Shown here: one piece after another, positions 1-64,000 of the stretch
Layout: the number at the start of each line of letters is the position of its first letter
Position numbering within the stretch: position 1 is the first letter of the stretch
Origin: a virus
IMG/VR virus record: IMGVR_UViG_3300035182_000826
Span: 64,001-128,000 of that record
Length of the DNA stretch: 64,000 nucleotides
Reading direction: 5' to 3' (one strand)
Program-made: the position numbers and the translations under genes
The notes under the pieces: generated by a model
Database searches by the model: none
The model's input: the letters and a program-made list of their open reading frames with translations, nothing else
What the model was told of the DNA's origin: nothing

Positions 1-1
1 G

Positions 2-433
2 GTACGTCTGTTTGAAGAGGATCTTGAAAAGCTCACAGCTGAAGAGTACTGGAAGTCACACAGCACAGGTGCTAAGAAGTACACTAGCGCTGAGGTTTAC
101 GAAGTAAAGGCGAATGGTGACAAGTACGACGTGTTCACAACATCAAGTGGATCCCGTAAGAAGTTCGGTTCGTACACAGCTGTTCAACTGAAAGATCTGT
201 TCAAGCCACTTCAACCATCGCAGACGCCAGACGTTGAAGGGTTTATAAAGTACACTGATCCAACCGTGAACCGCGCAATTCAACACTCTGGTGATCCTCT
301 TCAGATTGACTTAGGTGACCAAACGAAGGTGCTGAATGACGGTGATTACTTGATGCAAACAGTGAATGGCACCAAGTTCGTGTATGTGGTGGTTCCATCT
401 GCTGAGTTCGAAGACACATTCAAGCCTGTCTAA
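2..433 (+). CDS. hypothetical protein, 5'-truncated by the window edge
   Basis: Frame of ORF 131..433 is open back to position 2 (VRLFEEDLEKLTAEEYWK...). Confidence 0.7.
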   Translation, partial: VRLFEEDLEKLTAEEYWKSHSTGAKKYTSAEVYEVKANGDKYDVFTTSSGSRKKFGSYTAVQLKDLFKPLQPSQTPDVEGFIKYTDPTVNRAIQHSGDPLQIDLGDQTKVLNDGDYLMQTVNGTKFVYVVVPSAEFEDTFKPV

Positions 434-455
434 CTGGCTCAGCTAAATAAGGTTC

Positions 456-848
456 ATGAATGAACCTAAAAAACTAAAAGCAAAAGACGTTAAGACGGTA
501 CGAAAAGCCTTGCTCGAAAAGCAAGGCTTTTTCTGCGCTATTTGCAAGTTGCCTTGCACAGAGGAGCAGGCTGTTTTAGACCATGATCACACTCACGGGC
601 ACGTCCGTGCTGTGCTGCATCGGGGGTGCAACGCCGCCGAAGGCAAGGTCATGAACACACTGCGTCGATATGGTATCAAAGCGCCAGAGGAGTTCTTGAG
701 GGGACTTCTAGCATACCATGATTTACATTCCACCAATCAATCTGGGTACATACACCCAGCTCATCGAACAGAAGATGAGAAAAAAGAATTGGCTAAGAAG
801 CGGGCTAGACGCAGAAGAACCGCAATAAAGTTGAAATCTAAGGAGTAA
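456..848 (+). CDS. recombination endonuclease VII-family (His-Me finger) nuclease
   Basis: CAIC...LDHDH..GHVRAVLHRGCNAAEG motif; TAAATA at 444. Confidence 0.85.
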   Translation: MNEPKKLKAKDVKTVRKALLEKQGFFCAICKLPCTEEQAVLDHDHTHGHVRAVLHRGCNAAEGKVMNTLRRYGIKAPEEFLRGLLAYHDLHSTNQSGYIHPAHRTEDEKKELAKKRARRRRTAIKLKSKE

Positions 849-851
849 TTC

Positions 852-1433
852 ATGACACCTCAATGGACAACACGCACTGACGTAGAACTTGCGTCTGGTG
901 ATTACGGGCCTTTGCTTGGTTTGGTCGCTGTAAGCTACCACGTGTACAGCAAAGCCGAAGAGTTTCTTGGGCCATTCAACGCGAAGCAACGTGGACATGG
1001 AATTTACACCCCTCCAACTCGTGATCAACTCAGGGCGGCCATTCCACAGTACAGAATGAATCCAGTTTCGTACTCAGCTTTTTTGTCAAGTCTCATTGCT
1101 TTCTGCGAACGCACTAAGGGCATGCAAGCCCTACCAACACCACACCCATCAATCATTCACTCAATTCAGCTTCAGCCGTCAACCTTTGAAATCAAGTGCC
1201 AAAACGGTAAAGTTCACTTGTTCTTGGCTGGTATGGATGAACCGCTGAAGCTGAAATTTGCAAATCCAAAGACAGCAGAAACGACGAAGTTCATTATTCT
1301 TCGTCCAAAAATCAGTACTGTTGGAACAGCATCAGCAACACGCTGGGAAGTGTTGCTCTTTGACAAGGCGTATGGCTACATCCCAAATTGGGTTGACGCA
1401 AATCTGAACCCACGTTGGAGTGGTGTAATGTGA
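852..1433 (+). CDS. hypothetical protein
   Basis: 193-aa ORF tightly packed after the endo VII gene. Confidence 0.7.
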   Translation: MTPQWTTRTDVELASGDYGPLLGLVAVSYHVYSKAEEFLGPFNAKQRGHGIYTPPTRDQLRAAIPQYRMNPVSYSAFLSSLIAFCERTKGMQALPTPHPSIIHSIQLQPSTFEIKCQNGKVHLFLAGMDEPLKLKFANPKTAETTKFIILRPKISTVGTASATRWEVLLFDKAYGYIPNWVDANLNPRWSGVM

Positions 1434-1481
1434 CCTAAGTTGAGGTCGCATGGGTTATTGGCGCTAGGTACAATAACCCAT

Positions 1482-2750
1482 ATGGAGCACTTAGAAAAAA
1501 GCAGCATTCTTCATTGGACTCGGTTCTATCCGAATCTGAAGCGCGTGCATTCTGAAAAAGTCAAAGATCGGCAAGAGATGATCTTGCATGTTGCCGCTCT
1601 TTGGAAACACTCACAGGCAAAAATGACCCCAAACGGGCTTTGTTCAATCAAAGTCCCTTTGACACAACTCAGAGAAAATCTAAGAGACTATCGAGCTGTT
1701 GTTGATCACTTCTTCGATGTTCGACAGCTAGGCTTCAAGATTGAAGACACATTTGAGTTGTCTACACTGACACCAAAGATTCTTCCACCTACAGAGGAAG
1801 ATGAGATTTGTGGGATTGTAAATGAACTCCAATACCACGTCCCACCAAGGCCTGATGATTGCGTCATCAGCAAGGTCTATCTGCAAGAAAACATTGATTG
1901 GGACTACATCTTCGAGCGGCTGAGCCGTTCACCTCGTCCTGACATTATCTTGCAGTTGAAGTGGCTACGACACCAGCCACCTGAACTAAACTTTCACTTC
2001 AAACCAGCTGGCAAGTTGGGCCTGCGCGACACCTCTGTGTGGCCGATCAAGGGCATTGAGAACTGGCCAACATGGCTTCGTGAGCGATTGTTTGGGACAG
2101 CAGTCGATCTTGACTCTGCTTACGTGCAGTTCCTTGTGAACACGCTTCGAAAAGAGATTCCAGAAGATCAACTCGGGGCGCTGTTTCCTGATCTGCTGAA
2201 GCTGTTGGCAGACAAAGAGGCGTTCAGACGAGAGCTCTGTGAAGAAATCCTGATGGTGGAATACACCAAGGAACACAAGGGCGTCATGAAGAACATCTTG
2301 ATGTCACTTGCGAATGGATCTCGCATTTCAGCCAGCGTGATCTTGAATGCTGCTAGGCACTCTGCGGTGGCTGAAATGATCCTCGATATTGTCCCAACTG
2401 CAAGCGCTGATGATTTGATAAGGATTGGTGATAGGTTGAGGTCAATCAGCAGACAGTTTGACAATGCCAGAAAGATGATCTGCATTGCGCTGTTCAAGAA
2501 AGCCCCAACAAACGAGAACAAAAAGTCAGTGTTCAGTTCGTATTTCATGTGGGAGCGTGAAGCGCGATACATGATTTGGGAGGCCTTTGAACGGCATGGA
2601 ATTATGGCACACGACGGGCTAGATGGTATTCCTGCAAAGTACCTGACTGATCTGCCAAAGGTCATGAATGATCTACACCTTAAGCTCAGTGTTAAAGGTA
2701 TGGCCGGTGCCACCGAGGCGACGCCGGCTCACACCGAACAGAAAGAATGA
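1482..2750 (+). CDS. putative minimal superfamily-A (Pol A / T7 RNAP-like, TV-Pol-like) polymerase
   Basis: Motif A-like AVDLDSAYVQFL, motif B-like KGVMKNILMSLANG, motif C-like MAHDGL; directly upstream of primase and helicase. ATG 1482 preferred over TTG 1440. Confidence 0.55.
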   Translation: MEHLEKSSILHWTRFYPNLKRVHSEKVKDRQEMILHVAALWKHSQAKMTPNGLCSIKVPLTQLRENLRDYRAVVDHFFDVRQLGFKIEDTFELSTLTPKILPPTEEDEICGIVNELQYHVPPRPDDCVISKVYLQENIDWDYIFERLSRSPRPDIILQLKWLRHQPPELNFHFKPAGKLGLRDTSVWPIKGIENWPTWLRERLFGTAVDLDSAYVQFLVNTLRKEIPEDQLGALFPDLLKLLADKEAFRRELCEEILMVEYTKEHKGVMKNILMSLANGSRISASVILNAARHSAVAEMILDIVPTASADDLIRIGDRLRSISRQFDNARKMICIALFKKAPTNENKKSVFSSYFMWEREARYMIWEAFERHGIMAHDGLDGIPAKYLTDLPKVMNDLHLKLSVKGMAGATEATPAHTEQKE

Positions 2751-2756
2751 TAGGCT

Positions 2757-3782
2757 ATGAAGTTCACATCGCTGATTGACCTGGTGGAGGCCAGGGTGAG
2801 CATGGGTGCACTAGGCGGCACTGGATTTAGGGGTGTGAAATGCCCTGTTTGCAATGATCACACTCAGCGGGCCGGCTTCAAAATTGATGATGCTGGTATG
2901 TTTTACGGGTGCTTCAACTGTGGCGAAAAGTTCAGCTATGAACGAGACTCAGCAAAGCTTTCAAAGAATGGCTACCGGATTTTAGAGTGCTTTGGTATTT
3001 CCAGAGATGAGATTAGCCAGGCACTAGGTGGCAGCTTTTTTCTGAGAGAACGTGAAATCATCACTGTAGAGGATCTGAAGCCGAAGTACAGCCTTGCAAC
3101 TCCAGAAGTTCAACTGCCGCCAAGATCATATCCAATTGGGTCGCCTGAAAAGCCAGAGTTCCAAGCACCAATCATTGCTTATCTGCAGAGACGTGGTGTA
3201 GATCCACTTGCCATTAACGCGCATTTCAGTCTTGACCCGCAGTTTCTGAACCGAGTTATTCTGCCATGTTATCGCGAGGACAAGATCATTTTTTGGCAGG
3301 CGAGAGCCATAAATCCTGATGATCGACCGCGGTTCAAATCACCTGCTGTTCCTAAAGAGGCCGTGCTTTGGGGGTTCAACAACATCCATCACTCAAAGAC
3401 ACAACCGCTGTTCATTTCAGAGGGAATTTTCAACGCGTATTTTCTCGATGGTGTAGCATTACTTGGGTCAAAGCTGAACCAAGCAAAGGTTGAGCTGTTG
3501 AACAAAACACGAAGAGACAAGGTCGTAATTGTCGATCGCGACACACCTGGTGGTGCGCTTGGTCATGCTGCGATCAGCAATGGCTGGAAGGTTTCATTTG
3601 TCCCAGTTGGGTGTTCAGACGTAAACGACAGCGTTTTACAATTTGGGCTTCTTTACACAATACGATACGTGGTTTCGCACATTACGGAGGCGAGTACCAT
3701 AAAGACAACAAGTGGTGTTTCTGTGCAAAGCACACTTGCGCTTGACATGGAACTTGCACTAGCAAAATTGCAAAGGATCTGA
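2757..3782 (+). CDS. DNA primase (T4 gp61/DnaG-like)
   Basis: Zn finger CPVC...CFNC; TOPRIM motifs SEGIFNA and VDRD; next to the helicase. Confidence 0.9.
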   Translation: MKFTSLIDLVEARVSMGALGGTGFRGVKCPVCNDHTQRAGFKIDDAGMFYGCFNCGEKFSYERDSAKLSKNGYRILECFGISRDEISQALGGSFFLREREIITVEDLKPKYSLATPEVQLPPRSYPIGSPEKPEFQAPIIAYLQRRGVDPLAINAHFSLDPQFLNRVILPCYREDKIIFWQARAINPDDRPRFKSPAVPKEAVLWGFNNIHHSKTQPLFISEGIFNAYFLDGVALLGSKLNQAKVELLNKTRRDKVVIVDRDTPGGALGHAAISNGWKVSFVPVGCSDVNDSVLQFGLLYTIRYVVSHITEASTIKTTSGVSVQSTLALDMELALAKLQRI

Positions 3783-3784
3783 TT

Positions 3785-5104
3785 ATGATGATTGACCAAG
3801 AGTCACAGACGATGTTTATCAGTGCGATGCTTGGAAATCCTGGGCTGTTTGCGCGCGTTCAGCACTTGCTACAGCCTGTGTACTTTGACGCCAAGTACCA
3901 AGATGGTGTGAAGTTCCTAAAGACGTTCTTCGCAGAGAACCGAGGTGTACCGTCGCCTGAAATCTTCAAGACCGCAACGAAGATTCAACTACCTCAAATC
4001 ATCACAAATATTTCTCAAATTGACATGAACTTCCTAGCGTCTGAAATCGCTAAGTTCTGTCAGATCAGAGCTGTCACCCAAGCGGTACTGCAATCACCAA
4101 AGATGATTGAGAATGGTGATCTCGGTAAAATGCTCGAGATGATCAAGAACGCAGTTCAGATTCAACTGCACACTGATCTTGGTATCAACTATTTTGACGA
4201 CCCGGCCGCCCGCCTGACCGAAGAGGAGACAGAGCAAATCATCAAGACTGGTTGGGATGATCTTGATCGGGTTATTGGCGGCGTTCAGACTCAGGAATTG
4301 ATCCTGTTCCTAGCGAACTCTGGTGGTGGTAAGTCGGTTGGTATGACTAATTTGGCGTACAACTTGCTATCACAAGGCAAGAATGGTGTCTACATTTCAT
4401 TGGAAATGAAGGACAAGCTCGTTGCTCGCCGACTTGACTCGATGATCTCTCGAATCAGCGGCTTCATCATTCGCGATCACAAGATTGAGGTGTGTGAGCA
4501 GATTGAGAGAGCTAAGGCCGCTGGCTTCGGTGACTTTCACATTAAGCGCATGCGTGAAAGTACAACCACCTCAAATGAAATCTTGAGCTACTGCAATGAG
4601 GTTCAAGACAGAACTGGCAAGAAAATCGACTTCGTGGTCAGTGATTACCTTGATCTAATGGCAACAAATGGTAAGACCAATGACAATGGGAACATGTTCC
4701 TAAAGGACAAGATCGTTGCAGAGGAGTTGAGAGCTGTCGGTTTTGACCTTGACGCAATCATGATTAGCGCGTCTCAACTAGGCCGTGGGGCCCTTGTCGC
4801 AACTCGTGAAGAACGCAAGATCGAACAAGACCACATTCAGGGTGGCATCTCAAAGATCAACACCTCTGACCTTGCGATCGCAATGGTCAAAGACGAAGCA
4901 CTTGATGCTGCCAATGAGTACCGCTTTGACATTGTCAAATCACGTAACTCTGGTGGTGTCGGTAAGTCCGTCCATCTTGGATGGGACCCTATCAGCCTGC
5001 GAATCAGCAACATTCAACGAAAGCAGGCTGCGAAACTAGAGCTGAAGATCCCCGGTGTTAGAAAGCCCGGTGATTCAGACGATGGCCTTGGCTTGCTCGG
5101 GTGA
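3785..5104 (+). CDS. replicative DnaB-like helicase (T4 gp41-like)
   Basis: Walker A ANSGGGKS, YISLEM, Walker B VVSDYLDLM, SASQLGR, KSRN. Confidence 0.92.
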   Translation: MMIDQESQTMFISAMLGNPGLFARVQHLLQPVYFDAKYQDGVKFLKTFFAENRGVPSPEIFKTATKIQLPQIITNISQIDMNFLASEIAKFCQIRAVTQAVLQSPKMIENGDLGKMLEMIKNAVQIQLHTDLGINYFDDPAARLTEEETEQIIKTGWDDLDRVIGGVQTQELILFLANSGGGKSVGMTNLAYNLLSQGKNGVYISLEMKDKLVARRLDSMISRISGFIIRDHKIEVCEQIERAKAAGFGDFHIKRMRESTTTSNEILSYCNEVQDRTGKKIDFVVSDYLDLMATNGKTNDNGNMFLKDKIVAEELRAVGFDLDAIMISASQLGRGALVATREERKIEQDHIQGGISKINTSDLAIAMVKDEALDAANEYRFDIVKSRNSGGVGKSVHLGWDPISLRISNIQRKQAAKLELKIPGVRKPGDSDDGLGLLG

Positions 5105-5149
5105 TAGCCGGCCACAATAAATACCATGTCCATTCCTAAGGAGAACACT

Positions 5150-5401
5150 TTGACAACTCAAACACAAACCCTCACTGTTGACGGAATCACTTACGCTGTT
5201 GATCAGTTCAGCCAGCAAGTTCAGTCAGGCGTCCAGATGTACTCGGCCTTCCAAGCTGACTTGCAAAAGGCACAACTTGAGGTTGCTAAGACGCAGGCCG
5301 CAATGGCCATGCTGTCTGGGCAGATTCAGGAAGCTGTCAAGGCTGAATTGGCTGCGAAGGCGGCTGATGCCAAAGCGGCAGCTGAGCCGCAACAAGAGTG
5401 A
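5150..5401 (+). CDS. small coiled-coil hypothetical protein
   Basis: TTG start after AGGAG at 5139; TAAATA at 5118; followed by a terminator. Confidence 0.7.
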   Translation: MTTQTQTLTVDGITYAVDQFSQQVQSGVQMYSAFQADLQKAQLEVAKTQAAMAMLSGQIQEAVKAELAAKAADAKAAAEPQQE

Positions 5402-5419
5402 TGATTTTTGATCACTGAA

Positions 5420-5454
5420 AAGAAAAAGGGAGCCACATGGCTCCCTTTTTTCTT
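5420..5454. terminator. bidirectional intrinsic terminator
   Basis: A-tract, GGGAGCCA/TGGCTCCC stem, T-tract. Confidence 0.85.
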
Positions 5455-5470
5455 ATGCCTACGAGATCAC

Positions 5471-5640
5471 CTTCTAATTTGACACCTTTTCTTAAGTGCA
5501 GCGCGTCTTAGGCGATAGAGCACACCCTCGGCGACACCGGTGAGGCCCGGCTCACGCCGGACAGTTCAGCCAATAAGTTATGCACGGCACTTAGCCGAGG
5601 CGAGCCGGTGTCGCCTCGTGTCGCCAAGGGTAACAGGCGC
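5471..5640. repeat. non-coding repeat locus 0: one nested-hairpin unit plus flanking module D
   Basis: CTAATTTGACAC..CTTAAGTGCA..GCGATAGAGCAC then CTCGGCGACACCGGTGAGG...CCAATAAGTTATGCA...GTCGCCTCGTGTCGCC; close homologs at 57.94-58.09 kb, 58.29-58.46 kb and (reverse complement) 28.40-28.55 kb. Confidence 0.92.
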
Positions 5641-5770
5641 GGCGGCCTCGCCTTTTAGAAACGGGCCATTAAGAACCTTTCGCGCATACCAAAATGAGTA
5701 ATGTGCGGTTCTTGCAATTGCATCTTCACCTTTTGGCTATGGTCCTTTGATGAAGTCTCTTGCATGCAAG
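5641..5770 (-). pseudogene. decayed fragment of the 26-aa repeat protein family
   Basis: Minus strand reads ARDFIKGP*PKGEDAIARTAHYSFWYARKVLNGPFLKGEAA (TAG at the W/F position). Confidence 0.75.
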
Positions 5771-5774
5771 TGCA

Positions 5775-5992
5775 CTTTCATGCTGATCACTCCACCCAAC
5801 GAGTGTCACACCAAGATGATCTCACCTTTTCTTTGGCAGCGTTTTGGTTACTTGCGCTACAGAGTCGGCAAGAGGCTGGTGTGACTGGTAATCGACTGTG
5901 GCGACCCCGAACTCGGGGAACACGCCCTTCATGTGCTAGAACGACAGATGTGTCTGGTTCAAGCCATAGATGAAAACGATCGTTTGGCTCAT
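5775..5992 (-). pseudogene. alpha/beta-hydrolase pseudogene (N-terminal half)
   Basis: MSQTIVFIYGLNQTHLSF*HMKG...VDYQSHQPLADSVAQV, then a frameshift, then GEIILV*HSLGGVIS (GxSxG elbow with G->TGA at 5806-5808; TAG at 5936-5938). Confidence 0.7.
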
Positions 5993-6013
5993 GCCCGTAT
6001 CGGGCCACGGCGG

Positions 6014-6205
6014 TCACCGCGGATTGTGACCCCAGATCTTGAGTGACAGCGGCTTTCGGGTTGGCTCGCCGTTCTCGTCGTACAGCGCACCTGAGTTCCC
6101 CTTCATGCGTGACACAAAGGCACATTGCTTGCCAGCCCACTTCCACATCTCTGGCGTCCACTGCTCGACAGGAGTGCGCTTCATCTTGACGATCCACTCA
6201 GATCC
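6014..6205 (-). pseudogene. C-terminal fragment of a DUF3140-like protein
   Basis: WIVKMK..W...MWKWAGKQ.AFVSR...LSLKIWGHNP resembles the DUF3140 C-terminus (SL.NWGHDP); N-terminus replaced by repeat-gene sequence. Confidence 0.5.
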
Positions 6206-6223
6206 ATCACTTCTCCTTTGCAA

Positions 6224-6727
6224 TCAGTTTACCTTTAGGACATCTTTTGCATACAAACGGGCATAATCTGGGTCTTTCGCAATTGCGGCTTCGCCTTTAG
6301 GAAATGGCGCCTTTAGGACATCTCTCGCGTAGAAATACGCATAATATGAGTCTTTCGCAATTGCGGCTTCGCCTTTAGGAAATGGCGCCTTTAGGACATC
6401 TCTCGCGTACCAATACGCATACTTTGGGTCTTTCGCAATTGCGCCCTCGCCTTTAGGAAATGGCGCCTTTAGGACATCTCTCGCGTACGCAAATGCAAAC
6501 CCTGGGTCTTTCGCAATGGCGGCTTCGCCTTTAGGAAATGGCGCCTTTAGGACCTCTACCGCGTACGCATATGCATACTCTGGGTCTTTCGCAATTGCGT
6601 CCTCCCTCTTCTTCATCTCTTCTGGGTTGTTCTTGTACTTCTCCCAGATGAATTCAGGAACGGAATCATGAGCTGCATCATAATGCAGCAAGGTCTCAGG
6701 TTGTGAATGGTATTTGTACAGATACAT
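6224..6727 (-). CDS. 26-aa tandem-repeat protein, copy A (about 5 repeats)
   Basis: 78-nt repeats encoding AIAKDxxYAxxYAxxVLKAPFPKGEx; near-identical to 11996..12532. Confidence 0.85.
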   Translation of the reverse strand: MYLYKYHSQPETLLHYDAAHDSVPEFIWEKYKNNPEEMKKREDAIAKDPEYAYAYAVEVLKAPFPKGEAAIAKDPGFAFAYARDVLKAPFPKGEGAIAKDPKYAYWYARDVLKAPFPKGEAAIAKDSYYAYFYARDVLKAPFPKGEAAIAKDPDYARLYAKDVLKVN

Positions 6728-6751
6728 TTTAGTTTTCCAACTAGGTTCAGA

Positions 6752-6925
6752 TTAGAAGTCAGCAGCCTCGCCTTTAGGAAATGGCGCCTTTAGGACTTCT
6801 CTCGCGTACAAACGCGCATACCTTGTGTCTTTCGCAATTGCGTCCTCCCTCTTCTTCATCTTTTCTGGGTTCTTCTTGTACTTCTTCCAGATCAATTCAG
6901 GAATAGAGTCATGAGCTGCATTATG
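6752..6925 (-). pseudogene. truncated one-repeat copy of the 26-aa repeat gene
   Basis: HNAAHDSIPELIWKKY...AIAKDTRYARLYAREVLKAPFPKGEAADF; native start is lost. Confidence 0.75.
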
Positions 6926-7140
6926 TCCTTGATCAGGCGCACTCGATCGGTGGGATGTACCCATCACGAACGGCACCGCGCGAGAAGCGGCCGATCATGA
7001 CGTCGTTCTCGTAGATCTCGCCCTTGAGGGCTGGGCCAGCGCTTGTCCTTGCCCCTGTACGTCAGCTGTCGTTCAGGTCCAATGTCAGAAACGTTCAACA
7101 TTGTGGCAGCTTCACGCTATACTTGTGTGGCGCGACGCTG

Positions 7141-7506
7141 TCACTGGGTGTGTGGCTTACCTTCAGCCAGCCGCTTCTTGGCCTTCTCAGCCTTCAGCTT
7201 TGCCTTCACTGTTTCAAGCTTTTGCTTGTCTTCAGCTGATAGGTTCTTTCCGGCGCGGTTGATGTAAAAGTTCAAGCGCGACATTGCTTGTGCTTCAGAT
7301 TCACTGTTGCTACGAAGCGTCTTCGCGATCTCATCCGCTGACTTTGTGAAAAGCCCTTCTGGTGGTGTCCACTTCGTGTCAACATCAGCGCTCCATTGCT
7401 TTTCAGCGAGGATTTCTCTGGCGCGTTCAGTGATGTACTGCTTTGCTAGCTCAGAGGCGTTACCCTCATTGATGATTACGTTCACTACGTCTTTCAACAT
7501 GGTCAT
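7141..7506 (-). CDS. DUF3175-like small protein, putative head-packaged
   Basis: KQWSADV...EGLFTKSADEIA...AMSRLNFYINRAGKNLS resembles DUF3175; N-terminal IINE and ILAE motifs. Confidence 0.65.
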   Translation of the reverse strand: MTMLKDVVNVIINEGNASELAKQYITERAREILAEKQWSADVDTKWTPPEGLFTKSADEIAKTLRSNSESEAQAMSRLNFYINRAGKNLSAEDKQKLETVKAKLKAEKAKKRLAEGKPHTQ

Positions 7507-9341
7507 TCTCCTTGAGGGTTTTGAGTTGATTGAGGTGTCTGTGATGATTGGGTTGTCTGTGATGATTGGGGTGTTTGTGATGATTGGGGTGTTTGTGATG
7601 ATTGAGGTGTCTGTGATGATTGGGTTGTCTGTGATGATTGGGTTGTCTGCTTTGTGCCAGCTGTGATAATTGATGTCAGCGCCCGAATTTTCTGTAGGAT
7701 TACTCCAGGGCTGGTAAGTGTTTGCTTCTTAGCACGAAGCGCCGTGACCAACTGAGTCTTTTGGTAATTCAAATTCGCGTCTGGCACTCCAAGCACTGAC
7801 AACAATGATGAGATGGCTTGGAAGTATGTATCAGTTCCGAGCCGCACATCTTCAGTGACAGGCTCAATTGATGTTGACGCTGAAATGTTCAATCTGCTTG
7901 CAAGGCGTCTGAGCAGCATTTCCAACGAGGGGTCATCCTCAATTGACAATGCGACACGGCGAAGGAATGTGTTCACGACAGCTGGGCCACCTTGAACAAC
8001 GAGTTCCTCTGGCAAGCCAAGCTTAACAAGGATAGCTTCAAGCAAACGTTGAACAGCATCTCCGCGGCGATGATTAGCTGCTTCACTCAACTCAAACCCT
8101 GCCTCTTTTCCAAGTGCCTTGTACAAATTGATGAACGCTGTCTTCGCTGCCGCGTGCTGGCGAAGGTATTCAGCACCAGCAGTAACAGAATCGGCTGCAG
8201 CAGCAGTGTTGTAGAAGCGTCCAGGAATTCCAACTAATTGGAAGAACGCAGCAATTTGCTTTGCCATAGGCAACTTCAGACGAGAAACAAAGGCACGACC
8301 CTGAGCGTCAAGCTTCATTGACAGCCCGTCGCGAACGCCATCACTCAAGTCATTCGCTTCTCTGATCAATGATTCCTCAAGTTGCGGTTTTACTTCAAAA
8401 GTTGACTTAGCACCAATTACGTTCTTTTGCTTTGTGAGCTCAGCTGCCATGCGCTCAGCTTCTTCAAGTGATGGGTACTTCACAATTTTTCCTTCACGGG
8501 TGTACAGATACTCTTTCAGGCCATTTACGCCGCCAGAGCTCTTGATTTTTAGAACCCATTTCTTTGCGTTCAGCGCAGAGGCCATATGGGCTTTCACATC
8601 ATCCGATAGAGATTCCTTAACTTTAGCAGGCTTTTTTTCATCTGTTGAAGCTTCTTCCTCTCCTTCCTTCTTTTCCTTCTTCTTTTTCTTCTTGTCGTTT
8701 TCGTCTACTTCATCCTCATCTGATTCTTCATCAGTTTCGTCATCAGCTGTGTTAGGATTTGTTTTGTCGTCGTCATTAGGCGTCAACAACTTGTTTTCAA
8801 TAGGTTCCTCTGGGTTTAGTTCAGCGAGATCAGCACCAGAATCAAATGACGCGGCTGGTGAATCCTTGTCGATAAACGAATCAAGTTCAGGAGTGTCAAT
8901 GTTATCTTCATCACCGCTTTGCGCGACGCTCTGATCACCTTGCTCAGTTGGCCAAACCACATCAACAATGTCGAACTGTGTTGCCATCTGATTGATTGCG
9001 CTTTCGATGTCATTGTCCATGCCAAGCATGTTCGACAATGCCTTCTCAAACTCATCAGCTTCTTGCGCGTTCACATAGATTTCGATGTAGTCACCATTGT
9101 CAGTCTTGACAACGAAACCAACAGAATCAACTTGGTCATTCAGCTCAGCCGCACGCTCAAGATAGTTGTTCACATCAGAACCTGTGACGCTACCATCAGT
9201 GCCATGGTTGATCATGTTCCGCATCAATGAGAATCTAACATCAGACTTATTGGAAGCGGTGTCAGTTGAGCCAGCATCAGTTCCATCAGACATCTTGAGT
9301 TTGGTTTGAATGTGGTTTTCTAGTTCAGAAAGTAATTTCAT
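7503..9341 (-). CDS. acidic hypothetical protein, putative internal head protein
   Basis: 612 aa; starts MKLLSELE; several (L/I/V)xE sites; C-terminal QT(T/P)QSS repeats. Confidence 0.75.
   Translation of the reverse strand: MKLLSELENHIQTKLKMSDGTDAGSTDTASNKSDVRFSLMRNMINHGTDGSVTGSDVNNYLERAAELNDQVDSVGFVVKTDNGDYIEIYVNAQEADEFEKALSNMLGMDNDIESAINQMATQFDIVDVVWPTEQGDQSVAQSGDEDNIDTPELDSFIDKDSPAASFDSGADLAELNPEEPIENKLLTPNDDDKTNPNTADDETDEESDEDEVDENDKKKKKKEKKEGEEEASTDEKKPAKVKESLSDDVKAHMASALNAKKWVLKIKSSGGVNGLKEYLYTREGKIVKYPSLEEAERMAAELTKQKNVIGAKSTFEVKPQLEESLIREANDLSDGVRDGLSMKLDAQGRAFVSRLKLPMAKQIAAFFQLVGIPGRFYNTAAAADSVTAGAEYLRQHAAAKTAFINLYKALGKEAGFELSEAANHRRGDAVQRLLEAILVKLGLPEELVVQGGPAVVNTFLRRVALSIEDDPSLEMLLRRLASRLNISASTSIEPVTEDVRLGTDTYFQAISSLLSVLGVPDANLNYQKTQLVTALRAKKQTLTSPGVILQKIRALTSIITAGTKQTTQSSQTTQSSQTPQSSQTPQSSQTPQSSQTTQSSQTPQSTQNPQGE
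7520..7650 (-). repeat. 18-bp coding tandem repeat, QT(T/P)QSS about 6-7 copies
   Basis: GTGATGATTG(G/A)G... units visible on the + strand. Confidence 0.9.
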
Positions 9342-11605
9342 TTTTTATCCTTGCGTGGATCTGGGTACTTGAGCAACATACGGTGAATGTTTGGGTTTCT
9401 CTTCCGTTTGATGATCTTGGAATTACCAAGGCGCTGTGGAAAAGTTGCGATGTTCGCGCTGGTGGTCATTGACGATGTGTTCATAGGCGCAGCATTTGAG
9501 GTGCTTGGGTCAACACCTGCGAAAGGCGCATCATCTTCCTCAGCGAGCTTTACCACATCACGCAAAAGACCTTCTTTGAGTGCCATTTGATTTTCTCCTG
9601 CGGTTGAGGCATTTAGCAACACGTTCTGCTGAATCACCTTAAACCGTCTGAATAGCTGACTGTTCCCGGCGTACTGCAGACCTAGCATGAACACCAAGTT
9701 CATTGCAGTGACTTTGTCTTCGAATGAAAGCTCAGCCCAATGTGGAACAAGACTGATCAACATATTTAGCTTTTGGTTTCCAATCCCAGACAGTCTCCAG
9801 AATCGATCTAGCATGAACTGATGATTCTTCCAATTAATGGAAACTTGCTTATCCCATGATAGCTCCAAGTGCATACGTCTCCAGAGAATGTCATTCACCT
9901 GAGAAGTCGCTCTCTTGATGATTCTCTTGGCATCCATCGACAATCCAATCTTTGGATCATTGAAATGCCAGATTGCGTAACCCCAGTGGTTCAACTCACT
10001 CATACCAACATCCCACTTCTTAAGATTTGAGAGATTATGGTTCCGCAGCTTTCTCATGCCAATGATGTCATGCTCTTGAATAATGATCATCGAAATGAAT
10101 ACGATTGTGAGGTACGTGCTGATCATCTGAACGCCGTCTTTGCCAGCGAAATCAGCGATTGCGATGTCATTTCTGAGAGTGTTCTTCTTGTGCGTTTTCT
10201 TCTTTGCTTCAGTAAGGCTTTCAAGTGCAAGCGCGTATCCACCAAAGATGACTGCAGCCAATTGAGCTGTGGTGGCCGTTTTTGAAATCTGGTCCCTTAA
10301 CCGTTGAACGCTCTTCTTTGCCTCAGCAAAGATTGTGAGTGTTCTTGCTATCACGTCCTTGCTCAGTGAGACCTCTGTGCCGTCAGAAAGCTTCTTCTTC
10401 AGTGTGCTGGATTTGCTCTTGAACTCAGCCAAGAGGTTTTCAATGTCAAGTCTAGCACGCTCTACGATTGCTAACGCATGCTTCTTTGTGGCTATGATGT
10501 CATTAGCAGTTCTTGACGCATCGGCGAACTGCTGAATAGTTCTGGCTGGAGTGTCACCTTTGAATTGTTCAAGGGCCTTCTTGGCATTGGCTGGCTTCGC
10601 CAGCTCACGGTTTCCAAACAGCTCAGCAAGCTTGATTCGCATTTCACCAATGATGCCACCGCGATCAATAAGATCAGCGTTCTCATCCGTGGTGGTCAGC
10701 CCTCCCTGAACCATGTTCCGATAGTACTGATTGAACTTGTTCATCTCAAGGAAGACACCCTTGTCCACAACCTTGATCTGCTCTCCATTTTCATCGCGTA
10801 GAACATACCCCTCAATAGGGCCTTTGCTGATCGAGTTTGGTTTTTTGGCGTTCAGTGCCTTTAGGAGTTCATCCTTGATTGGCAGTTTGTACTCTTCAAG
10901 AATCTGTCCAATCAATGCTTCTCTGAATTCCTTGAAGGCGTTCCGGCTCTCCTTAGGAATTTTGTTCAGTGATATGGTGAGCGTTTCACCATTTGTCATG
11001 CCCTGCTCATTTTGTGAATTCAGGAACTTTTGGAATTTGGACAGCAAGGTGTCATTGACCTTGATCTTACTTGCGTCAAGTTCAGCTGGTTCAATGAACT
11101 TGACGTCAAGATCCTTATCAACCACCTGAACTTCCTCTCCATCTGAGCTCTCAATTGCTTGAATTGACACGCTTACCTGGCGACCAGTCAACTTTGTCTT
11201 GAGCCTGTCAAAGTTCTCAGCGCTACCTTCAACTGGGCGCAGGAGGGCGACGTAGGACACCGGTTCCACTGAGTATGAAACACTATTAGGCTGTTCACCG
11301 TACAACACCTCGGCCTCACCGGTGTCGCCAGGGGATAGTGTCTCCAACACAATGTCCTTCACTTTTTCAAGAGCGGCATGGGCGGCCCTGAATTGATTGA
11401 AGTCACTAACTGGTGCCCAATCATCTGGACTGTACATCTTCTTGGCGCCATTTCTCTTGCCTTCACGTGACGTGAAGAATTGCCCTTCTTGATCAACGCC
11501 AAACCAGAGTTGAGCGCCATCAAGCTTCTCCTGAATCTGCATCGAGGAGATTTTCTTCACAAGGCTGATGAACTGTTCTGGCTTTAGGTCTTCAATGTGA
11601 ATCAT
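9338..11605 (-). CDS. ligase-fold nucleotidyltransferase-domain protein (DUF6267-like) with long C-terminal region
   Basis: IHIEDL, EKLDG (motif I KxDG), EVLY, IEGYVL, KVVDK; reverse TAAATA at 11626. Confidence 0.6.
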   Translation of the reverse strand: MIHIEDLKPEQFISLVKKISSMQIQEKLDGAQLWFGVDQEGQFFTSREGKRNGAKKMYSPDDWAPVSDFNQFRAAHAALEKVKDIVLETLSPGDTGEAEVLYGEQPNSVSYSVEPVSYVALLRPVEGSAENFDRLKTKLTGRQVSVSIQAIESSDGEEVQVVDKDLDVKFIEPAELDASKIKVNDTLLSKFQKFLNSQNEQGMTNGETLTISLNKIPKESRNAFKEFREALIGQILEEYKLPIKDELLKALNAKKPNSISKGPIEGYVLRDENGEQIKVVDKGVFLEMNKFNQYYRNMVQGGLTTTDENADLIDRGGIIGEMRIKLAELFGNRELAKPANAKKALEQFKGDTPARTIQQFADASRTANDIIATKKHALAIVERARLDIENLLAEFKSKSSTLKKKLSDGTEVSLSKDVIARTLTIFAEAKKSVQRLRDQISKTATTAQLAAVIFGGYALALESLTEAKKKTHKKNTLRNDIAIADFAGKDGVQMISTYLTIVFISMIIIQEHDIIGMRKLRNHNLSNLKKWDVGMSELNHWGYAIWHFNDPKIGLSMDAKRIIKRATSQVNDILWRRMHLELSWDKQVSINWKNHQFMLDRFWRLSGIGNQKLNMLISLVPHWAELSFEDKVTAMNLVFMLGLQYAGNSQLFRRFKVIQQNVLLNASTAGENQMALKEGLLRDVVKLAEEDDAPFAGVDPSTSNAAPMNTSSMTTSANIATFPQRLGNSKIIKRKRNPNIHRMLLKYPDPRKDKK

Positions 11606-11686
11606 GAGAGCGGTTTCCTTTAGCCTATTTACAGCAGCAGATAAACGGATTTGTAAATAGTGAACGCCAGATCTTAGGCAAGAAAA

Positions 11687-11996
11687 ATGAACCTGTACTT
11701 CTTACACAGCAATCTAGCATCATTGCTTCATCATGAGGCCGCCCATGAGTCAATTCCTGAGCTCTTTTGGTATGACTACATTTTTGATATTCATGATTTG
11801 GACTGGTTAAAGAAGCGTGAAGGCGCCCTGCTAAGGATCCAAAGTTTGCATACCTATACGCAAGTATTGCGCTCAAAGCACCATTCCCAAAAGGCGAAGC
11901 TGCGATTGCAAAGACCACAACTTATTCAAAAGAGTATGCAAAAAAAGGTTCTTCATGCCGTACCATGATGGTAAACTGATTACGAAGGCGAAGTGA
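11687..11996 (+). pseudogene. frameshifted divergent copy of the 26-aa repeat gene
   Basis: MNLYFLHSNL..LLHHEAAHESIPELFW; shifted frame gives AKDPKFAYLYASIALKAPFPKGEAAIAK; ends DGKLITKAK. Confidence 0.75.
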
Positions 11997-12532
11997 TGTA
12001 TCTGTACAAATACCATTCACAACCTGAGACCTTGCTGCATTATGATGCAGCTCATGATTCCGTTCCTGAATTCATCTGGGAGAAGTACAAGAAGAACCCA
12101 GAAAAGATGAAGATGAAGAAGAGGGAGGACGCAATTGCGAAACACCCAGGGTATGCATTTGTGTACGCGAGAGATGTCCTAAAGGCGCCATTTCCTAAAG
12201 GCGAGGACACAATTGCGAAAGACACAAGGTATGCATTTGCGTACGCGAGAGATGTCCTAAAGGCGCCATTTCCTAAAGGCGAGGGCGCCATTGCGAAAGA
12301 CACAAGGTATGCGTATTTGTATGCGAAAGAGGTCCTAATGGCGCCATTTCCTAAAGGCGAGGGCGCCATTGCGAAAGACCCAGAGTATGCGTATTTGTAC
12401 GCGAGAGATGTCCTAAAGGCGCCATTTCCTAAAGGCGAGGGCGCCATTGCGAAAGACTCATATTATGCGTATTTGTATGCGAAAGATGTCCTAAAGGCAC
12501 CATTTCCTAAAGGCGAGGCTGCTGACTTCTAA
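11996..12532 (+). CDS. 26-aa tandem-repeat protein, copy B (5 repeats)
   Basis: CCTAAAGGCGAG recurs every 78 nt (12194, 12272, ...). Confidence 0.88.
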   Translation: MYLYKYHSQPETLLHYDAAHDSVPEFIWEKYKKNPEKMKMKKREDAIAKHPGYAFVYARDVLKAPFPKGEDTIAKDTRYAFAYARDVLKAPFPKGEGAIAKDTRYAYLYAKEVLMAPFPKGEGAIAKDPEYAYLYARDVLKAPFPKGEGAIAKDSYYAYLYAKDVLKAPFPKGEAADF

Positions 12533-12556
12533 TCTGAACCTAGTTGGAAAACTAAA

Positions 12557-13261
12557 ATGAATCTGTACAAGTACTATTCACAACCTAACACCTTGCTGCA
12601 TTATGATGCAGCTCATGACTCCGTTCCTGAATTGATCTGGAAGAAGTACGAGAACAACCCAGAAAAGATGAAGAAGAGGGAGGACGCAATTGCGAAACAC
12701 CCAGGGTATGCATTTGCGTACGCGAGAGATGTCCTAATGGCGCCATTTCCTAAAGGCGAGGACACAATTGCGAAAGACACAAGGTATGCGTATTTGTATG
12801 CGAAAGAGGTCCTAAAGGCGCCATTTCCTAAAGGCGAAGCCGCAATTGCGAAAGACCCAGAGTATGCGCGTTTGTACGCGAGAGAAGTCCTAAAGGCGCC
12901 ATTTCCTAAAGGCGAGGACGCAATTGCGAAAGATCCAGGGCCTGCATTTGGGTACGCGAGAGATGTCCTAAAGGCACCATTTCCTAAAGGCGAGGCTGCA
13001 ATTGCGAAAGATCCAGAGTATGCGTATTGGTACGCGGTAGATGTCCTAATGGCGCCATTTCCTAAAGGCGAAGCCGCAATTGCGAAAGACCCCATGAAAT
13101 CATATTTGTACGCCAGATTCGTGATTAGGGGCCGTTGGCCTAAAGGTGAAGCCGCGATTGCAAAGAGCCAAACGCAATCACAACTCTACGCAACCTACGT
13201 GCTCCACGGTGACTTTATCCTGAATGGGAAAACAATTTACAAAATGAACAAGGAATCATGA
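12557..13261 (+). CDS. 26-aa tandem-repeat protein, copy C (about 7 repeats, last two divergent)
   Basis: Same repeat with a distinct C-terminal cap. Confidence 0.88.
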   Translation: MNLYKYYSQPNTLLHYDAAHDSVPELIWKKYENNPEKMKKREDAIAKHPGYAFAYARDVLMAPFPKGEDTIAKDTRYAYLYAKEVLKAPFPKGEAAIAKDPEYARLYAREVLKAPFPKGEDAIAKDPGPAFGYARDVLKAPFPKGEAAIAKDPEYAYWYAVDVLMAPFPKGEAAIAKDPMKSYLYARFVIRGRWPKGEAAIAKSQTQSQLYATYVLHGDFILNGKTIYKMNKES

Positions 13262-13614
13262 TGTTCAAAACACTACGCATGCTAACTGAAGCCTTTTCAG
13301 CATTGGAGGCAATTCCAAATAGTTACCTTGATGAATTCAAGGTCAAGGAGCCATCATACGGCCCCGCGCTGATGGCAAAACATGAAGGGTCAGCTTCGCA
13401 TAAGGACACAATCATTGTTGTTGGCATCATTGAAGACCCTGAAGATGAGGATCTACCATTAGCAGTGATGATGAAATCTGATTGGGATGGCATCATCCAT
13501 GAGAAGTTCTTCAATGACACTAAGGATGGTTACAAAGCTGCGTTGGATTATGCGAACATTCTGCGCACGGCCAATCTGACACGTGGTGGCAAGCCAAAAG
13601 GTTGGAAAGACTAA
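13258..13614 (+). CDS. hypothetical protein, putative head-packaged
   Basis: ATGA overlap with the upstream gene; N-terminal MFKTLRMLTEA. Confidence 0.7.
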   Translation: MMFKTLRMLTEAFSALEAIPNSYLDEFKVKEPSYGPALMAKHEGSASHKDTIIVVGIIEDPEDEDLPLAVMMKSDWDGIIHEKFFNDTKDGYKAALDYANILRTANLTRGGKPKGWKD

Positions 13615-13617
13615 AAA

Positions 13618-13755
13618 AAGAATCTGTACAAGAAGAGGGAGAACGCAATTGCGAGGACGCAAAGTATGCGTATTAGTACGCGAGAGATGTCCTAGGGGCG
13701 AAGCCGCCATTGCATGATGGTAAACTGATTGCAAAAGGCTGCTGACTTCTAATCC
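13618..13755 (+). pseudogene. collapsed remnant of the repeat gene
   Basis: Short exact pieces of the start, one repeat and both alternative gene ends joined in order. Confidence 0.8.
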
Positions 13756-13799
13756 CTGTAATATTGGGTTCTGGTGTATAAGATTTCTTAAAATATCAA

Positions 13800-14471
13800 A
13801 TGCACTTCGACTACCAATCATTCGACACTGAAACTCATTACGGGCTTCGGTTCTACAAGACTCCTGTTGGGCTGTTGCCGTCAATCACGACGGTGTTAGG
13901 GCTGTCTGCTTCAGAAGAGAAGAAGCAGTCCCTACAACAGTGGCGGGATTCGATTGGTCATGCTGAAGCTGATGCCATTTCCAAGCATGCCACTGATCAT
14001 GGCACTGCAGTTCACTTGCTTGCTGAGAGATTCCTAAAGGGTGAGGCAGTTGATCAGGGTGATGTGGGCCAAGAAGATTTAGCTGCCTTCAATTCCATTA
14101 GGCTGCTGCTAAAGAACATCAATCCCTGGTGCCAAGAGCAGTCGATCTACTCTCCATCTCTCGAAATTGCTGGGCGATTCGATTGCATTGGGGAGTTCAA
14201 TGAAAAGCCAAGCATCATTGACTTCAAAACCTCTAGAAAACTGAAGGATTGGGGGCATGTTCATGACTACAAACTTCAGCTAGCGTTCTACGCATTTGCC
14301 CACAACGAGCTCTTCAAAACCAATATCAGGCAGGGCGTGATCATCATGGCCTCTGGTGATGGTTTTCCTCAAAAGTTCATAATTCCAGATGTGTACGTCT
14401 TTCTGGATGAGCTCTGTGACAGAACTGAACGTTTTTGGCAGGTTCTTGCTAAACAAGTTCAAACGTCTTAA
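13800..14471 (+). CDS. PD-(D/E)XK exonuclease (T4-like phage Cas4/RecB-type)
   Basis: PSITTVL, GTAVH, AGRFD, IIDFKTS, LQLAFYA. Confidence 0.85.
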   Translation: MHFDYQSFDTETHYGLRFYKTPVGLLPSITTVLGLSASEEKKQSLQQWRDSIGHAEADAISKHATDHGTAVHLLAERFLKGEAVDQGDVGQEDLAAFNSIRLLLKNINPWCQEQSIYSPSLEIAGRFDCIGEFNEKPSIIDFKTSRKLKDWGHVHDYKLQLAFYAFAHNELFKTNIRQGVIIMASGDGFPQKFIIPDVYVFLDELCDRTERFWQVLAKQVQTS

Positions 14472-14496
14472 ATAGAACGAAATAAGGAGACACCGT

Positions 14497-15048
14497 ATGA
14501 ACTTCACACTTCCAATCATTGGGCCTACTGAAAATGTTCCAGTGCCAGACGCCCCAATGGAAACACATGAACTGACAATGGATGTAAAGGCCGAAGCATT
14601 GCCTGAAAATGTATATCTTGATAACGCGCAAACCACACAATCATGTGATCAAGATTATCTAGGCATTGATCTGACGATCTGTGTTGATGGTGTGAAGCTG
14701 ATCAAGCGCGTCTTGATTTGCAAGCGTGGTCTGGCCGAGCAAGCAAAGCTTGCAAAGGCATCTGCTACTGTCGTTGAATCAGATGATCCAGATGTAACAG
14801 CTGCTGAAGACGCAGTGTTCGCTGAAAGAGAAACCCTCAGAAAGATTGCAGGGTTGAAAGAATCTGCCGGCAAAAAGTGCTTTGATGTGTTGTTCAGCTA
14901 TGCGGACAAAGACGGGTCTCGTGCGTCAAGGACAGTAAAGATCAGCCATGTGACAGACGCAGCTCATGCTAGACAGATCTTTAACAACAACGTTGCCAAG
15001 AAATTCAACGACACAAAGATCACAAGAACAACAGAAGTCAAGGAGTAA
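14497..15048 (+). CDS. hypothetical protein
   Basis: TAAATA at 14469; AGGAG RBS. Confidence 0.75.
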   Translation: MNFTLPIIGPTENVPVPDAPMETHELTMDVKAEALPENVYLDNAQTTQSCDQDYLGIDLTICVDGVKLIKRVLICKRGLAEQAKLAKASATVVESDDPDVTAAEDAVFAERETLRKIAGLKESAGKKCFDVLFSYADKDGSRASRTVKISHVTDAAHARQIFNNNVAKKFNDTKITRTTEVKE

Positions 15049-15053
15049 GCGCT

Positions 15054-15608
15054 ATGCACCCAGTTGTGATCATGGCTCATAAAAAATCAGACGCCATCAA
15101 CAAGGCAGTACAAGCACTTGAGGATGCAGGTCTTGAAGTGGTTGTCCTAAATTCTGAGAAGTCAAAGCTGATTGACTTCCTCGGCGCCTTGGCTGGTCTA
15201 GACCCAGCTGAGCTTGAGGATAAGGGTGGTGAAGAGAATCTTGACACTCCCCCAGCAGACAATGCTGATGATACTCCCCCAGCAGATGACGTCACTACGA
15301 CCGAGGACACTCCTTCAGATGATCTTGATGATGAAGGCAAGCCAAAGAAGAAAAAGAAGGGGCCAGATGTTCAAGATGAACCTTCTGATTTGGAAGAAAC
15401 TCTGAAGATTGAAGACCAGCTGTACAAGATTAAGCTTGTTCAAGAGTTGACAGAACCACGCGTCACACTGCTTCCATCAAACATTGGGTGTGAGTCTGAT
15501 CGCGCCGTAATCTCAATCAATGAGAAGCTTACATTGGTTTCACTTTGTGGTGGAAGCGAGCCCATTATTGAGCTCACCTCTGAGATGCTTAAAACACTAA
15601 GGGGCTAA
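15054..15608 (+). CDS. acidic hypothetical protein
   Basis: RBS AGGAG; duplicated DTPPAD. Confidence 0.7.
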   Translation: MHPVVIMAHKKSDAINKAVQALEDAGLEVVVLNSEKSKLIDFLGALAGLDPAELEDKGGEENLDTPPADNADDTPPADDVTTTEDTPSDDLDDEGKPKKKKKGPDVQDEPSDLEETLKIEDQLYKIKLVQELTEPRVTLLPSNIGCESDRAVISINEKLTLVSLCGGSEPIIELTSEMLKTLRG

Positions 15609-15609
15609 T

Positions 15610-15798
15610 ATGCTAGTGCCTTATACTAAACTGTCAGAATTGTCGCAAGGCGAACTTCAAATGTTGAAGGAGTCAGTGCCGACTATGAATTTGTCAGACA
15701 CAACTGTCCAGTTCGCTGGAAAGATCTTGTTGACAAAGGAAATTCGGATGCAGCTACAGTCTTGGCAAAACCCTTCAAGGAAGATTCTTCTTGGTTAA
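15610..15798 (+). CDS. small hypothetical protein
   Basis: Fills the operon gap. Confidence 0.5.
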   Translation: MLVPYTKLSELSQGELQMLKESVPTMNLSDTTVQFAGKILLTKEIRMQLQSWQNPSRKILLG

Positions 15799-16432
15799 TT
15801 CACCTTTCATCGTCATTGAAGAGTTCATTTCTCCACTAAGGGCTGGGCTCATTAGAGACAAGTATTCATTGGCAAGACCTTCGTATCGGAAAAATCCAGA
15901 TGGATTAACCGTGCCAATCCCCCATGAGTGCTTCCTAAAAGAACAGGACATCGCGACACGGTTCAGTTCAATCATTCCAATGATCGAGGAAAAGTACAAC
16001 GCTCAAGTTGTTGCGGTGAACGCACCGCACTTCCAACAGTTCTGGCCATCTCAGGTTGTACCAGCTCAGCTTTATGGGTGTGAGTCTGCTAAGTACACGA
16101 GGAAAAAGTGGGTCAAAACAAAGGACGTTGACATTGTCGGGTATCTCTGGCTAAAGTCATACCAGCCCTCAGTTCCATTCGATCTTACGAATGAAGTGTA
16201 TGGTGGAAAGCTTGAATTTCCATCCTTTGATCACAGCCTTACACCAGAAGCAGGAACGCTTGTGCTATTTCCCGCGATTCCAAGCTTTGCAATGGCGATC
16301 AGCCATGTGCTCGTTGGAACACTTGAACAGATCAAATTCACTGTGTCATTGCGGGTAGATGGTGCTCGGTGGGTCTATAAACCTGAGCAATATCCAGGAA
16401 CTTTCATACAGTGGATGATTCCAGCAGAATGA
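15791..16432 (+). CDS. 2OG-Fe(II) oxygenase-fold protein lacking canonical iron ligands
   Basis: PFIVIEEFIS, YGGKLEFP, PEAGTLVLFP; no HxD...H. Confidence 0.6.
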   Translation: MVNSPFIVIEEFISPLRAGLIRDKYSLARPSYRKNPDGLTVPIPHECFLKEQDIATRFSSIIPMIEEKYNAQVVAVNAPHFQQFWPSQVVPAQLYGCESAKYTRKKWVKTKDVDIVGYLWLKSYQPSVPFDLTNEVYGGKLEFPSFDHSLTPEAGTLVLFPAIPSFAMAISHVLVGTLEQIKFTVSLRVDGARWVYKPEQYPGTFIQWMIPAE

Positions 16433-16434
16433 AA

Positions 16435-16457
16435 AATGGGGAGCATTGCTCCCCATT
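16435..16457. terminator. terminator between convergent genes
   Basis: AATGGGGAGCA-T-TGCTCCCCATT. Confidence 0.75.
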
Positions 16458-16701
16458 ATCTTTTCGCTCGTGATTTAGATGTTGACTTCCTCAAGGCTGC
16501 CTTTTCAGCCTCTGCCTTCTCATTAATCAGTTCAACCACAATGTCACGCTCAACTGCGGATATGCGCATTGCGGTTTCATAAGACACAGCGCTTTCACTG
16601 CGCATCGCAATCTGGAATGCTACCTTTACCAGATTGCGGCTTTCGATATTCAGCTGATCGATCATCTTTATGATCTTGTCACGATCACCCGACAAGATCA
16701 C
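16456..16701 (-). CDS. putative baseplate hub assembly protein (gp51-like position)
   Basis: Coupled downstream of the gp26-like gene; SYETAMRIS..ER motif. Confidence 0.5.
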   Translation of the reverse strand: MILSGDRDKIIKMIDQLNIESRNLVKVAFQIAMRSESAVSYETAMRISAVERDIVVELINEKAEAEKAALRKSTSKSRAKR

Positions 16702-17483
16702 TCTGTGAAAAAACTCACTGGGTTCAGTGGTAGCTCAACCATCATATCCTCACCGCAGTCCTTGCACTTCAATGTCACGTTTGGTGAAGGGCCCCAATCA
16801 TTGAGTACCTTAGATGACTCAATGATCCGGTTTATTTGTGGTGATGTCAAGCGGCGAACCCACTCCTCAATAAATTTCTGATCTGAAACACCATCAACAT
16901 TGTCAATCATTGACAGGATGTTTACGACGGCAATCTGCTTCAGATCATCTTCATTGAGTGAGTCTTTCTTCATACCGCTCAGGGTGAAGATCTTCACCAA
17001 GTCCACATACTTCAGTGGGCGGGTCACAACTGCCTGATCGCCAATCTGGACCTTGTTCATGACCGTGATCATGGTTGGATCAAGCCGCTTCATGTTCATG
17101 ACTTGGTTTTCAACGTTCACCACGTAAGAGTGGCTCTTAGCCTCTTTGCAGGTGTGCTTCACATCCACCTGAAAGTTAGGTCCATATGTTGAGATGCGTA
17201 AGAAGAACAGAATCGCATCAACGTCTCTAGCGAACAGTTCAAGAGGCTTCTTGATTGATGGGACACATTCTGCAAGTACCTTCTCAAGTGCCTGCCCGTT
17301 AAACAATAAATCAGGGTTCTTTAGGTTGATTTCATCCATCGCTGACATTGGATGAACTTGAATTTCGCCATTCTGAACTGACTCGTCAAACACTCCATCT
17401 TGATAAAGCGCGCCTGCCGAAGGTAGTTGAAAAACACGGCCTGGTAGCTTAAGCTTTGCAAGAAGTGGGTTCATTTCAGACAT
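16698..17483 (-). CDS. baseplate hub subunit (T4 gp26-like)
   Basis: LPSAG.LY, PMSAMDE, DVDAILFFLRISTYG, C-terminal CxxC and FF. Confidence 0.8.
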   Translation of the reverse strand: MSEMNPLLAKLKLPGRVFQLPSAGALYQDGVFDESVQNGEIQVHPMSAMDEINLKNPDLLFNGQALEKVLAECVPSIKKPLELFARDVDAILFFLRISTYGPNFQVDVKHTCKEAKSHSYVVNVENQVMNMKRLDPTMITVMNKVQIGDQAVVTRPLKYVDLVKIFTLSGMKKDSLNEDDLKQIAVVNILSMIDNVDGVSDQKFIEEWVRRLTSPQINRIIESSKVLNDWGPSPNVTLKCKDCGEDMMVELPLNPVSFFTE

Positions 17484-17547
17484 AAAGAATCTCCGATAAA
17501 TATGGGTATTGTGATCTATTTATCATTCCGAAAGTGCACCTCGAACC

Positions 17548-20307
17548 ATGGACGAAGAAATCCTAAAAACCCTTGAGAGCATCGAGGGGCTCCTGAAGAA
17601 GGCGTTGCCAGCAACGAGCAACAAGGAGCTGTACTCCAAGAAAACAGCTAACCAGAAGCAGGACAAAGTGACGCTGCGCGCAATGCGCGCTGTTGCCACA
17701 AACGCAAAGCAAGCAGCAGACGAGCTGTTGGGTGTGTCGTCAGAGTTGAAGGATTTGTCGTCAGAGCTTTCTGATACCACAAAGAACTTCAAAAGCCTGA
17801 ACACTTCAATCGCTGGGCTGATCAGCACTCTTGCGCAAGTCCCAGCGCCTGCTGAGCCAACAGCTCAAGCAGCCCCAACAAAGAATCCACAGCAAGGTGG
17901 CGTGCTTCGCGCAATCGCCAACATCCCTTCAATGCTCAAGGGCGCTGTACAGCGCGCCTTGACACCTAAACCTGCCGCCACGGCGGCTGCTCCAAACGCT
18001 GAACCAGCTCAAACAGACGCCGAGGTAGTGGAGGCAGTTGCGCCAGTGAATGCAGCAAGTAATGGTCTATTGAATGGATTGAAGAACCTTGGAAGTGGCA
18101 TCACAGCTATGACTGTTAGTGTGCTTTCAGCTGACAAAGCGTTCGCGAACATTGTCACTGCTGTGAAGATGGTCACTAAAGACTACTTCATGCTAGCACA
18201 AGTTGGTCTTGGGTCTGTTGAGAACCTAAAGTCGATGTCACTCGCAGCTATCAGATCAGGCATGTCATTGGAAGAGTACACGAAAATGATTCGTGGAAAC
18301 ACGGCTGTTGTGACACGTATGGCCAGCCTTGAGCAGTTTGATCAGATCACATCGGCAGCGAACAAACAACTGGCAGCTATTGGGGTATTTGGCGATGAAG
18401 CGAAAACGTTTCAGGCATCCCTAGCTAACAGTGCCACAGTCATGGGAACTCGAACAAGTGACTTAACACAGAGCATTGCTGGCCAAATCAACATATTTGA
18501 TGAGCTTCGTAAAACAACGAACATGACAGCGCAAGAGTTTGCGAATCTGGTTGAGAATCTGTCGCAGAACGGGCAGGTCCAAAATGAACTGCTCGGGTTG
18601 TCAGGCCAAGAGCGCCAAGCAAGACAGCGTGAGCTGCTCCAAACTGTCACCATCGGTCAGCGCATGGGTATGACAGCTGAGGCGTCTAAACAACTCGCTG
18701 ACGCACTGCTCGCTCAGCGAGCCGCGACTGTGAAAACCAGAATTGACCAAGGCGGTGTGCTGAGACAATTGGCTGCGTTCACTGGGAACGCAGCCGCTGG
18801 TGAAAGAGCAGCTCAGCTTAGCATGAAGGGACGGAACAGAACTGCTGCTGAAGAACAGGAATTCACCCAATTGCTTGGCACTTTCCAGCAATCATCTCAA
18901 CAGATGTATGAGAAGGGAACTCTTGGTACACAGAACGTGCTTGATCAATTGAACTCATCACTGGGCCAGAACGGCCTTGAGGGATTGATGAAAACTGCCG
19001 GTGAAGGCAGATTGGCCCAAGAGGCAGGTCCGGCCGGAGCTAACAAGGACTTTGGTAAGCATGTTGGAGAGTTCGGCCAGTTCGTTGGCCAACTGCTCGC
19101 TTGGACTAAAGGTATTACTGAAGGTATCACAGGTCCGCTCATTGTAGCACTAGGATCTGGCATTGCTTACATGTTCAAGAACCAAGTGTTCAGTGGTGTG
19201 AAATCAATCTTTAGCTCAGCAGGTAGCGCATTAAGCAGTGCCGCGGCTGGGGTGAGATCATTCATCAAAGGTATTTTGGAGCTGCCAAAAACGCTGATGT
19301 CGTATGGAGCAGATCTGATAAACATCTTCAAATCAAATGGCGCATTTGGTGTTCTCAAAACAGTTTTCACTGACACTGTTGGTGTTGTCAAGAACGGTTC
19401 ATCATTCTTGATTAATGGATTGCAAGGCCTTGTAAAGGCCTTCGGGCCGGCGGCCGCAATCATTGGCGGATTAGTTGAGGCGTTCACCGGTGAAATCAGC
19501 GAAGCACTTGATCCGGAAGGCGGCGTCTTTGCCAGAATTGGTGGCATCATCACAGCTGCAGTGACTGCCGTTCCGAATATGATCATTGACGCAATCTCCT
19601 TTGTGTTTGGTGACAACTTTGGTGTGATGGTGCAGAACATGTTCGATCGCGTTGTGGCTGGTGCGAACGCTGGTGTGAAGTACTTGTTGGGTGGGCTCAC
19701 CGGTGCTTTGCTTACACCGTTCAAAGCAATTCTGCCTAGTGACAGTGGTCTCGTGAAGACACTTGAGAGCTGGACTGATGGGTTGTTTAGCTCTGCTGAC
19801 AAGAACGCAGACACACTCATGAAACTGTCTGATGATCACACAAAGACACTGAAGTCAATTTCAGCCGAGAACACAAAGTCAGCCGAATCAACAGAGCAAT
19901 CAGCTAAGGATGCAACAGTAAAAGCCACAGCGGCCCAAGCAAAATTCAACAATGCCCAAATGGGCATGATGAATGCAGGTGCAATTCTTGGTGATGCTAA
20001 GGCAATTCTAGGCACTCCAGCACAAACAGCGCCTGTTGTGCCAACACAGCAAACGGCTCCTGAAGAGATAAATACCTCTAACCAACAGAACGCTCAACAA
20101 ACAAGTCAAACGACATCAGATCAAAGCACAACGCTAGTTTCTAATGTCATGAGTCAAAATACTGATGTGCTGAACAAGGTTTTGGTGGTTTTGCAAAACA
20201 TCTTAGTTGAAATTCAAAGTCAGGGGAATGAACTGCCATCTAGAGCAGTCTCATTCACTTCAGCTGAAACGTTGACTAACCAACTTCTGAGAAGAGATAC
20301 AGCATGA
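17548..20307 (+). CDS. tape-measure-like protein
   Basis: 919 aa, Ala/Gln-rich helical composition with Gly-rich hydrophobic segments; divergent from the gp26-like gene. Confidence 0.6.
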   Translation: MDEEILKTLESIEGLLKKALPATSNKELYSKKTANQKQDKVTLRAMRAVATNAKQAADELLGVSSELKDLSSELSDTTKNFKSLNTSIAGLISTLAQVPAPAEPTAQAAPTKNPQQGGVLRAIANIPSMLKGAVQRALTPKPAATAAAPNAEPAQTDAEVVEAVAPVNAASNGLLNGLKNLGSGITAMTVSVLSADKAFANIVTAVKMVTKDYFMLAQVGLGSVENLKSMSLAAIRSGMSLEEYTKMIRGNTAVVTRMASLEQFDQITSAANKQLAAIGVFGDEAKTFQASLANSATVMGTRTSDLTQSIAGQINIFDELRKTTNMTAQEFANLVENLSQNGQVQNELLGLSGQERQARQRELLQTVTIGQRMGMTAEASKQLADALLAQRAATVKTRIDQGGVLRQLAAFTGNAAAGERAAQLSMKGRNRTAAEEQEFTQLLGTFQQSSQQMYEKGTLGTQNVLDQLNSSLGQNGLEGLMKTAGEGRLAQEAGPAGANKDFGKHVGEFGQFVGQLLAWTKGITEGITGPLIVALGSGIAYMFKNQVFSGVKSIFSSAGSALSSAAAGVRSFIKGILELPKTLMSYGADLINIFKSNGAFGVLKTVFTDTVGVVKNGSSFLINGLQGLVKAFGPAAAIIGGLVEAFTGEISEALDPEGGVFARIGGIITAAVTAVPNMIIDAISFVFGDNFGVMVQNMFDRVVAGANAGVKYLLGGLTGALLTPFKAILPSDSGLVKTLESWTDGLFSSADKNADTLMKLSDDHTKTLKSISAENTKSAESTEQSAKDATVKATAAQAKFNNAQMGMMNAGAILGDAKAILGTPAQTAPVVPTQQTAPEEINTSNQQNAQQTSQTTSDQSTTLVSNVMSQNTDVLNKVLVVLQNILVEIQSQGNELPSRAVSFTSAETLTNQLLRRDTA

Positions 20308-22010
20308 GTCAAATGACCAGTTACTGGAAATTGATTGCCCCAGCAACGCGGAAAGAACTTTACACCGCGGTTGTTCAGGATCCATATGATCCAAGAGGTG
20401 GTGATCGAACAACCATGGCATCAGTGTCATGGTTCTCCCAGCTCATGAAGGGCCCTGGTAGTCGGATGGCGTCATATCGTCAGTACGATGCCATGGACAA
20501 TGACGTTGACATTGCGCGATCGCTCGACATCATTGCCGAGGAAATGTCATCTAAAGACGAGAAGACAGGTCTCCCTTTCATTATTGAATGGGAGAAGGAA
20601 GACAACCAAGATATTTCTGATACGACAATCGTCACAGTCCGAGCAGCGTTGAGACAGTTCTCACAGCTGCAAGATCTCAAAAAGCGAATTAGATCGACTG
20701 CACGACACTTGGTCAAGTATGGTGATTGCTTCTTCAGAAAGACGTCTGACACAAAGAAGTGGGTGCCAATTGACCCAATGCGAGTGGTTGGCATTCACGT
20801 TGATGAAGAAGGGAACAAAATCGCCTATGAGGTGAAGAAGTTCTCGGTGAAGCAAGCAAACTTTTATGGAACCTCAAGCGTTGAAGAAACGGAGACGATT
20901 CCAGCAGCCGCAATGATTCACTTCAGCATGGCTGATGATATGGGTGACTCAGCTATCTTTGGGCAGTCCATTTTGCGCCCAATCATGCGTGTGTATCGTC
21001 AGCTGACAATGCTGGAAGACGCGATCATGATCTACAAGATCGTGCGCGCCCCAGAACGCCGTGTGTTCTACATTGACGTTGGTAACATGAACCAAGCGCA
21101 AATCAAGCGCTACATGGAGTCGATCAAGATTGAAATGCGTCAGAAGCGCGTTCCTGGCACGCAAACATCTGGCTATAAAGACACAGTTGACGGTCAGTTG
21201 GACCCAATGTCGATGCAGGAAGACATCTTCTTCCCAGTTACTGCTGGTGGCAAGAGTGGCCGTGTTGAAACCCTGCCCGGTGGCTCAGAGGACTTTGGCA
21301 CAACACTGCTTCGTGAGTTCACAAACAAGATCTCAAGAGGTTTGAGAATCCCAACGTCTTACATGGGTTCTGGCGCAACTGCAGGTGGTGAAACTCCAGC
21401 ACAGTACAACGACGGTAAGGTTGGTATTGCGTACATTGAAGAACTCAGATTCGCCAAGTTCATCATGCATCTGCAAGAGCGTATGAATGATGTGTTCGAT
21501 CAAGAGTTCAAAGTGTATCTGAAGGTCTGTGGTTTGATCGTTGATGATGAAGTCTTCACGATCAGACTACCTGACCCTGCGAACTTCGCACTGTATCGTC
21601 AAGCTGCGCTTGACGCTGATCTGATTAACGCGTTCAAGAACATTGAAGACACCGATCTGCTGTCTAGACGCATGATTCTGAAGCGTTACCTTGGCCTGAC
21701 AGATGATGAAATCCAGATGAACGAAGTTCAGTTGAAGGAAGAGCGCAACCTCAAGGAAAACAGCAAGGTGCCTATGCTGCAGCAGTTGTATGACAAGAAC
21801 GTTAAGTTCCCAACTGTTACTGTTGATCCAAATGATACTGTTGATTCAAATGATACTGTTCCTGAAGAGGGCGCAGACACTGGTGAATTTGGTGATGAGG
21901 ACATGAGTAGAGCCCCTTCAGGGCTATTGAGTGGTGAAGGTGATCACCCTCCAGCAGACAATTCCGCTGGAGCCGAAGAAGCACCGCCAGCAGCTGAAGA
22001 AACCCCATAA
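20304..22010 (+). CDS. portal protein (T4 gp20-like)
   Basis: LEDAIMIYKIVRAPERRVFYIDVGNM, SMQEDIFFP, VETLPGG, ELRFAKFI. Confidence 0.95.
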   Translation: MSQMTSYWKLIAPATRKELYTAVVQDPYDPRGGDRTTMASVSWFSQLMKGPGSRMASYRQYDAMDNDVDIARSLDIIAEEMSSKDEKTGLPFIIEWEKEDNQDISDTTIVTVRAALRQFSQLQDLKKRIRSTARHLVKYGDCFFRKTSDTKKWVPIDPMRVVGIHVDEEGNKIAYEVKKFSVKQANFYGTSSVEETETIPAAAMIHFSMADDMGDSAIFGQSILRPIMRVYRQLTMLEDAIMIYKIVRAPERRVFYIDVGNMNQAQIKRYMESIKIEMRQKRVPGTQTSGYKDTVDGQLDPMSMQEDIFFPVTAGGKSGRVETLPGGSEDFGTTLLREFTNKISRGLRIPTSYMGSGATAGGETPAQYNDGKVGIAYIEELRFAKFIMHLQERMNDVFDQEFKVYLKVCGLIVDDEVFTIRLPDPANFALYRQAALDADLINAFKNIEDTDLLSRRMILKRYLGLTDDEIQMNEVQLKEERNLKENSKVPMLQQLYDKNVKFPTVTVDPNDTVDSNDTVPEEGADTGEFGDEDMSRAPSGLLSGEGDHPPADNSAGAEEAPPAAEETP

Positions 22011-22043
22011 TCGGTAAATAGCCCATTAGTGAAAGGATCACAC

Positions 22044-22661
22044 ATGTCAGAAAAGCTAATTCTTAGCGAAATGCTTACACCTATCAGTGCTTGCATCACT
22101 GAATCAAAGGACCAAACTGGTGCTTTGTACATGTCAGGCATCATGATGCAAGCGGCTATCAGGAACGGAAATGGCCGTGTTTACCCTGTGAATGAAATCA
22201 GGCGTGCTGTTGATGAATGCAACGCAAAGCTGAGCAAGGGTGTTTTCATTATGGGTGAGTTGAACCACCCTGATTCATTGCAGATAAATCTTGCAAATGT
22301 TTCTCACGCCATTACTGAAATCAGAATGGATGGAAACAACGCAATTGGCAAGATGCGTCTGCTGAATACACCAAGTGGCCAGATTGCTCGCGCGATCATG
22401 GAAGGTGGTGTGAAACTTGGCGTGTCTTCACGTGGTACTGGTGCCGTGAATGAGAGCGGCGAGGTTTCAGACTTTTCATTCGTCACGATGGACATTGTGT
22501 CGGTTCCATCGGCACCTGATGCAATGCCAAATCTGGTGACCGAGGCACTTGGGTCAAAGAAGATTATGACTCTCGCTGAGGCGGTTGTGAATGATCCAAA
22601 GGCTCAGAAGTATTTCAGAAAAGAAATCTTTAATCTAATCGACGTGATCACAAAGCGCTGA
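22044..22661 (+). CDS. prohead protease (T4 gp21-like)
   Basis: NGNGRVYP, GELNHP, GVSSRGTG, DIVSVPSAPDA. Confidence 0.95.
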   Translation: MSEKLILSEMLTPISACITESKDQTGALYMSGIMMQAAIRNGNGRVYPVNEIRRAVDECNAKLSKGVFIMGELNHPDSLQINLANVSHAITEIRMDGNNAIGKMRLLNTPSGQIARAIMEGGVKLGVSSRGTGAVNESGEVSDFSFVTMDIVSVPSAPDAMPNLVTEALGSKKIMTLAEAVVNDPKAQKYFRKEIFNLIDVITKR

Positions 22662-22703
22662 TTCGACGCTGACGACGCTATATATTCTTGAAAGGAGATA
22701 CTT

Positions 22704-22859
22704 GTGGAAGACCAAAAAGAAATTCTGAAATCTATGCTCAAGAATGTCATCGCTGGCAATGAACAAGAGGCTGCTGATGAGCTGCAAACTTACTTGCTAG
22801 TTAAGTCACGCGAGACTCTAGGAGTTGAGGCTGAATCTCAACAAGCTAGCGCTGATTAA
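22704..22859 (+). CDS. small prohead core protein (gp67-like), not in the ORF track
   Basis: AGGAG at 22693, GTG start, 51 aa MEDQKEILKSMLKNVIAGNEQEAADELQTYLLVKSRE... Confidence 0.6.
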   Translation: MEDQKEILKSMLKNVIAGNEQEAADELQTYLLVKSRETLGVEAESQQASAD

Positions 22860-22863
22860 CAAT

Positions 22864-22902
22864 ATAACCCACCAAAAAGTGCACAATTTTTGGTGGGTTA
22901 TC
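22864..22902. promoter_or_regulatory. long inverted repeat upstream of the scaffold promoter
   Basis: ATAACCCACCAAAAA...TTTTTGGTGGGTTAT followed by TAAATA at 22914. Confidence 0.55.
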
Positions 22903-22913
22903 TTGCATCTGCG

Positions 22914-22919
22914 TAAATA
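22914..22919 (+). promoter_or_regulatory. late promoter motif TAAATA (representative site)
   Basis: Also at 444, 5118, 11654, 14469, 17497, 22015, 26599, 30886, 33461, 35414, 39407, 42728, 43360, 45262, 47066, 47638, 48176, 52957, 58479; on the minus strand at 11626, 17517, 33450, 52712, 56250. Confidence 0.8.
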
Positions 22920-22992
22920 CCACACCGAAACATGTTTTTAACATGCCACGGAATTTAGGAACATCGGGCAACCGATAAAAAAGGAGATAGCT

Positions 22993-23877
22993 ATGGACGA
23001 AATCCTAAAGAAGCTGCTTCAAACTGATCTTCTCAACGAAGAAACCAAGCAGCAAATCTCCGAACAATGGACAAAGGCAGTTGAAACCTTCAAGCAGCAA
23101 GTGCGCGAAGAAACAACGTTGGAAGTTCGTTCGGAGCTTGCTGAACAATGGATTCAAGAACGTGATGATCTGGTCTCGAAGGTAGATGCACTGGTTGCTC
23201 AAACCCTTGAGAATGAGCTAAGCGAGCTTCATGAAGAAATTGAACGCGCACGCACCCAAGAGGTTCGTTACGCTGAACAGCTTATCGAGCAAAAGCGTGA
23301 AATGGCTGAGCAAGTTGACGAAGAGCTTGATCGCCTCGTTGACAATATCGATAGCTTCTTCACACAGCGCCTCGAAGAAGAATTTGCAGAGCTCAATGAA
23401 GATCTCGCATTTGCACGTCAGAACGCCGTTGGCATGAAGATCTACGAAGCCTTTGCTTCTACCTTCGCTCAAGTCAATCGCAATGATGACAGCGCATCTT
23501 CTAAGGCACTTCGCTTGGAAGCACGTGTTGCTGAATTGGAAGAAGCTCTCACTGAATCTGAACAACAACGTCTGCAAGCAGCACGTACTGTTCAGATGGA
23601 AAAGCTACTTGGTAATTTGGCCGGCCAAAAGCGCGAACAAATGGAAATGCTTCTCCGTGGCGTTGAAACTAGCCGCCTGGAAGAATCATACAAGTATTTC
23701 ATTGGTAAGGTTCTGAAGGAAGATAAGCAGCAAGCTACCCAAGCAGCTACTACTCTGTCTGAAGGTCTTTCCACCCGTAAGACTACGCTTGTGACTGGTA
23801 ATACTCAACTAGCGGAATCTGTTCAAGGCGATGACTTCGCCGAAAATCTGAAGCGCCTTGCAGGCCTCAAGAAGTAA
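22993..23877 (+). CDS. prohead scaffold (T4 gp22-like)
   Basis: Acidic coiled coil between the protease and major capsid genes. Confidence 0.88.
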   Translation: MDEILKKLLQTDLLNEETKQQISEQWTKAVETFKQQVREETTLEVRSELAEQWIQERDDLVSKVDALVAQTLENELSELHEEIERARTQEVRYAEQLIEQKREMAEQVDEELDRLVDNIDSFFTQRLEEEFAELNEDLAFARQNAVGMKIYEAFASTFAQVNRNDDSASSKALRLEARVAELEEALTESEQQRLQAARTVQMEKLLGNLAGQKREQMEMLLRGVETSRLEESYKYFIGKVLKEDKQQATQAATTLSEGLSTRKTTLVTGNTQLAESVQGDDFAENLKRLAGLKK

Positions 23878-23901
23878 CCTGTCAACTTTTAGGAGACACT
23901 C

Positions 23902-25182
23902 ATGAATCTATTCGAACAAAAGCAATGGGATTCCGGTAAGGAAATCATGCTCGAGGGCCTGGAAGGTACCAAGCGTGACGTTGTTGCAATCCTTATGGAA
24001 AACCAACGTAAGCACCTGATGGAAACAGCCGCAGCTACTGCTGTTGACAGCACTGCAATCGGCAACTTCCAGAAGATCGCAATCCCAATGATCCGCCGTA
24101 TCATCCCTGGCACTCTGTCTACTGACCTGGTTGGTGTTCAGCCAATGCCTGGTCCAGTCAGCCTGGTGTACTCAATGCGTTTCGCCTTTGGTGAATCCGC
24201 TGACGGTAACGGCAGTGCTTCAAACGACATCACCGCTGGTGACGAAGTCTTTGCTAACAACAGCAAGATGAAGCGCTTCTACTCAACCGCTAACGTTGGC
24301 ACAACTGGCTACCCACCAGCTCTGACAGCCACAACTTCAACTGGTCTTGCTGCCAACACAGCTGACTATGAAGGTTACGGCGGTCGTGCAATGCGCCTCT
24401 CAGTGTTGAAGCAAACCATCACTGCTGGCTCACGTAAGTTGCAAGCTCGTTGGACCATGGAAGCTGCTCAAGACATGAGCGCACAACACGGTCTGAACCT
24501 CGAGAACGAACTGACAGCTGCTTTGTCAGCCCAGATCGCTCACGAAATCGACAACGAAATTCTGACTGACCTGTTGGCTCTCGCTGGCACGGCTTCTACC
24601 TATGACTTTGCAGCAGCCCCAGCTGGCTTCGCTCCAAACTTCATCGGTGACCGCTACGCTGAACTTGGTATCCTTGTGAACAAGCTCGCTAACGAAATCG
24701 GTGCTAAGACCCGTAAGGATCCAGGTAACTGGCTCGTCGGTTCACACCTCATCACCTCTATCCTGCAATCAGCATCGAAGTCTGTCTTCGCACCAACCGT
24801 GCAAGGTAACTTCTCTGATCCAACAGGAAACAAGATGGTTGGTGTCCTGAACGGTCGCATCAAGGTCTATTCTTACAACTGGGGTCTGAACGATGCTTGG
24901 TCATTCGACCCAGCTAACGTTGCAACCGCTACCGGTACAACTGGTGAAGACATCCTGATCGGTCTGAAGGGTGGCAACAGCGAACTCGACGCTGGCTACT
25001 TCTACTGCCCATACATCCCATTGGTTTCTTCCAATGTGGTCATGGATGCAAATACCTTCTCACCAGCAGTTTCGCTGATGACCAGATACGGTAAGGCAAC
25101 CTTCACCAACACCTCAACATCCCTCGGCAACAGTGCAGATTATTACGCTCGCGTCCGTGTGATGAACATCAGCTTCAGCTGA
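23902..25182 (+). CDS. major capsid protein (T4 gp23-like)
   Basis: IPMIRRIIP, VGVQPMPGP, SRKLQARWTMEAAQD, EIDNEI, YCPYIPL, LMTRYG. Confidence 0.97.
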   Translation: MNLFEQKQWDSGKEIMLEGLEGTKRDVVAILMENQRKHLMETAAATAVDSTAIGNFQKIAIPMIRRIIPGTLSTDLVGVQPMPGPVSLVYSMRFAFGESADGNGSASNDITAGDEVFANNSKMKRFYSTANVGTTGYPPALTATTSTGLAANTADYEGYGGRAMRLSVLKQTITAGSRKLQARWTMEAAQDMSAQHGLNLENELTAALSAQIAHEIDNEILTDLLALAGTASTYDFAAAPAGFAPNFIGDRYAELGILVNKLANEIGAKTRKDPGNWLVGSHLITSILQSASKSVFAPTVQGNFSDPTGNKMVGVLNGRIKVYSYNWGLNDAWSFDPANVATATGTTGEDILIGLKGGNSELDAGYFYCPYIPLVSSNVVMDANTFSPAVSLMTRYGKATFTNTSTSLGNSADYYARVRVMNISFS

Positions 25183-25214
25183 TCGTAAGTTGTTGCTCTG
25201 CAACAACTTTTTAT

Positions 25215-25238
25215 AAAGGGGACCATTGGTCCCCTTTT
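25215..25238 (+). terminator. intrinsic terminator after the capsid gene
   Basis: AAAGGGGACCA-T-TGGTCCCCTTTT. Confidence 0.85.
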
Positions 25239-25311
25239 CTATTTCTCTGATTCCCAATCACCATAATAATACGCGCAGTTTCTGATTACAATAAATACCT
25301 TGGAGGTTTTT

Positions 25312-26601
25312 ATGGCAATGAAACGACTGCGTGTTTGCGCGCAATGTAAGACAGAAGAATACACCTTCTCAAAGTCTGAAGTATGTGCTACTTGCGTATT
25401 AGAAAACAAACGCAGTGAGCAACTTGCTTTTGAAAAGCGCACGCTAGAGTCATATGGGTATAAGGTAATTTCAGGACCAACTGTAGATGCACACAACCAT
25501 CGAAAATGGAAAGTCATAACACCATGTTGTGGACAAGAATATGAGCCACTTTTCATTAGTGTTCAGGCAATGATGGATCGTCGCGGCCGGCCTCCATGTA
25601 ACCATTGTGGTGGCAAAGAGCGAATGAGTAAGGCGCTTGACGCTTATGTTGAGCGATACGGTGTAAATTATGATCCGCGTGCGTTTAAAGATTACACCTC
25701 AATCGTGAGAAAAGTAAGTGAAATCTCTTACGCTAGTTGGCGGCACCTCATAAATCCTGAAGGTGTTACTAGAGGTCAGCATGATTGGCATTTGGACCAC
25801 AAGGTTCCAATTAGTTGGTGTTTCAAGAACGGAATCTCTCCTTATCACGTTGGTTTGTTTACCAATCTGCAAATGCTGCTTGGTGCTGAGAACATTTCTA
25901 AACATGACAAGGTGCCAGAAAATGTGAATGATATTCTTTACGGCAATGTCTTGAATGTCTTAAGTTATCACACCCCCGTTTTTCAGGTGGGCCGATTAAA
26001 TCTATGGCCGCATGATCTTCATAAAACAGAGGTCGTAAACTCAATGTTGGCGTACAGACTAGGGTTTACAAGAAAGCTAAATGCTCGTGACTTAGAGATT
26101 AAGGAAGTGCCAAAGTCAATGGCAAAATTGTTTCTAGATAAGAATCATCTGGCTGGTGTTGCAGGCTGCTCATATGCTTTAGGTTTATTTGAAAGCAATC
26201 AGCTAGTGATGTTGGTGACACTTGGAAAGCCAAGGTTTTCATCAAAGGCAGATCTGGAAGTGGTTAGACTAGCCGTTGCTAGCGGAACATCAATTCGTGG
26301 TGGCGCAAGCAAACTTTTCAGCTTTATCAAGAAAGAGCTGAATTGCTCAATCTTGACTTATTCAGATAAGCTTGTTGGATCGGGGGCCGTGTATAAGTTA
26401 TCAGGGTTTGAACTCGACGGTGAAACTGGCCCCGGTTATTTTTGGGAACGACGCGGTGAAATCTTAAGCAGGTATGAATCTCAAAAACATAAGCTAGCCA
26501 CAATGGAAAACTTTGATCCATCTAAATCTGAATCTGTTATTATGGAAGAAGCTGGCTGGAGAAAGGTGCTGACACCTGGAAATTTGCGTTGGATATTGTA
26601 A
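25312..26601 (+). CDS. Hef-like homing endonuclease (Zn ribbons, HNH, C-terminal Hef domain)
   Basis: CxxC pairs, HLDHKVP..NLQML..ENISK, ARDLEIKEV, FLDKNHL.G, GGASKL, TYSD, YESQKHKL; AT-richer than its flanks. Confidence 0.75.
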   Translation: MAMKRLRVCAQCKTEEYTFSKSEVCATCVLENKRSEQLAFEKRTLESYGYKVISGPTVDAHNHRKWKVITPCCGQEYEPLFISVQAMMDRRGRPPCNHCGGKERMSKALDAYVERYGVNYDPRAFKDYTSIVRKVSEISYASWRHLINPEGVTRGQHDWHLDHKVPISWCFKNGISPYHVGLFTNLQMLLGAENISKHDKVPENVNDILYGNVLNVLSYHTPVFQVGRLNLWPHDLHKTEVVNSMLAYRLGFTRKLNARDLEIKEVPKSMAKLFLDKNHLAGVAGCSYALGLFESNQLVMLVTLGKPRFSSKADLEVVRLAVASGTSIRGGASKLFSFIKKELNCSILTYSDKLVGSGAVYKLSGFELDGETGPGYFWERRGEILSRYESQKHKLATMENFDPSKSESVIMEEAGWRKVLTPGNLRWIL

Positions 26602-26620
26602 ATACGGCACGGGGGATGCC

Positions 26621-26974
26621 ATGTCGCAATTCAAATTACTGTTCGAAGCAACTAGCAAGTGGGCGCCAATGCCATCTAAGGAAAACCATGCATCATGGTA
26701 CAACCTCAGTGAAGGCGTTGTAAAGCGTGATGGCGAAAATGAGACTTATCGCGCTAGACCTGGCTGGCCAGAAGAAAAGCCAGCAGCTCCAGCAGCTAAG
26801 CAGAAGCCAACTGGCTTTGAGACAAGAATCAAGAACTTGGCCAAGGCAGCTAATGTGTCTGAAACCGAGGTTCTGAACATTTACACTGATGAACATGAGA
26901 AAGCGCAGCACATTGACAAGAGCCGCCGAGCTCAGTTCATTTGGGCCGCCGTAAAAAGACGACTTGGCGTCTAA
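26621..26974 (+). CDS. hypothetical protein, putative head-packaged
   Basis: TAAATA at 26599; starts MSQFKLLFEA. Confidence 0.7.
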   Translation: MSQFKLLFEATSKWAPMPSKENHASWYNLSEGVVKRDGENETYRARPGWPEEKPAAPAAKQKPTGFETRIKNLAKAANVSETEVLNIYTDEHEKAQHIDKSRRAQFIWAAVKRRLGV

Positions 26975-27043
26975 AGTGTGTTTGGTCCATCAAGCCCTGA
27001 AGAACTCGCAAGAATGGCTTCTGGCTTGAAGTCACGGAAAGAC

Positions 27044-27068
27044 AAAGGGGCTCAGTGAGCCCCCTTTT
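27044..27068 (+). terminator. intrinsic terminator
   Basis: AAAGGGGCTCA-G-TGAGCCCCCTTTT. Confidence 0.8.
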
Positions 27069-27124
27069 CTTTTTGTCCCGTGCGAAAAGTAATCCTCTGC
27101 CTTGTGCAGGTGTATGATTCACAA

Positions 27125-27430
27125 ATGAAGAGCACTTACACTGTTAGATTGTCATCTCACAAAATGGCGATTCTTGATACGGTGGATTACTACGGCCGTG
27201 GCCGTATCATCACCAGAATCAATGTGCCTGTTGAATTCACTGGTAAAGGTCATGGACGAGACCTTCTGGCGCAGGTCATCGCGGATGCTGATCGAGACGG
27301 GGTGACGTTGTTCCTGGAAATCTTCAGTACAGGAGCGATGTTATATGATGAGCTTGAGGCATGGTATATGCGTCATGGTTTCAAGCGGTGGAAGGGTGTG
27401 TACAGACGGGTTCCTGAGGTGAAGAAATGA
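27125..27430 (+). CDS. GNAT-family N-acetyltransferase
   Basis: INVPVEFTGKGHGRDLL (acetyl-CoA motif A), WYMRHGF. Confidence 0.8.
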   Translation: MKSTYTVRLSSHKMAILDTVDYYGRGRIITRINVPVEFTGKGHGRDLLAQVIADADRDGVTLFLEIFSTGAMLYDELEAWYMRHGFKRWKGVYRRVPEVKK

Positions 27431-27876
27431 AACTGAAGAACGTCAAGAACACGAGAGGCGCCGTCCAAGTCCGGCGGCCGCGAAACCTTCAGCAAACAAA
27501 GATGTCACTTGTTTCTCGGATCGCCAATGAGACACGTATCTGGGCTGAACGCACGAACGAAAAGCTTGACGATCCATTTGATTCAAATCTAACGGGCATG
27601 TGTGCGATCGCCGCGGCACGCCTGTTCCTGAATCTGCAAAAAGAAAAGATTGATGCACGGATCGTTGCGAACAATCTTCACTGCTTTGTGACATGTGATG
27701 ACATTGTGGTTGACGTGACTGCATCGCAATTTGGCTATTCTGATGTCACGGTCATCAAGCGCGATATCGCAGAAAAGATCGACCATTGGAAGACAGTGCA
27801 TGTCTTTGAAGATGTTGATGCACTTGTGAAGTGGCAACTTGATTCCCGTTGGCCGCCGAACCAGATTGCTGACTAA
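27427..27876 (+). CDS. papain/transglutaminase-fold hypothetical protein
   Basis: Cys-His-Asp order: GMCAIAA...HCFV...VDVTASQF. Confidence 0.5.
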   Translation: MKLKNVKNTRGAVQVRRPRNLQQTKMSLVSRIANETRIWAERTNEKLDDPFDSNLTGMCAIAAARLFLNLQKEKIDARIVANNLHCFVTCDDIVVDVTASQFGYSDVTVIKRDIAEKIDHWKTVHVFEDVDALVKWQLDSRWPPNQIAD

Positions 27877-27894
27877 ACACTTCCATAGGAGTGA

Positions 27895-28116
27895 TTCAAG
27901 TTCATCAAGAACTTCGACGCATACCCGTTTGACGTTGAAATCAGGGGCGAATTCTCCGTGTACTTGTAGAACTGGATCGTGTTCTGGCCGTTCTACCTGA
28001 TCGATCTTTTCATTGGCCGAGGCCTGCGTGAATGGTCAAGGCGGATTTCCACCCACTTTGGCAAGATCTTCCAGTACATGCTGGACTCATCTGCCTCGTC
28101 CAAGTTCAAGAGCTAA
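27895..28116 (+). pseudogene. membrane-protein gene fragment
   Basis: FKFIKNFD...YL*NWIVFWPFYLIDLFIGRGLREW...KFKS; no start codon, internal TAG. Confidence 0.5.
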
Positions 28117-28134
28117 TCCATCACAATCAGGATT

Positions 28135-28157
28135 AAAAGGGCCATTTGGCCCTTTTC
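28135..28157 (+). terminator. intrinsic terminator
   Basis: AAAAGGGCCA-TT-TGGCCCTTTT. Confidence 0.8.
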
Positions 28158-28364
28158 TTGTTTCTGAGATCTAACATCTCGGACATTACATGTGGCTTGC
28201 ACATCATCTCTGTCAAGTTCTGATGTCAACCAAATCAATCACTGCCGAGCATGGTGCTAGGCACCTGATTTGTGTGCCGTACTCGATCGACAATCTTCAT
28301 GTCAAATCCGCGCGTATCACAGAGATTGAGAGCCAATGACGGATTGTTAGCTCTAGAGTCATTA

Positions 28365-29690
28365 TGCGCATTAGCCGCGCGGGTTCAACGCGGGCCGGCG
28401 ACACGAGGCGACGCCGGCTCACCTCGACTAAGTGCTGTGCATAACTTATTGCCCGCACTGTCCGGTGTGAGCCGGACCTCACCGGTGTCGCCGAGGTGGT
28501 GCTCTATCGCTTAAGGCGAGCTGCACTTAAGCAAAGGTGTCAAATTAGGTGGTGTTCTTTGTGGTAAGGTGTTCTTTGTTTGTGTGCAGTGTGCGCAGAG
28601 CGCATTAGCCGACGAATAGCGGGTTCAATGGATTCTTCAATGGATTCTTCAATGGATTCTTCATTGGAGAGAGGTGATCAGTTCTTCATTGGAGTCAGTC
28701 ATAGTCGCTCTCACAGCGCGTGCTCATAGAGCGCATTAGCCGACGAATAGCGGGTTCAACGGGTTCGTAGGTGACCAGTTCTTCAGGTTCTTCATTGGAG
28801 TGAGGGTGGTGCTCTTAGTGGTGAGGCGTACACAGAGCGCATTAGCCGACGAATAGCGGGTTCAATGGGTTCAATGGGTTCAATGGGTTCAATGGATTCA
28901 ATGGATTCAATGGATTCAATGGATTCAATGGATTCAATGGATTCAATGGATTCAATGGATTCAATGGATTCAATGGATTCAATGGATTCAATGGATTCAA
29001 TGGATTCAATGGATTCTTCATTGGAGTAGGTGGTCAGTTCTTCAGGTTCTTCATTGGAGTAGGTGGTGTTCTTTGTGTTTGTGTGTGGTGCTCATAGAGC
29101 GCATTAGCCGACGAATAGCGGGTTCAATATCATCCGGCGACACGAGGCGACGCCGGCTCACACCGGACAGTACAGCCAATAAGTTATGCATAGCACATAG
29201 CCGGTGTGAGCCGGACCTCACCGGTGTCGCCGAGGCTGTGCTCTATCGCTTATGGCGAACTGCACTTAAGAAATGTGTCAAATTAGGTGGTGTGCTCACA
29301 GTGCGCGCTCATAGAGCGCATTAGCCGACGAATAGCGGGTTCAATGGATTCTTCATTGGAGTAGATGATCAGTTCTTCATTGGAGTGGGGGTCAGTTTTT
29401 GTGGTGAGGCGTTCACAGAGCGCATTAGCCGACAGATAGCGGGTTCAATGGATTCTTCAACAAGTTCTTCATTGGAGTGGGTGGTCAGTTGCTCACAGTG
29501 CAGTGTGCGCAGAGCGCATTAGCCGACGAATAGCGGGTTCAATGGATTCTTCACGCAGTGTGTACACAGAGCGCATTAGCCGAGCACCACCTCGGCGACA
29601 CGAGGCGACGCCGGCTCACCCCGTATTAGCGACTCAATAAGTTATGCACCACATAGGCCCGGCAATTGCCGGGCCACCACCGGCAAAACC
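28365..29690. repeat. composite non-coding repeat locus 1
   Basis: 32-mer AGAGCGCATTAGCCGACGAATAGCGGGTTCAA at 28597, 28728, 28834, 29096, 29313, 29417 (variant), 29511 plus partials; TTCTTCATTGGAG modules; hairpin units at 28395-28496, 29134-29235 and partial at 29590. Confidence 0.95.
28861..29013 (+). repeat. 9-bp tandem repeat x17
   Basis: 3x TTCAATGGG then 14x TTCAATGGA, growing out of the 3' end of a 32-mer. Confidence 0.95.
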
Positions 29691-29734
29691 CAAGCACAGT
29701 GTGCTAAGGTGCCTAGGTTTCTTAAAATGTCACT

Positions 29735-29862
29735 ATGACATTCGAAGCCTGGCTGGACGACTACTACGCATGAGCAAGTTCTGGTACATGATCGGCATTG
29801 ACCAATTTCTGCATATGCTCACGTATCTGGGTTTCGTTGCGTTTTTGTGTGGAGTACATTAA
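29735..29862 (+). pseudogene. C-terminal fragment of a DUF3307-like membrane protein
   Basis: FWYMIGIDQFLHMLTYL motif; the 5' part is replaced by the repeat locus. Confidence 0.55.
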
Positions 29863-30182
29863 TGGTTTCGATTGCAAAGACAATTGACCAAGAGGTCGAA
29901 AGAATTGTTCTTGAACATGTCAGGTATCAGACATCTGATGATGATCTTGAGCTAATTGATCTTCGGCGTCCATTTGAGGATCTGACAATTGACAGTCTAG
30001 ATTTGATTGAGATTGTCATGATGTGTGAAGATGATCTGGACCCCCTGATCACCCGTTTGAATAACGCTGGAGAAAATATCAGCCACGAAGTTTCTTACAT
30101 CCCAGAAGAAATTGTTGAAAATTTCAAGACCCCTTATGACATCATCGTTTACGCGCAAAACAAATTGAAGGAGAATTTGTAA
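29862..30182 (+). CDS. acyl carrier protein-like
   Basis: DLTIDSLDLIEIVMMCE (phosphopantetheine Ser motif); acidic; IPEEIVENFKTPYDII. Confidence 0.75.
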   Translation: MVSIAKTIDQEVERIVLEHVRYQTSDDDLELIDLRRPFEDLTIDSLDLIEIVMMCEDDLDPLITRLNNAGENISHEVSYIPEEIVENFKTPYDIIVYAQNKLKENL

Positions 30183-30324
30183 TGATCCATGGAACACGCT
30201 CCCACTCAGTTAAGAAGAACCGTGAAGTTCACGTTGCTGAATATGCAGAGGCACTTGTCGAATATCACACTCGACTGCTCCAAGATCTGGAACTTGGTTC
30301 TTCTCTCTCCTTCTGAGGTTACCT

Positions 30325-30849
30325 ATGATTGAATACAACAGCATTGATGAACTTAATCGAAAGCTCCGGGAAGCAGATGCTTCCCCGGTCAATGACTGGG
30401 CTGATGACATTCGTGCAATGCATGTGAAATTTGGTGTCCGTGAAGTCATTCAGAAGCTTGACAATGAAAAGCTCATGGCGTTCATTGAGTTCCGATTGAA
30501 GTTCCTGGCTGAAGAACTCACTGAGGCCCAGGACGCATTCGCGAAGCTGAAGAGCCTCCAGGCAGCTGAGCTGACACCGAACGCAAAGTCTGAAGGTCTG
30601 AGCGCTGCTGATGACATTGTTGACGCAATGATTGACCTGTGTGTCGTTGCGATTGGCACGCTCGACGCGCTGAGTGTTGACTCATACCTAGCTTGGCGTC
30701 GTGTTCATGGCGCCAATATGGCTAAGGAACCTGGTGTGAAGGCAACTCGACCAAATCCACTAGGATTACCAGATCTGATCAAGCCTGAGGGTTGGACAGC
30801 CCCAACACACAGTGACAACATTGGCCAGCTTAAGCAGCTGATTGGTTGA
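30325..30849 (+). CDS. MazG/HisE-like (d)NTP pyrophosphohydrolase
   Basis: LAEELTE, DAMIDLCVV, VHGANMAK, DLIKPEGW. Confidence 0.85.
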   Translation: MIEYNSIDELNRKLREADASPVNDWADDIRAMHVKFGVREVIQKLDNEKLMAFIEFRLKFLAEELTEAQDAFAKLKSLQAAELTPNAKSEGLSAADDIVDAMIDLCVVAIGTLDALSVDSYLAWRRVHGANMAKEPGVKATRPNPLGLPDLIKPEGWTAPTHSDNIGQLKQLIG

Positions 30850-30916
30850 TGAAAGAGATGGAGAGTCACTGACTCTCCATCTTTGTAAATAGGACTCAAT
30901 GTTCAGGTGAGGAACT

Positions 30917-31765
30917 ATGCGTTCTTACAAAATCTCTTCCATCATTCCATCGACATCAGAGCCGTCAATCATTGTTCTTGATTCAAGTGTCGGTGACGTG
31001 TCTGCTTATTTCCATGGCAAGGTCTGGGTAAGCAATGACTACAGTTCGATTTACCCATTCTATGAGTCTGGCGACAAGCTCATTGTCGCAACAACGTTTG
31101 ACATCACTGGAAACGCAAAGTTCAACGGCACGTACACGGTGTACACGTCACTCTCGGCTAGTGATTATCAAAGCACTGTGTTTGATGGGGCACACACGAA
31201 GATCAGAATTCAAGAGGCACTTGACACCTCAGCCAGTGGTACTGATCTGACTGACGGATCGCTGGTGAACTTTTCCACGTACGTGTTCACTATTGCAGGT
31301 CAATCGCCACTAGTGATCTATGAAGGGCAGTCACATGATCCATTGATTGTGACTCTGCTAGGTAAGTACAAGGCTGGCTGGGCTGAACAGTTCATGCAAA
31401 GCATGATTAACATTTCACAGCATGGCTACGGCTCGTCACCGCCAGCAAATCCAGTACCTGGCCAGTTCTTTGTGAACTCAGCAGACCAATCACTTTCATT
31501 CTTTAACGGAACTTCTTGGGTTGTTCCTAACACAGCCACAGCGGGGCAGCGAGTGATCATTCATCAGACCGTAGCGCAGTCTTCATGGACGCTATCTCAC
31601 GGTCTTGGACTAGCTGCTCCGTACATTGCTGAGACTCAGTTCTTCGTGAACACATCCAATGGTGTGAAGGCAATCATTCCACAAGACATTACGTTCACGG
31701 ATTCGAACACCATCACCGTCACCTTCTCAAATGCAGAAAGTGGCTACGCCATCATTCGTGGTTAA
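30917..31765 (+). CDS. virion structural protein (fibre/baseplate-associated)
   Basis: Ser/Thr-rich beta composition, PANPVPGQFF, SWTLSHGLG; TAAATA at 30886. Confidence 0.65.
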   Translation: MRSYKISSIIPSTSEPSIIVLDSSVGDVSAYFHGKVWVSNDYSSIYPFYESGDKLIVATTFDITGNAKFNGTYTVYTSLSASDYQSTVFDGAHTKIRIQEALDTSASGTDLTDGSLVNFSTYVFTIAGQSPLVIYEGQSHDPLIVTLLGKYKAGWAEQFMQSMINISQHGYGSSPPANPVPGQFFVNSADQSLSFFNGTSWVVPNTATAGQRVIIHQTVAQSSWTLSHGLGLAAPYIAETQFFVNTSNGVKAIIPQDITFTDSNTITVTFSNAESGYAIIRG

Positions 31766-31779
31766 GGGTTCATTTGCTG

Positions 31780-32231
31780 TGCTGTGAAGGCAGAGCCACT
31801 GGTCGACGAGTCTACAAGCTCCTTGATGGTGAATCACTATGGTCGATGGCGAGATCCAAATCCAAAATGCGCAGGTGTACAAGTAGACACATGTGAACCA
31901 TCCCAGCAATAACTGGACGCGTGAGCCAATTGCAAATTACAATTGGCTCTTTGCGTTGTTCGCTGCCTGACCTGACGAGTACACATTCAGACATGACCGT
32001 GTGCATGCAACAGGCAAGCTGAAATCAGCACTTGCAGTTCCTCCAACAAACATCAAGCGTGGTGAAATCACCCCATTCGCGCTTGCAATGCCAGACGAGT
32101 ACAAAAATGAAGATGCTGTCAAGGCTTATCGGACGTTTTACATCGAAGCAAAAAGCAGATTCGCCACCTGGCGTCATTCACGTCAACCACGTCAACCACC
32201 AGACTGGTACATTCACGGCACAGCGACTTGA
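31780..32231 (+). pseudogene. pyrimidine-dimer DNA glycosylase-family pseudogene
   Basis: YK*THVNHPSNNWTRE..NYNWL..*PDEYTFR...TPFALAMPDEYK..DAVKAYR; in-frame stops at 31884 and 31968; no N-terminus. Confidence 0.75.
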
Positions 32232-32385
32232 ACAGCTCTATGAAGAGCAGGAGTTGGCTCAGCGCTGCCGCGCAGAGATGGCGCGGCGCCGCGAGTACTA
32301 CCACAAGCAGTACCGGCAAGACTGGTACATGGTAGAAACTGAGCTAATGTTCACGTTCAGGAAACGTGAACTTGAGCTTAGGGTC

Positions 32386-32787
32386 ATGATTGATGTTCTG
32401 AGTGCTGAAGTGCGTGAAGCCGCGTGTGTGATCATCCAGAACTCCAAAGGGCAGATCCTTACTGTGACACGCAAGTCAGGTAGTTTTGGATTTCCTGGCG
32501 GTAAGCGTGATCCTGAAGATCAAAGCACGCTGCATGCTGGACTACGCGAGTTGTTCGAAGAGACTGGCATTACACTTGACCCAACTGATCTTGATTTCGT
32601 TCACCGCGGTGCTGACGGTGAATACATGGTCACAACGTTCATTTCCAAAGTAAAGCTTGACACACTTGATGGTTGTCAGACTGAGCCTGGCGTGTCGCTT
32701 CAGTTCAGATCTGCACAAGAATTGGTGTCAGATGCCGCGGAGTTCAAACTGTACAACATCAAGGCATTGAAAAAGCTGAGGCATTGA
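32386..32787 (+). CDS. NUDIX hydrolase
   Basis: Nudix box GGKRDPEDQSTLHAGLRELFEETGI; start position uncertain. Confidence 0.85.
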   Translation: MIDVLSAEVREAACVIIQNSKGQILTVTRKSGSFGFPGGKRDPEDQSTLHAGLRELFEETGITLDPTDLDFVHRGADGEYMVTTFISKVKLDTLDGCQTEPGVSLQFRSAQELVSDAAEFKLYNIKALKKLRH

Positions 32788-32897
32788 ACCTGAAAATTGC
32801 TGTGTACACAATAAATTTGTATTACGTACAATGCAACTACCGACGCTGAAACGGGTTTTCAGCAACCACAGGAGGGGTGATCCCTCAGGAGAAGACC

Positions 32898-33173
32898 ATG
32901 TCTAAGACCGCAAATGCCGACTCTCGTGCCCAGGTTGCAATGTCTAATCGCACGCGTGTTTCCTTTGGGCCCGCGTATTTCCGCAAACTGATCGCAGGAA
33001 CGCAACGCGATGTGAACAAACACGCAAGTCTGGCCGTGAAGATGGGTTTGCTGACGGCCTCGCGCGTGAAGCGCATGCCTGCCAAGAAGCTGATCGAGGT
33101 GCTGCAAACTGCGGTGAAAGAGACGCCAGTGGAAAGCCTTCCCAAGAACGCAGAGTTCATCCGCGCTCACTGA
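32898..33173 (+). CDS. small basic hypothetical protein
   Basis: AGGAG RBS; upstream TACAAT -10-like box. Confidence 0.65.
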   Translation: MSKTANADSRAQVAMSNRTRVSFGPAYFRKLIAGTQRDVNKHASLAVKMGLLTASRVKRMPAKKLIEVLQTAVKETPVESLPKNAEFIRAH

Positions 33174-33445
33174 GCTTCTTCTTCGTCTAGACACTGGGGA
33201 CCATTGGTCCCCAGTTCTGTTTCTGGGGGCGTTGTGTCAACAACGTTTCCAAACTCATCCGTTACTTCATATGGTAGCGGAATCTTATACGTCATCCCTG
33301 GCTTAGGGACAATGAGGCCGTTCAACTCATTGAACGCGTGACGAAGTCGGGAGACTTCGAGCTTCGTAAGATTATGACGCCCCAATAAACGGATTACACC
33401 GTCAATGGTTTCGGTGGGTCTGAAGGTGTGAAGTGTGTAGCGCAT
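33167..33445 (-). CDS. LysM-like small protein
   Basis: HTFRPTETIDGVI...LN..VPKPGMTYKIP; reverse TAAATA at 33450. Confidence 0.55.
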   Translation of the reverse strand: MRYTLHTFRPTETIDGVIRLLGRHNLTKLEVSRLRHAFNELNGLIVPKPGMTYKIPLPYEVTDEFGNVVDTTPPETELGTNGPQCLDEEEAQ

Positions 33446-33488
33446 TCTGTATTTAGCTCATAAATAAGGCTGAATGAAAGGGAACGCT

Positions 33489-35366
33489 ATGGCTTCTGAC
33501 GGATTAACTGAACTGACCACTCATGACCTTTGGATTGAGGCGCGTCAATTTTCGCTCACAATTTCAAGACCATCTCCAACAACGATTGAACTGACTGTTG
33601 TCAGACCGTCATCTCTTGCGGTAGTTGATGGTGCTGTGTTGATTATGTCAACAACAAGCATCACACCTAATGATTACCCAATTGACGGAAAACAGTACGT
33701 TGGCAGCACCACATTTGGTGATCCAACTGCGTCGCTGATTGACAACTCACAAGTGATTTCGTTCTGGAGCGAGATTCTTGGATCACCGTTCCCAACTTCA
33801 ATCACTAACGCAGATGGCAATCTGCAATTTTCAGTGACTGTTACTGGAACTGACCCAAACACAATTTACTACGCGTCAGTTCACGCAAGCACTAATGTCT
33901 TGCAGTACTACCCAATTGGAGTTCAGTCATACCCACTTGAGGCCTCTCGTATTGAGAAGGACAGCTCAACGTATACTGGGTCGATTCCATCATTGCCATA
34001 CGCCCCAGTGTCGCCAACACCAGGCATGGTGTACCATGACCAACAGCTGAATATTGTCCAGTACTGGGATGCAGCGAATGGTGTTTGGATTCCAACTCGC
34101 ACTGACAGTATCATGTCAGGTGAGTACAACCCAGGGGTGCTTGGCCAAACGTACATTCTTGCTGGATCAACACTGAAGGTATTTGACGGTAAAAAGTGGG
34201 TTCAAGCAAGCAACTCTAATCTGACTTTCAAAGACAGCACATCAGCATGGGTTCCACTTGGCAAGATCACCGCGTCTATGATCATTCCAACTGATCCAAT
34301 TCCTGGTGATTTCCTGTACAACTACACGTCAAACAGACCAACTTACTGGGATGGTACTGATTGGGTTGTTGCAACAACGTCAAACACTCTGTTCAACACT
34401 GGTGCCACATGGGTACCAGCATTCAAGGCTCCCTTCACTCTTGAAGGTGAAGACCTAATTAATCCTTACATTGGTCTGTTGTTCTACAACACACGTGCTC
34501 ACATCCTGAATGTTTGGGATGGTTCCACATGGATTCAAGCTAACACTGATCAGCAAGGTACATCAACCACTGATAAGATCAGCATTGGTAATGATGGCTC
34601 ATATGACGAGCGTCTTCGCTTGATCAAAGTGCTGAAAGCGCAGCTTGGTTGGCCAGCACGATGTGTTGAGCTTTCTGAAGAGCAGTTCAACGTGGCGATC
34701 GACAATGCCCTTGACACGTATCGTCAGTTGAGCGTTGGCGCATACGAACGTCGGTTCATGGTGTACCCACTGCTGCGTGATCAGCAAGTGTACTATTTGA
34801 ACTCGCCAATCGACAGAACTGATTCAGTCGTCAGCGTGATCAAGATTCACAGATTGAATGTGTTCGGTGTTACTGGTTCTGGCCCAGACAACACTTGGGG
34901 TCAAGCATTCATCCAACAGTTCTACAACTTCGCAGGTGGCGGTGCTGATTTGCTAAGCACACATCTTGTTCACTCATGGTCTGAAGAATTCTCTCGTATC
35001 TTTGCGGCAGATTTGCCTTACGTCTGGAACGAGGCAAGACGTGAGCTGTACATCATGCGCGCAATCAGAGCGAATGAAAAGGTTGTCATGGAGGTAGAGA
35101 TTGAACGGTCAGAGCAAGAGCTTCTGCTTGATCGTTACTGCAAGCAGTTCATTCAGAACTGGGCTTTGGCTGAGTGTAAAGAATACCTCGGTGTCATTCG
35201 TTCTAAGTACACATCTGGTTCACCTGGTGCATCGGGAAACATTACACTGAACGGTGAAACCTTGTTGAATGAGGCCCGCCAAGATTTTACAGAGCTGAAA
35301 GAGGCTCTGCTGAATTATGAGTACCAAAATGGTGAGCACGGGAACTTCTCATTCATGATTGGCTGA
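33489..35366 (+). CDS. neck protein (T4 gp13-like) with a long N-terminal extension
   Basis: C-terminal LGWP..CVELSEEQ, ALAECKEYLG..RSKY, ITLNGETL; N-terminal YWDG/WDG repeats. Confidence 0.8.
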   Translation: MASDGLTELTTHDLWIEARQFSLTISRPSPTTIELTVVRPSSLAVVDGAVLIMSTTSITPNDYPIDGKQYVGSTTFGDPTASLIDNSQVISFWSEILGSPFPTSITNADGNLQFSVTVTGTDPNTIYYASVHASTNVLQYYPIGVQSYPLEASRIEKDSSTYTGSIPSLPYAPVSPTPGMVYHDQQLNIVQYWDAANGVWIPTRTDSIMSGEYNPGVLGQTYILAGSTLKVFDGKKWVQASNSNLTFKDSTSAWVPLGKITASMIIPTDPIPGDFLYNYTSNRPTYWDGTDWVVATTSNTLFNTGATWVPAFKAPFTLEGEDLINPYIGLLFYNTRAHILNVWDGSTWIQANTDQQGTSTTDKISIGNDGSYDERLRLIKVLKAQLGWPARCVELSEEQFNVAIDNALDTYRQLSVGAYERRFMVYPLLRDQQVYYLNSPIDRTDSVVSVIKIHRLNVFGVTGSGPDNTWGQAFIQQFYNFAGGGADLLSTHLVHSWSEEFSRIFAADLPYVWNEARRELYIMRAIRANEKVVMEVEIERSEQELLLDRYCKQFIQNWALAECKEYLGVIRSKYTSGSPGASGNITLNGETLLNEARQDFTELKEALLNYEYQNGEHGNFSFMIG

Positions 35367-35440
35367 TTGTGTATGTGGACATTTGTGAGATGGTATCATG
35401 CCATGCGGCAGAATAAATAGAAAAACTCTTTCGGACGGCT

Positions 35441-37255
35441 ATGTCAACTTGTCCAGATCAAGCGGGTTCTTTAAACAACCCAAACAACACAGATAACATC
35501 TCGACCATCAACGGAACAACAGTTACCAAGTATGTTCCTACTGATGTCTGCATTGGCGAGGATGATCTTACTGCCACAGGTGATTCGGCTCTGCAAGAAT
35601 CATACGCGGCAGAGAATCTGAACCTATCAGGTGCCCCTTTGAATGTGTTCAAACTCTTAGGTGTACATGAGCAAGGTAAGCTTGTTGACGTCACTGGAAA
35701 TGGAACACCATTGAACGGTAGCGGTGAGGTGTTCAACGATGATGCTACTTCATGGGTGTCTCCACAGGTAGGATTAGCTGTTCTCCAATCAGCATGGATT
35801 GGCTATGACTTTGGCACAATCAAGACCAGCTATGGTCAAGAGGCCTATGCGCCCGGTGAGCCGTTTCTTCAGCCTGTCTCAAGCTTGAAGATTTGTCAGC
35901 CAACTGATAACAGACGCGCGCTACAGGTCAGGATTGACAGTTCAGACGGTGGATTCTCAGCTGGAACACCAACGATCACTGGTAGCGGCACTATTGCGAT
36001 CCAGTTCACAGCAGGGCCAGAGTCTAAGTCTGGTACCTTCATGTTGTCATTTACGTCAGCCACAACATTTCAGGTGTACTTTGTTGGGCAGAGCACCGCC
36101 CTCGTTGGCCTCGGTGCCCTCGGCGCACGCGTAAACAGCATGTTTGGATCCTTTACACCGACCGGTTCCGGATTCAACCCGGGTGATCTCGTGTCGTTTC
36201 CAATTGAGTTAGACTGGAAGCGAGTTGACGTTGTGAATCTGCCAAATGACTCGAACGTGAACTTTGTCCGCTTCCGCGATTCGGCGCCTAGACGCTTCTG
36301 GAGAATTGTGCCGCTGTCATTTAGCGGTGTGTCAACTAATGATCCTTGGGAAGTTCAAAGCCTTGAACTGTTCGACTACAAACAAACACGTTTAGATGAC
36401 ATCCAGGACCAGTTGTTCATGGAGAATCGTGATCGTGATTATGACAAGAAGGCCGTTCAGATCAAAATCGCTTACTCAACATTTGATGCTATCTCAGATC
36501 TGACAAAGTTCGGCTTCACGATTTCAGACACTTACAACATGACCACTACCTTTACCACAATGGTAAAGGCGCTTGGGCGCCCTTTGGTTGTTGGTGATGT
36601 TCTTGAATTACCAAGTGAAGTCCAGTACGATCACAATCTAAAACCAATCAGAAAGTTCCTAGAGGTCACTGACACTTCATGGGCTGCAGATGGATTCACG
36701 ACTGAATGGAAGCCAGTGATTTTCAGATTCCAAGCATCTAAGCTAATCGTTGGCCAAGAACACCGAGACCTCTTTGGTAGTGTTCTAACACAGAAGTACA
36801 CAGTGGATGATGGGTCATTCTTTGATGGCATCGAGATGCTGAACACTGGGGACTTGACCGCAACTGAAGTGAACGCCGCTGAAGCCCAAATGGCTTCACC
36901 TGAAAAGGGTGCGAACAATAGAGAGATTGCGTCAGGAACAAATCGCTTTAGAACTCCTGGGTCCTATGATGGTGTTGATCTTTACGTAGAGGATGGACTA
37001 CCTCCTGATGGCCAGCCATATACTGAAGGGTTCAAGTTGCCTGATGTTGCCACGGCTGTTGACGGGGCGTTCTTCAGATTGAACTATGACCCTGCATTAA
37101 ACATCCCATCAAGACTTTACCAGTACCGTGCTGACAAGGCACACTGGCTTTATGTTGAAACCGATCGCCGTGGGCAGAACAACTCTCTTCGCCCTTCACA
37201 GCAGCTGATTATGGGAATGCAACCTGTTCCTTTGAACAGTAAGGACCTAGGATGA
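35441..37255 (+). CDS. neck/head-closure protein (T4 gp14-like) with inserted domains
   Basis: IQDQLFMENRDRDYD, LTKFG, LGRPLVVGDVLELP; lies between the gp13-like and gp15-like genes. Confidence 0.7.
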   Translation: MSTCPDQAGSLNNPNNTDNISTINGTTVTKYVPTDVCIGEDDLTATGDSALQESYAAENLNLSGAPLNVFKLLGVHEQGKLVDVTGNGTPLNGSGEVFNDDATSWVSPQVGLAVLQSAWIGYDFGTIKTSYGQEAYAPGEPFLQPVSSLKICQPTDNRRALQVRIDSSDGGFSAGTPTITGSGTIAIQFTAGPESKSGTFMLSFTSATTFQVYFVGQSTALVGLGALGARVNSMFGSFTPTGSGFNPGDLVSFPIELDWKRVDVVNLPNDSNVNFVRFRDSAPRRFWRIVPLSFSGVSTNDPWEVQSLELFDYKQTRLDDIQDQLFMENRDRDYDKKAVQIKIAYSTFDAISDLTKFGFTISDTYNMTTTFTTMVKALGRPLVVGDVLELPSEVQYDHNLKPIRKFLEVTDTSWAADGFTTEWKPVIFRFQASKLIVGQEHRDLFGSVLTQKYTVDDGSFFDGIEMLNTGDLTATEVNAAEAQMASPEKGANNREIASGTNRFRTPGSYDGVDLYVEDGLPPDGQPYTEGFKLPDVATAVDGAFFRLNYDPALNIPSRLYQYRADKAHWLYVETDRRGQNNSLRPSQQLIMGMQPVPLNSKDLG

Positions 37256-38196
37256 TTAAAAACTATTGGTACTCAGAGCAGCTGAGAAGCTACATGCGCC
37301 AGTTCATGGCGATCTTTAATGGGCTCTCAGTTCAAACCGGTGTTGGTGAGTGCGGAGTTGAAGACTTAGTCCCAGTCACATGTGTCGTTGGTACACGTGA
37401 TCGCGTTGTGGCTGCAATCACTAATGGAAACACTCAGAACAAACTCATGGCTCTTCCACTGATGGCTGTTCACTTACAGTCAATTCAGCTGGCACCAGAG
37501 AGACGCAAAGTTCAAGCATTCGTTGATCAACGAACTGCTATGCGCACAGGCGGAACATTTCCCGATGACTTGACTGTTGTGAAACGTGCTATGCCTGTTC
37601 CTTACAACGTGGTTCTTGAGCTATCGATCTATGCGTCCAACACACAGCAAATGCATCAGATCTTAGAGCAAGTGCTAGTGATGTTCAATCCAGACATTCA
37701 GATTCAGAAGAATGATGCGCCATATGACTGGACAAGATTGACAAGAGTTGAGCTCACTGACATCACGAATGAAGAGAATTACCCAAGTGGCGCAGATCGC
37801 CGAATGGTGATCTGGACTCTCACTTTTTCGATGCCAATCTATTTGACTATCCCAATGGCTGTCAAGGATGATTTGGTCAGACGCGTCATTATTCAGATTG
37901 GCCTTGCAGATTCAATGAACTTTAGGGAAGTAGACCAGAATGGTGAAATCCTTCCGTTTGGTGACCCAGTAGGTGTGATTGACATTGACAGTCGCCCAGT
38001 ACCAACAGAAGATGAGTGCAAGTACGTCGGTCCTGTTGCCCCAACCACAAACCTTGAGTTTGACGATACTTGGTTCAACACACAGACTGGTTTCGCAATG
38101 AGATGGAATGGTATTGAATGGTACAAGATTGAACAGAAGATGCCAACGCCAAAGGGCCCAGATGATGACTCTCCTTCTGTTGAGGTAACTCCATGA
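37252..38196 (+). CDS. tail terminator / sheath stabiliser (T4 gp15-like)
   Basis: YWYSEQLRSYMRQF, MPVPYN, QILEQVLVMFNP. Confidence 0.85.
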   Translation: MIKNYWYSEQLRSYMRQFMAIFNGLSVQTGVGECGVEDLVPVTCVVGTRDRVVAAITNGNTQNKLMALPLMAVHLQSIQLAPERRKVQAFVDQRTAMRTGGTFPDDLTVVKRAMPVPYNVVLELSIYASNTQQMHQILEQVLVMFNPDIQIQKNDAPYDWTRLTRVELTDITNEENYPSGADRRMVIWTLTFSMPIYLTIPMAVKDDLVRRVIIQIGLADSMNFREVDQNGEILPFGDPVGVIDIDSRPVPTEDECKYVGPVAPTTNLEFDDTWFNTQTGFAMRWNGIEWYKIEQKMPTPKGPDDDSPSVEVTP

Positions 38197-39374
38197 AACT
38201 AGTAAAGCTACAAGAACTGGCGATCAAGCCTGCAAAAATCGATCGTGCGATTGTGTCATCATCAAATGTTGATGCATTAGTTGGTTTTGAGGTTGAACTT
38301 TACGTGCCTTCAGATTCAGCGTTCTATGACGAGCCACCGTCAGAACAAGAGCTCAAAAAGATCAGCTCACCAGAAGAGCTTGAATCTGTTTTAGAGGACT
38401 CTCAAGCTACTGAAAAGAAGTTGAAGACATTGAGCAGACACTACTCGAACTGGGTAGGTGAGCGCATTGAAGAATGGGTTGATGAGAACTGGCGAGACTT
38501 TGATGATGGAGATCAGGAAGAAGCTAGAGCTGACGCTGAACATCACATCCCAGAGAGTGAATACAGCTTTCAGGCATGGATCAAGCAAGAGTTTAATTCA
38601 CTCGGTGAGATGCTTGACCACTATGGATTAGTGTTCAAGGTCAGCGGCACGGGACAAGAGGTACTTGATAACATCAGAGATGAAATCTCACGCTTTCTCA
38701 AAGTAAAGTTCGTGATGCATGGTGACGCTAGTGGAAGTACATGGGCCATTACCAATGACGATTCAGTGAAGGACGATGAGGGTAATGAGACTGATAGTGG
38801 TGAGCATGGCTTCAATGTTGAAATCATCTCACCTCCGCTCAGCCCCGTGGATGCGCTGAGTTATCTGCAAAAGGTGTTCAGATTTGCGAACACGTATCGC
38901 CTTCGTGCCAATCAGTCAACAGGTTTGCACATCAACATTTCATTTCCTAAGGAAATGATGTCTAAACTAGACGTTGTGAAGCTTGCACTGTTCTCTGGGG
39001 ATGACTATCAGTTAAGACGATTTGGGCGTGAGCTCAGCAGGTACGCCTGGTCACAGAAAAAGTACTTGGAAAAAGAGTTCAGTGAAGCTGATCTTAGCAC
39101 ATTGGCATCATCTGCGTCTATGCAGGCTGCAGCCAAAAAGATCATGGACCGAACTGGAAAATACTTCAGCTTCAATTTGAATAAGCTGCAGTATGGATAC
39201 CTGGAATTTAGAACCGCTGGTGGTGTTGATTACATCAACCGGTTCAGTGACATCAGAGACACGGTTGGCAGATACCTACACGCAATGAAAATTTCAATGG
39301 ACCCTGCAGCCGCTCGCAAAGAGTACCTGAAGAAACTTGGTGCACTGGTGCTGAAGGCAAAATCTGAAAAGTGA
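38193..39374 (+). CDS. amidoligase-family (COOH-NH2 ligase) protein
   Basis: GFEVE, DDSV, EIISPPL, NQSTGLHINIS, KY.SFN, YLEFR. Confidence 0.8.
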   Translation: MKLVKLQELAIKPAKIDRAIVSSSNVDALVGFEVELYVPSDSAFYDEPPSEQELKKISSPEELESVLEDSQATEKKLKTLSRHYSNWVGERIEEWVDENWRDFDDGDQEEARADAEHHIPESEYSFQAWIKQEFNSLGEMLDHYGLVFKVSGTGQEVLDNIRDEISRFLKVKFVMHGDASGSTWAITNDDSVKDDEGNETDSGEHGFNVEIISPPLSPVDALSYLQKVFRFANTYRLRANQSTGLHINISFPKEMMSKLDVVKLALFSGDDYQLRRFGRELSRYAWSQKKYLEKEFSEADLSTLASSASMQAAAKKIMDRTGKYFSFNLNKLQYGYLEFRTAGGVDYINRFSDIRDTVGRYLHAMKISMDPAAARKEYLKKLGALVLKAKSEK

Positions 39375-39460
39375 CCAAATACTGTACGAGTTTTGTGACA
39401 TACTCATAAATACAGTACCATAACCAAAGCCCGGCATTCTGCCGTTAAAGGAGAACATCC

Positions 39461-41317
39461 ATGGCATCACTAGTTTCTGCAGGCGTTTCAGTCTCAGTAA
39501 CAGACAGCTCGCTGTACTTTTCTACTTCAGCACCAACTGTTCCGCTGATTTTCATCGCTACCCGCTCAGGCAAATTGCAGGCTGATGGTGTTACTTCCGC
39601 CGCCGGCACACTTGAGGCTGGCGTCATTCGTGAAGTAACTTCAGTTGCTGAATCTCTCGAACTTTACGGTATCCCATACTTCTGGAAAGATGCTTCTGGA
39701 AATGAATTCCATGGTGATGCACGTAACGAGTACGGTCTGTTGGCACTGAATCAATTCCTAGGATTAGGCAATCGCGCTTACGTCATTCGCGCTGACATCG
39801 ACACAACTGATGAGTCTGAGACTTTCATCAGCCTCGGTGTTCCAGCTGTTGTTCCAGGCACCGTTGAGTACAACGGTGATGGTGACGGGGTGCTGATGAA
39901 CATCACTGCCGTTGATAACACTGTCAAGCCACAAACCATCACGATCACCTTCACAACAAGCACTACATTTGCCGTAACTGGTTCTGTGTCAGGTTACATT
40001 GGATCTGGTGTGGTTGGAACACCATTCACCTCAACCAAAGTGAACTTCACCATCAATGCTGGTTCAACGCACTTTGCTGCTGATGACGCGTTCTCCTTTG
40101 TTCTAGCATATCATCCAATTGCTGGCGTTGGTAACATCGGCAATGGCACAATGTCGAGCCTGAAGGTTGATACGCTGGCTGTGCCTGAAACCATCACTAT
40201 TACATTCACATCTGGAACTGCGTTCAATGTGTCAGGTACAGTGTCTGGCGTGTCGGCCCCAGGTGTCGTTGGTTCCCCATATGACAATAACCGCGTGAAC
40301 TTCACTATCGTTGCTGGCACAACCCCATTTAATGCTGGTGATGAGTTCACAATCAATGTTGCCTCCGTGACAATTGATACTCCACTAGGTGCTAATGACG
40401 CAGCTAAGCGCGTTGCAATTGTGACGGCTCTCCAAGCTGCCATCAACAGCAATCAAGAAATCAGATCAGAACTTTACGAGTTCAATCTGATTCTGTGCCC
40501 TGGCTATTACGAGTGTGCTGATGAAATGGTTGCTCTTGCGGCCGATGTGAAGTACGAGGCTTTCGTAATTGCTGACACTCCAGTGAATAAGACTCCAGCT
40601 CAGGTTTCTGAATGGGCGCTGACTTCTTCACGTACATCAAGCACAAGCGTTGCTTACTACTACCCATGGGGCTTGTGCTCAAACTACGATGGTAGAAATG
40701 TCGTGTGCGCTCCTTCTGGAATTGCGCTCCGCACCTATGCAAACAGCGACAACCAATCTTACGTTTGGTTTGCACCAGCTGGTGTTGCTCGTGGCTCAGT
40801 CACTGGTATCACGTCAGTTGGTTATGTTTCTGGAACTCTTGGAACCGCAACCACCTTTGTTGAGACTAATCTGAACCAAGGACAGCGTGATTCTCTGTAT
40901 GAGTCATTTAAGAACATCAATCCTATCGTGTACTTCCCTGGTCAGGGAATCATTGTTTGGGGGCAGAAGACTTCAGCAGCTGCTTCATCAGCTCTTGACC
41001 GCGTGAATGTGGTCCGTCTGCTTTGCTACTTGCGTAAGGCGCTTCGCGAAGGTGCATTCCCATTTACCTTCGAGCCAAATGATGCCATTACTCGTGCAAA
41101 CCTTAAGGCCGCGGCAGATGACATTTTGAACAACATTCTGTCACTACGCGGCATCTATGAGTTTGCAACCAAGTGCGATGAGTCAAACAACACACCAACG
41201 AGAATTGATAACGGTGAAATGTGGTTGGACGTTGCAATTAAGCCAACAAAAGCGGCTGAATTCATCTACATCCCAATCAACGTTGTCAGCACTGGTGACA
41301 ACATTACTGGAAACTGA
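39461..41317 (+). CDS. contractile tail sheath protein (T4 gp18-like)
   Basis: LVSAGVSV, YYPWG, WFAPAG..RG, RVNVVRL, FEPND, KAAEFIYI. Confidence 0.95.
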   Translation: MASLVSAGVSVSVTDSSLYFSTSAPTVPLIFIATRSGKLQADGVTSAAGTLEAGVIREVTSVAESLELYGIPYFWKDASGNEFHGDARNEYGLLALNQFLGLGNRAYVIRADIDTTDESETFISLGVPAVVPGTVEYNGDGDGVLMNITAVDNTVKPQTITITFTTSTTFAVTGSVSGYIGSGVVGTPFTSTKVNFTINAGSTHFAADDAFSFVLAYHPIAGVGNIGNGTMSSLKVDTLAVPETITITFTSGTAFNVSGTVSGVSAPGVVGSPYDNNRVNFTIVAGTTPFNAGDEFTINVASVTIDTPLGANDAAKRVAIVTALQAAINSNQEIRSELYEFNLILCPGYYECADEMVALAADVKYEAFVIADTPVNKTPAQVSEWALTSSRTSSTSVAYYYPWGLCSNYDGRNVVCAPSGIALRTYANSDNQSYVWFAPAGVARGSVTGITSVGYVSGTLGTATTFVETNLNQGQRDSLYESFKNINPIVYFPGQGIIVWGQKTSAAASSALDRVNVVRLLCYLRKALREGAFPFTFEPNDAITRANLKAAADDILNNILSLRGIYEFATKCDESNNTPTRIDNGEMWLDVAIKPTKAAEFIYIPINVVSTGDNITGN

Positions 41318-41331
41318 TAATCTAATCAGCT

Positions 41332-41364
41332 AAAATAAGGGCGCCATTGGCGCCCTTATTTTTT
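41332..41364. terminator. bidirectional terminator
   Basis: AAAATAAGGGCGCCA-T-TGGCGCCCTTATTTT. Confidence 0.85.
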
Positions 41365-42717
41365 GAATATCCAATTCCCATAGTTCAAGACTTTTTCAAA
41401 CCCAAGTGATGTCATTATCTGATCTTCAGTCATATCCATGTCAAACTCTGGATATTGCTGAAGCAGTTTTTGCTTTTGTGTTTCGCCGCGTGACAACACA
41501 ATGTTTCCGCGTTTCCACACGTAGCCTGGCTTAGTCTTACCAACTAAAGTAAAACCAGCTCTATGATAAATTGTGTCTGTTGGATCTGGTGACCATCTAG
41601 CGTCACAGTAAGTGATGCATTCCTGTACATTAAAGTGTGAAAAGCATTTTTGAAATCCACCAATAATAGTGATTCCTGGCTTCACACACCATCGATAGAT
41701 TTCTAGCACTTTGTCTTTGCCAAATCTGCTTTTGCCAACAGTCATCACAGCTAGAACCTGCCCATTAAGGGTCAAGCAGATGCTAGTGCCTCTGACATAG
41801 CCTTGTGTATGGTACTTTGTCAAAAATTCATGAGCTACCAAAGATGCAGTGGTGCCAAGAAGAACTGAACACTTTCTGGCATAGATCCTCTCTTTTTTCA
41901 TCAACAGTGACTGCACCCGAGATAACACCGCCTGCTCATTTGTAATCAACTCAACGTCTTGAATTGTGACTACCTTGATGCCATTCACTTTGGCATCTTG
42001 GATTTTGTCTAAATCTCGCGTTTGATCTTGATGCCAGTGTGAGCCGTTTACCTCAAAGCCAATGTTAGCTTTAGGAGAAAAAATATCTATTTCTCTCCTG
42101 TCATTAAGTCCTTGACGATAATTTGAAATCACTGTATCGTCTACTTCTTGAGCTGCCTTAAAAACCAACCCCTGAATATTTGATACTGAGCATTTTGGAC
42201 AAGCTATGTATTTTGTTTTTTGGAATGGGCGTTCAAATTCAACACCACAAATGTGCTTCCACTTAACAATATCACTGGCTTTAGTTGGTGCTTCTGTTAT
42301 CAATATGAATCCACGGCTTTTTGCTTCTTCAATTTTCCTACTAAGCGCCTTAGCTGTTTTTGACTTGGCCATTTTTTCAGAAACAGCTCGTCTGAAATCC
42401 TCGTTAGACCACAAATTATCTGTTCCATATTTCCGCTCAAGTGTTTCTTTTCTTTTTGAGATTGTCACACTTGAGGATTGCCCACAAGACTTAGAACAAT
42501 TTGATCTATATCCATGGGTAAAATCCCAATACTTGGTTAGATTTCCGCATGCGCATAGTGGGCGTGTGTGAAATAAATTCCAGATCTTCTCTGACACGCT
42601 ACTTCCACTAAGCTCAGACAACCATGGTGCCTTATTGGCATTCCATCTTGCCTTCCTAGAATCAAATGTGCCGTTTGTGAAAAACAGTTCTTCTGCGAGG
42701 TTTTTGTAGGATTTCAT
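41356..42717 (-). CDS. Hef-like homing endonuclease (Vsr-type nuclease plus Hef domain)
   Basis: CSKSC, EIDIF, FEVNGSHWH, IYARKC, FLTKYHTQG, TYCDARWS; antisense insertion between sheath and tube; AT-rich. Confidence 0.75.
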   Translation of the reverse strand: MKSYKNLAEELFFTNGTFDSRKARWNANKAPWLSELSGSSVSEKIWNLFHTRPLCACGNLTKYWDFTHGYRSNCSKSCGQSSSVTISKRKETLERKYGTDNLWSNEDFRRAVSEKMAKSKTAKALSRKIEEAKSRGFILITEAPTKASDIVKWKHICGVEFERPFQKTKYIACPKCSVSNIQGLVFKAAQEVDDTVISNYRQGLNDRREIDIFSPKANIGFEVNGSHWHQDQTRDLDKIQDAKVNGIKVVTIQDVELITNEQAVLSRVQSLLMKKERIYARKCSVLLGTTASLVAHEFLTKYHTQGYVRGTSICLTLNGQVLAVMTVGKSRFGKDKVLEIYRWCVKPGITIIGGFQKCFSHFNVQECITYCDARWSPDPTDTIYHRAGFTLVGKTKPGYVWKRGNIVLSRGETQKQKLLQQYPEFDMDMTEDQIMTSLGFEKVLNYGNWIFKK

Positions 42718-42765
42718 GGGTACTCTCTAAATAGCTAAAGCCAAATTCTAACATGGAGAATATTT

Positions 42766-43362
42766 ATGGCAAACCTAAGTAATTTTGGCATTCCGGGCGG
42801 CGGCAATGGTATCTTTGCACCAAGGCTGTCCCACAGATGGCGCGTCACTTTCCAGAATATTGGTCGTCTAGTGTCAGGCGTGAACTCACGTGACTTGACA
42901 ATGCAAGCAATTCAGGTTGAACGCCCAAACATTGAATGGGACGAAGCCGAACAGCATCGCTACAACTCAACAGCGTATGTGGCAACGAAACACCACTTCA
43001 ATGAAATGCCAATGACCGTTGAAGATGACATCACAGGTCTTGCATCAGCAGTTATCACTGCACAGCTTGAGACACAACAACGCCTGATTGGTGTTGATCT
43101 AGATGGCCGTTGGCTGAATGCTGCGGCTACCGGTTCAGACTACAAGTTCGGTTTGATCCTTGAGCTACTTGATGGTGACGAGGGTGTTGTTGAGACATGG
43201 TACATTGAAGGTGCTTGGATTAAGAGCGCCCAATTCGGTGAGATGTCTTATGACAACAGTGAAGTTATGAAGATTCAAATGTCAATCCGTTATGATCATG
43301 CCCACAAGGTTGACAACGGTAAGGGCTATGGCACTTCTCTAGGTGGCGCGCTGACACAGTAA
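42766..43362 (+). CDS. tail tube protein (T4 gp19-like)
   Basis: RWRVTF, ERPNIEW, ETWYIEGAW, IRYDHA; follows the sheath gene. Confidence 0.85.
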   Translation: MANLSNFGIPGGGNGIFAPRLSHRWRVTFQNIGRLVSGVNSRDLTMQAIQVERPNIEWDEAEQHRYNSTAYVATKHHFNEMPMTVEDDITGLASAVITAQLETQQRLIGVDLDGRWLNAAATGSDYKFGLILELLDGDEGVVETWYIEGAWIKSAQFGEMSYDNSEVMKIQMSIRYDHAHKVDNGKGYGTSLGGALTQ

Positions 43363-43422
43363 ATAGGCAAAAAATGGCGAGAGAAATCTCGCCATTTTTC
43401 AGCATTAAGAAAACACAGAACT

Positions 43423-44991
43423 ATGAACTTCTTAGAATATCTCATTGAAGCGCAATTCAGTGAAGCTGACCTTGAGCGTATCATCAAAGTCTTTGAGCGC
43501 AGAGCGCCAAAGCTACTTGGTGGTCCGATTTACCGTTATGGTGGTAAGAAGGGCGTAGAACAACTTCCAGGCGCCTCAGTCGGCTATCTGTTTTTCTTTG
43601 CCACGAACAGAGCATTTCGGATTAGAGCGCGTGCCGGTAAGATTCTTGGGATTGATGTCTGGACGAATTACCACCCATTCAATGGCCCTAACTTCGTGAT
43701 TCATGTTGAGGAACTTGCAGCTGAGGATGTGATCGGTGCAATCAAGGAGATTGCAAGCATGATCAAGAATCCAAAGGTTGGTAAGATCGAGGTGAAGACA
43801 GCAGCGGTCACAGAAGGCATTGAACAACTTGATGAAATGGCCAAGCGTGTTGACGCTGACTCATTCTATCAGATGATGGTTAAGTCTGTTGGTAAGGCCG
43901 ACGCAGAGTCTGCTACATGGGACCAGATCAAGTCAGTGGCCAATGAAAACGATGTGCTGATTCCAGCATACATTCGTGATCAGAAGATTGGCCGTGGTAA
44001 GTGGAACACCAAGCCAGGCTCAGTTCAGGATATCAGTTCAGGAAAAGAAACTGAATCTGACGTCAATGATGCGGCGTCAAAGAAGAAAGCGCCAATCATG
44101 TACATCAAGGTCACCGCGCAAGACCCTGATACGAAGAAGTTCATTTCTGCTGACACACCTGAAGCACAAGCCTTGTACAAGCAGCTTCAAACAACTCTGA
44201 AGGCGCCTCCTTCAGAGGAAGAGCTGCGTGACCCTGAAACACTGTACGGCCACATGGCTCAGCTAGTTCAGATGGCTTGCAAGGGCTCACTTCGCTCACT
44301 GCTGATTTACGGTGGCCCAGGTACTGGTAAGACCTTCACGATCATGAATGTGGTCAATGATGCCGGGCTCAGCAAGGGAAGCGATTACGTGAAGTTGTCT
44401 GGTAAGGCAACGGCGGCTGAAATCTACAAGACGCTGTTCATGTACCGTAAGAACGGCCTGGTGATCTTTGATGACTTGGACAGCATGTGGGGTAACCAAG
44501 ACGCTACCAACATTTTGAAGGCTGCGCTAGACACATCAGACGTTCGTGAAATTGCATGGGCTTCACGCGATACCGTGAACGTGTCACGCATGTCTGACAA
44601 AGAACGTGAAGAGTTCAATGATAAGGTTGACGCCGAAATTGAAGAGAACCCAGCTAACGCTAGATACCCATCAATGTTTGACTTCACTGGCCGAGTGATC
44701 TTCATCTCAAACCTCCGCAAGGATCAGTTCGACACCGCAATCATGTCACGTTCAGCTAAGATCAACATGGACTTGACGCCAGCTGAAATTCTGCAACGTA
44801 TGAGAAACATCCTCCCAACACTTGGTGGTAACGATGTTTCACTTGACAAGAAACAGGCACTGCTTGATCACTTGCTAGAGATGCACGGTAAGGGTGAAAT
44901 CACTGCTGTCACAATGCGTGAATTCATCAAGGGGTTGAACATTGTTCGTTCAGGTGTACCAAACTGGAAGGAACTCATCCAGTACGCTTGA
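43423..44991 (+). CDS. AAA+ ATPase with N-terminal extension (late paralog)
   Basis: GGPGTGKT, IFDDLDS, LKAALD, FTGRVIFISN, AIMSR; starts MNFLEYLIEA. Confidence 0.85.
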   Translation: MNFLEYLIEAQFSEADLERIIKVFERRAPKLLGGPIYRYGGKKGVEQLPGASVGYLFFFATNRAFRIRARAGKILGIDVWTNYHPFNGPNFVIHVEELAAEDVIGAIKEIASMIKNPKVGKIEVKTAAVTEGIEQLDEMAKRVDADSFYQMMVKSVGKADAESATWDQIKSVANENDVLIPAYIRDQKIGRGKWNTKPGSVQDISSGKETESDVNDAASKKKAPIMYIKVTAQDPDTKKFISADTPEAQALYKQLQTTLKAPPSEEELRDPETLYGHMAQLVQMACKGSLRSLLIYGGPGTGKTFTIMNVVNDAGLSKGSDYVKLSGKATAAEIYKTLFMYRKNGLVIFDDLDSMWGNQDATNILKAALDTSDVREIAWASRDTVNVSRMSDKEREEFNDKVDAEIEENPANARYPSMFDFTGRVIFISNLRKDQFDTAIMSRSAKINMDLTPAEILQRMRNILPTLGGNDVSLDKKQALLDHLLEMHGKGEITAVTMREFIKGLNIVRSGVPNWKELIQYA

Positions 44992-45025
44992 CGCGTGGTG
45001 AATACAAAAAGAGCGACACGAAATG

Positions 45026-45053
45026 ACACGAGGGGCCCTAGGGCCCCTCGTGT
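45026..45053. terminator. palindromic hairpin / terminator
   Basis: ACACGAGGGGCCC-TA-GGGCCCCTCGTGT. Confidence 0.65.
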
Positions 45054-45086
45054 GTTATGCTCTGCAGTTTATTTGTTCGGTGCGCA

Positions 45087-45118
45087 CTCGGCCTCACCGG
45101 TGTCGCCGAGGCTGTGCT
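45087..45118. repeat. isolated arm of the hairpin repeat
   Basis: CCTCACCGGTGTCGCCGAGGCTGTGCT, as at about 29216-29242. Confidence 0.85.
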
Positions 45119-45293
45119 TTTGTGCACCTAAAGGACGCACAAAGCCGGGAATGTTGTTGTCCTGGTTTCGTTCACATGAACGCACGAATTGTCTGACCCT
45201 GAGCTGTGATGGGAACATCACGCGACCATCGGTTTGAATGGCAGACCTCTTTGAACATCCATAAATACAGAATAAGGGTTCAAGGGAAAGCCA

Positions 45294-46577
45294 ATGGCTG
45301 ACATTTCAAATCTTCTCAAATCAGCCGGTATCAACGCTGAGCAAACCGCAACAACTATCTTTGGCCAGGCCGTGCAAGACTTTGCCGGTAATCCAATTGC
45401 AAGTGCTATTGGAAACATCGGGAACTCGTCAACGAAGGTAAACAGAAACGATGGGACGTGGCACGCCACCTCTTATGCGGCTTCAGCGGTGAACTCCCAG
45501 TTCAGAGGCAAGTTCAAGTTTCTCTTCAGGGTTGAGTTCTTGTTCAAGCAGACACCAGACGTGCAACACTTTCTGACAGCAAACAAGATTGATCGGAACT
45601 TCGTCTTCATGGTGAAGCAGGTCGACCGTCCAAAGGTCGACTTTGAATATGAAGAAGTGAACATGTACAACCAAAAGACAAGGGTGCTGAAGTCAATCAA
45701 ACACAAGGAATTGAACTTGACATTTATTGATGACGTTGGGAACAACGTGTATGAGTTCTTCCGTTTCATGATGATGGTGCACTCGCCAATCACAAGAAGA
45801 TCTGCGAATGCCGGATTTAACATTTCTGAGGCATATGCAGCTTACACATCTGGTAATGGTATGGTGTTCACCGACAGCATTGCTTCAGCTAACGTTGCAC
45901 AGGACTTTGCATCACGTGGTGTGATAAACACTGACGTTGGTAACATCATCCAAGCGATCAAGATTTCACAGGTGTTCGTGAACCCTGCGCAAACTGGTCT
46001 TGGGAACGCCGTTAAGGAAGTCGCGTTCTTCTTCATCAATCCACGCGTGGTGTCTTTTGATCTTGATGAAATGTCTCATGACTCAAGTGACATGAACGTC
46101 TTCACCATGTCGTTTGACTATGACTTCATGGCAATGACACCAGCGCGGAACATGCAGGCCATTGATGATGCAAAGAAGATGCCGACATGGAAGGATGCGC
46201 CTGGTGATTTGGCACCATCGTCAAACACTGGTGCTTCATCAGGTAATGCAAATCCATATACCCAATTGATTTCGAATTCAGCAGCTCGTGCTGCTCAGAA
46301 GATCGTGAGCTCAACAGTTGGAAGGTATGTTAAACAGGTGCCTGGATTAGGAATTGTAGCCGATACGCTTTCTGGGAAGGTAGAGCAAATCACTAGGGCT
46401 TCAGTTGGGAACCTGGCATCATCAACAGTCTCTTCTATTTCACAGGCATTTGCAAGACCATCTCGCGCGCTCGTAACTGATGACACTACTCAGCAGAATG
46501 CGAATGCATTGCAAGCGACGTACACCTCATCAACTGGTACGTACGGAACTGATCAACCATCTATTGAGGAATCATAA
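45294..46577 (+). CDS. tube-fold baseplate/tail protein (gp48/gp54-like)
   Basis: KFLFRVEF, VKQVDRPK, NMYNQK, FDYD. Confidence 0.65.
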   Translation: MADISNLLKSAGINAEQTATTIFGQAVQDFAGNPIASAIGNIGNSSTKVNRNDGTWHATSYAASAVNSQFRGKFKFLFRVEFLFKQTPDVQHFLTANKIDRNFVFMVKQVDRPKVDFEYEEVNMYNQKTRVLKSIKHKELNLTFIDDVGNNVYEFFRFMMMVHSPITRRSANAGFNISEAYAAYTSGNGMVFTDSIASANVAQDFASRGVINTDVGNIIQAIKISQVFVNPAQTGLGNAVKEVAFFFINPRVVSFDLDEMSHDSSDMNVFTMSFDYDFMAMTPARNMQAIDDAKKMPTWKDAPGDLAPSSNTGASSGNANPYTQLISNSAARAAQKIVSSTVGRYVKQVPGLGIVADTLSGKVEQITRASVGNLASSTVSSISQAFARPSRALVTDDTTQQNANALQATYTSSTGTYGTDQPSIEES

Positions 46578-47032
46578 TGGCTAAGACAAATGGTAATGCC
46601 AGACCACGATCAACAATGAAGGGGCGGTTCATTCCAAAACACCCAGAGAAGTACATCGGCGATCCATCAAAGATCTATGGCAGGTCAAGTTGGGAGTTCA
46701 CCCTGTTCAAGTACTTTGACACAACTCCAGCTGTACTCCGTTGGGCCAGTGAAGAGTTCTCAATTCCGTACTTGTCACCATTGGATAACAAGGTCCATCA
46801 GTACTATCCAGATGCGTTCGTGGTTTATCGTGACAAAAGTGGTGGGGTCAAAAAGGAAATCATCGAAATCAAGCCATACAAAGAAACCGTATTGACACCA
46901 AAAGCTAGTGATCAAGACAAGTTAGCATTGCTGGTGAATACGGCAAAATGGAAGGCAGCTTCAGATTTTGCCCAGAGTAATGGCTTCACTTTCCGTGTCA
47001 TTACAGAGCGGACTCTCTTTAAAACCCGGTGA
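46577..47032 (+). CDS. head completion nuclease (T4 gp4-like, TnsA-type)
   Basis: PKHPEKYIGD, RSSWE, WASEE, YYPD, IEIKP, NTAKW. Confidence 0.9.
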   Translation: MAKTNGNARPRSTMKGRFIPKHPEKYIGDPSKIYGRSSWEFTLFKYFDTTPAVLRWASEEFSIPYLSPLDNKVHQYYPDAFVVYRDKSGGVKKEIIEIKPYKETVLTPKASDQDKLALLVNTAKWKAASDFAQSNGFTFRVITERTLFKTR

Positions 47033-47184
47033 ATGTGAAACATAACCCTGTGTTTCATGTGCCGCTAAATAGTCGATACTTTCTAGAGTCAAAAATGCTA
47101 CGTGAATCCTAAAGAACCAAACCGACGTAGAAACGATTGGCAAGGAAAAACTAGCTGCTGCTAAGAAACACATTGGAGACTAGC

Positions 47185-47640
47185 ATGTCAAACTTTGTAA
47201 AACCACTTGATGAAGTGTTCAACATTGAATCAGAGCACAATGGTTTTGATGACTATGAGATGGTGCCAGAGTCAGCATTGCCTGCAACAACGCCACAAGA
47301 GCCTGCACCATACGTCCGTGATGAAGACGACATCGAAACTGATCGAAAGCTTGATGAAGTCTATAACGAAGCCAAAAAGACCTTTCAGAATCAAATGTCT
47401 TACACCGAAATCATTGAGCCTCGATATGCAGCTAGAAACGCTGAAGTTGCGGCTACGTTCTTGAACATTGCATTGGCCGCCGCAACGTCAAAGGCGCGAG
47501 TAAAGACCGATCGCAAGCGCGCAAACACATTCATTCCAGGCATGGGATCCACAAAGATCACTAACAACACAGTTGTTGCGACAAGAGAAGAGATCTTGAG
47601 GATGATTGACGTTGATGGAACTAAGAAAGAAATCAAGTAA
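47185..47640 (+). CDS. putative terminase small subunit (gp16-like)
   Basis: PRYAARNAEVA, TNNTVVATREEIL; upstream of the large subunit. Confidence 0.6.
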   Translation: MSNFVKPLDEVFNIESEHNGFDDYEMVPESALPATTPQEPAPYVRDEDDIETDRKLDEVYNEAKKTFQNQMSYTEIIEPRYAARNAEVAATFLNIALAAATSKARVKTDRKRANTFIPGMGSTKITNNTVVATREEILRMIDVDGTKKEIK

Positions 47641-47666
47641 ATAGGTCTATGACCTTAGGATAGATA

Positions 47667-48107
47667 ATGACTAAATTCACGACCCTGTGCTCTTTGATTG
47701 AGGCTAAAGAGCTAACGCGCCCAATGTCAAAGAAGCACTTGACACAGCGCGCTTCAGTTGCGGCTGATGATGAAAAGGAGCTTGATCTTGGCGTGGTTGA
47801 TATGAAGATCAAGCAAAAGAGACCGCACGGTGATACATCGAAAGTTGATCATAAGCTGGCTGAAAGCATTTCTGATGACGCACGCAAGATTGCAGCAGAG
47901 CTACTTGGCACCACTGTTGACAAGATGGTACCTGTTTCTCATGATCAAGAAGAACAGGTCCTTGACACCGGAAGAGAGCTGCATAAGGAGTTTCTTGACT
48001 CTGCAGCTGGTAAGTGGGTTATCAGACTGTTCAGAGCCATCGGTCGTCGGTTCGTCAGAATCGAAATGAACGATCAGAATGAGACATACACGACACTGGG
48101 GCCATGA
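47667..48107 (+). CDS. hypothetical protein, putative head-packaged
   Basis: TAAATA at 47638; LIEA and LAES motifs. Confidence 0.7.
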   Translation: MTKFTTLCSLIEAKELTRPMSKKHLTQRASVAADDEKELDLGVVDMKIKQKRPHGDTSKVDHKLAESISDDARKIAAELLGTTVDKMVPVSHDQEEQVLDTGRELHKEFLDSAAGKWVIRLFRAIGRRFVRIEMNDQNETYTTLGP

Positions 48108-48198
48108 TGACACTGGACAAGTTTACAACAACCCAAAGTCTCTTGACTATCATGATGAAGTTGATACTGCAAGCCTAAATAGCTTAGGAGACTAAATC

Positions 48199-48729
48199 AT
48201 GCCAACACCTCTAATTAAGAGCCTTGCTAAAAAATCTGGTAAATCAATTCCACGAGCTGAAAAGATGTGGCGCAAGGCAAAGGACATCGTTGCTAAAGAG
48301 TATGGTGAAGAGAATTATGCGCTTGTCGCAGGCATCACGAAAAAGATGCTTGGTCTGAAGGAAAGCATTCAGGACGATGAGATCAATGAACTGCTAGCCA
48401 TGTTGTTCAAGGCGCGTGATGTAACTCACAAGTTACATTGGGGGACAAAGTCATTCTCTGTTCATATGGCGCTCGGTGATCTGTACGAAACACTCATTGA
48501 CCTAGCAGATGAACTCGCCGAGATGTACATGGGAAAGTACGGTGATCTGAAGGTTCCTGAATCCACTATTCAGTTCACAATGAACCCTGAGCAATTCATC
48601 ATTGAACTCAGCCGTTCATTAGAGGCATTCAAATCACACATGGTTCAGGATGGCTGGTTTATCAACAAGTATGAAGAGCTTCAGGGTGAAGTTCAGCGCG
48701 TTGCTTACAAAATCAAGAATCTGAGATGA
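48199..48729 (+). CDS. Dps/ferritin-like (DUF5856-like) protein with N-terminal extension
   Basis: HKLHWGTKSFSVHMALGDLYE..DELAEMYMGKYG. Confidence 0.75.
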   Translation: MPTPLIKSLAKKSGKSIPRAEKMWRKAKDIVAKEYGEENYALVAGITKKMLGLKESIQDDEINELLAMLFKARDVTHKLHWGTKSFSVHMALGDLYETLIDLADELAEMYMGKYGDLKVPESTIQFTMNPEQFIIELSRSLEAFKSHMVQDGWFINKYEELQGEVQRVAYKIKNLR

Positions 48730-48947
48730 GCTCCCCATCTGCATTCAAAAAGTCTTCAGTGAAGTTCACTAGGCTATCCCCAATGCCTAAAAATAGACCT
48801 TACACAATTCCTGAGATTGAAAAGGCCTTGAAAGCACTTCACAAAATGGTTCATGACCAGGCCGAAAGGTACGGTGGTGAGCACTCTGAGCTAGTGAAAG
48901 CTGGTATTGCTGAAAGTCTGTTAAAGGAGATAAACAGCAAAACGTAA
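48726..48947 (+). CDS. hypothetical protein
   Basis: ATGA-coupled ORF. Confidence 0.6.
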   Translation: MSSPSAFKKSSVKFTRLSPMPKNRPYTIPEIEKALKALHKMVHDQAERYGGEHSELVKAGIAESLLKEINSKT

Positions 48948-48959
48948 CATGGAGCTGTA

Positions 48960-50504
48960 ATGGCTAGAAATCCAAACTTGAAAAGAGCGCACGACACGTG
49001 CGAATACGACCTTGAAAAGGTGCAAGAGTTACAGAAGTGCACACAAGACCCAATCTACTTCATGACGAAGTACGTCAAGGTTCAGCACCCTACTAAGGGT
49101 GCTGTTCCATTTGATCTGTACGAGTATCAGATAGAAATGGTTCGTGCAATTCATGAAAACAAAGACACATTGCTATTGTGTTCACGCCAGATGGGTAAAA
49201 CAACCGTGGCGGCAATGTACATTCTTTGGTTCGCGCTGTTCCACAAGGCAAAGCGCTGTGTGATTGCTTCTAAGGCAATGTCACATGCAGTTGAAATTCA
49301 ATCACGTATCAAGTTCGCTTATGAAGAACTACCAATGTGGTTGAAAGCTGGTTGCACGTTCTACAATCGCACGTCAATTGAATTTGACAACAAATCAGTC
49401 ATCATTTGTGAAGCAACGTCTGATAAAACTGGTCGTGGTAGCTCTCCAGCTATCATCTTCCTAGACGAAATTGCGTTCATTCCACGCCGCATTCAGGATG
49501 AAATGTGGGGGTCACTGACACCTGCACTCTCAACTGGTGGTAAGTTCATCATTTCATCGACTCCAAATGGCGACTCAGATCTGTTTGCTCAGTTATGGCG
49601 TGCTGCAAATTCGAAACAGAACAACTTTGTTCCATTGAGATTCTTGTGGTGGCAACACCCGGATCGCGGAGAAGCGTACTACAAGGAAATGGTTGGCAAG
49701 CTTGGTGAGCTTCGCGCGCGTCAAGAGCTAGACTGTGAGTTCTTGTCAAGTGACGCACTGTTGGTTTCCTCAATTGTTCTACAAAGTCTCCGTTGGAAGC
49801 CACCAATCTTCGCGTCAATGGGTTTCAAGTTCTGGTGGCCTGAAGAGCTGCTATGCGGTCCTAACAACATCTTCATGGTGGCAATGGATCCAGCGTCAGG
49901 AACTGGCAAAGACTTCTCCGTGATTGAGATTTTCGAGTTCAACACCATGGAGCAGGTTGGAGAATTCAGATCGAACGAAATCAACATTCCATTGCTATAC
50001 GCGAAGCTACAGTGGGTATTGAAGTTCTTAGCAAGAAAGACTGTTGGCGGTAGTGCTGAGATTCTGTGGACCTTTGAACGCAACGGGCTTGGTGAGGCAA
50101 TTGCAGCTCTGTACTGCAACGATGACAAGCGTGTTGACGAGGCTGAGTTGCTAAGTGATCACCCAATGAAGTTTGGTTTGTACACAACCGGCAAACAGAA
50201 GGTGCTCTCATGTCTGCAGCTAAAAACGCTTGTTGAGAAGACAACAAGTGGCTTTAAACTGAACTCAGAGGACTTGATCGCAGAGCTCAAGGAATTCGTT
50301 TCAAAGGGTGGTGGGTACGAAGCAAAGTCTGGTGCAACTGACGACTGCGTCATGGCGACGGTTGGTATCACTCGCCTGTTGAAGCGGCTAAGTGAGTACA
50401 ACGACAAGGCGTTCAGAACAGTGAACGAGTATCTTGATCCGGAACAGGATCAACTTGTTCCGATGGATGAGTCTAGCTTGCCAGTTCCATTCTCAATATC
50501 CTGA
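48960..50504 (+). CDS. terL: terminase large subunit (T4 gp17-like)
   Basis: SRQMGKTT, FLDEIAF, SSTPNG, MDPASGTGKD, DDCVMA. Confidence 0.96.
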   Translation: MARNPNLKRAHDTCEYDLEKVQELQKCTQDPIYFMTKYVKVQHPTKGAVPFDLYEYQIEMVRAIHENKDTLLLCSRQMGKTTVAAMYILWFALFHKAKRCVIASKAMSHAVEIQSRIKFAYEELPMWLKAGCTFYNRTSIEFDNKSVIICEATSDKTGRGSSPAIIFLDEIAFIPRRIQDEMWGSLTPALSTGGKFIISSTPNGDSDLFAQLWRAANSKQNNFVPLRFLWWQHPDRGEAYYKEMVGKLGELRARQELDCEFLSSDALLVSSIVLQSLRWKPPIFASMGFKFWWPEELLCGPNNIFMVAMDPASGTGKDFSVIEIFEFNTMEQVGEFRSNEINIPLLYAKLQWVLKFLARKTVGGSAEILWTFERNGLGEAIAALYCNDDKRVDEAELLSDHPMKFGLYTTGKQKVLSCLQLKTLVEKTTSGFKLNSEDLIAELKEFVSKGGGYEAKSGATDDCVMATVGITRLLKRLSEYNDKAFRTVNEYLDPEQDQLVPMDESSLPVPFSIS

Positions 50505-50555
50505 ACCCCAAAATTGCGATTTTGGGTTCATGTTTAAGGCATACAATGCCACATC

Positions 50556-50798
50556 ATGGACAAAATCGCAATTTTTTGGTGTTCTCCTGAAGGGGCACCC
50601 CACGTAAGCTTCCTACCAGAGTCTGAATTGCTTCAGACGTTGGACATCATCAAGCAACTGAAACAAGACGGCATGCTTCACGTGACACAGTCGTTTGAAC
50701 CGTCTGGTATGGTGGGGGCGTCAACTTTCGGTGCTGTTGAAAATGGCAAGCTGCCGAACGGCGACACCTATGACTGGATGAAGCGGAGACGAGCATGA
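50556..50798 (+). CDS. hypothetical protein
   Basis: Upstream TACAAT and inverted repeat; GKLPNGDTYDWMKRR C-terminus. Confidence 0.65.
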   Translation: MDKIAIFWCSPEGAPHVSFLPESELLQTLDIIKQLKQDGMLHVTQSFEPSGMVGASTFGAVENGKLPNGDTYDWMKRRRA

Positions 50799-50900
50799 GC
50801 TACGCGCTGTTCTCAAACGGGCGTGAATTGAACATGATCTTCACCGCGTTTCAGCAATCAAGCTGAACTCGTCACTTTCCTCAAAGAACAATTCAAGTAA

Positions 50901-51110
50901 ATGCAAATTCAAGTTGGTATGGCTGTCGATGCCGAGTTTCTCGGCAAGCGTGAGCGTTGTGGCAAGATCGCCACAATCACCAAAACACAACGTGTCAAAA
51001 CTGATCTTGGTGTGAATTTTCGTTTCGTCCCAGGCGACAATGTCTGGATCACCCAGAAGGGGCAGCGCCTAGTGTCTGCCCAGAGCGAGGAACTCCTCAA
51101 TGCGGCGTAG
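50901..51110 (+). CDS. small hypothetical protein
   Basis: 69-aa ORF. Confidence 0.55.
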   Translation: MQIQVGMAVDAEFLGKRERCGKIATITKTQRVKTDLGVNFRFVPGDNVWITQKGQRLVSAQSEELLNAA

Positions 51111-51321
51111 TCAAATATCTGATAACGCAGCTGTAGCAGACTACTGTTTGCTACTCTTATCACACAGGTGGACATTTGACAATCGAGATGCCAAGCGGCA
51201 CGCGAAGTTGATTTCGCCAGGTGGTAAAAAATATCCGGTGCCATCCGCGCCTGATAACAGAGGTGGATTAAATTTCATCTCTCACGTGAAGCGAGATCCG
51301 CACGCCGTGCCACCGAAATGA
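51100..51321 (+). CDS. HicA-like dsRBD-fold protein
   Basis: W...KRHAKLISPGGKKYPVPSAP.DNRGGLNF pattern. Confidence 0.45.
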   Translation: MRRSQISDNAAVADYCLLLLSHRWTFDNRDAKRHAKLISPGGKKYPVPSAPDNRGGLNFISHVKRDPHAVPPK

Positions 51322-51347
51322 AGAGAGGGACCCTAGGGTCCCTCTCT
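51322..51347. terminator. palindromic terminator between convergent genes
   Basis: AGAGAGGGACCCTAGGGTCCCTCTCT. Confidence 0.7.
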
Positions 51348-51391
51348 CGTTTTGCCTTACACCGTTTTACGTTTGGTGCAACCGGGGTGTG

Positions 51392-52129
51392 TTAGGCGGC
51401 ACGGCGAACTACTCGTTCATCTGGACCATCGAGATGCAGCAGAATCGTCTTCACGATTTCTGAACGCTGAACGTCACTGGTCATGAATTGAACTACGTTG
51501 ATCTTGTTTGACTTCCCAGCCAAACGTCTCACGATGTAGTCTAAGCCGTTCTCTTGGACTCGAATCAGATCACTCTGAGATGAGTCACCATTGATCACGA
51601 ACTGTGAGTACTCGCCGATACGAGTGACAAACAGCTTGATCTGTTCAACTGTTGTGTTTTGGGCTTCATCAAGAATCACAAAACTGTTGTTGAACGTTCT
51701 ACCCCGCATGTAGGCCAGCGGCGCGAACTCAACCAACCCACCATCAAGCATCTTCTTTGTCATGGTAGGACCGATTAAGTCTTCCATGGCGTCAAGCAAA
51801 GGTTTGAGGTAAGGGGCAATCTTCTCTTCGAAGGTGCCTGGGAGAAAACCAAGACTTTCTCCAGCCTCACACACTGGGCGTGTGATAACAATCTTTGACA
51901 CTTCTTTGCTCAACAGCTTTTCAAGTGCCACTGCCATGGCCAGGAATGATTTTCCTGTACCAGCGGGACCGACACCGATTGTGAGTGGCTGCTCACGCAG
52001 TGACTCTAGATACTGTGACTGTGCAAAGGTCTTTGCTTGAGGTTTGAATTTCAGCTTGATGACTTTTTCTCCTTCAGGATTAATTGGTTGAGGATACTTT
52101 TGCGCTGTGTTTGCGAGCCTTCTACCCAT
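51392..52129 (-). CDS. phoH: PhoH-family ATPase
   Basis: GPAGTGKS, TRP, GFLPG, AYMRGRTF, LDEAQN, TRIGE, GD..QSD. Confidence 0.95.
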   Translation of the reverse strand: MGRRLANTAQKYPQPINPEGEKVIKLKFKPQAKTFAQSQYLESLREQPLTIGVGPAGTGKSFLAMAVALEKLLSKEVSKIVITRPVCEAGESLGFLPGTFEEKIAPYLKPLLDAMEDLIGPTMTKKMLDGGLVEFAPLAYMRGRTFNNSFVILDEAQNTTVEQIKLFVTRIGEYSQFVINGDSSQSDLIRVQENGLDYIVRRLAGKSNKINVVQFMTSDVQRSEIVKTILLHLDGPDERVVRRAA

Positions 52130-52299
52130 GTGATTCTCCTACAGAATGGGTGTTGCAAAGATGCGTTTGAAAACGCACGACCTGGCAGCGGGGCCGTAGT
52201 GCTGTGTTGTGCAACCAATTTGTTGACACCGTATTGTAGGAGTAGGCCCATACCAGTTTCAAGAACAGCGTTGCGAACCAACAGCAACGCTGGAGAACC

Positions 52300-52683
52300 T
52301 TAGTCTTGCTTTTGAAGCACGAAGCGGATCCATTCCGCCGTGTTGTTGCAAGAGTGGTGAAGCATTGATTCACCAGCAGCAATGCAGTCTAGCAAATATT
52401 GCGCCAGGCGTGCTTGCTCAGGACCTGATAGAGCTTCGATTGCAGCTCTTGATGCTTCTGTAGTGCTCTCGTCACCGTACGTGACAGGACCATTCAGATT
52501 CAGATCTGCGCTCTTTAGCCCATTTTTGAAAAACCCAGCTACTCGTGCAATTGCTAGTATCTGGTAGTTGTTAGTTACCCCACCAGCATCAACAACCTCT
52601 TTGAGGGTTAGATCAAGCAACATGTTTGTATGCGTTGGTGCACCAAACGTAACTTCATTTTCGATTAGCTGTAGTAGTTTCAT
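52300..52683 (-). CDS. hypothetical protein, putative head-packaged
   Basis: Starts MKLLQLIEN; reverse TAAATA at 52712. Confidence 0.7.
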   Translation of the reverse strand: MKLLQLIENEVTFGAPTHTNMLLDLTLKEVVDAGGVTNNYQILAIARVAGFFKNGLKSADLNLNGPVTYGDESTTEASRAAIEALSGPEQARLAQYLLDCIAAGESMLHHSCNNTAEWIRFVLQKQD

Positions 52684-52760
52684 TTTGGGCTACTGAGTTG
52701 TTGTATGTTTTTATTTACAACCGTGCGTTGTAGATACAGTAAGACAACTTGGAAATCACA

Positions 52761-52979
52761 ATGACCACAACTTGGGTTGACACAGAGACATCAGCAATTC
52801 CACCACATTCAACATGGGCTGCACTTGACGACATGGCGCTTCTGAAAGTCAAGGCCGCCTTGATGAACAGGCTTTACATCGCTGGGGCGAATCAAATGTA
52901 TGCAATTCCGCTGAGACATGGAATTGCTGAGATCGAGGCCATTCTGATGGATCGACTAAATAAGCCTGCTGGATCTTGA
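52761..52979 (+). CDS. hypothetical protein
   Basis: Short ORF divergent from the previous gene. Confidence 0.55.
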   Translation: MTTTWVDTETSAIPPHSTWAALDDMALLKVKAALMNRLYIAGANQMYAIPLRHGIAEIEAILMDRLNKPAGS

Positions 52980-53023
52980 TAGCTAGCACCAGCAATTGTT
53001 TCAGCTAGCGGAACGGAGAACTC

Positions 53024-55099
53024 ATGGCTTATACTCTTTCTTGGACCTCACCGGGCCTTCCATACATTCAGAAGCAGAACAGCATCACAGTGCCAACTGC
53101 TGGAACTGTGTCAAATGCAGCTTCTATCAGCTTGACGGGCCGCGGCGCCCCAAACTACGGTGTCGTGCAGCAGCAAAACCTTTTGAAGCTGCTTGAAAAC
53201 TTTGCAGGCCCATCATCACCAAGCTATCCAACTGTTGGTCAACTGTGGTATGACACTGATGCCAAGGTCCTGAAGCTTTGCACAGACACACCAACTGCGA
53301 CTTCAACTGATACGATCTGGAAGGGAATGAGCTTCGTACAAGTTGGAAGCACCGCGCCAACTTCACCAGCAATTGGCGACCTCTGGTTCAATGTCACTGG
53401 CACGAACTCTGGAATCATGTACGTGTACACAGGTCTTGGTCGCTTTCCAGAGCAGACATGGACGAGCACTGGGTATTACCCAACAGCAGTTAGCACTACA
53501 CTAGCCGTGAAGAACAACTATGATAGCTTCACAAACATGAATCCAGGTGAAGGATATTTGCACGGGTTCAGCGCTGGTGTTTCCGCTGACGTTGATGGAA
53601 GTGTACTAATCAACGGAACAGCTGTCACAATTCCACGTGGTATTCTGTACAGCTCTTATCCTGTTTCGAATGGAATACTTGTTTACAGCGCAAACGGCTT
53701 CTCAATCGGAGCTGGAACAGTTAATGTTGTGATCGCATATGAGTTGGCAGACGGTACGTGGCTGTACGACAACAACGCTGGCTTTGTCACATTCACTCCA
53801 GACAACACAATGTATGCCATTGGGCTTGCAACAGTAACGAGTGTTGACCCGGCCACATCCGGCAGCACGTCTTACGGACTATCATCAACTACAGTATGGC
53901 CATCTGGCATCAGCCTTTCAAAGATCCATCAATTCTCTGAATCGTCTATTGCAAATGGCAAGATTGGTGGATGGGAGCAGCTGTACCCTACACCAAATGT
54001 TGTTGGCGGTCGTGATGAGTATAACTACATCTTTGACATGGTGTACTCATTCATTGGAAGCCCAACTCTGGAAGGTGGCGCGGGTGGCGCGAACGCCATT
54101 GGCAAGAACATTACGTACCTGTCACCACTGAAGTCTCTGACTGCGTCACTTGAAACCGTCGCATCAACAATCACTGACTCGAATGTGTTTGTGAATGGAG
54201 CATATGGTGATTTGACAGTTCAACCAACGTCATATGATTGGGATCGTCTATTGGCTGCTGCTAGATATGCTCTGGCACGTCTTGAGCTTCCATCTTCACT
54301 TGTGTCAAGCATCTCAAACACTCCATTTGTGTCAGACAAGCAAGCTGTTGACACAACAATCAACTTGCCAAGCGCAAGGTATGCGAACAACACGCTGTCA
54401 ACTGCAACAATGCTTCGCACCTATCAAGAAACAGCGAACGCGCTGCAATCAGCACTCCAGAACAGGTATGTGCTGAAGGGCATGCTTGGCGCTTCAGGCA
54501 CGAACACCACATTCAACAGTGAAGTGTCAGTTGTTCAGCAAGCGGCGTTTAACGCCGCTGTGACAGGCTCACAACTAGCCTCTTCAGTCACACATGGTCT
54601 CTCGTTCAGGTTCAATGTCTTGAATCCAGAGGCAAAGAACTTCTTCACCGCGGGTCAGGCAATTGAGATCTTGCTAGCTCACTCTGGAACATCAACTGCT
54701 GCTGACACCGCGCTGCGGAACTTGCTGTCATCTTACGGTCGCTTTAGACTCACAATGGATGAGCTATTTGTGATGACCCCATCAACAACTCCAAGCCTTT
54801 CAGTTGAACCTGTCTCTGGTGGTTTTGAGTCACTGTCAACGTCAAGCACGACTTTGTTCAGCATCTCAGTTGGTACAGCAGCAATCACTGTTCGTGGTCT
54901 CATCTCATCTGCTAGCAATCTTCCATATGTGCAGCTATTTGTTGACGTGACTGCTGGCGGTTTAACGACTGGAACATTGAACGTGACGTGGAACACCATT
55001 GTTGATAACACGCAGTATGGCTCGCCGGCCACTTACGTCTTCCCGCGTCCACTAACATACACGGCCACCGACAAATTGGGTTCTAGCATTTTTGTGTAA
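53024..55099 (+). CDS. virion fibre/baseplate-associated structural protein
   Basis: LTGRG..NYG...QNLLKLLENFA..P..PTVGQLWYD; Ser/Thr-rich. Confidence 0.75.
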   Translation: MAYTLSWTSPGLPYIQKQNSITVPTAGTVSNAASISLTGRGAPNYGVVQQQNLLKLLENFAGPSSPSYPTVGQLWYDTDAKVLKLCTDTPTATSTDTIWKGMSFVQVGSTAPTSPAIGDLWFNVTGTNSGIMYVYTGLGRFPEQTWTSTGYYPTAVSTTLAVKNNYDSFTNMNPGEGYLHGFSAGVSADVDGSVLINGTAVTIPRGILYSSYPVSNGILVYSANGFSIGAGTVNVVIAYELADGTWLYDNNAGFVTFTPDNTMYAIGLATVTSVDPATSGSTSYGLSSTTVWPSGISLSKIHQFSESSIANGKIGGWEQLYPTPNVVGGRDEYNYIFDMVYSFIGSPTLEGGAGGANAIGKNITYLSPLKSLTASLETVASTITDSNVFVNGAYGDLTVQPTSYDWDRLLAAARYALARLELPSSLVSSISNTPFVSDKQAVDTTINLPSARYANNTLSTATMLRTYQETANALQSALQNRYVLKGMLGASGTNTTFNSEVSVVQQAAFNAAVTGSQLASSVTHGLSFRFNVLNPEAKNFFTAGQAIEILLAHSGTSTAADTALRNLLSSYGRFRLTMDELFVMTPSTTPSLSVEPVSGGFESLSTSSTTLFSISVGTAAITVRGLISSASNLPYVQLFVDVTAGGLTTGTLNVTWNTIVDNTQYGSPATYVFPRPLTYTATDKLGSSIFV

Positions 55100-55186
55100 C
55101 CCGAACGAACACAAAAATTGTGTTGTACAGGACTATAACTTCGGCCTAAAATCGCCTCAACAAATACAAACGCGAGGAGTGATACG

Positions 55187-55480
55187 GTGGCGAGAAGTCC
55201 TATTGTGTCGGTCGGTCAAGTGTATCTACATGGTGCACTGAACGAGTATGCAGTGGTCACGAAGTCCTACCAGGGAGAAATTTTCTTTTCTGGTCCCGGG
55301 TTCAGTGGCAAGAATGAAGTCTCAGCGTTCTTGAGCAACTTCGGCCCGGTCGACCCGGTCGATTTGACACCGCTCGAACAAGCGCAGCTCTTGCAGTTCA
55401 TGCAATTGCTGCCGAATGCACCGTGCCTCAGCGTTGGCTGGGTTGGTGATTACGACGATTCCTTCTTCGACGAAGAGTAA
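55187..55480 (+). CDS. hypothetical protein
   Basis: GAGGAG RBS; hairpin at 55479-55503. Confidence 0.65.
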   Translation: MARSPIVSVGQVYLHGALNEYAVVTKSYQGEIFFSGPGFSGKNEVSAFLSNFGPVDPVDLTPLEQAQLLQFMQLLPNAPCLSVGWVGDYDDSFFDEE

Positions 55481-55575
55481 TGGGGGCAATTGCCCCCATT
55501 TTCGCATGAATCAAAAACACCAGCGAGCGTACCCGTGACCCGTGGCGTGTTGCCGACAAAATAAGGAGAAATGAC

Positions 55576-55824
55576 GTGTCAACAGTTCTTACCTCAAGAC
55601 GTCAAATCGAACCGCCAAAGCGAAAAGACGTTGAACAGCTGCTTACCATCTATCAGTCATTGGCAGAGGCAAGAGAATTTCTCGGTATGTCAATGCCCTA
55701 CAATAGCGGTCGGATCATCAGCCCAGAATTAGAGCTGTCGGCCGACGATATCAGAGCGCTACTGAGAAACTTATCTTTTGAGTTCACCTCTTTCTTTCAG
55801 GAACTGAAAGCCACTAAGGCCTGA
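55576..55824 (+). CDS. hypothetical protein
   Basis: AAGGAG RBS. Confidence 0.55.
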   Translation: MSTVLTSRRQIEPPKRKDVEQLLTIYQSLAEAREFLGMSMPYNSGRIISPELELSADDIRALLRNLSFEFTSFFQELKATKA

Positions 55825-56224
55825 CAAGAACAGCCTCGGCACCAAAGGTCGCAGTGTAATCACTGGCGACCTTTTTCTCCACCTGGTGTATCTCTTCTCT
55901 TGATAGGCCTGAGAAGAGAATCGTGAAGCACAACGTTATCCTCTTTGCGTTGCCAAGAATCTCCGGTGTGTAAAGCCTTGAGATTCCTACCTTTGTTGAC
56001 ACACGTGCTTGCTTCAGTGCAGACTTGTGCTTGCTCGCCCGTGTTGCAGGCGAGCGCGTCTGCCCAATGTACCAAAACACCTGTCCATCCACATCAATGG
56101 ACAGCTCATAGACTGAGTAGGTGTTATCCTGGTGTTTTGAAAAATCAGTGATCATGTCAATCAGTACTGTGCTTAGGTAGTCCTTGTACTGATCAGCAAT
56201 CTCATCTAAAGAATACGTGATCAT
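55814..56224 (-). CDS. GIY-YIG nuclease
   Basis: SVYEL...WYIGQT..PATRASKH...E. Confidence 0.7.
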   Translation of the reverse strand: MITYSLDEIADQYKDYLSTVLIDMITDFSKHQDNTYSVYELSIDVDGQVFWYIGQTRSPATRASKHKSALKQARVSTKVGISRLYTPEILGNAKRITLCFTILFSGLSREEIHQVEKKVASDYTATFGAEAVLVRP

Positions 56225-56267
56225 GTGCCGCCAATAGTTTCGCGGCAAGTATTTATTGTACTGAAAA

Positions 56268-56339
56268 TGTAACGACCGTGTTCGGCCTGATCAGGTCGTT
56301 ACACTTTCTGGTGTTCACCAGAAAAAATCATGTTATAGT
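56268..56339 (+). promoter_or_regulatory. inverted repeat plus extended -10 promoter
   Basis: TGTAACGACC-N16-GGTCGTTACA then TGTTATAGT. Confidence 0.5.
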
Positions 56340-56381
56340 TCCAACATCAACAAACAACGCCAAATACTAGGAGTGTTCAAC

Positions 56382-57404
56382 ATGGCAGTTGCTCAAGTTT
56401 CTTGGAATCCGAGTCAAGCCCGCTGGGAAGCCACCTTTGGTGGCCGAGTGATCGCTTCGAACCGGAACTTCTCTGGTGGCGTCGACTACCTCCGTCGTGT
56501 GATCGAAGGCGGCTTCAGCCAGAAGGCCAAGAACCTCGGTATCGACAAGATCGAAGTCCTGCAAGCGTCGACTGCGCTGTCGAACGTTGTGAACGGCACG
56601 ATGAACTCCGATGATGAGTTGGCTCCGGAGCCACTGCGCAGTCTGGATGATGAATTCCCGATCAACGAGCGCTTCGCGATCATGACTGACTACGTCGAGA
56701 TGGTCGCTGAAAAGCAACTCGCATCAACGATCGTGACCGGTGAAGGCGGTCTCGGCAAGTCATTCACGGTGATGCGCACGCTGCGAGCCTGCGGCCTGGA
56801 AGACACCGACAAGTACCTCGGTGCCAAGGAAATCGGCTCTTCGTTCGATGGCTTCCGCGGCTACAAGGTCATCAAGGGGTACTCCACCGCGAAGGGTCTG
56901 TACCGCACGCTGTACGAGTATCGGAACCAGATCGTTGTGTTTGACGACTGTGACTCCATCTTGAAGGATGCGAACGCGGTGAACGTGCTCAAGGCTGCCC
57001 TTGACAGCTACGATGTTCGAATCGTGTCGTGGAATGCCGAATCGATGATGGGTGATGATGACCTGCCGCGCAGCTTCGAGTTCACTGGCGGCGTGATCTT
57101 CATCTCGAACCTTCCGAAGTACAAGGTGCCGCAAGCCATTCGCTCTCGTGCCATGTGTGCCGATGTGAGCATGTCCCGCGATGAAGTCATCGAGCGCATG
57201 CAAGTCATCATTGAGTCTGACGAGTTCATGCCGAACTTCTCGATGGAGCATAAGCGTGAAGCCCTCCAGTTCGTGTCTGATCATCGTGATGATCCGCTGA
57301 TCGCTGAACTGAACCTTCGCTCGCTGGTGAACGCGGTCAAGGCCCGTGAAGCCAAGCCGGACTCGTGGGAGCGTCTCGCCCTGTACTCCATGGCGAACTC
57401 CTAA
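56382..57404 (+). CDS. AAA+ ATPase (early paralog)
   Basis: GEGGLGKS, VFDDCDS, LKAALD, FTGGVIFISN, AIRSR; GC-richer codons. Confidence 0.88.
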   Translation: MAVAQVSWNPSQARWEATFGGRVIASNRNFSGGVDYLRRVIEGGFSQKAKNLGIDKIEVLQASTALSNVVNGTMNSDDELAPEPLRSLDDEFPINERFAIMTDYVEMVAEKQLASTIVTGEGGLGKSFTVMRTLRACGLEDTDKYLGAKEIGSSFDGFRGYKVIKGYSTAKGLYRTLYEYRNQIVVFDDCDSILKDANAVNVLKAALDSYDVRIVSWNAESMMGDDDLPRSFEFTGGVIFISNLPKYKVPQAIRSRAMCADVSMSRDEVIERMQVIIESDEFMPNFSMEHKREALQFVSDHRDDPLIAELNLRSLVNAVKAREAKPDSWERLALYSMANS

Positions 57405-57484
57405 TCCCCTTATCAAACTCAAGATTTTGAAAGGTTGATCTGAACTCCTAGTGCCTGACTCCTTTGCAGTTGCCAGGCCCTCTT

Positions 57485-57520
57485 AGGCCCTACAGCGAAA
57501 GTTGTAGGGCCATTTTTTAT
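57485..57520 (+). terminator. intrinsic terminator
   Basis: GGCCCTACAGC-GAAA-GTTGTAGGGCC plus T-tract. Confidence 0.85.
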
Positions 57521-57523
57521 TCT

Positions 57524-58470
57524 GCCTCGGCGACACCGGTGAGGCCCGGCTCACACAGGCTCGCCAAGACATATATCTTTATTGGCCACTATTTTTAAGC
57601 GCACCGGCGTCGCCTCGTGTCGCCGGCTCACGTTGAACCCGCTATTCGTCGGCTAATGCGCTCTGTGTGCGCCTCACCACTATGAACACCACCTCACTCC
57701 AATGAGAACCTGAAGAACTGGTCACCTCGCTCCAATGAAGAACTTGTTGGAGAATCCGTTGAACCCGCTATCTGTCGGCTAATGCGCTCTATGGGCGCTC
57801 ACGCCTCACTTAAACTTTTTGCTAATGATAATGTCAGCTCTTGAAGGTCCTTGACCGTGTCATAGAACCCATTGAACCCGCTATTCGTCGGCTAATGCGC
57901 TCTATGAGCGCACTGTGCACCTCACACAAAGAGCCCCTTCTAATTTGGCGCCTTTCTTAAGTGCAGTTCGCCATAAGCGATAGAGCACCACCTCGGCGAC
58001 ACCGGTGAGGTCCGGCTCACACCGGACCTCACCACCAATAAGTTATGCACAGCACTTGGCCGGTGTGAGCCGGCGTCGCCTCGTGTCGCCGGCTCACGTT
58101 GAACCCGCTATTCGTCGGCTAATGCGCTCTGTGTACGCACACTGTGAGCGACTATGACCAATGAAAACTGATCACCTGCTCCAATGAAGAACTTGTTGGA
58201 GAACTTGTTGGAGAACTTGTTGGAGAGCCCATTGAACCTGCTATTCGTCGGCTAATGCGCTCTGTGTGCGCCTCACCACTAAGAACACTCTTCTAATTTG
58301 ACACTTTCTTAAGTGCGGCACAAATGGCAGTTCGCCATAAGCAATGAGCACAGCCTCGGCGACACCGGTGAGGTCCGGTGTGAGCCGGACCTCACCGCCA
58401 ATAAGTTATGCACAGCACTTGGCCGGTGTGAGCCGGCGTCGCCTCGTGTCGCCGAGGGTGACAGGCGTCA
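57524..58470. repeat. composite non-coding repeat locus 2 (inverted relative to locus 1)
   Basis: Reverse-complement 32-mers at 57633, 57759, 57872, 58099, 58232; hairpin units at about 57525-57626, 57991-58092, 58334-58456; GAGAACTTGTTG about x3. Confidence 0.95.
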
Positions 58471-58505
58471 ATAGAAGATAAATAGCCAATCATTATGGAG
58501 TTCAT

Positions 58506-59153
58506 ATGAAAGTCAAAGATCTATTACAAGAGCTCATTGGCATCAAGAAGTACCAAGGCGTTGACTTGCTGCAGCTTCTCATGAAGCTCCAAAGTGAAAA
58601 GAAGATCAACGTGAAGAATGGGTCTTTCAGTGTCGTAATCATTCCTGAGAATGAAGACTTTGTGTACAGAGTGTGGACACAGGATGGTGGTTGGTTAGAT
58701 TATATGGAGTACTGCATTGACCACCAAGACAATCCACACATCTTGAAAATCAAGAGTCGTGCGAAGAAGATTCCATTCATTTTTCAGAGACCTGAGGGGT
58801 TTGAGACAACACTGTATGTTGTCAAGACTGAGAAACTACAACCTTTGATTTCCAACATTGATCTGTTTGATCAGGTCAGAGTGTTCAGTAATATCGTGCA
58901 AAGAGATTTTCCAACATATGCGATTGTGAATAAGAGAATCAAAGAGCAAACTGGAATCAAGACTGATTTTGATAAGAGCTTCTATGACACGGTCAAGGAC
59001 CTTCAAGAGCACTCACCCTTTCTACTTGACATCTCAACTTCGAATGTGATGCTGCGTGGAACTACTCTGGTTCTCTCTGATCCAATTGCAGAAGTCGGAA
59101 CTAAGGAATTCAAAACAGCTGCTGACATTATCATTAGCAAAAAGTTTAAGTGA
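58506..59153 (+). CDS. protein kinase-like (T7 gp0.7-like)
   Basis: GSFSVV, D.GWLDYMEYC..HQDNPHI, EKL, DISTSNVML, LSDP; TAAATA at 58479. Confidence 0.6.
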   Translation: MKVKDLLQELIGIKKYQGVDLLQLLMKLQSEKKINVKNGSFSVVIIPENEDFVYRVWTQDGGWLDYMEYCIDHQDNPHILKIKSRAKKIPFIFQRPEGFETTLYVVKTEKLQPLISNIDLFDQVRVFSNIVQRDFPTYAIVNKRIKEQTGIKTDFDKSFYDTVKDLQEHSPFLLDISTSNVMLRGTTLVLSDPIAEVGTKEFKTAADIIISKKFK

Positions 59154-59172
59154 GGTGTGAGCGCCCGTTATA

Positions 59173-59199
59173 CGCATTAGCCGACGAATAGCAGGTTCA
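59173..59199 (+). repeat. solo copy of the 32-mer repeat
   Basis: CGCATTAGCCGACGAATAGCAGGTTCA. Confidence 0.9.
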
Positions 59200-59271
59200 C
59201 GATTTAACCCAAAAAGGGTTTTAGCAAATAAACCCATTAAGTTACATTTTCTGTACTTCTAAGGTCAGAAA

Positions 59272-60534
59272 ATGGAAAGAAAACTAGTAACAGTTAGACC
59301 GATCAGCGCGCTTCTGCCAATCCCTGGGGCTGATGCAATTGAAACTGCTGTCATTGACGGGTGGACAGTGGTTGTGAAGAAGGGTGAATTTCAAGTAAAT
59401 GACCTGTGTGTTTACTTTGAGATTGACAGCTTCCTTCCAGACGGCAACCCAGCATGGCAATTCTTGGTTGACAAACAGAGTCAAGAATTTGAGGGTGTCA
59501 GAGGACATCGACTACGCACCATTCGGCTTCGCAAGCAGTTGAGCCAAGGGCTGGCTCTGCCGCTTAGCGCGTTTCCACAAATTAAAGACTCTGTTCCGAA
59601 GTCGTTTGATGTTAAACCTGGCGCGATTCACCAGGTTTATGGTGAATATCTGTCTGACACGGACTTCGCTCCACTTCTAGATGTCAAGAAGTGGGAAGCT
59701 ACTCTGCCAGCACAGCTAGCTGGCCAAGCTGAAGGTCTGTTCCCGTCATTCATCGTGAAGACTGATCAAGAGCGCTGCCAAAACCTCTGTCGTCAAATCT
59801 TCGGTTATGATCCACAAGTTGTGCCGGTTGATTCTTCAAATATCCCCCAAGACGAGATTGATCGACTGCTGAGCACTGGCGAGTTCGTGAAGAATGAGGA
59901 TGGTAGCATTTCAAAATTGCTGCCAGCGCAAGCGTCGCGTAATGATTGGTATGAAGTCACAATCAAGCTTGATGGTTCCTCAATGACTGTCTTCAATGAT
60001 GGTGGGTACTATGTGAATGAAGACGGCACAGATCATGTTGGTGTCTGCAGTCGCAATCTAGAGCTCAAGGACAACGAAGAGAACGCCCAGAACGCGTTCG
60101 TGAAGATGTTCAATGAGAGCGGCCTGAAGGACGCGCTGAAGAAGACTGGACTTGCAGTCGCCGTTCAAGGTGAGCTGATGGGCCCGAACATTCAAGGCAA
60201 TCGTGAAAACCTGAAGGTGCATCAGTTCTTCGTGTTTAACATTCAAGCGCTTGCGCCAGATGTTCAGCAATTCCTGCCTCCACTGCAGCGTCTTGCAGTG
60301 CTTGAAAAGCTCTACGACGCTGGTGTGTCAAGAGAGTTGGTCATGCATGCTCCGATCCTCTTCTCCAATACCACTCTTGAGGCCCTTGGCATTGAAGATA
60401 TCCAATCGCTCTTGGACTTCGCGAATGGTCCTTCACTGAACAATCCTGTTCGCGAAGGCCTGGTTTTCAAGCGGCATGACGGGCTGTTCAGCTTCAAGGC
60501 CATCAGCAATCATTACCTGCTGCAGGAGAAGTGA
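59272..60534 (+). CDS. RNA ligase (DRB0094/Rnl5 family)
   Basis: N-terminal RKLVTVR..IPGADAIE, YFEIDS, KTDQER, KLDGSS, QGELMG, EGLVFK, FKAISN. Confidence 0.9.
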   Translation: MERKLVTVRPISALLPIPGADAIETAVIDGWTVVVKKGEFQVNDLCVYFEIDSFLPDGNPAWQFLVDKQSQEFEGVRGHRLRTIRLRKQLSQGLALPLSAFPQIKDSVPKSFDVKPGAIHQVYGEYLSDTDFAPLLDVKKWEATLPAQLAGQAEGLFPSFIVKTDQERCQNLCRQIFGYDPQVVPVDSSNIPQDEIDRLLSTGEFVKNEDGSISKLLPAQASRNDWYEVTIKLDGSSMTVFNDGGYYVNEDGTDHVGVCSRNLELKDNEENAQNAFVKMFNESGLKDALKKTGLAVAVQGELMGPNIQGNRENLKVHQFFVFNIQALAPDVQQFLPPLQRLAVLEKLYDAGVSRELVMHAPILFSNTTLEALGIEDIQSLLDFANGPSLNNPVREGLVFKRHDGLFSFKAISNHYLLQEK

Positions 60535-60733
60535 TGGCATCATTCAAGTGCACGAGTCCGTGCACTTGAAGAGTTCAGGAAGAGGAACCTTTTCTATCAG
60601 CTTTTTCACAAAAAGCCACATTGGGATAACTGCGTTAGCGCCCAGCGTTACTGGGCGAAAGAGTTCACCAATCTTGGCGGTGAATTTTCAATCACTGAGT
60701 CGTTCCTTCGGGACATTACTATAAGGACAAGCA

Positions 60734-61120
60734 ATGAGCTTTCGTGTAACTCTGAAACCTGACACCTATGTTGTTGGTGATCCACGACAACTTCTAGATC
60801 GCTCCACATGGGAAGAGATCAAGGAAGAGGACAATAGTGACATCATTGAATATGATGGACATGAGTTGTGCTGGCTCGCCGTGAAGCCAGGCACGTTCTA
60901 TGGCGATGAAGAAACTGAGCTTGATCTGATTTCAGGATCAGTGATCATCATGCCAGAAGAACTTGCAGTGAATTCGATTGCGCCATTGACGATTGTGGCA
61001 GATGATGGTCTTCGGGTCATCTTCAAAAATGATGTTCTTGAAGTTGGGAATGAGTCCTTTGACTTTGGCGACTCGTACTTTGATGATGAGGACGCAGACG
61101 ATGAGTCATACGATTTCTGA
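60734..61120 (+). CDS. acidic hypothetical protein
   Basis: TYVVGDP motif; AAGGA RBS. Confidence 0.7.
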   Translation: MSFRVTLKPDTYVVGDPRQLLDRSTWEEIKEEDNSDIIEYDGHELCWLAVKPGTFYGDEETELDLISGSVIIMPEELAVNSIAPLTIVADDGLRVIFKNDVLEVGNESFDFGDSYFDDEDADDESYDF

Positions 61121-61143
61121 CGAGTAAATAGTCCATAATCATC

Positions 61144-61563
61144 TTGGAGACGGTTGTGGACAGAAATACACTCATCAAAGAAGCGTGTGAAGCTGCTCTT
61201 GAAATCAATGAGCAGCTGAACTTTCTCTTAGACTCTTATGACATCTTCAGAGAAGGATTAATGACAACGCCAATCAGCACCTGCCATATCGTTGATGTAA
61301 ACACTGCCATCAAAGAGATTACAGGGCTAACAAAGCTGATGTCGATTGTTCTTCAACAGTGGAAAAATGGAGTCTCTGAGTTTTCAGCCGCCGGTTTGGA
61401 GATCCATGTATTGAATGAGCTTCATGTTCAAATTTTGACACTGTTTAGATTCCTAGAGTTGATGAGTATTCACTCAAGCACTTTCGACTTGGCCCAGTTG
61501 AACGCGGCTGTTGAGAGATTCAGAATCGCAAATAGAGGCCTGAACAAGGTGACGCATGATTAA
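61144..61563 (+). CDS. hypothetical protein
   Basis: TAAATA at 61125; start uncertain. Confidence 0.6.
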   Translation: METVVDRNTLIKEACEAALEINEQLNFLLDSYDIFREGLMTTPISTCHIVDVNTAIKEITGLTKLMSIVLQQWKNGVSEFSAAGLEIHVLNELHVQILTLFRFLELMSIHSSTFDLAQLNAAVERFRIANRGLNKVTHD

Positions 61564-62152
61564 GATTGTTGGGTTCTCAGGTGCGCAGGGCGCCGGCAAA
61601 AGTACCTTGCTAAATGCGCTAAGAGATGATTTTGTAGTTGACGACTTCAAAGTGTCCAGAGCCGTCCAAAAAGAACAAGGCTGCACGTTAGAGGATGCGG
61701 TTCAGTCTTGGGACAAAATGGTTGTGTTCCAAACAAGCATTCTTTACCAGAAGTATCTGCATGACTCAGAGTTGCTAAAGCAGCCAGGTGACAGCATCAT
61801 TTTGGTCGAACGGACCTTTGCTGACATTTACGCTTACACGGCGCTCTGGTGTAAGCGCCTTGTTGCCAAGTCATTGGTAGAGCCAGAAGTGGCTGAGTCC
61901 TTCTTGACAGGTTATCTTGTGGCATGTCGCAAGTATCAAGACAAGCTTTACTCACTGCTGTTTGTGATTCCATTGATGGATCACATTCCACGAGAAGTAG
62001 ACGCGCATCGCGCCGATTACGCCAGCGCGATGGAAGTGTATAACACCATTTCTACGTTCACCATCAAGGGAAATGTTCCATATGACACGATCACTGGAGT
62101 GACTGTCCAGGAACGAGCTGAGCGAGTCAAAGAGATCATTACACAATTGTAA
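61556..62152 (+). CDS. P-loop nucleotide kinase-like ATPase (NadR/AAA_28 type)
   Basis: GAQGAGKST, VERTFAD..AY. Confidence 0.75.
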   Translation: MIKIVGFSGAQGAGKSTLLNALRDDFVVDDFKVSRAVQKEQGCTLEDAVQSWDKMVVFQTSILYQKYLHDSELLKQPGDSIILVERTFADIYAYTALWCKRLVAKSLVEPEVAESFLTGYLVACRKYQDKLYSLLFVIPLMDHIPREVDAHRADYASAMEVYNTISTFTIKGNVPYDTITGVTVQERAERVKEIITQL

Positions 62153-62211
62153 CGATTGTTACAAAAAAGATTAGCACGTTGAATGCAAAATGGTGTTATG
62201 ATTTCTCCATC

Positions 62212-62373
62212 ATGACACCATTTCAGAAACGCGAGCTCAGAAAGGTAAACATCCGGCTGTTCAAGCTGGGCTGTGCCCTCGCGTTGAACAGCATTAAGAT
62301 TTGGTGGTACTCGGGCTGGTGGGCGCCAATCACGGCAACCATCGTCGCGTTCGCCTTGAAAGAAGTGCTGTGA
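62212..62373 (+). CDS. small membrane protein
   Basis: Two hydrophobic segments. Confidence 0.45.
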   Translation: MTPFQKRELRKVNIRLFKLGCALALNSIKIWWYSGWWAPITATIVAFALKEVL

Positions 62374-63017
62374 CAAAATTTCATGGTGGCTTCACACCGT
62401 CAGCAACTTCTGCGTACACGGACTACTCGTACCTTTTCCCGCCTCGGCCTACAAACGCGATCGCACGATCAATGTTGTCGTTTTACGAAGCCCGTGGTTG
62501 GGTTGCGCAGAAGAAAAAGAATGGAACCTGTACCGTTGTCTTCGCGAACGGCGACGACGTGATCTTCAAGACACGGCACAACGACGACCACAAGATGTGG
62601 ACGCCGAAACAAGATCACGTCAAGTTCTTTCAAGGGCGCCCTGGCTGGAATGTTTACGTCTGTGAACTCTTGCACTCGAAAGTGAAGGGCGGCCCAAAGG
62701 ACGAGCTGTACATCTTTGATCAGATCGTGTGTGATTCATTCCAATTGATTGGGAGCACATTCGAACAACGGCAGAAGATGCTTGATCACCGGTTTCCTGG
62801 GAAGGACACTGGAGACGTTTATCGACTGGCAGACAGGGTGTCCCGTGCAAAGTTGATTTACGACTACTTCGATGAGGTCTTCGAGGAACTCGAGCCTGAA
62901 GATGAAGGGTTGGTTCTGAAGGATCCGAACGGTGTCTTGGAGCGCTGTACGAAGGATGGAATGAACACGGGATGGCAAGTCAAGTGCCGGCTTCCCACAA
63001 AGAACTACTCAGCATAA
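62370..63017 (+). CDS. minimal ATP-dependent ligase-type nucleotidyltransferase
   Basis: QKKKNGT (motif I), ELL, IFD, EGLVLK, WQVKCR; no OB domain. Confidence 0.7.
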   Translation: MTKFHGGFTPSATSAYTDYSYLFPPRPTNAIARSMLSFYEARGWVAQKKKNGTCTVVFANGDDVIFKTRHNDDHKMWTPKQDHVKFFQGRPGWNVYVCELLHSKVKGGPKDELYIFDQIVCDSFQLIGSTFEQRQKMLDHRFPGKDTGDVYRLADRVSRAKLIYDYFDEVFEELEPEDEGLVLKDPNGVLERCTKDGMNTGWQVKCRLPTKNYSA

Positions 63018-63083
63018 CCCAGAAATAAGCCGTTTTTTAATCCGCTTTAGTGAATAATCAGGCCCTCAATAGAGGGCCTTTTT

Positions 63084-64000
63084 ATGCGCGAAATTTTTGA
63101 TGCGCTCTTCTCAGAGTTCAAAGCCGGTGAATTGTGGAAAGCCATGGAAGAGACTGTTGAAGACTCTCCTTGGCATCGTGAGGCAAATGTGGCTGTTCAT
63201 ACCCAAATGGTCATTGACCAAGTGGATGTGTCTCCGTTTGAACTCACTGAGCGTGAGCGATTTGTTGTGAAGCTGATTGCCATGTTCCATGATGTTGGCA
63301 AACCTGCCGCCCAGGAAGTGCTGTTTCGAGAAGATGGCACCAAGTACCGCAGATATGCCGGTCACGAGCTGATTTCTGGTGTGCTGTTCATGGATGAGTA
63401 CGTTGGCAGCGCTGCACTCCAACAGCATGTTGGCCTTACCACAGCAAGAGCCATTCGCTGGGTCTTGGAGAACCATTTGCCTTATGGTCTCACGGACAAG
63501 CAAAAGGTGAATGGATTGATGCTCTCTGCGCATCAGCTGTTGGCCGATGCTGGCTTGTCAATGAATGTCTTTTGGGCTTCACTGTTGGCTGATTGCTGCG
63601 GGCGGATCAGTGATGATCACGCTGAAAAGATCCAAAAAGTCAAGGTCTGGATCGAAGAGATGCAGAAATACTCGATCATGCCAATGCCTGGGCCTGCTGT
63701 CAAGCAAGTGATTTTGATGTGCGGCCCCTCTGGATCTGGAAAGACCACTTTCATCAAACAGCACTTTTCACCGGAGGTGCCCGTGTACTCACGTGATGAC
63801 TATATCATTGAGTACTACAAGGCGTCGCCGGTGTACAACGGTGAGACCAGGCAAGTGCTTTACGACAAAGCCTGGCAGTACGCTACCAGCAACGAGTTCG
63901 AAAAGGCATTCAAAGAGCGGCTTCATCACATGTTGAAATCCAACACATGCGTGATTGTTGACATGACGAATTGCTCCAAGAAGGCAAGAGGCAAAACCAT
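63084..64000 (+). CDS. HD-domain / polynucleotide kinase fusion, 3'-truncated; not in the ORF track
   Basis: SPWHREANVAVHT, MFHDVGKP, YAGHE, DCCGR, then MCGPSGSGKTT; open to the window end. Confidence 0.85.
   Translation, partial: MREIFDALFSEFKAGELWKAMEETVEDSPWHREANVAVHTQMVIDQVDVSPFELTERERFVVKLIAMFHDVGKPAAQEVLFREDGTKYRRYAGHELISGVLFMDEYVGSAALQQHVGLTTARAIRWVLENHLPYGLTDKQKVNGLMLSAHQLLADAGLSMNVFWASLLADCCGRISDDHAEKIQKVKVWIEEMQKYSIMPMPGPAVKQVILMCGPSGSGKTTFIKQHFSPEVPVYSRDDYIIEYYKASPVYNGETRQVLYDKAWQYATSNEFEKAFKERLHHMLKSNTCVIVDMTNCSKKARGKT

Follow-up and report, generated by a model that had tools for sequence, protein, structure and literature searches.

A candidate repertoire of 26-residue repeat proteins with a variable helix face and one predicted constant partner in a metagenomic phage

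What role may be served by a viral locus in which one short protein repeat is present many times in nearly identical DNA, except at a few codons that differ from copy to copy? The question is raised by a contig of a large uncultured jumbo phage (IMG/VR record IMGVR_UViG_3300035182_000826), of which positions 64,001 to 128,000 were analyzed as a single stretch of 64,000 nucleotides, hereafter the window. An initial annotation, made from the letters of the window only, described 26-residue repeat proteins and proposed a helical solenoid whose binding face is diversified by recombination between repeats. The repeat arrays and their pattern of variation are confirmed here, and three elements are added, namely that the proteins belong to a large and widespread family, that the same positions are variable family-wide, and that a partner domain is fused or adjacent to the repeats in other phages. 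We favor, with slightly better than even confidence, the explanation that these genes constitute a repertoire of interchangeable recognition subunits sharing one constant partner, with binding faces likely aimed at variable host proteins.

Table 1. Repeat genes, arrays and relics in the window (positions are those of the window).
Feature	Position	Strand	Content	Basis
Relic, two decayed units	5578-5736	-		
Gene A	6224-6727	-	leader and 5 units, the final one truncated; 167 aa	ORF, codon table
Second 78-nt array	6232-6599	opposite to first array		Tandem Repeats Finder
Broken copy A2	6752-6976	-	leader missing ~16 residues at its start; a single TR-RL-RE unit	
Frameshifted single-unit copy	11687-11980	+	leader and unit 'AKDPKFAYLYASIALKAPFPKGEAAIAK' in successive frames	direct sequence reading, ORF list
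Gene B	11996-12532	+	44/46-aa leader, then five 26-aa repeat units; 178 aa	ORF, translation, codon table
78-nt array	12125-13092		12.3 copies	Tandem Repeats Finder
Gene C	12557-13261	+	leader, 5 canonical and 2 divergent units, C-cap; 234 aa	ORF, codon table, AlphaFold2
Relic of short copy	13612-13745	+	frameshifts and stops; leader-like KNLYKKRENAIA.., ..YAY*YARDVL.., cap-like ..DGKLIAKG	

The genes, arrays and relics of the window are listed in Table 1. The 17 units of 78 nt that had been ascribed to three intact genes are all present (five in A, five in B and seven in C), but the interval 11996-13261 to which they had been assigned covers only B and C, whereas gene A, needed to reach this number, lies outside. 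An 18th unit is held by the broken copy A2, and the relic of two decayed units is possibly the severed 3' end of gene A. Genes A and B are 91% identical across 502 nt and their leaders show no silent difference (pS 0), while the last two units of gene C are of the VIRGRWPKGE type and precede a beta-hairpin cap. A promoter/terminator scan reported 12 promoter-like sites compared to 9.2 expected, those within the leaders being coding sequence.

Among the 16 canonical units, ten codons (1-3, 15, 16, and 19-23) are each represented by one codon and are invariant even silently, in agreement with the earlier statement that the scaffold is nearly identical in DNA. Codons 6 and 10 exhibit six alleles apiece, every one an amino-acid replacement, and codon 9 encodes Y, F or R. 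Differences among the variable codons fall on each of the three codon positions and involve all base types (e.g., GAG, GGG, AAG, TAT, GAT, AGG), several of these codons being two to three bases apart. At codons 5, 6, 9, 10, 13, and 14, 19 replacement steps were counted for a single silent one, compared to 8 and 8 elsewhere (Fisher p = 0.005). The variable codons of the first helix, helix A, reach a dN of 0.44 for a dS of 0.10-0.18, as opposed to a dN/dS of 0.11 over the remaining 18 codons, a contrast inflated by the choice of sites that vary and by recombination, which breaks the assumptions of simple counting. Between genes A and B, the variable helix-A codons similarly show pN 0.29 and pS 0, and the other codons pN 0.03 and pS 0.15. 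On the dN/dS comparison proposed as a check by the initial annotation, replacements outrun silent changes at the variable codons.

All the alleles listed earlier were recovered, i.e., PE, PG, PK, PD, TR, and SY for the first variable pair, YA, FA, FV, FG, YW, YL, YF, and RL for the second, and RD, RE, KD, KE, VE, and VD for the third. The combinations of TR with FA, YL, and RL, cited as examples of reshuffling, are also present, although the last lies in the broken copy A2. The four-gamete test was failed by 129 of 231 informative site pairs, with at least eight recombination events per 78 nt, and this mosaicism of alleles is that expected from the exchange between units that had been suggested; as the contig was assembled from short metagenomic reads (CheckV completeness 45%), some mosaics could be assembly chimeras.

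This last point, the assembly of near-identical 78-nt units from a metagenome, could be extended to the claim that no diversity is selected at all and that unstable tandem repeats, surface drift and chimeric assembly produce the pattern. Turnover is indeed evident from the broken copies and relics, and every repeat family shows some variation at its surface. We nevertheless consider this very improbable in view of the excess of replacements over silent changes at the helix-A codons beside a strongly constrained scaffold, of the variable codons separated by two or three bases next to ten codons devoid of silent change, and of the five repeat-protein ORFs that remain intact. Moreover, an independent array of 59 units in an unrelated phage (L004) shows the same pattern, with an overall pN of 0.20 exceeding a pS of 0.14.

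The position of the variable residues was examined on an AlphaFold2 model of gene C (pLDDT 96.3), which is an alpha-solenoid with two helices per 26-residue unit, as the initial annotation had anticipated. Helix A corresponds to unit positions 5-16 (DSSP of the model), and the variable positions 5/6, 9/10, 13/14, and 17 are predicted to share one stripe of it, with a spacing of i, i+1, i+4, i+5, i+8, and i+9 within the helix, the conserved Y7, A8, Y11, A12, V15, and L16 lying on the opposite side in the model. The earlier expectation that the variable residues line one face is supported by this predicted model. No solved relative of the repeat protein was retrieved by single-sequence or profile search, and Foldseek returned no PDB match at E ≤ 1e-3 for the repeat model, the best BFVD match (E 1.7e-3) being a generic helical repeat. 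In a wide search with VIA-align, the best match was a designed repeat (Z 7.0), followed by weak resemblances to PUF (5.4), the symplekin HEAT domain (5.2), the PP2A A subunit (5.1), and PPR (3.7). None of these rows stands out, as any helical repeat would be expected to give Z values of this order (≤ 7).

A regulatory identity was tried and rejected. The Pfam family HTH_35 (PF13693, Ner/SfsB) reaches 42.7 bits over the whole protein for a cut-off of 25, but no single stretch passes, the best ones being confined to positions 26-49 or 35-49 of the 75-position profile; the signal is a motif artefact due to summed matches to WPKGE..IA. The NCBIfam SfsB model gives 32.7 bits for a cut-off of 150, and a helix-turn-helix fold disagrees with the continuous two-helix-per-unit solenoid of the AlphaFold2 model.

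Judged by sequence, A, B, and C are paralogs in a large, unnamed and mostly phage-borne family. Relatives of comparable length number 429, and a profile search at E ≤ 1e-3 identified 6,379 clusters in metagenomes. Derived from 1,188 distinct units in 237 proteins, the family unit reads I-A-K-D-P-x-Y-A-Y-x-Y-A-x-x-V-L/I-K-G-R/P-F/W-P-x-G-E-x-A, in which A12 is 95% conserved and Y11 and E24 are fixed by the search pattern; all 16 canonical units of this phage match it. Positions 6, 10, 13, and 14 are among the most variable in the same set. Relatives carry up to about 27 repeat genes, compared to five here. No Pfam model covers the family, and no paper was found by literature searches with motif strings and topics. 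Many members currently carry the label "lambda repressor-like regulator." Searches of 50,697 phage records by blastn with the region and by tblastn with gene C and paralog D (a diverged copy elsewhere on the contig) found no match in cultured phages, to which the low-complexity filter and the withholding of near relatives from the search may contribute. In cellular genomes, no relative was recovered with peptide patterns of paralog D, and the degenerate pattern YA..VIKGRWP matched only 8 MAG contigs, while the exact 29-nt scaffold had no match in viral_contigs and metagenome_contigs.

The family-wide data bear directly on the possibility that the proteins read nucleic acids in a modular manner like TALE, PUF or PPR repeats, with one base contacted per unit through the variable helix-A residues. 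The i, i+1, i+4 spacing recalls the recognition triplets of PUF, position 9 is occupied by Y, F or R, all able to stack on bases, PUF and PPR figure among the weak fold matches, and with a pI of about 9 and a net charge of +5 to +7, the repeat proteins carry a mildly basic charge that by itself does not exclude nucleic-acid binding. However, positions 6 and 10 reach 3.97 and 4.03 bits of entropy, accepting nearly any residue rather than a few code classes, and most family proteins contain only 2-7 units (1-7 in the copies of this phage). A TALE-like code of one base per repeat is unlikely because of this entropy of about 4 bits at the key positions and these low unit numbers. In addition, the fold matches are those usual for helical repeats, no profile of a nucleic-acid-binding repeat family is matched, the HTH_35 hit is an artefact, and the domains to which relatives fuse the repeats (ADP-ribosyltransferase, a PrkA kinase domain, GYF, ankyrin repeats, and AAA ATPases) are protein-modifying or protein-binding. 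We thus hold nucleic-acid reading to be highly unlikely in general, and the repeat proteins probably bind proteins. The fusion partners also hint at a protein target within the cell.

A further domain, here named GTKWCTA, precedes the repeats in more than 110 of about 340 retrieved relatives and forms with them the commonest long architecture. In this phage it is encoded by a separate single-copy gene at positions 9518-10285 of the contig, outside the window and 28-67 kb away from the repeat genes, whereas in three other phage records a standalone GTKWCTA gene immediately precedes the repeat genes or adjoins them. In the PHROG library, genes B and C weakly match phrog_28193 over the leader and first unit, and the GTKWCTA domain matches both phrog_28193 and phrog_17056 with E down to 3.7e-27. 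These two families, whose function is unassigned, are the only ones in the library that truly cover these proteins; they model the domain and repeats as one fused protein, whereas in this phage the two are split and the repeats occur in many stand-alone genes.

Complex prediction for the GTKWCTA protein and gene C yielded an ipSAE of 0.80, compared to 0.01 for the best of three controls, a mark that was attained by 58 of the 80 solved complexes and by 2 of the 110 mismatched pairs (rough counts, as own alignments were used). Three runs share at least 67% of contacts, with a partner pLDDT of at least 91, and the predicted interface connects partner residues 204-251 with the gene C leader at residues 1-26 and 43-47. 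The leader is thus predicted to dock onto the C-terminal helices of the GTKWCTA protein, which would leave the variable face free. The score expresses the confidence of a model, and the pair corresponds in effect to two parts that other phages join in one fused protein; since neither chain has a solved relative, the score cannot be put down to a complex already known to the predictor. For the GTKWCTA domain, sequence search and Foldseek returned no solved relative or fold match, and VIA-align gave no clear match (best Z 5.5, with weak GNAT-like rows). A PcfJ-like label for the domain was not reproduced, as hmmscan of four domains against Pfam at E ≤ 10 gave no PcfJ row, and a literature search on PcfJ-like domains yielded nothing useful. 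The domain harbors invariant Asp, Trp, and Cys residues (D101, W167, and C168), and this core may be an enzyme.

Conversely, the leader could do no more than cap the solenoid at its N-terminus, with the predicted docking a relic of fused ancestry and the repeat proteins acting alone as inhibitors or decoys of host factors. The second half of the leader does read like a degenerate unit (..IWEKYKNNPEEMKKRE compared to ..VLKAPFPKGE), the partner gene is distant in this phage, and subfamilies L006-L009 possess another N-terminus. This is nonetheless rather improbable, considering a complex prediction far above its controls with the interface placed on the leader, the leader residues M1, Y4, and P10 that are invariant among 32 sequences, and the single-copy partner gene that adjoins the arrays in the three other phages.

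The genomic setting of the copies raises yet another possibility, that of virion-surface or assembly parts whose variable face binds host surface structures or different fiber proteins, with the GTKWCTA protein likewise sitting on the particle. Phage receptor-binding parts are often under diversifying selection. Two diverged paralogs, D and E, are found in structural operons in other parts of the 161-kb contig; E is inserted between genes for a virion structural protein and a baseplate wedge protein, its ends forming stop/start codon overlaps. Furthermore, the N-terminal 243 residues of EST35_0205 (QCG76086.1) of Pseudomonas phage PA5oct are 36.5% identical to the GTKWCTA protein (E 8e-37), and this product, which alone among the relatives has been observed experimentally, is annotated as "structural protein, ESI-MS/MS" and was detected in virion preparations, among 93 gene products tied to virion particles (PMC7318152). 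The 26-aa repeat is absent from its C-terminal half, which forms another helical domain, and tblastn found no match to the repeat proteins in PA5oct. On the other hand, the same mass-spectrometry list includes enzymes unrelated to the virion (PMC7318152), genes A, B, and C sit amid replication and nucleotide-metabolism genes, as do the arrays of relatives L003 and L005, no fiber, Ig-like or carbohydrate-binding domain is present, and the ADP-ribosyltransferase, kinase, AAA, and GYF fusions are of cytoplasmic type. We therefore judge a role as virion parts to be unlikely. The detection of the PA5oct homolog in virions and the setting of paralog E have also been counted as hints of an intracellular protein target.

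Each protein comprises a constant leader of ~44 aa, 1-7 helix-loop-helix units and, in some copies, a C-terminal cap, and purifying selection holds the framework that is predicted to be buried (Y7, A8, Y11, A12, V15, L16, the PFPKGE loop, and helix B). Under the favored explanation of recognition subunits sharing a constant partner, unequal crossing-over and gene conversion among the 78-nt units would keep the framework DNA nearly identical and create hybrid units, and selection would maintain the helix-A stripe (5/6, 9/10, 13/14, 17) unlike between units. The common leader is predicted to plug into the single GTKWCTA protein, so that a constant partner, which may be enzymatic or belong to the virion, would be served by swappable subunits, each offering its own binding face to targets that would most likely be variable host proteins. 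The repeat proteins may also be packaged into the virion. More tentatively, as a possibility that we find doubtful, the whole may be an adaptor system with SCF/F-box-like logic, in which a constant GTKWCTA core is re-aimed by a library of solenoids in an arms race with the host, and which is maybe virion-borne and early-acting.

If true, this would represent a third phage route to binding diversity, beside diversity-generating retroelements (DGRs) and the swapping of receptor-binding domains, in which diversity is hard-wired as paralogs on a rigid 26-residue scaffold, renewed by recombination between units, and channeled via one constant partner. It would also bring to attention an unnamed and mislabeled family of thousands of clusters, for which no Pfam model, structure, or paper was found. 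The very short and regular solenoid with its defined variable stripe, a natural analog of designed repeat binders, could become an engineering scaffold, and the targets, once found, could reveal host factors or defense systems that jumbo phages must neutralize.

Several known systems invite comparison. The parallel drawn earlier with TALE, PPR, and VLR stands as an analogy but not as family membership, given the 26-residue unit, the variation on a helix rather than a loop, and the lack of profile match. TALE effectors of Xanthomonas and Ralstonia similarly consist of tandem two-helix units with DNA nearly identical save for a few hypervariable codons, reshuffled by recombination, but their units of 33-35 aa read DNA bases with two variable residues, 12 and 13, placed in the loop between the helices, whereas here 6-7 residues vary along a helix face with near-maximal entropy in proteins of few units; as unit length and place of variation differ and no sequence relation exists, membership was rejected. 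PUF/Pumilio proteins typically have eight three-helix units of about 36 aa arranged in an RNA-binding arc, compared to 1-7 two-helix units of 26 aa here, and no Pfam match to them was obtained. Fold comparisons with solved PUF domains (3q0q, Z 5.4, rmsd 6.2, 229 aligned; 4dzs, Z 4.6) gave values in the background range of helical repeats. Searching A, B, and C with hmmscan against Pfam and NCBIfam gave no HEAT, ARM, TPR, ankyrin or Sel1 family at E ≤ 1. An origin as DGR targets was also rejected, as no RVT_1 match was found on the 161-kb contig (about 45% of the genome) and variation spans all base types without adenine specificity.

The internal proteins IPI-IPIII and Alt of phage T4 are small, polymorphic and non-essential, and some counter host defense once injected; one relative of the present family (P0236) has repeats fused to an Alt-like ADP-ribosyltransferase domain. 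The T4 proteins are devoid of repeats and carry a capsid-targeting sequence cleaved at L/I-x-E, whereas the leader described here, which reads IWE in A and B and IWK in C with no conserved site seen, is predicted to dock on a partner. In the host-range families of poxviruses with ankyrin repeats and PRANC (F-box-like) modules, variable repeats choose the target and a constant module docks on one partner. The likeness lies in a viral multigene family that combines a variable repeat domain with a short constant docking module, predicted as such in our case; poxviruses use ankyrin repeats of 33 aa, a C-terminal docking module and the SCF ubiquitin ligase of the host, whereas in this phage the docking module is N-terminal and the predicted partner is encoded by the phage.

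The linear IMG/VR virus record that contains the window (as its bases 64001-128000) measures 161,452 bp and was estimated by CheckV to be 45% complete, and hence represents a fragment of a jumbo phage; the best cultured relatives of its DnaB-like helicase are jumbo phages (35-38% identity). Tandem Repeats Finder detected arrays of 78 nt at 12125-13092 and 6232-6599, and the 26-aa repeat units (78 nt each) belong to three intact genes, accompanied by several damaged copies and two diverged paralogs embedded in structural operons, with stop and start codons nearly abutting or overlapping. Coding strand and reading frame are unambiguous: the forward-frame ORFs exhibit a conserved leader (the constant N-terminal ~44 aa) and cap (the C-terminal beta hairpin), thousands of relatives and silent variation at third positions, whereas the long antisense ORFs are a by-product of the repeat.

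Repeat genes, damaged copies and other genes of the record (positions in the window, unless marked as contig, i.e., the whole record)
Feature	Position	Strand	Remark
Gene A	6224-6727	-	5 units, intact
Gene B	11996-12532	+	5 units, intact
Gene C	12557-13261	+	7 units, intact
Broken copy	6752-6976	-	damaged
Frameshifted copy	11687-11980		damaged
Relic	5578-5736	-	two decayed repeat units
Relic	about 13612-13745		damaged copy
Diverged paralog	contig 38292-38906	+	intact, outside the window
Diverged paralog	contig 58317-58697	-	intact, outside the window
Stand-alone GTKWCTA gene	contig 9518-10285 (L021:1019-1786)		255 aa, sole such domain on the contig
DnaB-like helicase	3785-5104		near the repeat genes
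PD-(D/E)XK exonuclease	13800-14471		near the repeat genes
Baseplate hub gene	16698-17483		near the repeat genes

The broken copy and gene A (6224-6976, minus strand) form an inverted duplication with genes B and C (11996-13261, plus strand), with 87-91% identity over 500-620 nt, flanking three minus-strand genes (7141-11605). As the leaders of genes A and B present zero silent differences, a recent duplication or gene conversion is suggested, and the 5-kb segment could invert. Gene A ends within its fifth unit (..YAKDVLKVN-stop) and is directly followed by a 69-aa ORF (6014-6223, minus strand) with a weak match to DUF6321 under the cut-off; this arrangement, with the two decayed units lying beyond the ORF, looks like an insertion that severed the 3' end of gene A. 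A strong terminator-like hairpin is located at 5450-5423 (minus strand). A 612-aa protein (7503-9341, minus strand), which has no match in Pfam or PHROG, is acidic and of low complexity over a long central stretch and carries at its C-terminus a TQSSQ repeat corresponding to an 18-nt tandem repeat (6.8 copies, 7527-7649). The only similarity of its 755-aa neighbour (9338-11605) is a weak RNA-ligase-like one at the N-terminus. A non-coding region further contains a 9-nt tandem repeat (TTCAATGGA, 17 copies) and a 94-nt repeat (28861-29016 and 29371-29553).

The initial annotation described an invariant scaffold carrying variable positions, and the codon table of the 16 canonical units bears this out: a single codon is used at each of codons 1-3, 15, 16 and 19-23, and codons 6 and 10 have six alleles each, replacements throughout, several of them 2-3 bases apart. 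As to dN/dS, proposed there as a per-position check, Nei-Gojobori counts give about 4 over codons 5, 6, 9, 10, 13, 14, 17 and 25 (dN 0.44, dS 0.10, for a whole-unit dS of 0.18) compared to 0.11 at the remaining 18 codons (dN 0.02, dS 0.21), a contrast to be read knowing that the variable sites were chosen for being variable and that recombination violates the assumptions of the model. Counted as minimal steps, 19 replacements for 1 silent change occur at the six helix-face codons vs. 8 for 8 elsewhere (Fisher p = 0.005). Between genes A and B, pN and pS amount to 0.29 and 0 at the exposed codons, but to 0.03 and 0.15 at the rest of the repeat codons. Recombination between repeats, also claimed initially, is supported by mosaic alleles: the four-gamete test is violated by 129 of the 231 informative site pairs, so that a minimum of eight recombination events within 78 nt is needed, with the reservation that short-read assembly of near-identical repeats may yield such chimeras. 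Silent variants stay linked to the adjacent replacement alleles (GCA at codon 8 with F9, TAT at codon 11 with K13), indicating that real haplotype blocks were re-joined.

The helical solenoid anticipated from the sequence was recovered by AlphaFold2 (32 sequences, mean pLDDT 96.3, pTM 0.88), which predicts short helices in the leader, then seven repeats and a C-terminal beta hairpin. In each modeled repeat, helix A spans positions 5-16, followed by a loop (17-20) and by helix B, from position 21 to position 1 of the following unit. Given their spacing (i, i+1, i+4, i+5, i+8, i+9), the variable positions 5/6, 9/10 and 13/14 fall on one side of helix A, and, on the basis of this periodicity and of the DSSP string, positions 6, 10, 13, 14 and 17 are predicted to form a classical exposed stripe, in agreement with the single variable face proposed earlier. 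The opposite side of the modeled helix A would be filled by the conserved Y7, A8, Y11, A12, V15 and L16. Fold searches with this model retrieved only generic helical repeats (designed repeats, HEAT, PUF, Sel1), all with Z <= 7, and no sequence-related solved structure was found.

These proteins belong to a large unnamed family, only partly covered by PHROGs and systematically mis-annotated as regulators. A word-indexed search returned 429 relatives of similar length, none meaningfully named, and a profile search of 1.84 billion representatives returned 6,379 clusters with a threshold of E <= 1e-3, and 1,278 with E <= 1e-30. No covering model of the repeat exists in Pfam or NCBIfam, no match to the repeat proteins was obtained among cultured phage records, and a literature search found no paper on the family. 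The Pfam model HTH_35 exceeds its whole-protein cut-off through summed partial matches; we rejected an HTH_35/SfsB identity, as these are matches of the short motif WPKGE..IA of which no single stretch passes, and the same summed matches explain the JGI label "lambda repressor-like (predicted transcriptional) regulator" carried by many relatives. Among 1,188 distinct units (Y11 and E24 being fixed by the search pattern), A12 is conserved at 95% and variability peaks at positions 10, 6, 7, 13 and 14 (4.03, 3.97, 3.69, 3.47 and 3.32 bits), which largely coincides with the set variable in this phage.

Back-to-back repeat genes are found in other uncultured phages, with at least 18 genes on one contig (L004/L023), six on another (L005) with a seventh copy nearby on the opposite strand, and many on a third (L007-L009). 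An excess of replacements recurs independently in the young L004 array (59 units), where the overall pN of 0.20 exceeds the pS of 0.14, and positions 6, 10, 13 and 14 reach pN 0.46; in older arrays, silent sites are saturated. The closest relative found (L003:6001-6678, 63% identity) contains three consecutive units identical in protein, which shows that unequal crossing-over duplicated units very recently in that phage. In a set of 185,579 species genomes, the motif occurs on few MAG contigs only; multi-unit members lie on four contigs (L013, L015, L016, L017) of one Promethearchaeota (Asgard-archaeon) MAG and on one contig (L014) of a Cloacimonadota MAG, and may represent viral contigs binned with these MAGs or viruses of those hosts.

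Some of the longer relatives carry the repeats as fusions with an ADP-ribosyltransferase (P0236), a PrkA kinase domain (P0129), NinX, GYF, ankyrin repeats or AAA ATPases. By far the dominant long form, seen in over 110 of the roughly 340 proteins fetched, consists of an N-terminal ~240-aa domain with the motif GTKWCTA followed by repeats, and corresponds to phrog_28193 and phrog_17056, neither with an assigned function. The same domain is linked to the repeats by gene neighbourhood: a stand-alone GTKWCTA gene, present once on our contig, is single-copy and beside repeat genes in three other phage records, ending at 352 before an array starting at 359 (L023), directly upstream of the array (L005) or directly downstream of the repeat genes (L011), and the two records devoid of it are 18-21% complete. 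Its model (pLDDT 90) has no clear fold match (best Z 5.5, weak GNAT-like rows), and a PcfJ-like identity found no backing in Pfam (four GTKWCTA domains, E <= 10); D101, W167 and C168, invariant in 40 sequences, hint at a putative active site.

Complex prediction with the GTKWCTA protein (40-row alignment) and gene C (32-row alignment), effectively two halves of a protein fused elsewhere, gave ipSAE values of 0.80, 0.77 and 0.80 over three runs, compared to 0.01 for the best control out of three. Of the solved complexes, 58 of 80 attain the mark applied, as do 2 of 110 mismatched pairs, counts that are approximate here, own alignments being used. The runs share at least 67% of contacts, with a partner pLDDT of at least 91, and, as neither chain has a solved relative, the result is not accounted for by a complex already known to the predictor; these values nevertheless express the confidence of a model rather than a measured interaction. 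The leader is predicted to mediate docking, partner residues 204-251 (C-terminal helices) contacting the shared leader (residues 1-26 and 43-47 of gene C), in which M1, Y4 and P10 are invariant (32 sequences), and the variable face is left free in the model.

The complex may be packaged into the virion and injected, in the way of T4 Alt or the internal proteins. Indeed, the closest cultured relative of the GTKWCTA protein, PA5oct EST35_0205 (36.5% identity, with a differing C-terminal domain), is annotated "structural protein, ESI-MS/MS", and the two diverged paralogs are placed in late structural operons; however, no conserved protease site was found in the leader. According to the PA5oct paper, 93 gene products were tied to virion particles by ESI-MS/MS, 7 of them enzymes unrelated to the virion (PMC7318152). 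We hold, with somewhat better than even confidence, that a repertoire of interchangeable binders with a constant partner is the best explanation. The scaffold would be homogenised by unequal crossing-over and gene conversion among the 78-nt units, which would also alter unit number and give rise to hybrid units, and selection would maintain the differences along the exposed stripe. Each paralog would serve one constant partner as an exchangeable recognition subunit, and variable proteins, probably those of the host, would be the targets.

The protein-type domains fused to the repeats and an entropy close to the maximum at key positions favour protein targets over a nucleotide code. The TALE/PPR/VLR-type modular recognition put forward in the initial annotation holds as an analogy only, and a nucleic-acid code is unlikely. 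The system operates in the manner of other families of diversified repeat binders. Although the defining features of TALE, of poxvirus ankyrin/PRANC families and of designed repeat binders are each absent here, the repeat genes resemble TALE in their DNA-level pattern, designed repeat binders in their architecture, and poxvirus ankyrin/PRANC families in their logic, which associates a variable repeat with a constant docking module.

Follow-up and report, generated by a model that had tools for sequence, protein, structure and literature searches.

The 96-bp quasi-palindromic units scattered through this phage genome occur as flip and flop isomers at two scales nested in one element (6 nt within 34 nt), and these isomers are probably micro-inversions of the spacer between short inverted repeats, generated via template switching, a mechanism that we infer from comparison of the copies. 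Each locus appears to be fixed, or nearly so, in one orientation. Considered as a mechanism, this is most likely an event of a known kind, namely template switching or short-repeat recombination within a hairpin cassette. The window analysed here is the whole stretch of 64,000 nucleotides, bases 64001-128000 of a 161-kb IMG/VR record whose completeness is estimated at 45%; positions are those of the window unless given as genome positions.

Structure and distribution of the hairpin units

A search with arm and core motifs located 22 full or partial units in the 161-kb record, 11 of them complete. A complete unit measures 96 bp and is bounded by the termini GGCGACAC and GTGTCGCC. Reading inwards from GGCGACAC, there follow a 9-nt bubble segment, a 14-nt inner repeat, the 34-nt centre containing CAATAAGTTATGCA, the reversed inner repeat and the other bubble, before GTGTCGCC is reached. 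The bubble segment distinguishes the arms, being CGGTGAGGT in arm X and GAGGCGACG in arm Y, and copies were oriented by these asymmetric arms together with two flanking modules. Arm X always adjoins a 44-nt module, F (TTGACAC...GATAGAGCAC), and arm Y' always adjoins a 32-mer, M (GTTGAACCCGC...GCTAATGCGCTCT); the cassette order is thus module F, arm X, inner repeat, 34-nt centre, inner repeat, arm Y' and M. An example of F on the X side is found at 28499..28543 (minus strand), with further window copies at 5479, 29238, 57951 and 58327, and an example of M on the Y' side at 29096..29127 (minus strand).

Re-reading of the sequence at 29134-29235 reproduced the hairpin as the sequence-only reading had described it. 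In this unit the inner arm CCGGCTCACACCGG (29153..29166), which forms one boundary of the inverted core discussed below, and its partner (29201..29214) were recovered by an inverted-repeat search as 100% complementary and 34 nt apart, nested within 9-nt outer arms that are 80 nt apart. With up to one mismatch allowed, the window contains 10 matches to the 14-mer where 0.02 would be expected, and 11 to the 15-nt core motif where the expectation is 1.6.

The units are found at no fewer than seven internal intergenic loci, in both genomic orientations. Their clusters are 0.4-2 kb long and ORF-less, built of F, hairpin and then M in up to three copies, with short tandem repeats between them; the arrays of 1-2 kb hold no credible ORFs, and neither the Rfam nor the tRNA scan gave a hit in the window. 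Partial copies included, M occurs 13 times in the window and 30 times in the 161-kb record, and there are 11 copies in the related phage G001 (vide infra), all of them intergenic; M arrays occupy 28597-29583 and 57632-58263 of the window. The tandem arrays between M modules (28861-29016, 28624-28668 and 58188-58226) consist of the 9-mer TTCAATGGA repeated 17 times and of 12-mers repeated three to four times.

Unit interiors take two forms, a palindrome with an AT-rich centre or a GC terminator hairpin. The second form is that of four units in G001 (10675-10770, 123590-123685, 278080-278175 and 306015-306110), which have the same two termini, a length of exactly 96 bp and a GC-rich terminator-like hairpin as interior. 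Terminator-type units are also present in this phage, for example at 45012..45107 (minus strand), where an X arm, a GC hairpin and a degenerate GTGTCGC terminus again span 96 bp, a form that G001 shares. The constancy of the 96-bp length across two phages, with a replaceable interior, suggests that the distance between the two termini is constrained.

Arm X is also matched exactly over 16 nt at 11314-11329 (minus strand), inside a conserved gene, where the 16-mer encodes GDTGE. An in-frame mobile insertion was considered here and rejected, as all relatives have a corresponding segment (GDTVE, GQMVE or GSIVE); the match may be coincidental or may stem from a short patch of conversion.

The phage and its relatives

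Domain searches identified a T4-type portal, a T4-type major capsid protein and a DnaB-like helicase among the proteins encoded in the window, and the gene content also includes a tail sheath alongside a T4-type large terminase (48960..50504, plus strand; PF03237, E 1.5e-11). The jumbo phages Ralstonia RsoM2USA and Xanthomonas XacN1/Xoo-sp13 have capsid proteins approximately 50% identical to the one encoded here. This kinship and the T4-type gene set therefore indicate an uncultured T4-like jumbo myovirus of about 340 kb.

A megablast search against isolate phages returned no close relative, IMG/VR, scanned for exact matches to arm X and to the 32-mer, gave lone chance matches or none, and a scan with a flanking protein returned no relatives. 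A scan with the Y' terminus motif led to three related phages, G001 (343 kb, complete), G002 (336 kb, matched also by a 336-kb metagenome contig) and G003 (152 kb). Matches in L048, L050, L051 and a Zoogloea MAG (L052) fall in high-GC coding sequence and were set aside as chance. Genes of the three relatives are about 68% identical to those of this phage at the nucleotide level, with GC contents of 45% to 57%. At this identity the relatives are too distant for orientation to be compared at the same locus, and the polarity of the inversions accordingly rests on a 9:2 majority and on one-armed copies.

Several larger features of these genomes involve the hairpin clusters. The G002 contig starts and ends within one palindromic GC hairpin of a terminator-type unit, which indicates that the assembly broke or closed on the palindrome. 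Hairpin clusters 1 and 2 enclose a 26-kb block, ahead of the window at genome 24.6-50.1 kb, that is inverted relative to G001 and G002, as is a 4.5-kb block adjoining the unit at 5530 (window 7141-11605); several of the synteny break points, not all, fall at hairpin clusters. Crossover between the arms of two units, giving a large inversion, was rejected as the source of the flopped cores by reasoning, since it predicts X..X' and Y..Y' units or unchanged units and never a lone flipped core.

Inversion of the 34-bp centre

The 34-bp centre lies one way round in 9 of the 11 complete units and as its reverse complement in the other two, which are found at 29136-29231 and at genome 50388-50483, 13.6 kb before the window. 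The flopped cores are identical to the flip cores at 30/34 positions after reverse complementing. In these units the 96-bp length, the arms and both the F and M flanks are unaltered, and the break points of the core inversion lie inside perfect 14-nt inverted repeats. For the window copy (29136..29231, minus strand), where the centre at 29167-29200 is inverted relative to arms and flanks, this bears out what had been read from the letters alone, namely a core inverted between the 14-bp inner repeats.

The shared core orientation that had been proposed for four other copies was also recovered when arms and flanks were used as the reference. These are full flip units at 5530..5625 (plus strand; without the downstream 32-mer module), 28397..28492 (e11, minus strand; right inner arm degenerate), 57995..58090 (plus strand) and 58358..58453 (e17, plus strand); the last had been placed at 58334, and its orientation stands while its start is corrected to 58358. 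Two more copies had been counted as inverted and are not retained as such. The copy reported at 29590 (29594..29689, plus strand) is one-armed, with the end of the upstream flank, a Y arm and the core followed by a GC terminator-like hairpin in place of the other half, and its core has the usual orientation relative to the upstream flank. The copy reported at 57525 (57529..57624, plus strand) has both arms and a diverged centre of no callable orientation, the match to the reversed core lying at the 95th percentile of shuffles and so being indistinguishable from chance.

All one-armed copies have the majority core polarity, which, together with the 2/11 proportion of flopped units, points to derived, sporadic events. 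The flopped unit e08 has two mismatches in one inner arm, and this, with the 9:2 ratio, argues for sporadic and largely fixed events over a free equilibrium. A contrary reading is that both orientations are mixed at each locus in the population, the 14-nt arms recombining often in the hyper-recombinogenic T4-type replication cycle, perhaps helped by cruciform extrusion and endonuclease VII, with the assembly showing the majority form. The events do look recurrent, the phage encodes an endonuclease VII, the single-stranded hairpins are very stable, with z-scores of -6 to -7, and sustained short-inverted-repeat heteroplasmy is documented in plastomes (PMC12928735). However, the contig shows a single orientation per locus, nine of eleven units agree where about half would be expected at free equilibrium, and the e08 mismatches are what an old fixed event would leave. 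It can also be reasoned that cruciform resolution would yield hairpin-capped breaks or deletion, not inversion. Continuing flip-flop is thus considered unlikely.

The two orientations could in principle also be chimeras produced during assembly or library construction among repeated palindromic copies. The data are from a metagenome assembly, the units are both repeated and palindromic, and the G002 contig breaks within such a hairpin. However, the flopped copies carry private substitutions and have distinct flanks. In addition, the two paths share only 14 nt, less than usual assembler k-mers, so that words joining arm X to the reversed core must exist in the reads. The probability of an artefact is accordingly put at next to nothing.

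In either orientation a central 14-nt motif is nearly invariant, and the adjoining loop positions vary. The conserved centre motif, of ATAAG..GCAC type, is like a motif that precedes hairpins elsewhere in the phage clade. Three segments look alike, namely the 3' end of F, ATAAGCGATAGAGCAC (28499-28543), the central motif of the unit, ATAAGTTATGCAC (for example at 29176-29195), and a pre-terminator segment of G001, ATAGAGCACAACA; each lies a few bases 5' of a strong hairpin. The near-invariance of the 14-nt motif could stem from recent amplification with gene conversion or from function, and it hints at a role for which orientation might count.

Inversion of the 6-nt loop and templated changes

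The inner loop of 6 nt reads CTCACA in most units and TGTGAG in two, one being the unit at genome 22941 and the other the copy with its loop at 58379-58384. The pair of loops on which the smaller of the two scales had originally been proposed was confirmed at 58016-58021 (CTCACA, on the 12-nt local stem of the unit at 57995..58090) and at 58379-58384 (TGTGAG, in e17, whose core as a whole is flip). The inverted loop sits between palindromic CCGG boxes in a stem of 12-13 nt. The bases immediately next to the loop are unlike on both sides in the two loop-inverted units, and unit e17 differs from the non-inverted e22 by the 6-nt inversion, the 34-bp core being identical in both, so the loop inversion is probably recurrent. 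In e17 it leaves the two 14-mers as direct repeats, and the fold predicted for a single strand of this unit has two local hairpins inside the outer stem, as opposed to one long hairpin in the unit at 57995-58090.

Two further kinds of multi-base change lengthen stems. In five units, 8-10 nt beside the inner repeat are replaced by a ACCTCACC variant that complements, base for base, the segment at the mirrored place in the adjacent arm, giving a 12-nt perfect stem. A flank variant, GGCTCAC, extends a stem from 7 to 11 nt. All four types of multi-base difference (34-nt centre, 6-nt loop, ACCTCACC and GGCTCAC) are apparently explained by reverse-complement copying within the same unit. Inversion events are approximately as numerous as arm point changes; the rate is therefore high, perhaps with help from an enzyme.

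Every combination of left and right core variants is represented, a pattern indicative of gene conversion, or segment exchange, between copies. It is conceivable that the flopped centres themselves were copied in this way from an oppositely oriented unit, with the ends of the conversion tract in the inner repeats, and a double crossover or conversion with such a copy gives the same product as template switching. Units do occur in both genomic orientations, the mosaic cores show that copies exchange segments, and the e08 centre, read on the genome plus strand, matches e11, which has the opposite orientation, over 24 nt without a difference. However, this route requires both tract ends to fall in 14-nt stretches of homology that flank 34 nt lacking it, and it leaves the 6-nt loop inversions and the self-templated stem extensions unexplained, both of which template switching covers. 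Ectopic conversion is judged improbable as the source of the flops.

In predicted folds, full units form very stable single-strand hairpins, with z-scores of -3.5 to -7.4. The X/Y' bubble can form G.T wobble pairs on one strand only, and the F-to-M strand has a mean advantage of 2.9 kcal/mol over 12 units, being the favoured strand in eight of them. This asymmetry was too weak for the unit to be retained as an RNA element.

A probable template-switching mechanism

Under the template-switching reading, a nascent strand made in replication or in recombination-dependent synthesis would come off its template within one arm and anneal again, at the other arm, to the same sequence on either the complementary or the nascent strand. 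The spacer would then be copied backwards before a switch back in the second arm; alternatively, strand exchange within an extruded stem could give the same product. Switch points only a few bases apart would produce the 6-nt loop inversion between the CCGG boxes, and the same process could write the arm-complementary patches that lengthen stems, with copies additionally swapping segments by gene conversion. No dedicated enzyme would be needed, and because the stems are kept, such changes would be tolerated.

Template switching between short inverted repeats homogenises arms and inverts spacers, reversibly and recurrently (PMC8604942), and yields loop inversions and stem extensions in hairpins (PMC8794818). 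The units resemble the products of Ripley-type quasipalindrome mutagenesis and template-switch mutations (PMC8604942, PMC8794818, PMC7202029) in their perfect short arms and exact, length-preserving spacer reversal, and also in their arm-templated multi-base patches, stem extensions, recurrence and reversibility. They differ from those reports in that the spacer is 34 nt where 2-8 nt is typical, and in that paralogous copies of a phage repeat are compared, not orthologues, with polarity taken from the majority and from one-armed copies.

Comparable inversions occur in chloroplasts, where those of 5-50 bp between repeats of 11-24 bp are termed flip-flop, as summarised in PMC12928735. These minute hairpin inversions likewise occupy intergenic stem-loops, and the combination of 34 bp with 14-bp repeats falls in their size class. 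The present case differs in that the host molecule is a virulent phage and not an organelle, the hairpin is a dispersed multi-copy cassette, and a 6-nt inversion is nested within one of 34 nt.

Terminal hairpins and recombinases

An asymmetric hairpin that exists in flip and flop isomers is the classical mark of hairpin-primed replication or of telomere-type resolution in the style of parvoviruses, poxviruses or protelomerases, and the sequence-only reading had preferred extrusion followed by nicking, resolution or priming, naming template switching in palindromes as another source of such loops. Template switching fits everything seen; the preferred part of that proposal was unsupported by any of the tests. 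The units share with parvovirus and poxvirus termini an asymmetric hairpin in two reverse-complement isomers. In those viruses, however, the whole terminal hairpin flips via nicking, hairpin transfer or resolution, whereas here internal sub-segments flip and the enzyme was not found; all 11 full units keep the outer bubble in one orientation with respect to the flanks, although terminal resolution would flip the entire hairpin.

The sites are also internal and clustered at seven or more loci. No unit lies at the record's own ends, which may differ from the virion ends, and the 127-bp end repeat of G001 is away from any unit. No protelomerase (ResT/TelK domain) was detected in this record (estimated 45% complete) or in G001-G003, two of which are complete. 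The portal, capsid and large terminase are T4-type, and a terminase of this type argues for headful packaging over hairpin telomeres. The structure-specific nuclease that had been proposed to act at the hairpins is real, in that the gene at 456..848 (plus strand) encodes an endonuclease VII homologue (PF02945, E 4e-14). T4-like phages carry endonuclease VII as a general debranching enzyme, and because it is generic in this group its presence says nothing specific on these sites. Internal units, a T4-type terminase and the lack of a detectable protelomerase or recombinase together leave hairpin-primed replication or telomere-type resolution without support, and it is rated extremely unlikely.

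Programmed inversion by a site-specific invertase would likewise place a segment between inverted repeats in two orientations, as in the fimS, Hin and Gin invertons, and also in its favour the centre carries a conserved motif resembling the one that precedes hairpins elsewhere in these phages. However, serine (PF00239) and tyrosine (PF00589) recombinases are absent from this record and from G001-G003, with control genomes positive, so that, unlike in fimS or Hin/Gin, an invertase gene was not found in any of the four genomes. To our knowledge, invertible segments are all far longer than 34 bp, and a segment of this length is an order of magnitude too short. There is hardly any probability left for an invertase. 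The Y1 transposase (PF01797) is also absent from the record and its relatives, in a search confined to the Y1 type among HUH and Rep families. A REP/RAYT, IS200/IS605-type or MITE element was considered and rejected, given the absence of PF01797 and flanks that are conserved modules and not target-site duplications.

Comparison with other phage cassettes

The promoter-early stem-loop (PeSL) cassettes of T4-type phages (PMC2839356) invite comparison. Like them, the present elements combine an intergenic stem-loop of about 100 bp with a promoter-like block, and are dispersed, recombinogenic and located in rearranged regions. Unlike PeSLs, the arrays here are ORF-less and without flanking small ORFans, and the loop flipping of the present units has no counterpart in the available text of that account.

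The promoter-like block is M. An orthologous giant gene of about 2900 codons is preceded, at a distance of 71-84 nt, by a hairpin with M both in this phage (genome 24486) and in G001 (75498). The TTGAAC- and TAATGC-like boxes of M are separated by a 15-nt spacer here and a 17-nt spacer in G001, which indicates that M is not a consistent sigma-70 promoter, and a consensus promoter scan found no excess. With this box spacing, no promoter excess and no flanked ORFans, the 96-bp cassette does not appear to fit the PeSL definition. Judged by its sequence, the unit is a conserved intergenic punctuation cassette, nearest in kind to the PeSL cassettes.

Implications

A more ambitious interpretation is that the 34-bp centre is a directional signal that flips appreciably in every infection without a recombinase, making the cassettes enzyme-free, replication-driven switches. 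This is regarded as very improbable. If it were true, the cassettes would alter local transcription or DNA structure, and the 6-nt flip would switch a unit from a single long hairpin to two short hairpins and back.

As a mutational phenomenon, the flips are ordinary. What this phage provides is a clean, multi-copy natural example in which template-switch inversions are nested (6 nt in 34 nt) and accompanied by templated stem extensions, with the cassettes as hot spots of non-point mutation. The case is also a caution that flip/flop isomers are not in themselves evidence for hairpin telomeres. The cassette family, with its fixed termini, constant 96-bp length and conserved 32-mer, may be the better lead for gene regulation or replication in jumbo phages.

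Follow-up and report, generated by a model that had tools for sequence, protein, structure and literature searches.

An inverted two-piece copy of a kinase-like gene within a repeat array of an uncultured giant myovirus: a probable scar of repeat-primed template switching

In one of the non-coding repeat arrays of an uncultured giant myovirus, the interior of a single array unit was found to consist of two pieces of a neighboring kinase-like gene, joined to each other and placed in inverted orientation. This segment is probably a by-product of replication or recombination, i.e., a repeat-primed, microhomology-mediated templated patch, left as a scar in a hyperplastic region similar to those described for the PeSL cassettes of T4-type phages. 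When a second variant, in which a longer inverted copy of the gene was eroded at the same place, is added to the first, an origin of the segment as a scar of one kind or the other is very likely.

The analyzed stretch of DNA (hereafter referred to as the window; 64,000 nt) corresponds to bases 64001–128000 of a linear, 161,452-bp IMG/VR virus record, whose completeness was estimated with the CheckV tool as 45%. All genome-wide searches described here covered this 161-kb record, i.e., about 45% of the genome, the other ~55% being missing from it. As the record carries genes encoding the portal protein, the large terminase, the tail sheath, and the tail tube, it was recognized as a part of the genome of an uncultured giant myovirus, for which the closest phage matches show an amino-acid identity of only about 40%. 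The structure of the patch is known from one metagenome assembly. The features of the locus, in window coordinates, are as follows:

57486–57511, plus strand: intrinsic terminator after the upstream gene encoding a 343-aa protein (11-pair stem, then a T run); the array starts behind it
57634–57663, plus strand: repeat copy R1 of array C, with 0 mismatches to the 30-mer
57760–57796, plus strand: repeat copy R2 of the CT subtype, including its own tail as far as GGGC
57793–57838, plus strand: piece 1, reverse complement of 59121–59166 (45/46)
57837–57867, plus strand: piece 2, exact reverse complement of 58980–59010 (codons 159–168)
57868–57902, plus strand: normal unit tail (CCCAT), then repeat copy R3
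58100–58262, plus strand: repeat copies R4 (58100–58129) and R5 (58233–58262), with a short module between them
58506–59153, plus strand: kinase-like gene P0001 (215 aa, GC content of 40%), source of both pieces
58980–59010, plus strand: source of piece 2, within the gene
59121–59166, plus strand: source of piece 1, i.e., the 3′ end of the gene and 13 nt of its flank
59170–59199, minus strand: inverted, diverged repeat copy G, the sixth at the locus, 16 nt past the stop codon of the gene
59216–59235, minus strand: terminator-like hairpin separating copy G from the RNA ligase gene

It had been claimed in the first-pass annotation that a spacer between two repeats of this array is a spliced, inverted copy of the neighboring gene. 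Both matches and their coordinates turned out to be real. BLAST comparison (100% over 31 nt and 98% over 46 nt, respectively) and a base-by-base display showed that 57837–57867 is the exact reverse complement of 58980–59010 (31/31) and that 57793–57838 is the reverse complement of 59121–59166 (45/46). The two pieces share the GC dinucleotide at 57837–57838, and the 110 nt lying between their sources (59011–59120) are skipped, while the right junction shares GAA (TTC in the sense of the gene) with the usual unit tail, GAA(T/C)CCAT. A correction concerns the left border: piece 1 is not bounded by the repeat, and the homology runs on through it, because an inverted repeat copy sits at 59170–59199. 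The homologous stretch (57760–57838 versus 59121–59199) spans 79 nt, with 89% identity, and reaches 33 nt into the repeat. Piece 1 is thus made of two parts, i.e., a repeat-family tail (57793–57805), which is also present after the gene, and the last 10 codons with the stop codon (57806–57838), and the portion of the patch derived from coding sequence comprises only 57806–57867 (62 nt).

A chance origin of the 31-nt match is excluded, as only ~3e-10 exact 31-mers would be expected in common between the array DNA (~4 kb) and the 161 kb read on both strands. In the 77 nt of the patch there is a sole mismatch between the copy and its source (G at 57803 versus A in both strains), which argues for a real, somewhat aged event. 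The patched unit is 113 nt long, and typical short units measure 94–131 nt.

Microhomology of 2–4 nt is present at all three junctions. The first of them (J1) lies in the shared GGGC (57793–57796), a 4-nt overlap inside ~35 nt of 78% homology, the second (J2) is the GC shared by the two pieces, and the third (J3) is the GAA shared at 57865–57867, where the usual unit tail is resumed and leads in register into the next repeat. As far as GGGC, all 37 positions of copy R2 agree with those of the four further CT-type copies that have this tail, and 8 of the 37 disagree with the inverted copy G; beyond this point the sequence follows the flank of G with one mismatch. The exchange at the left junction thus took place where the two sequences share repeat homology. 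As the homology between the array unit and the end of the gene continues through the repeat copy, it was the repeat that supplied the pairing. Both pieces have their sources on the opposite strand, at a distance of 1.1–1.3 kb downstream.

A nascent strand whose 3′ end lay in R2, or a broken end that was being repaired and stopped there, may have paired with the inverted copy G, whereupon 46 nt would have been copied leftwards into the 3′ end of the kinase-like gene. A slip of 110 nt further along the same template would then have taken place at GC, 31 nt more would have been copied, and at GAA the strand would have switched back to the array, so that the unit ends in register, as it normally does. 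In this way, the interior of one ordinary array unit would have been overwritten by 77 nt, inverted and templated from 1.1–1.3 kb downstream. Such an anatomy bears the marks of microhomology-mediated template switching or of synthesis-dependent repair, in this case with a dispersed repeat as the primer. We infer the order and the number of these switching events, as well as the absence of a selected function of the segment. The 161-kb record contains an ORF for a RecA/UvsX-like recombinase. Repeat-mediated duplication followed by microhomology deletion, one of the two origins put forward in the first-pass annotation, agrees with what was found, since in either location the copied sequence adjoins a repeat copy, microhomology occurs at every junction, and no other gene-derived segment is present in the 161-kb record.

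The 30-mer repeat is present in 28 copies in the record, organized in four arrays (of 10, 7, 5, and 3 copies) and three single copies. The array units are composed of a short module, a long module with a ~100-nt GC-rich hairpin, and microsatellite-like runs, and, besides the large hairpin of the long modules, a short GCGC-type hairpin follows every repeat. The inner inter-repeat segments of the record, which are 64–338 nt long, are all (21/21) covered in 56–100% by other array copies, and the sole long inner stretch without a second copy is a microsatellite run at genome coordinates 92909–92977 (window 28909–28977). When all array DNA was compared by BLAST with the rest of the record, the only matches were further copies of the hairpin module and the kinase-like gene, and an exact 20-mer census of the record revealed no other repeat common to an array and a unique gene. 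The segment is therefore the only gene-derived one in the 161-kb record, a statement to be read as a lower bound, as the record covers only ~45% of the genome.

Microsatellite-like runs were noted at window positions 28909–28977 and 58190–58225 and at ~24040–24119 of the record (G000:C1). They have periods of 9, 12, and 13 nt, repeat the 5′ edge of the 30-mer in up to ~14 copies, and indicate frequent slippage within the units. In the hairpin modules at 58003–58033 and 58367–58397, the centers are exactly complementary to each other (31 nt), i.e., the loop is flipped in copies that are otherwise co-oriented; exchange at short inverted repeats is therefore a recurring process in this lineage.

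A related 17-mer, differing from the repeat core in two bases, was identified in three relatives, i.e., G001, G003, and G004 (loci L013–L024). It is present there in 4–6 copies per genome, tens of kb apart and in both orientations, and the reversed control pattern gave 0 hits. The sites in the relatives are often located directly after a terminator hairpin and are then followed by a TATAAC-like box. About half of them lie 39–98 nt ahead of a co-oriented ORF, and the others, like copy G, face the 3′ end of a convergent ORF 24–30 nt away. The tail of copy G is of the TATAAC type, which is also found in copy E (genome position 8704) and in the relatives. Copies E and G may conceivably be two halves of one ancestral site; the tail common to them resembles the consensus of the dispersed sites in the relatives. 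It is also worth mentioning that the minus-strand gene beside the single copy E (record 8704–9438, G000:C1) has a homologue in the metagenomic relative L028 (5505–6551), ~800 nt from the kinase-like gene of that contig. In the genome described here these two genes are separated by 114 kb, and a TATAAC-type repeat copy adjoins each of them on the 3′ side.

The gene content around the array was compared with that of two metagenomic relatives (L027 and L028), in which the upstream 343-aa protein is 56–60% identical at the amino-acid level. The gene order in both of them is o56373–o60734–o61144–kinase homologues, the last two genes overlapping by 4 nt, and in the genome analyzed here it is o56373–terminator–array C–kinase-like gene–G–RNA ligase–o60734–o61144–o61556. 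This lineage has therefore undergone a relocation of the kinase-like gene, and the synteny breaks with respect to L027 and L028 fall exactly at array C and copy G. The region 57405–61563 of the window is hyperplastic, with the RNA ligase gene and array C inserted between genes that are adjacent in L027 and L028. The RNA ligase loci of nine further relatives (L004–L012) have neither the kinase-like gene nor the repeat at this place and therefore give no ancestral state. A foreign origin of the gene, considered on account of its low GC content (40%), was rejected, as its former neighbors, o61144 and o60734, are also low in GC (43–45%).

A second strain is represented by contig L025 (99.5% identity, 9 mismatches), which confirms the order gene–G–ligase and ends short of the patch. 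It differs at 58980, the last base of the 31-nt source (F159L), and at 59193, where it has the canonical C in copy G. The 7 other differences are all located in the RNA ligase gene, and each of them changes an amino acid. The megablast search of 57400–59300 against phage records gave no match, and exact-pattern scans of viral and metagenome contigs with the repeat core and a 27-nt piece of the gene yielded nothing usable, so that these contig searches revealed no close relative, either carrying or lacking the patch. The single metagenome match to the repeat core (L026) was discarded as unrelated, being a GC-rich contig without other similarity.

The designation of P0001 as a kinase, adopted from the first-pass annotation, holds at the level of predicted fold and motifs. 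No family was assigned to this protein in the profile searches of Pfam, PHROGs, and PDB (in Pfam and PHROGs, no kinase family was matched), and a word-based protein search found only P0001 itself, while an exhaustive library search revealed 414 relatives. In all 52 aligned homologues, residues D175, N180, and D192 are invariant, and they are present in P0001, in a D-x4-N motif followed by D-P. These residues are the predicted Asp and Asn of the catalytic loop and the predicted metal-binding Asp, respectively. Position 55, the putative site of the ATP-anchoring Lys in strand 3, is occupied by K in 45/52 and by R in 7/52 homologues, and P0001 has R. As the single-sequence model was useless (pLDDT of 31), an alignment-based structure model (pLDDT of 89.7) was used, for which Foldseek indicated aminoglycoside phosphotransferases and protein kinases (E-value of 1e-4, probability of 0.99). 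The comparison with MPS1 gave a Z score of 8.5, just above the noise guide of the tool (~8), over 122 residues at 3.4 Å, and the top 50 structure matches were all kinases or pseudokinases. A bilobal kinase fold is thus predicted for P0001 on the basis of the model. Homologues of P0001 with 3–5 tandem copies of the domain were also found, i.e., P0003, P0005, P0010, P0016, and P0062 (600–1769 aa).

The terminator in front of array C closes the upstream gene, and the kinase-like gene must therefore be transcribed from within or behind the array. A promoter-like site of the sigma-70 type was not found in any repeat copy, and by eye TTGAAC lies only 15 nt from TAATGC. An ATAAATA motif resembling T4 late promoters is located at 58478–58484, 22 nt upstream of the start codon of the kinase-like gene (CTAAATA is similarly placed in L013), and it could drive this gene alone, from downstream of the patch. 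The Rfam search gave two sub-threshold hits only. The weak hit to SdsR_RyeB (27 bits, with a gathering score of 38), at 57418–57518, overlaps the terminator of the upstream gene and probably reflects nothing but the hairpin.

The junctions may also be explained by a multi-step scar, in which a whole inverted copy of the kinase-like gene located behind R2 was eroded by two microhomology deletions, i.e., an internal one of 110 nt and another of ~475 nt, which removed the rest. The gene would have first lain, or would have been duplicated, in the opposite orientation behind R2 during its relocation. The demonstrable movement of the gene relative to L027 and L028 fits this history, deletions between short direct microhomologies are common, and the junction between the repeat tail and the stop codon is alike at both places, and hence it was formed once and then duplicated. 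Such a course of events is nevertheless unlikely, because at least three separate events must happen to restore the normal length and tail of the unit, and an extra conversion step is needed, as the head of R2 belongs to another repeat subtype than G. Much less probable still is an assembly or amplification artefact, i.e., a chimeric molecule (arising, e.g., in multiple-displacement amplification) that was built into the contig. Inverted joins with 2–4 nt of microhomology are typical of amplification chimeras, the record is a metagenome-derived contig, and arrays of exact 30-mers are hard to assemble. However, the register of the array unit is exactly resumed across the three junctions, the stretches shared at the junctions (2–4 nt) are far below the word size of any assembler, and one base distinguishes the copy from its source, a difference that would not be expected in a fresh chimera.

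Spacer-like capture, the other origin put forward in the first-pass annotation, would mean that gene DNA was taken up between repeats by a CRISPR-like or another programmed mechanism and gives rise to a guide RNA; this reading did not withstand the comparison and is extremely unlikely. The likeness is confined to the superficial layout, in which a 30–32-nt repeat lies on either side of a sequence matching a nearby gene. CRISPR arrays also consist of ~30-nt repeats with other sequences between them, but their spacers are unique and of near-constant length, whereas all 21 inner segments of the present arrays are shared modules, devoid of uniqueness, and vary from 64 to 338 nt. Moreover, a CRISPR spacer corresponds to a single contiguous protospacer, with the homology stopping at the repeat, and here a two-piece mosaic is continuous with the repeat, into which its homology runs. 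CRISPR arrays are accompanied by cas genes; profiles of Cas1, reverse transcriptase, resolvase, and tyrosine integrase gave no match in the 161-kb record (~55% of the genome being missing from it), while control genomes did match. Neither Cas1, nor reverse transcriptase, nor anything similar was found among the neighboring ORFs, which encode an RNA ligase, P-loop kinases, and a DNA-ligase-like protein. A scar origin is compatible with a present function of the patch, and a functional antisense or dsRNA element, which we regard as improbable, would consist of array transcripts with two stretches (46 and 31 nt) able to pair with the kinase-like mRNA in its 3′ part. Such an element might work in trans or, provided that the mRNA begins upstream of 57790, in cis, with the duplex lowering expression, e.g., through RNase III, and in another version the inverted arms would let the 1.3-kb segment flip at the DNA level. 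Consistent with this are the perfect complementarity over 31 bp and the near-perfect one over 46 bp (45/46), the strong upstream terminator, which places the start of transcription of the kinase-like gene within or behind the array, and the position of copy G, which points into the 3′ end of the gene, as do the sites of the relatives facing convergent ORFs. On the other hand, the segment is unique in 161 kb, it would target the 3′ end and an internal helix and not the ribosome-binding site, no sigma-70-type promoter was found in the repeats, and the ATAAATA motif could drive the gene alone, downstream of the patch. A selected antisense, dsRNA, or inversion role of the patch seems doubtful. It is similarly hard to credit that the patch has been kept because it is functional, with plus-strand array RNA, complementary over 77 nt, serving as an antisense or self-pairing switch that limits an accessory kinase. 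Should this be true, a single step of repeat-primed copying would have given rise to the switch, and this would constitute a route for arrays to make regulators of their neighbors. In a related and equally improbable reading, the patch is the fossil of a strand started at copy G, and it would then show the direction in which this conserved site fires.

The nearest described counterparts of the repeats analyzed here are the PeSL (promoter-early stem-loop) cassettes of the T4-type phages RB49 and phi1 (Arbiol et al. 2010, PMC2839356). These are short, repeated, non-coding cassettes with GC-rich stem-loops, concentrated in hyperplastic regions beside accessory genes, which contain a consensus sigma-70 promoter and are favored by recombination, through which the flanked gene is moved, deleted, or inserted; the exchanges described so far occur between direct copies (deletion, mini-circles) (PMC2839356). 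The repeats of the giant myovirus resemble them in having stem-loops, in their hyperplastic location, and in their role in gene shuffling, as they bracket the relocated gene at the synteny breaks with L027 and L028. They differ from PeSL in the lack of a detectable sigma-70 promoter, in being arranged in tandem, as arrays with microsatellite-like linkers and up to 10 units, and in that the related 17-mer is kept in the relatives as single dispersed sites in both orientations. Furthermore, the event itself produced an inverted mosaic patch and was not an exchange between direct copies.

Templated changes of this type are known from quasipalindrome mutagenesis in T4 and E. coli and from microhomology-mediated break-induced replication (FoSTeS/MMBIR). 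As in those systems, the patch was templated from nearby sequence, is inverted and replaces the original sequence, and it has several junctions, each with 2–4 nt of microhomology (GGGC, GC, GAA). Two differences are that the first switch was guided by a diverged repeat of ~35 nt, and not by microhomology alone, and that the event is a fixed variant in a phage genome and not a laboratory mutation.

The interpretation of the patch as repeat-primed removes a tempting, but in all probability wrong, reading of such loci as Cas-less spacer arrays capturing gene DNA. In its place, it offers a clean example from nature of giant phage genomes in which dispersed, presumably regulatory repeats may serve as primers of template switching and mark breakpoints at which genes were relocated. 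The concept of modular shuffling, known from PeSL, is thereby broadened to include another repeat family, which is not of the sigma-70 type. The three patch junctions constitute a specific marker for this strain, and the inverted arms around the gene predict DNA inversion isomers and RNA duplexes.

The record also harbors repeats with a period of 78 nt, which are common, in inverted orientation, to window regions 6267–6903 and 11996–13092, located 5 kb apart, and a third region of this kind occurs at 38462–38825 of the record (G000:C1). These regions are probably paralogous genes encoding repeat proteins.
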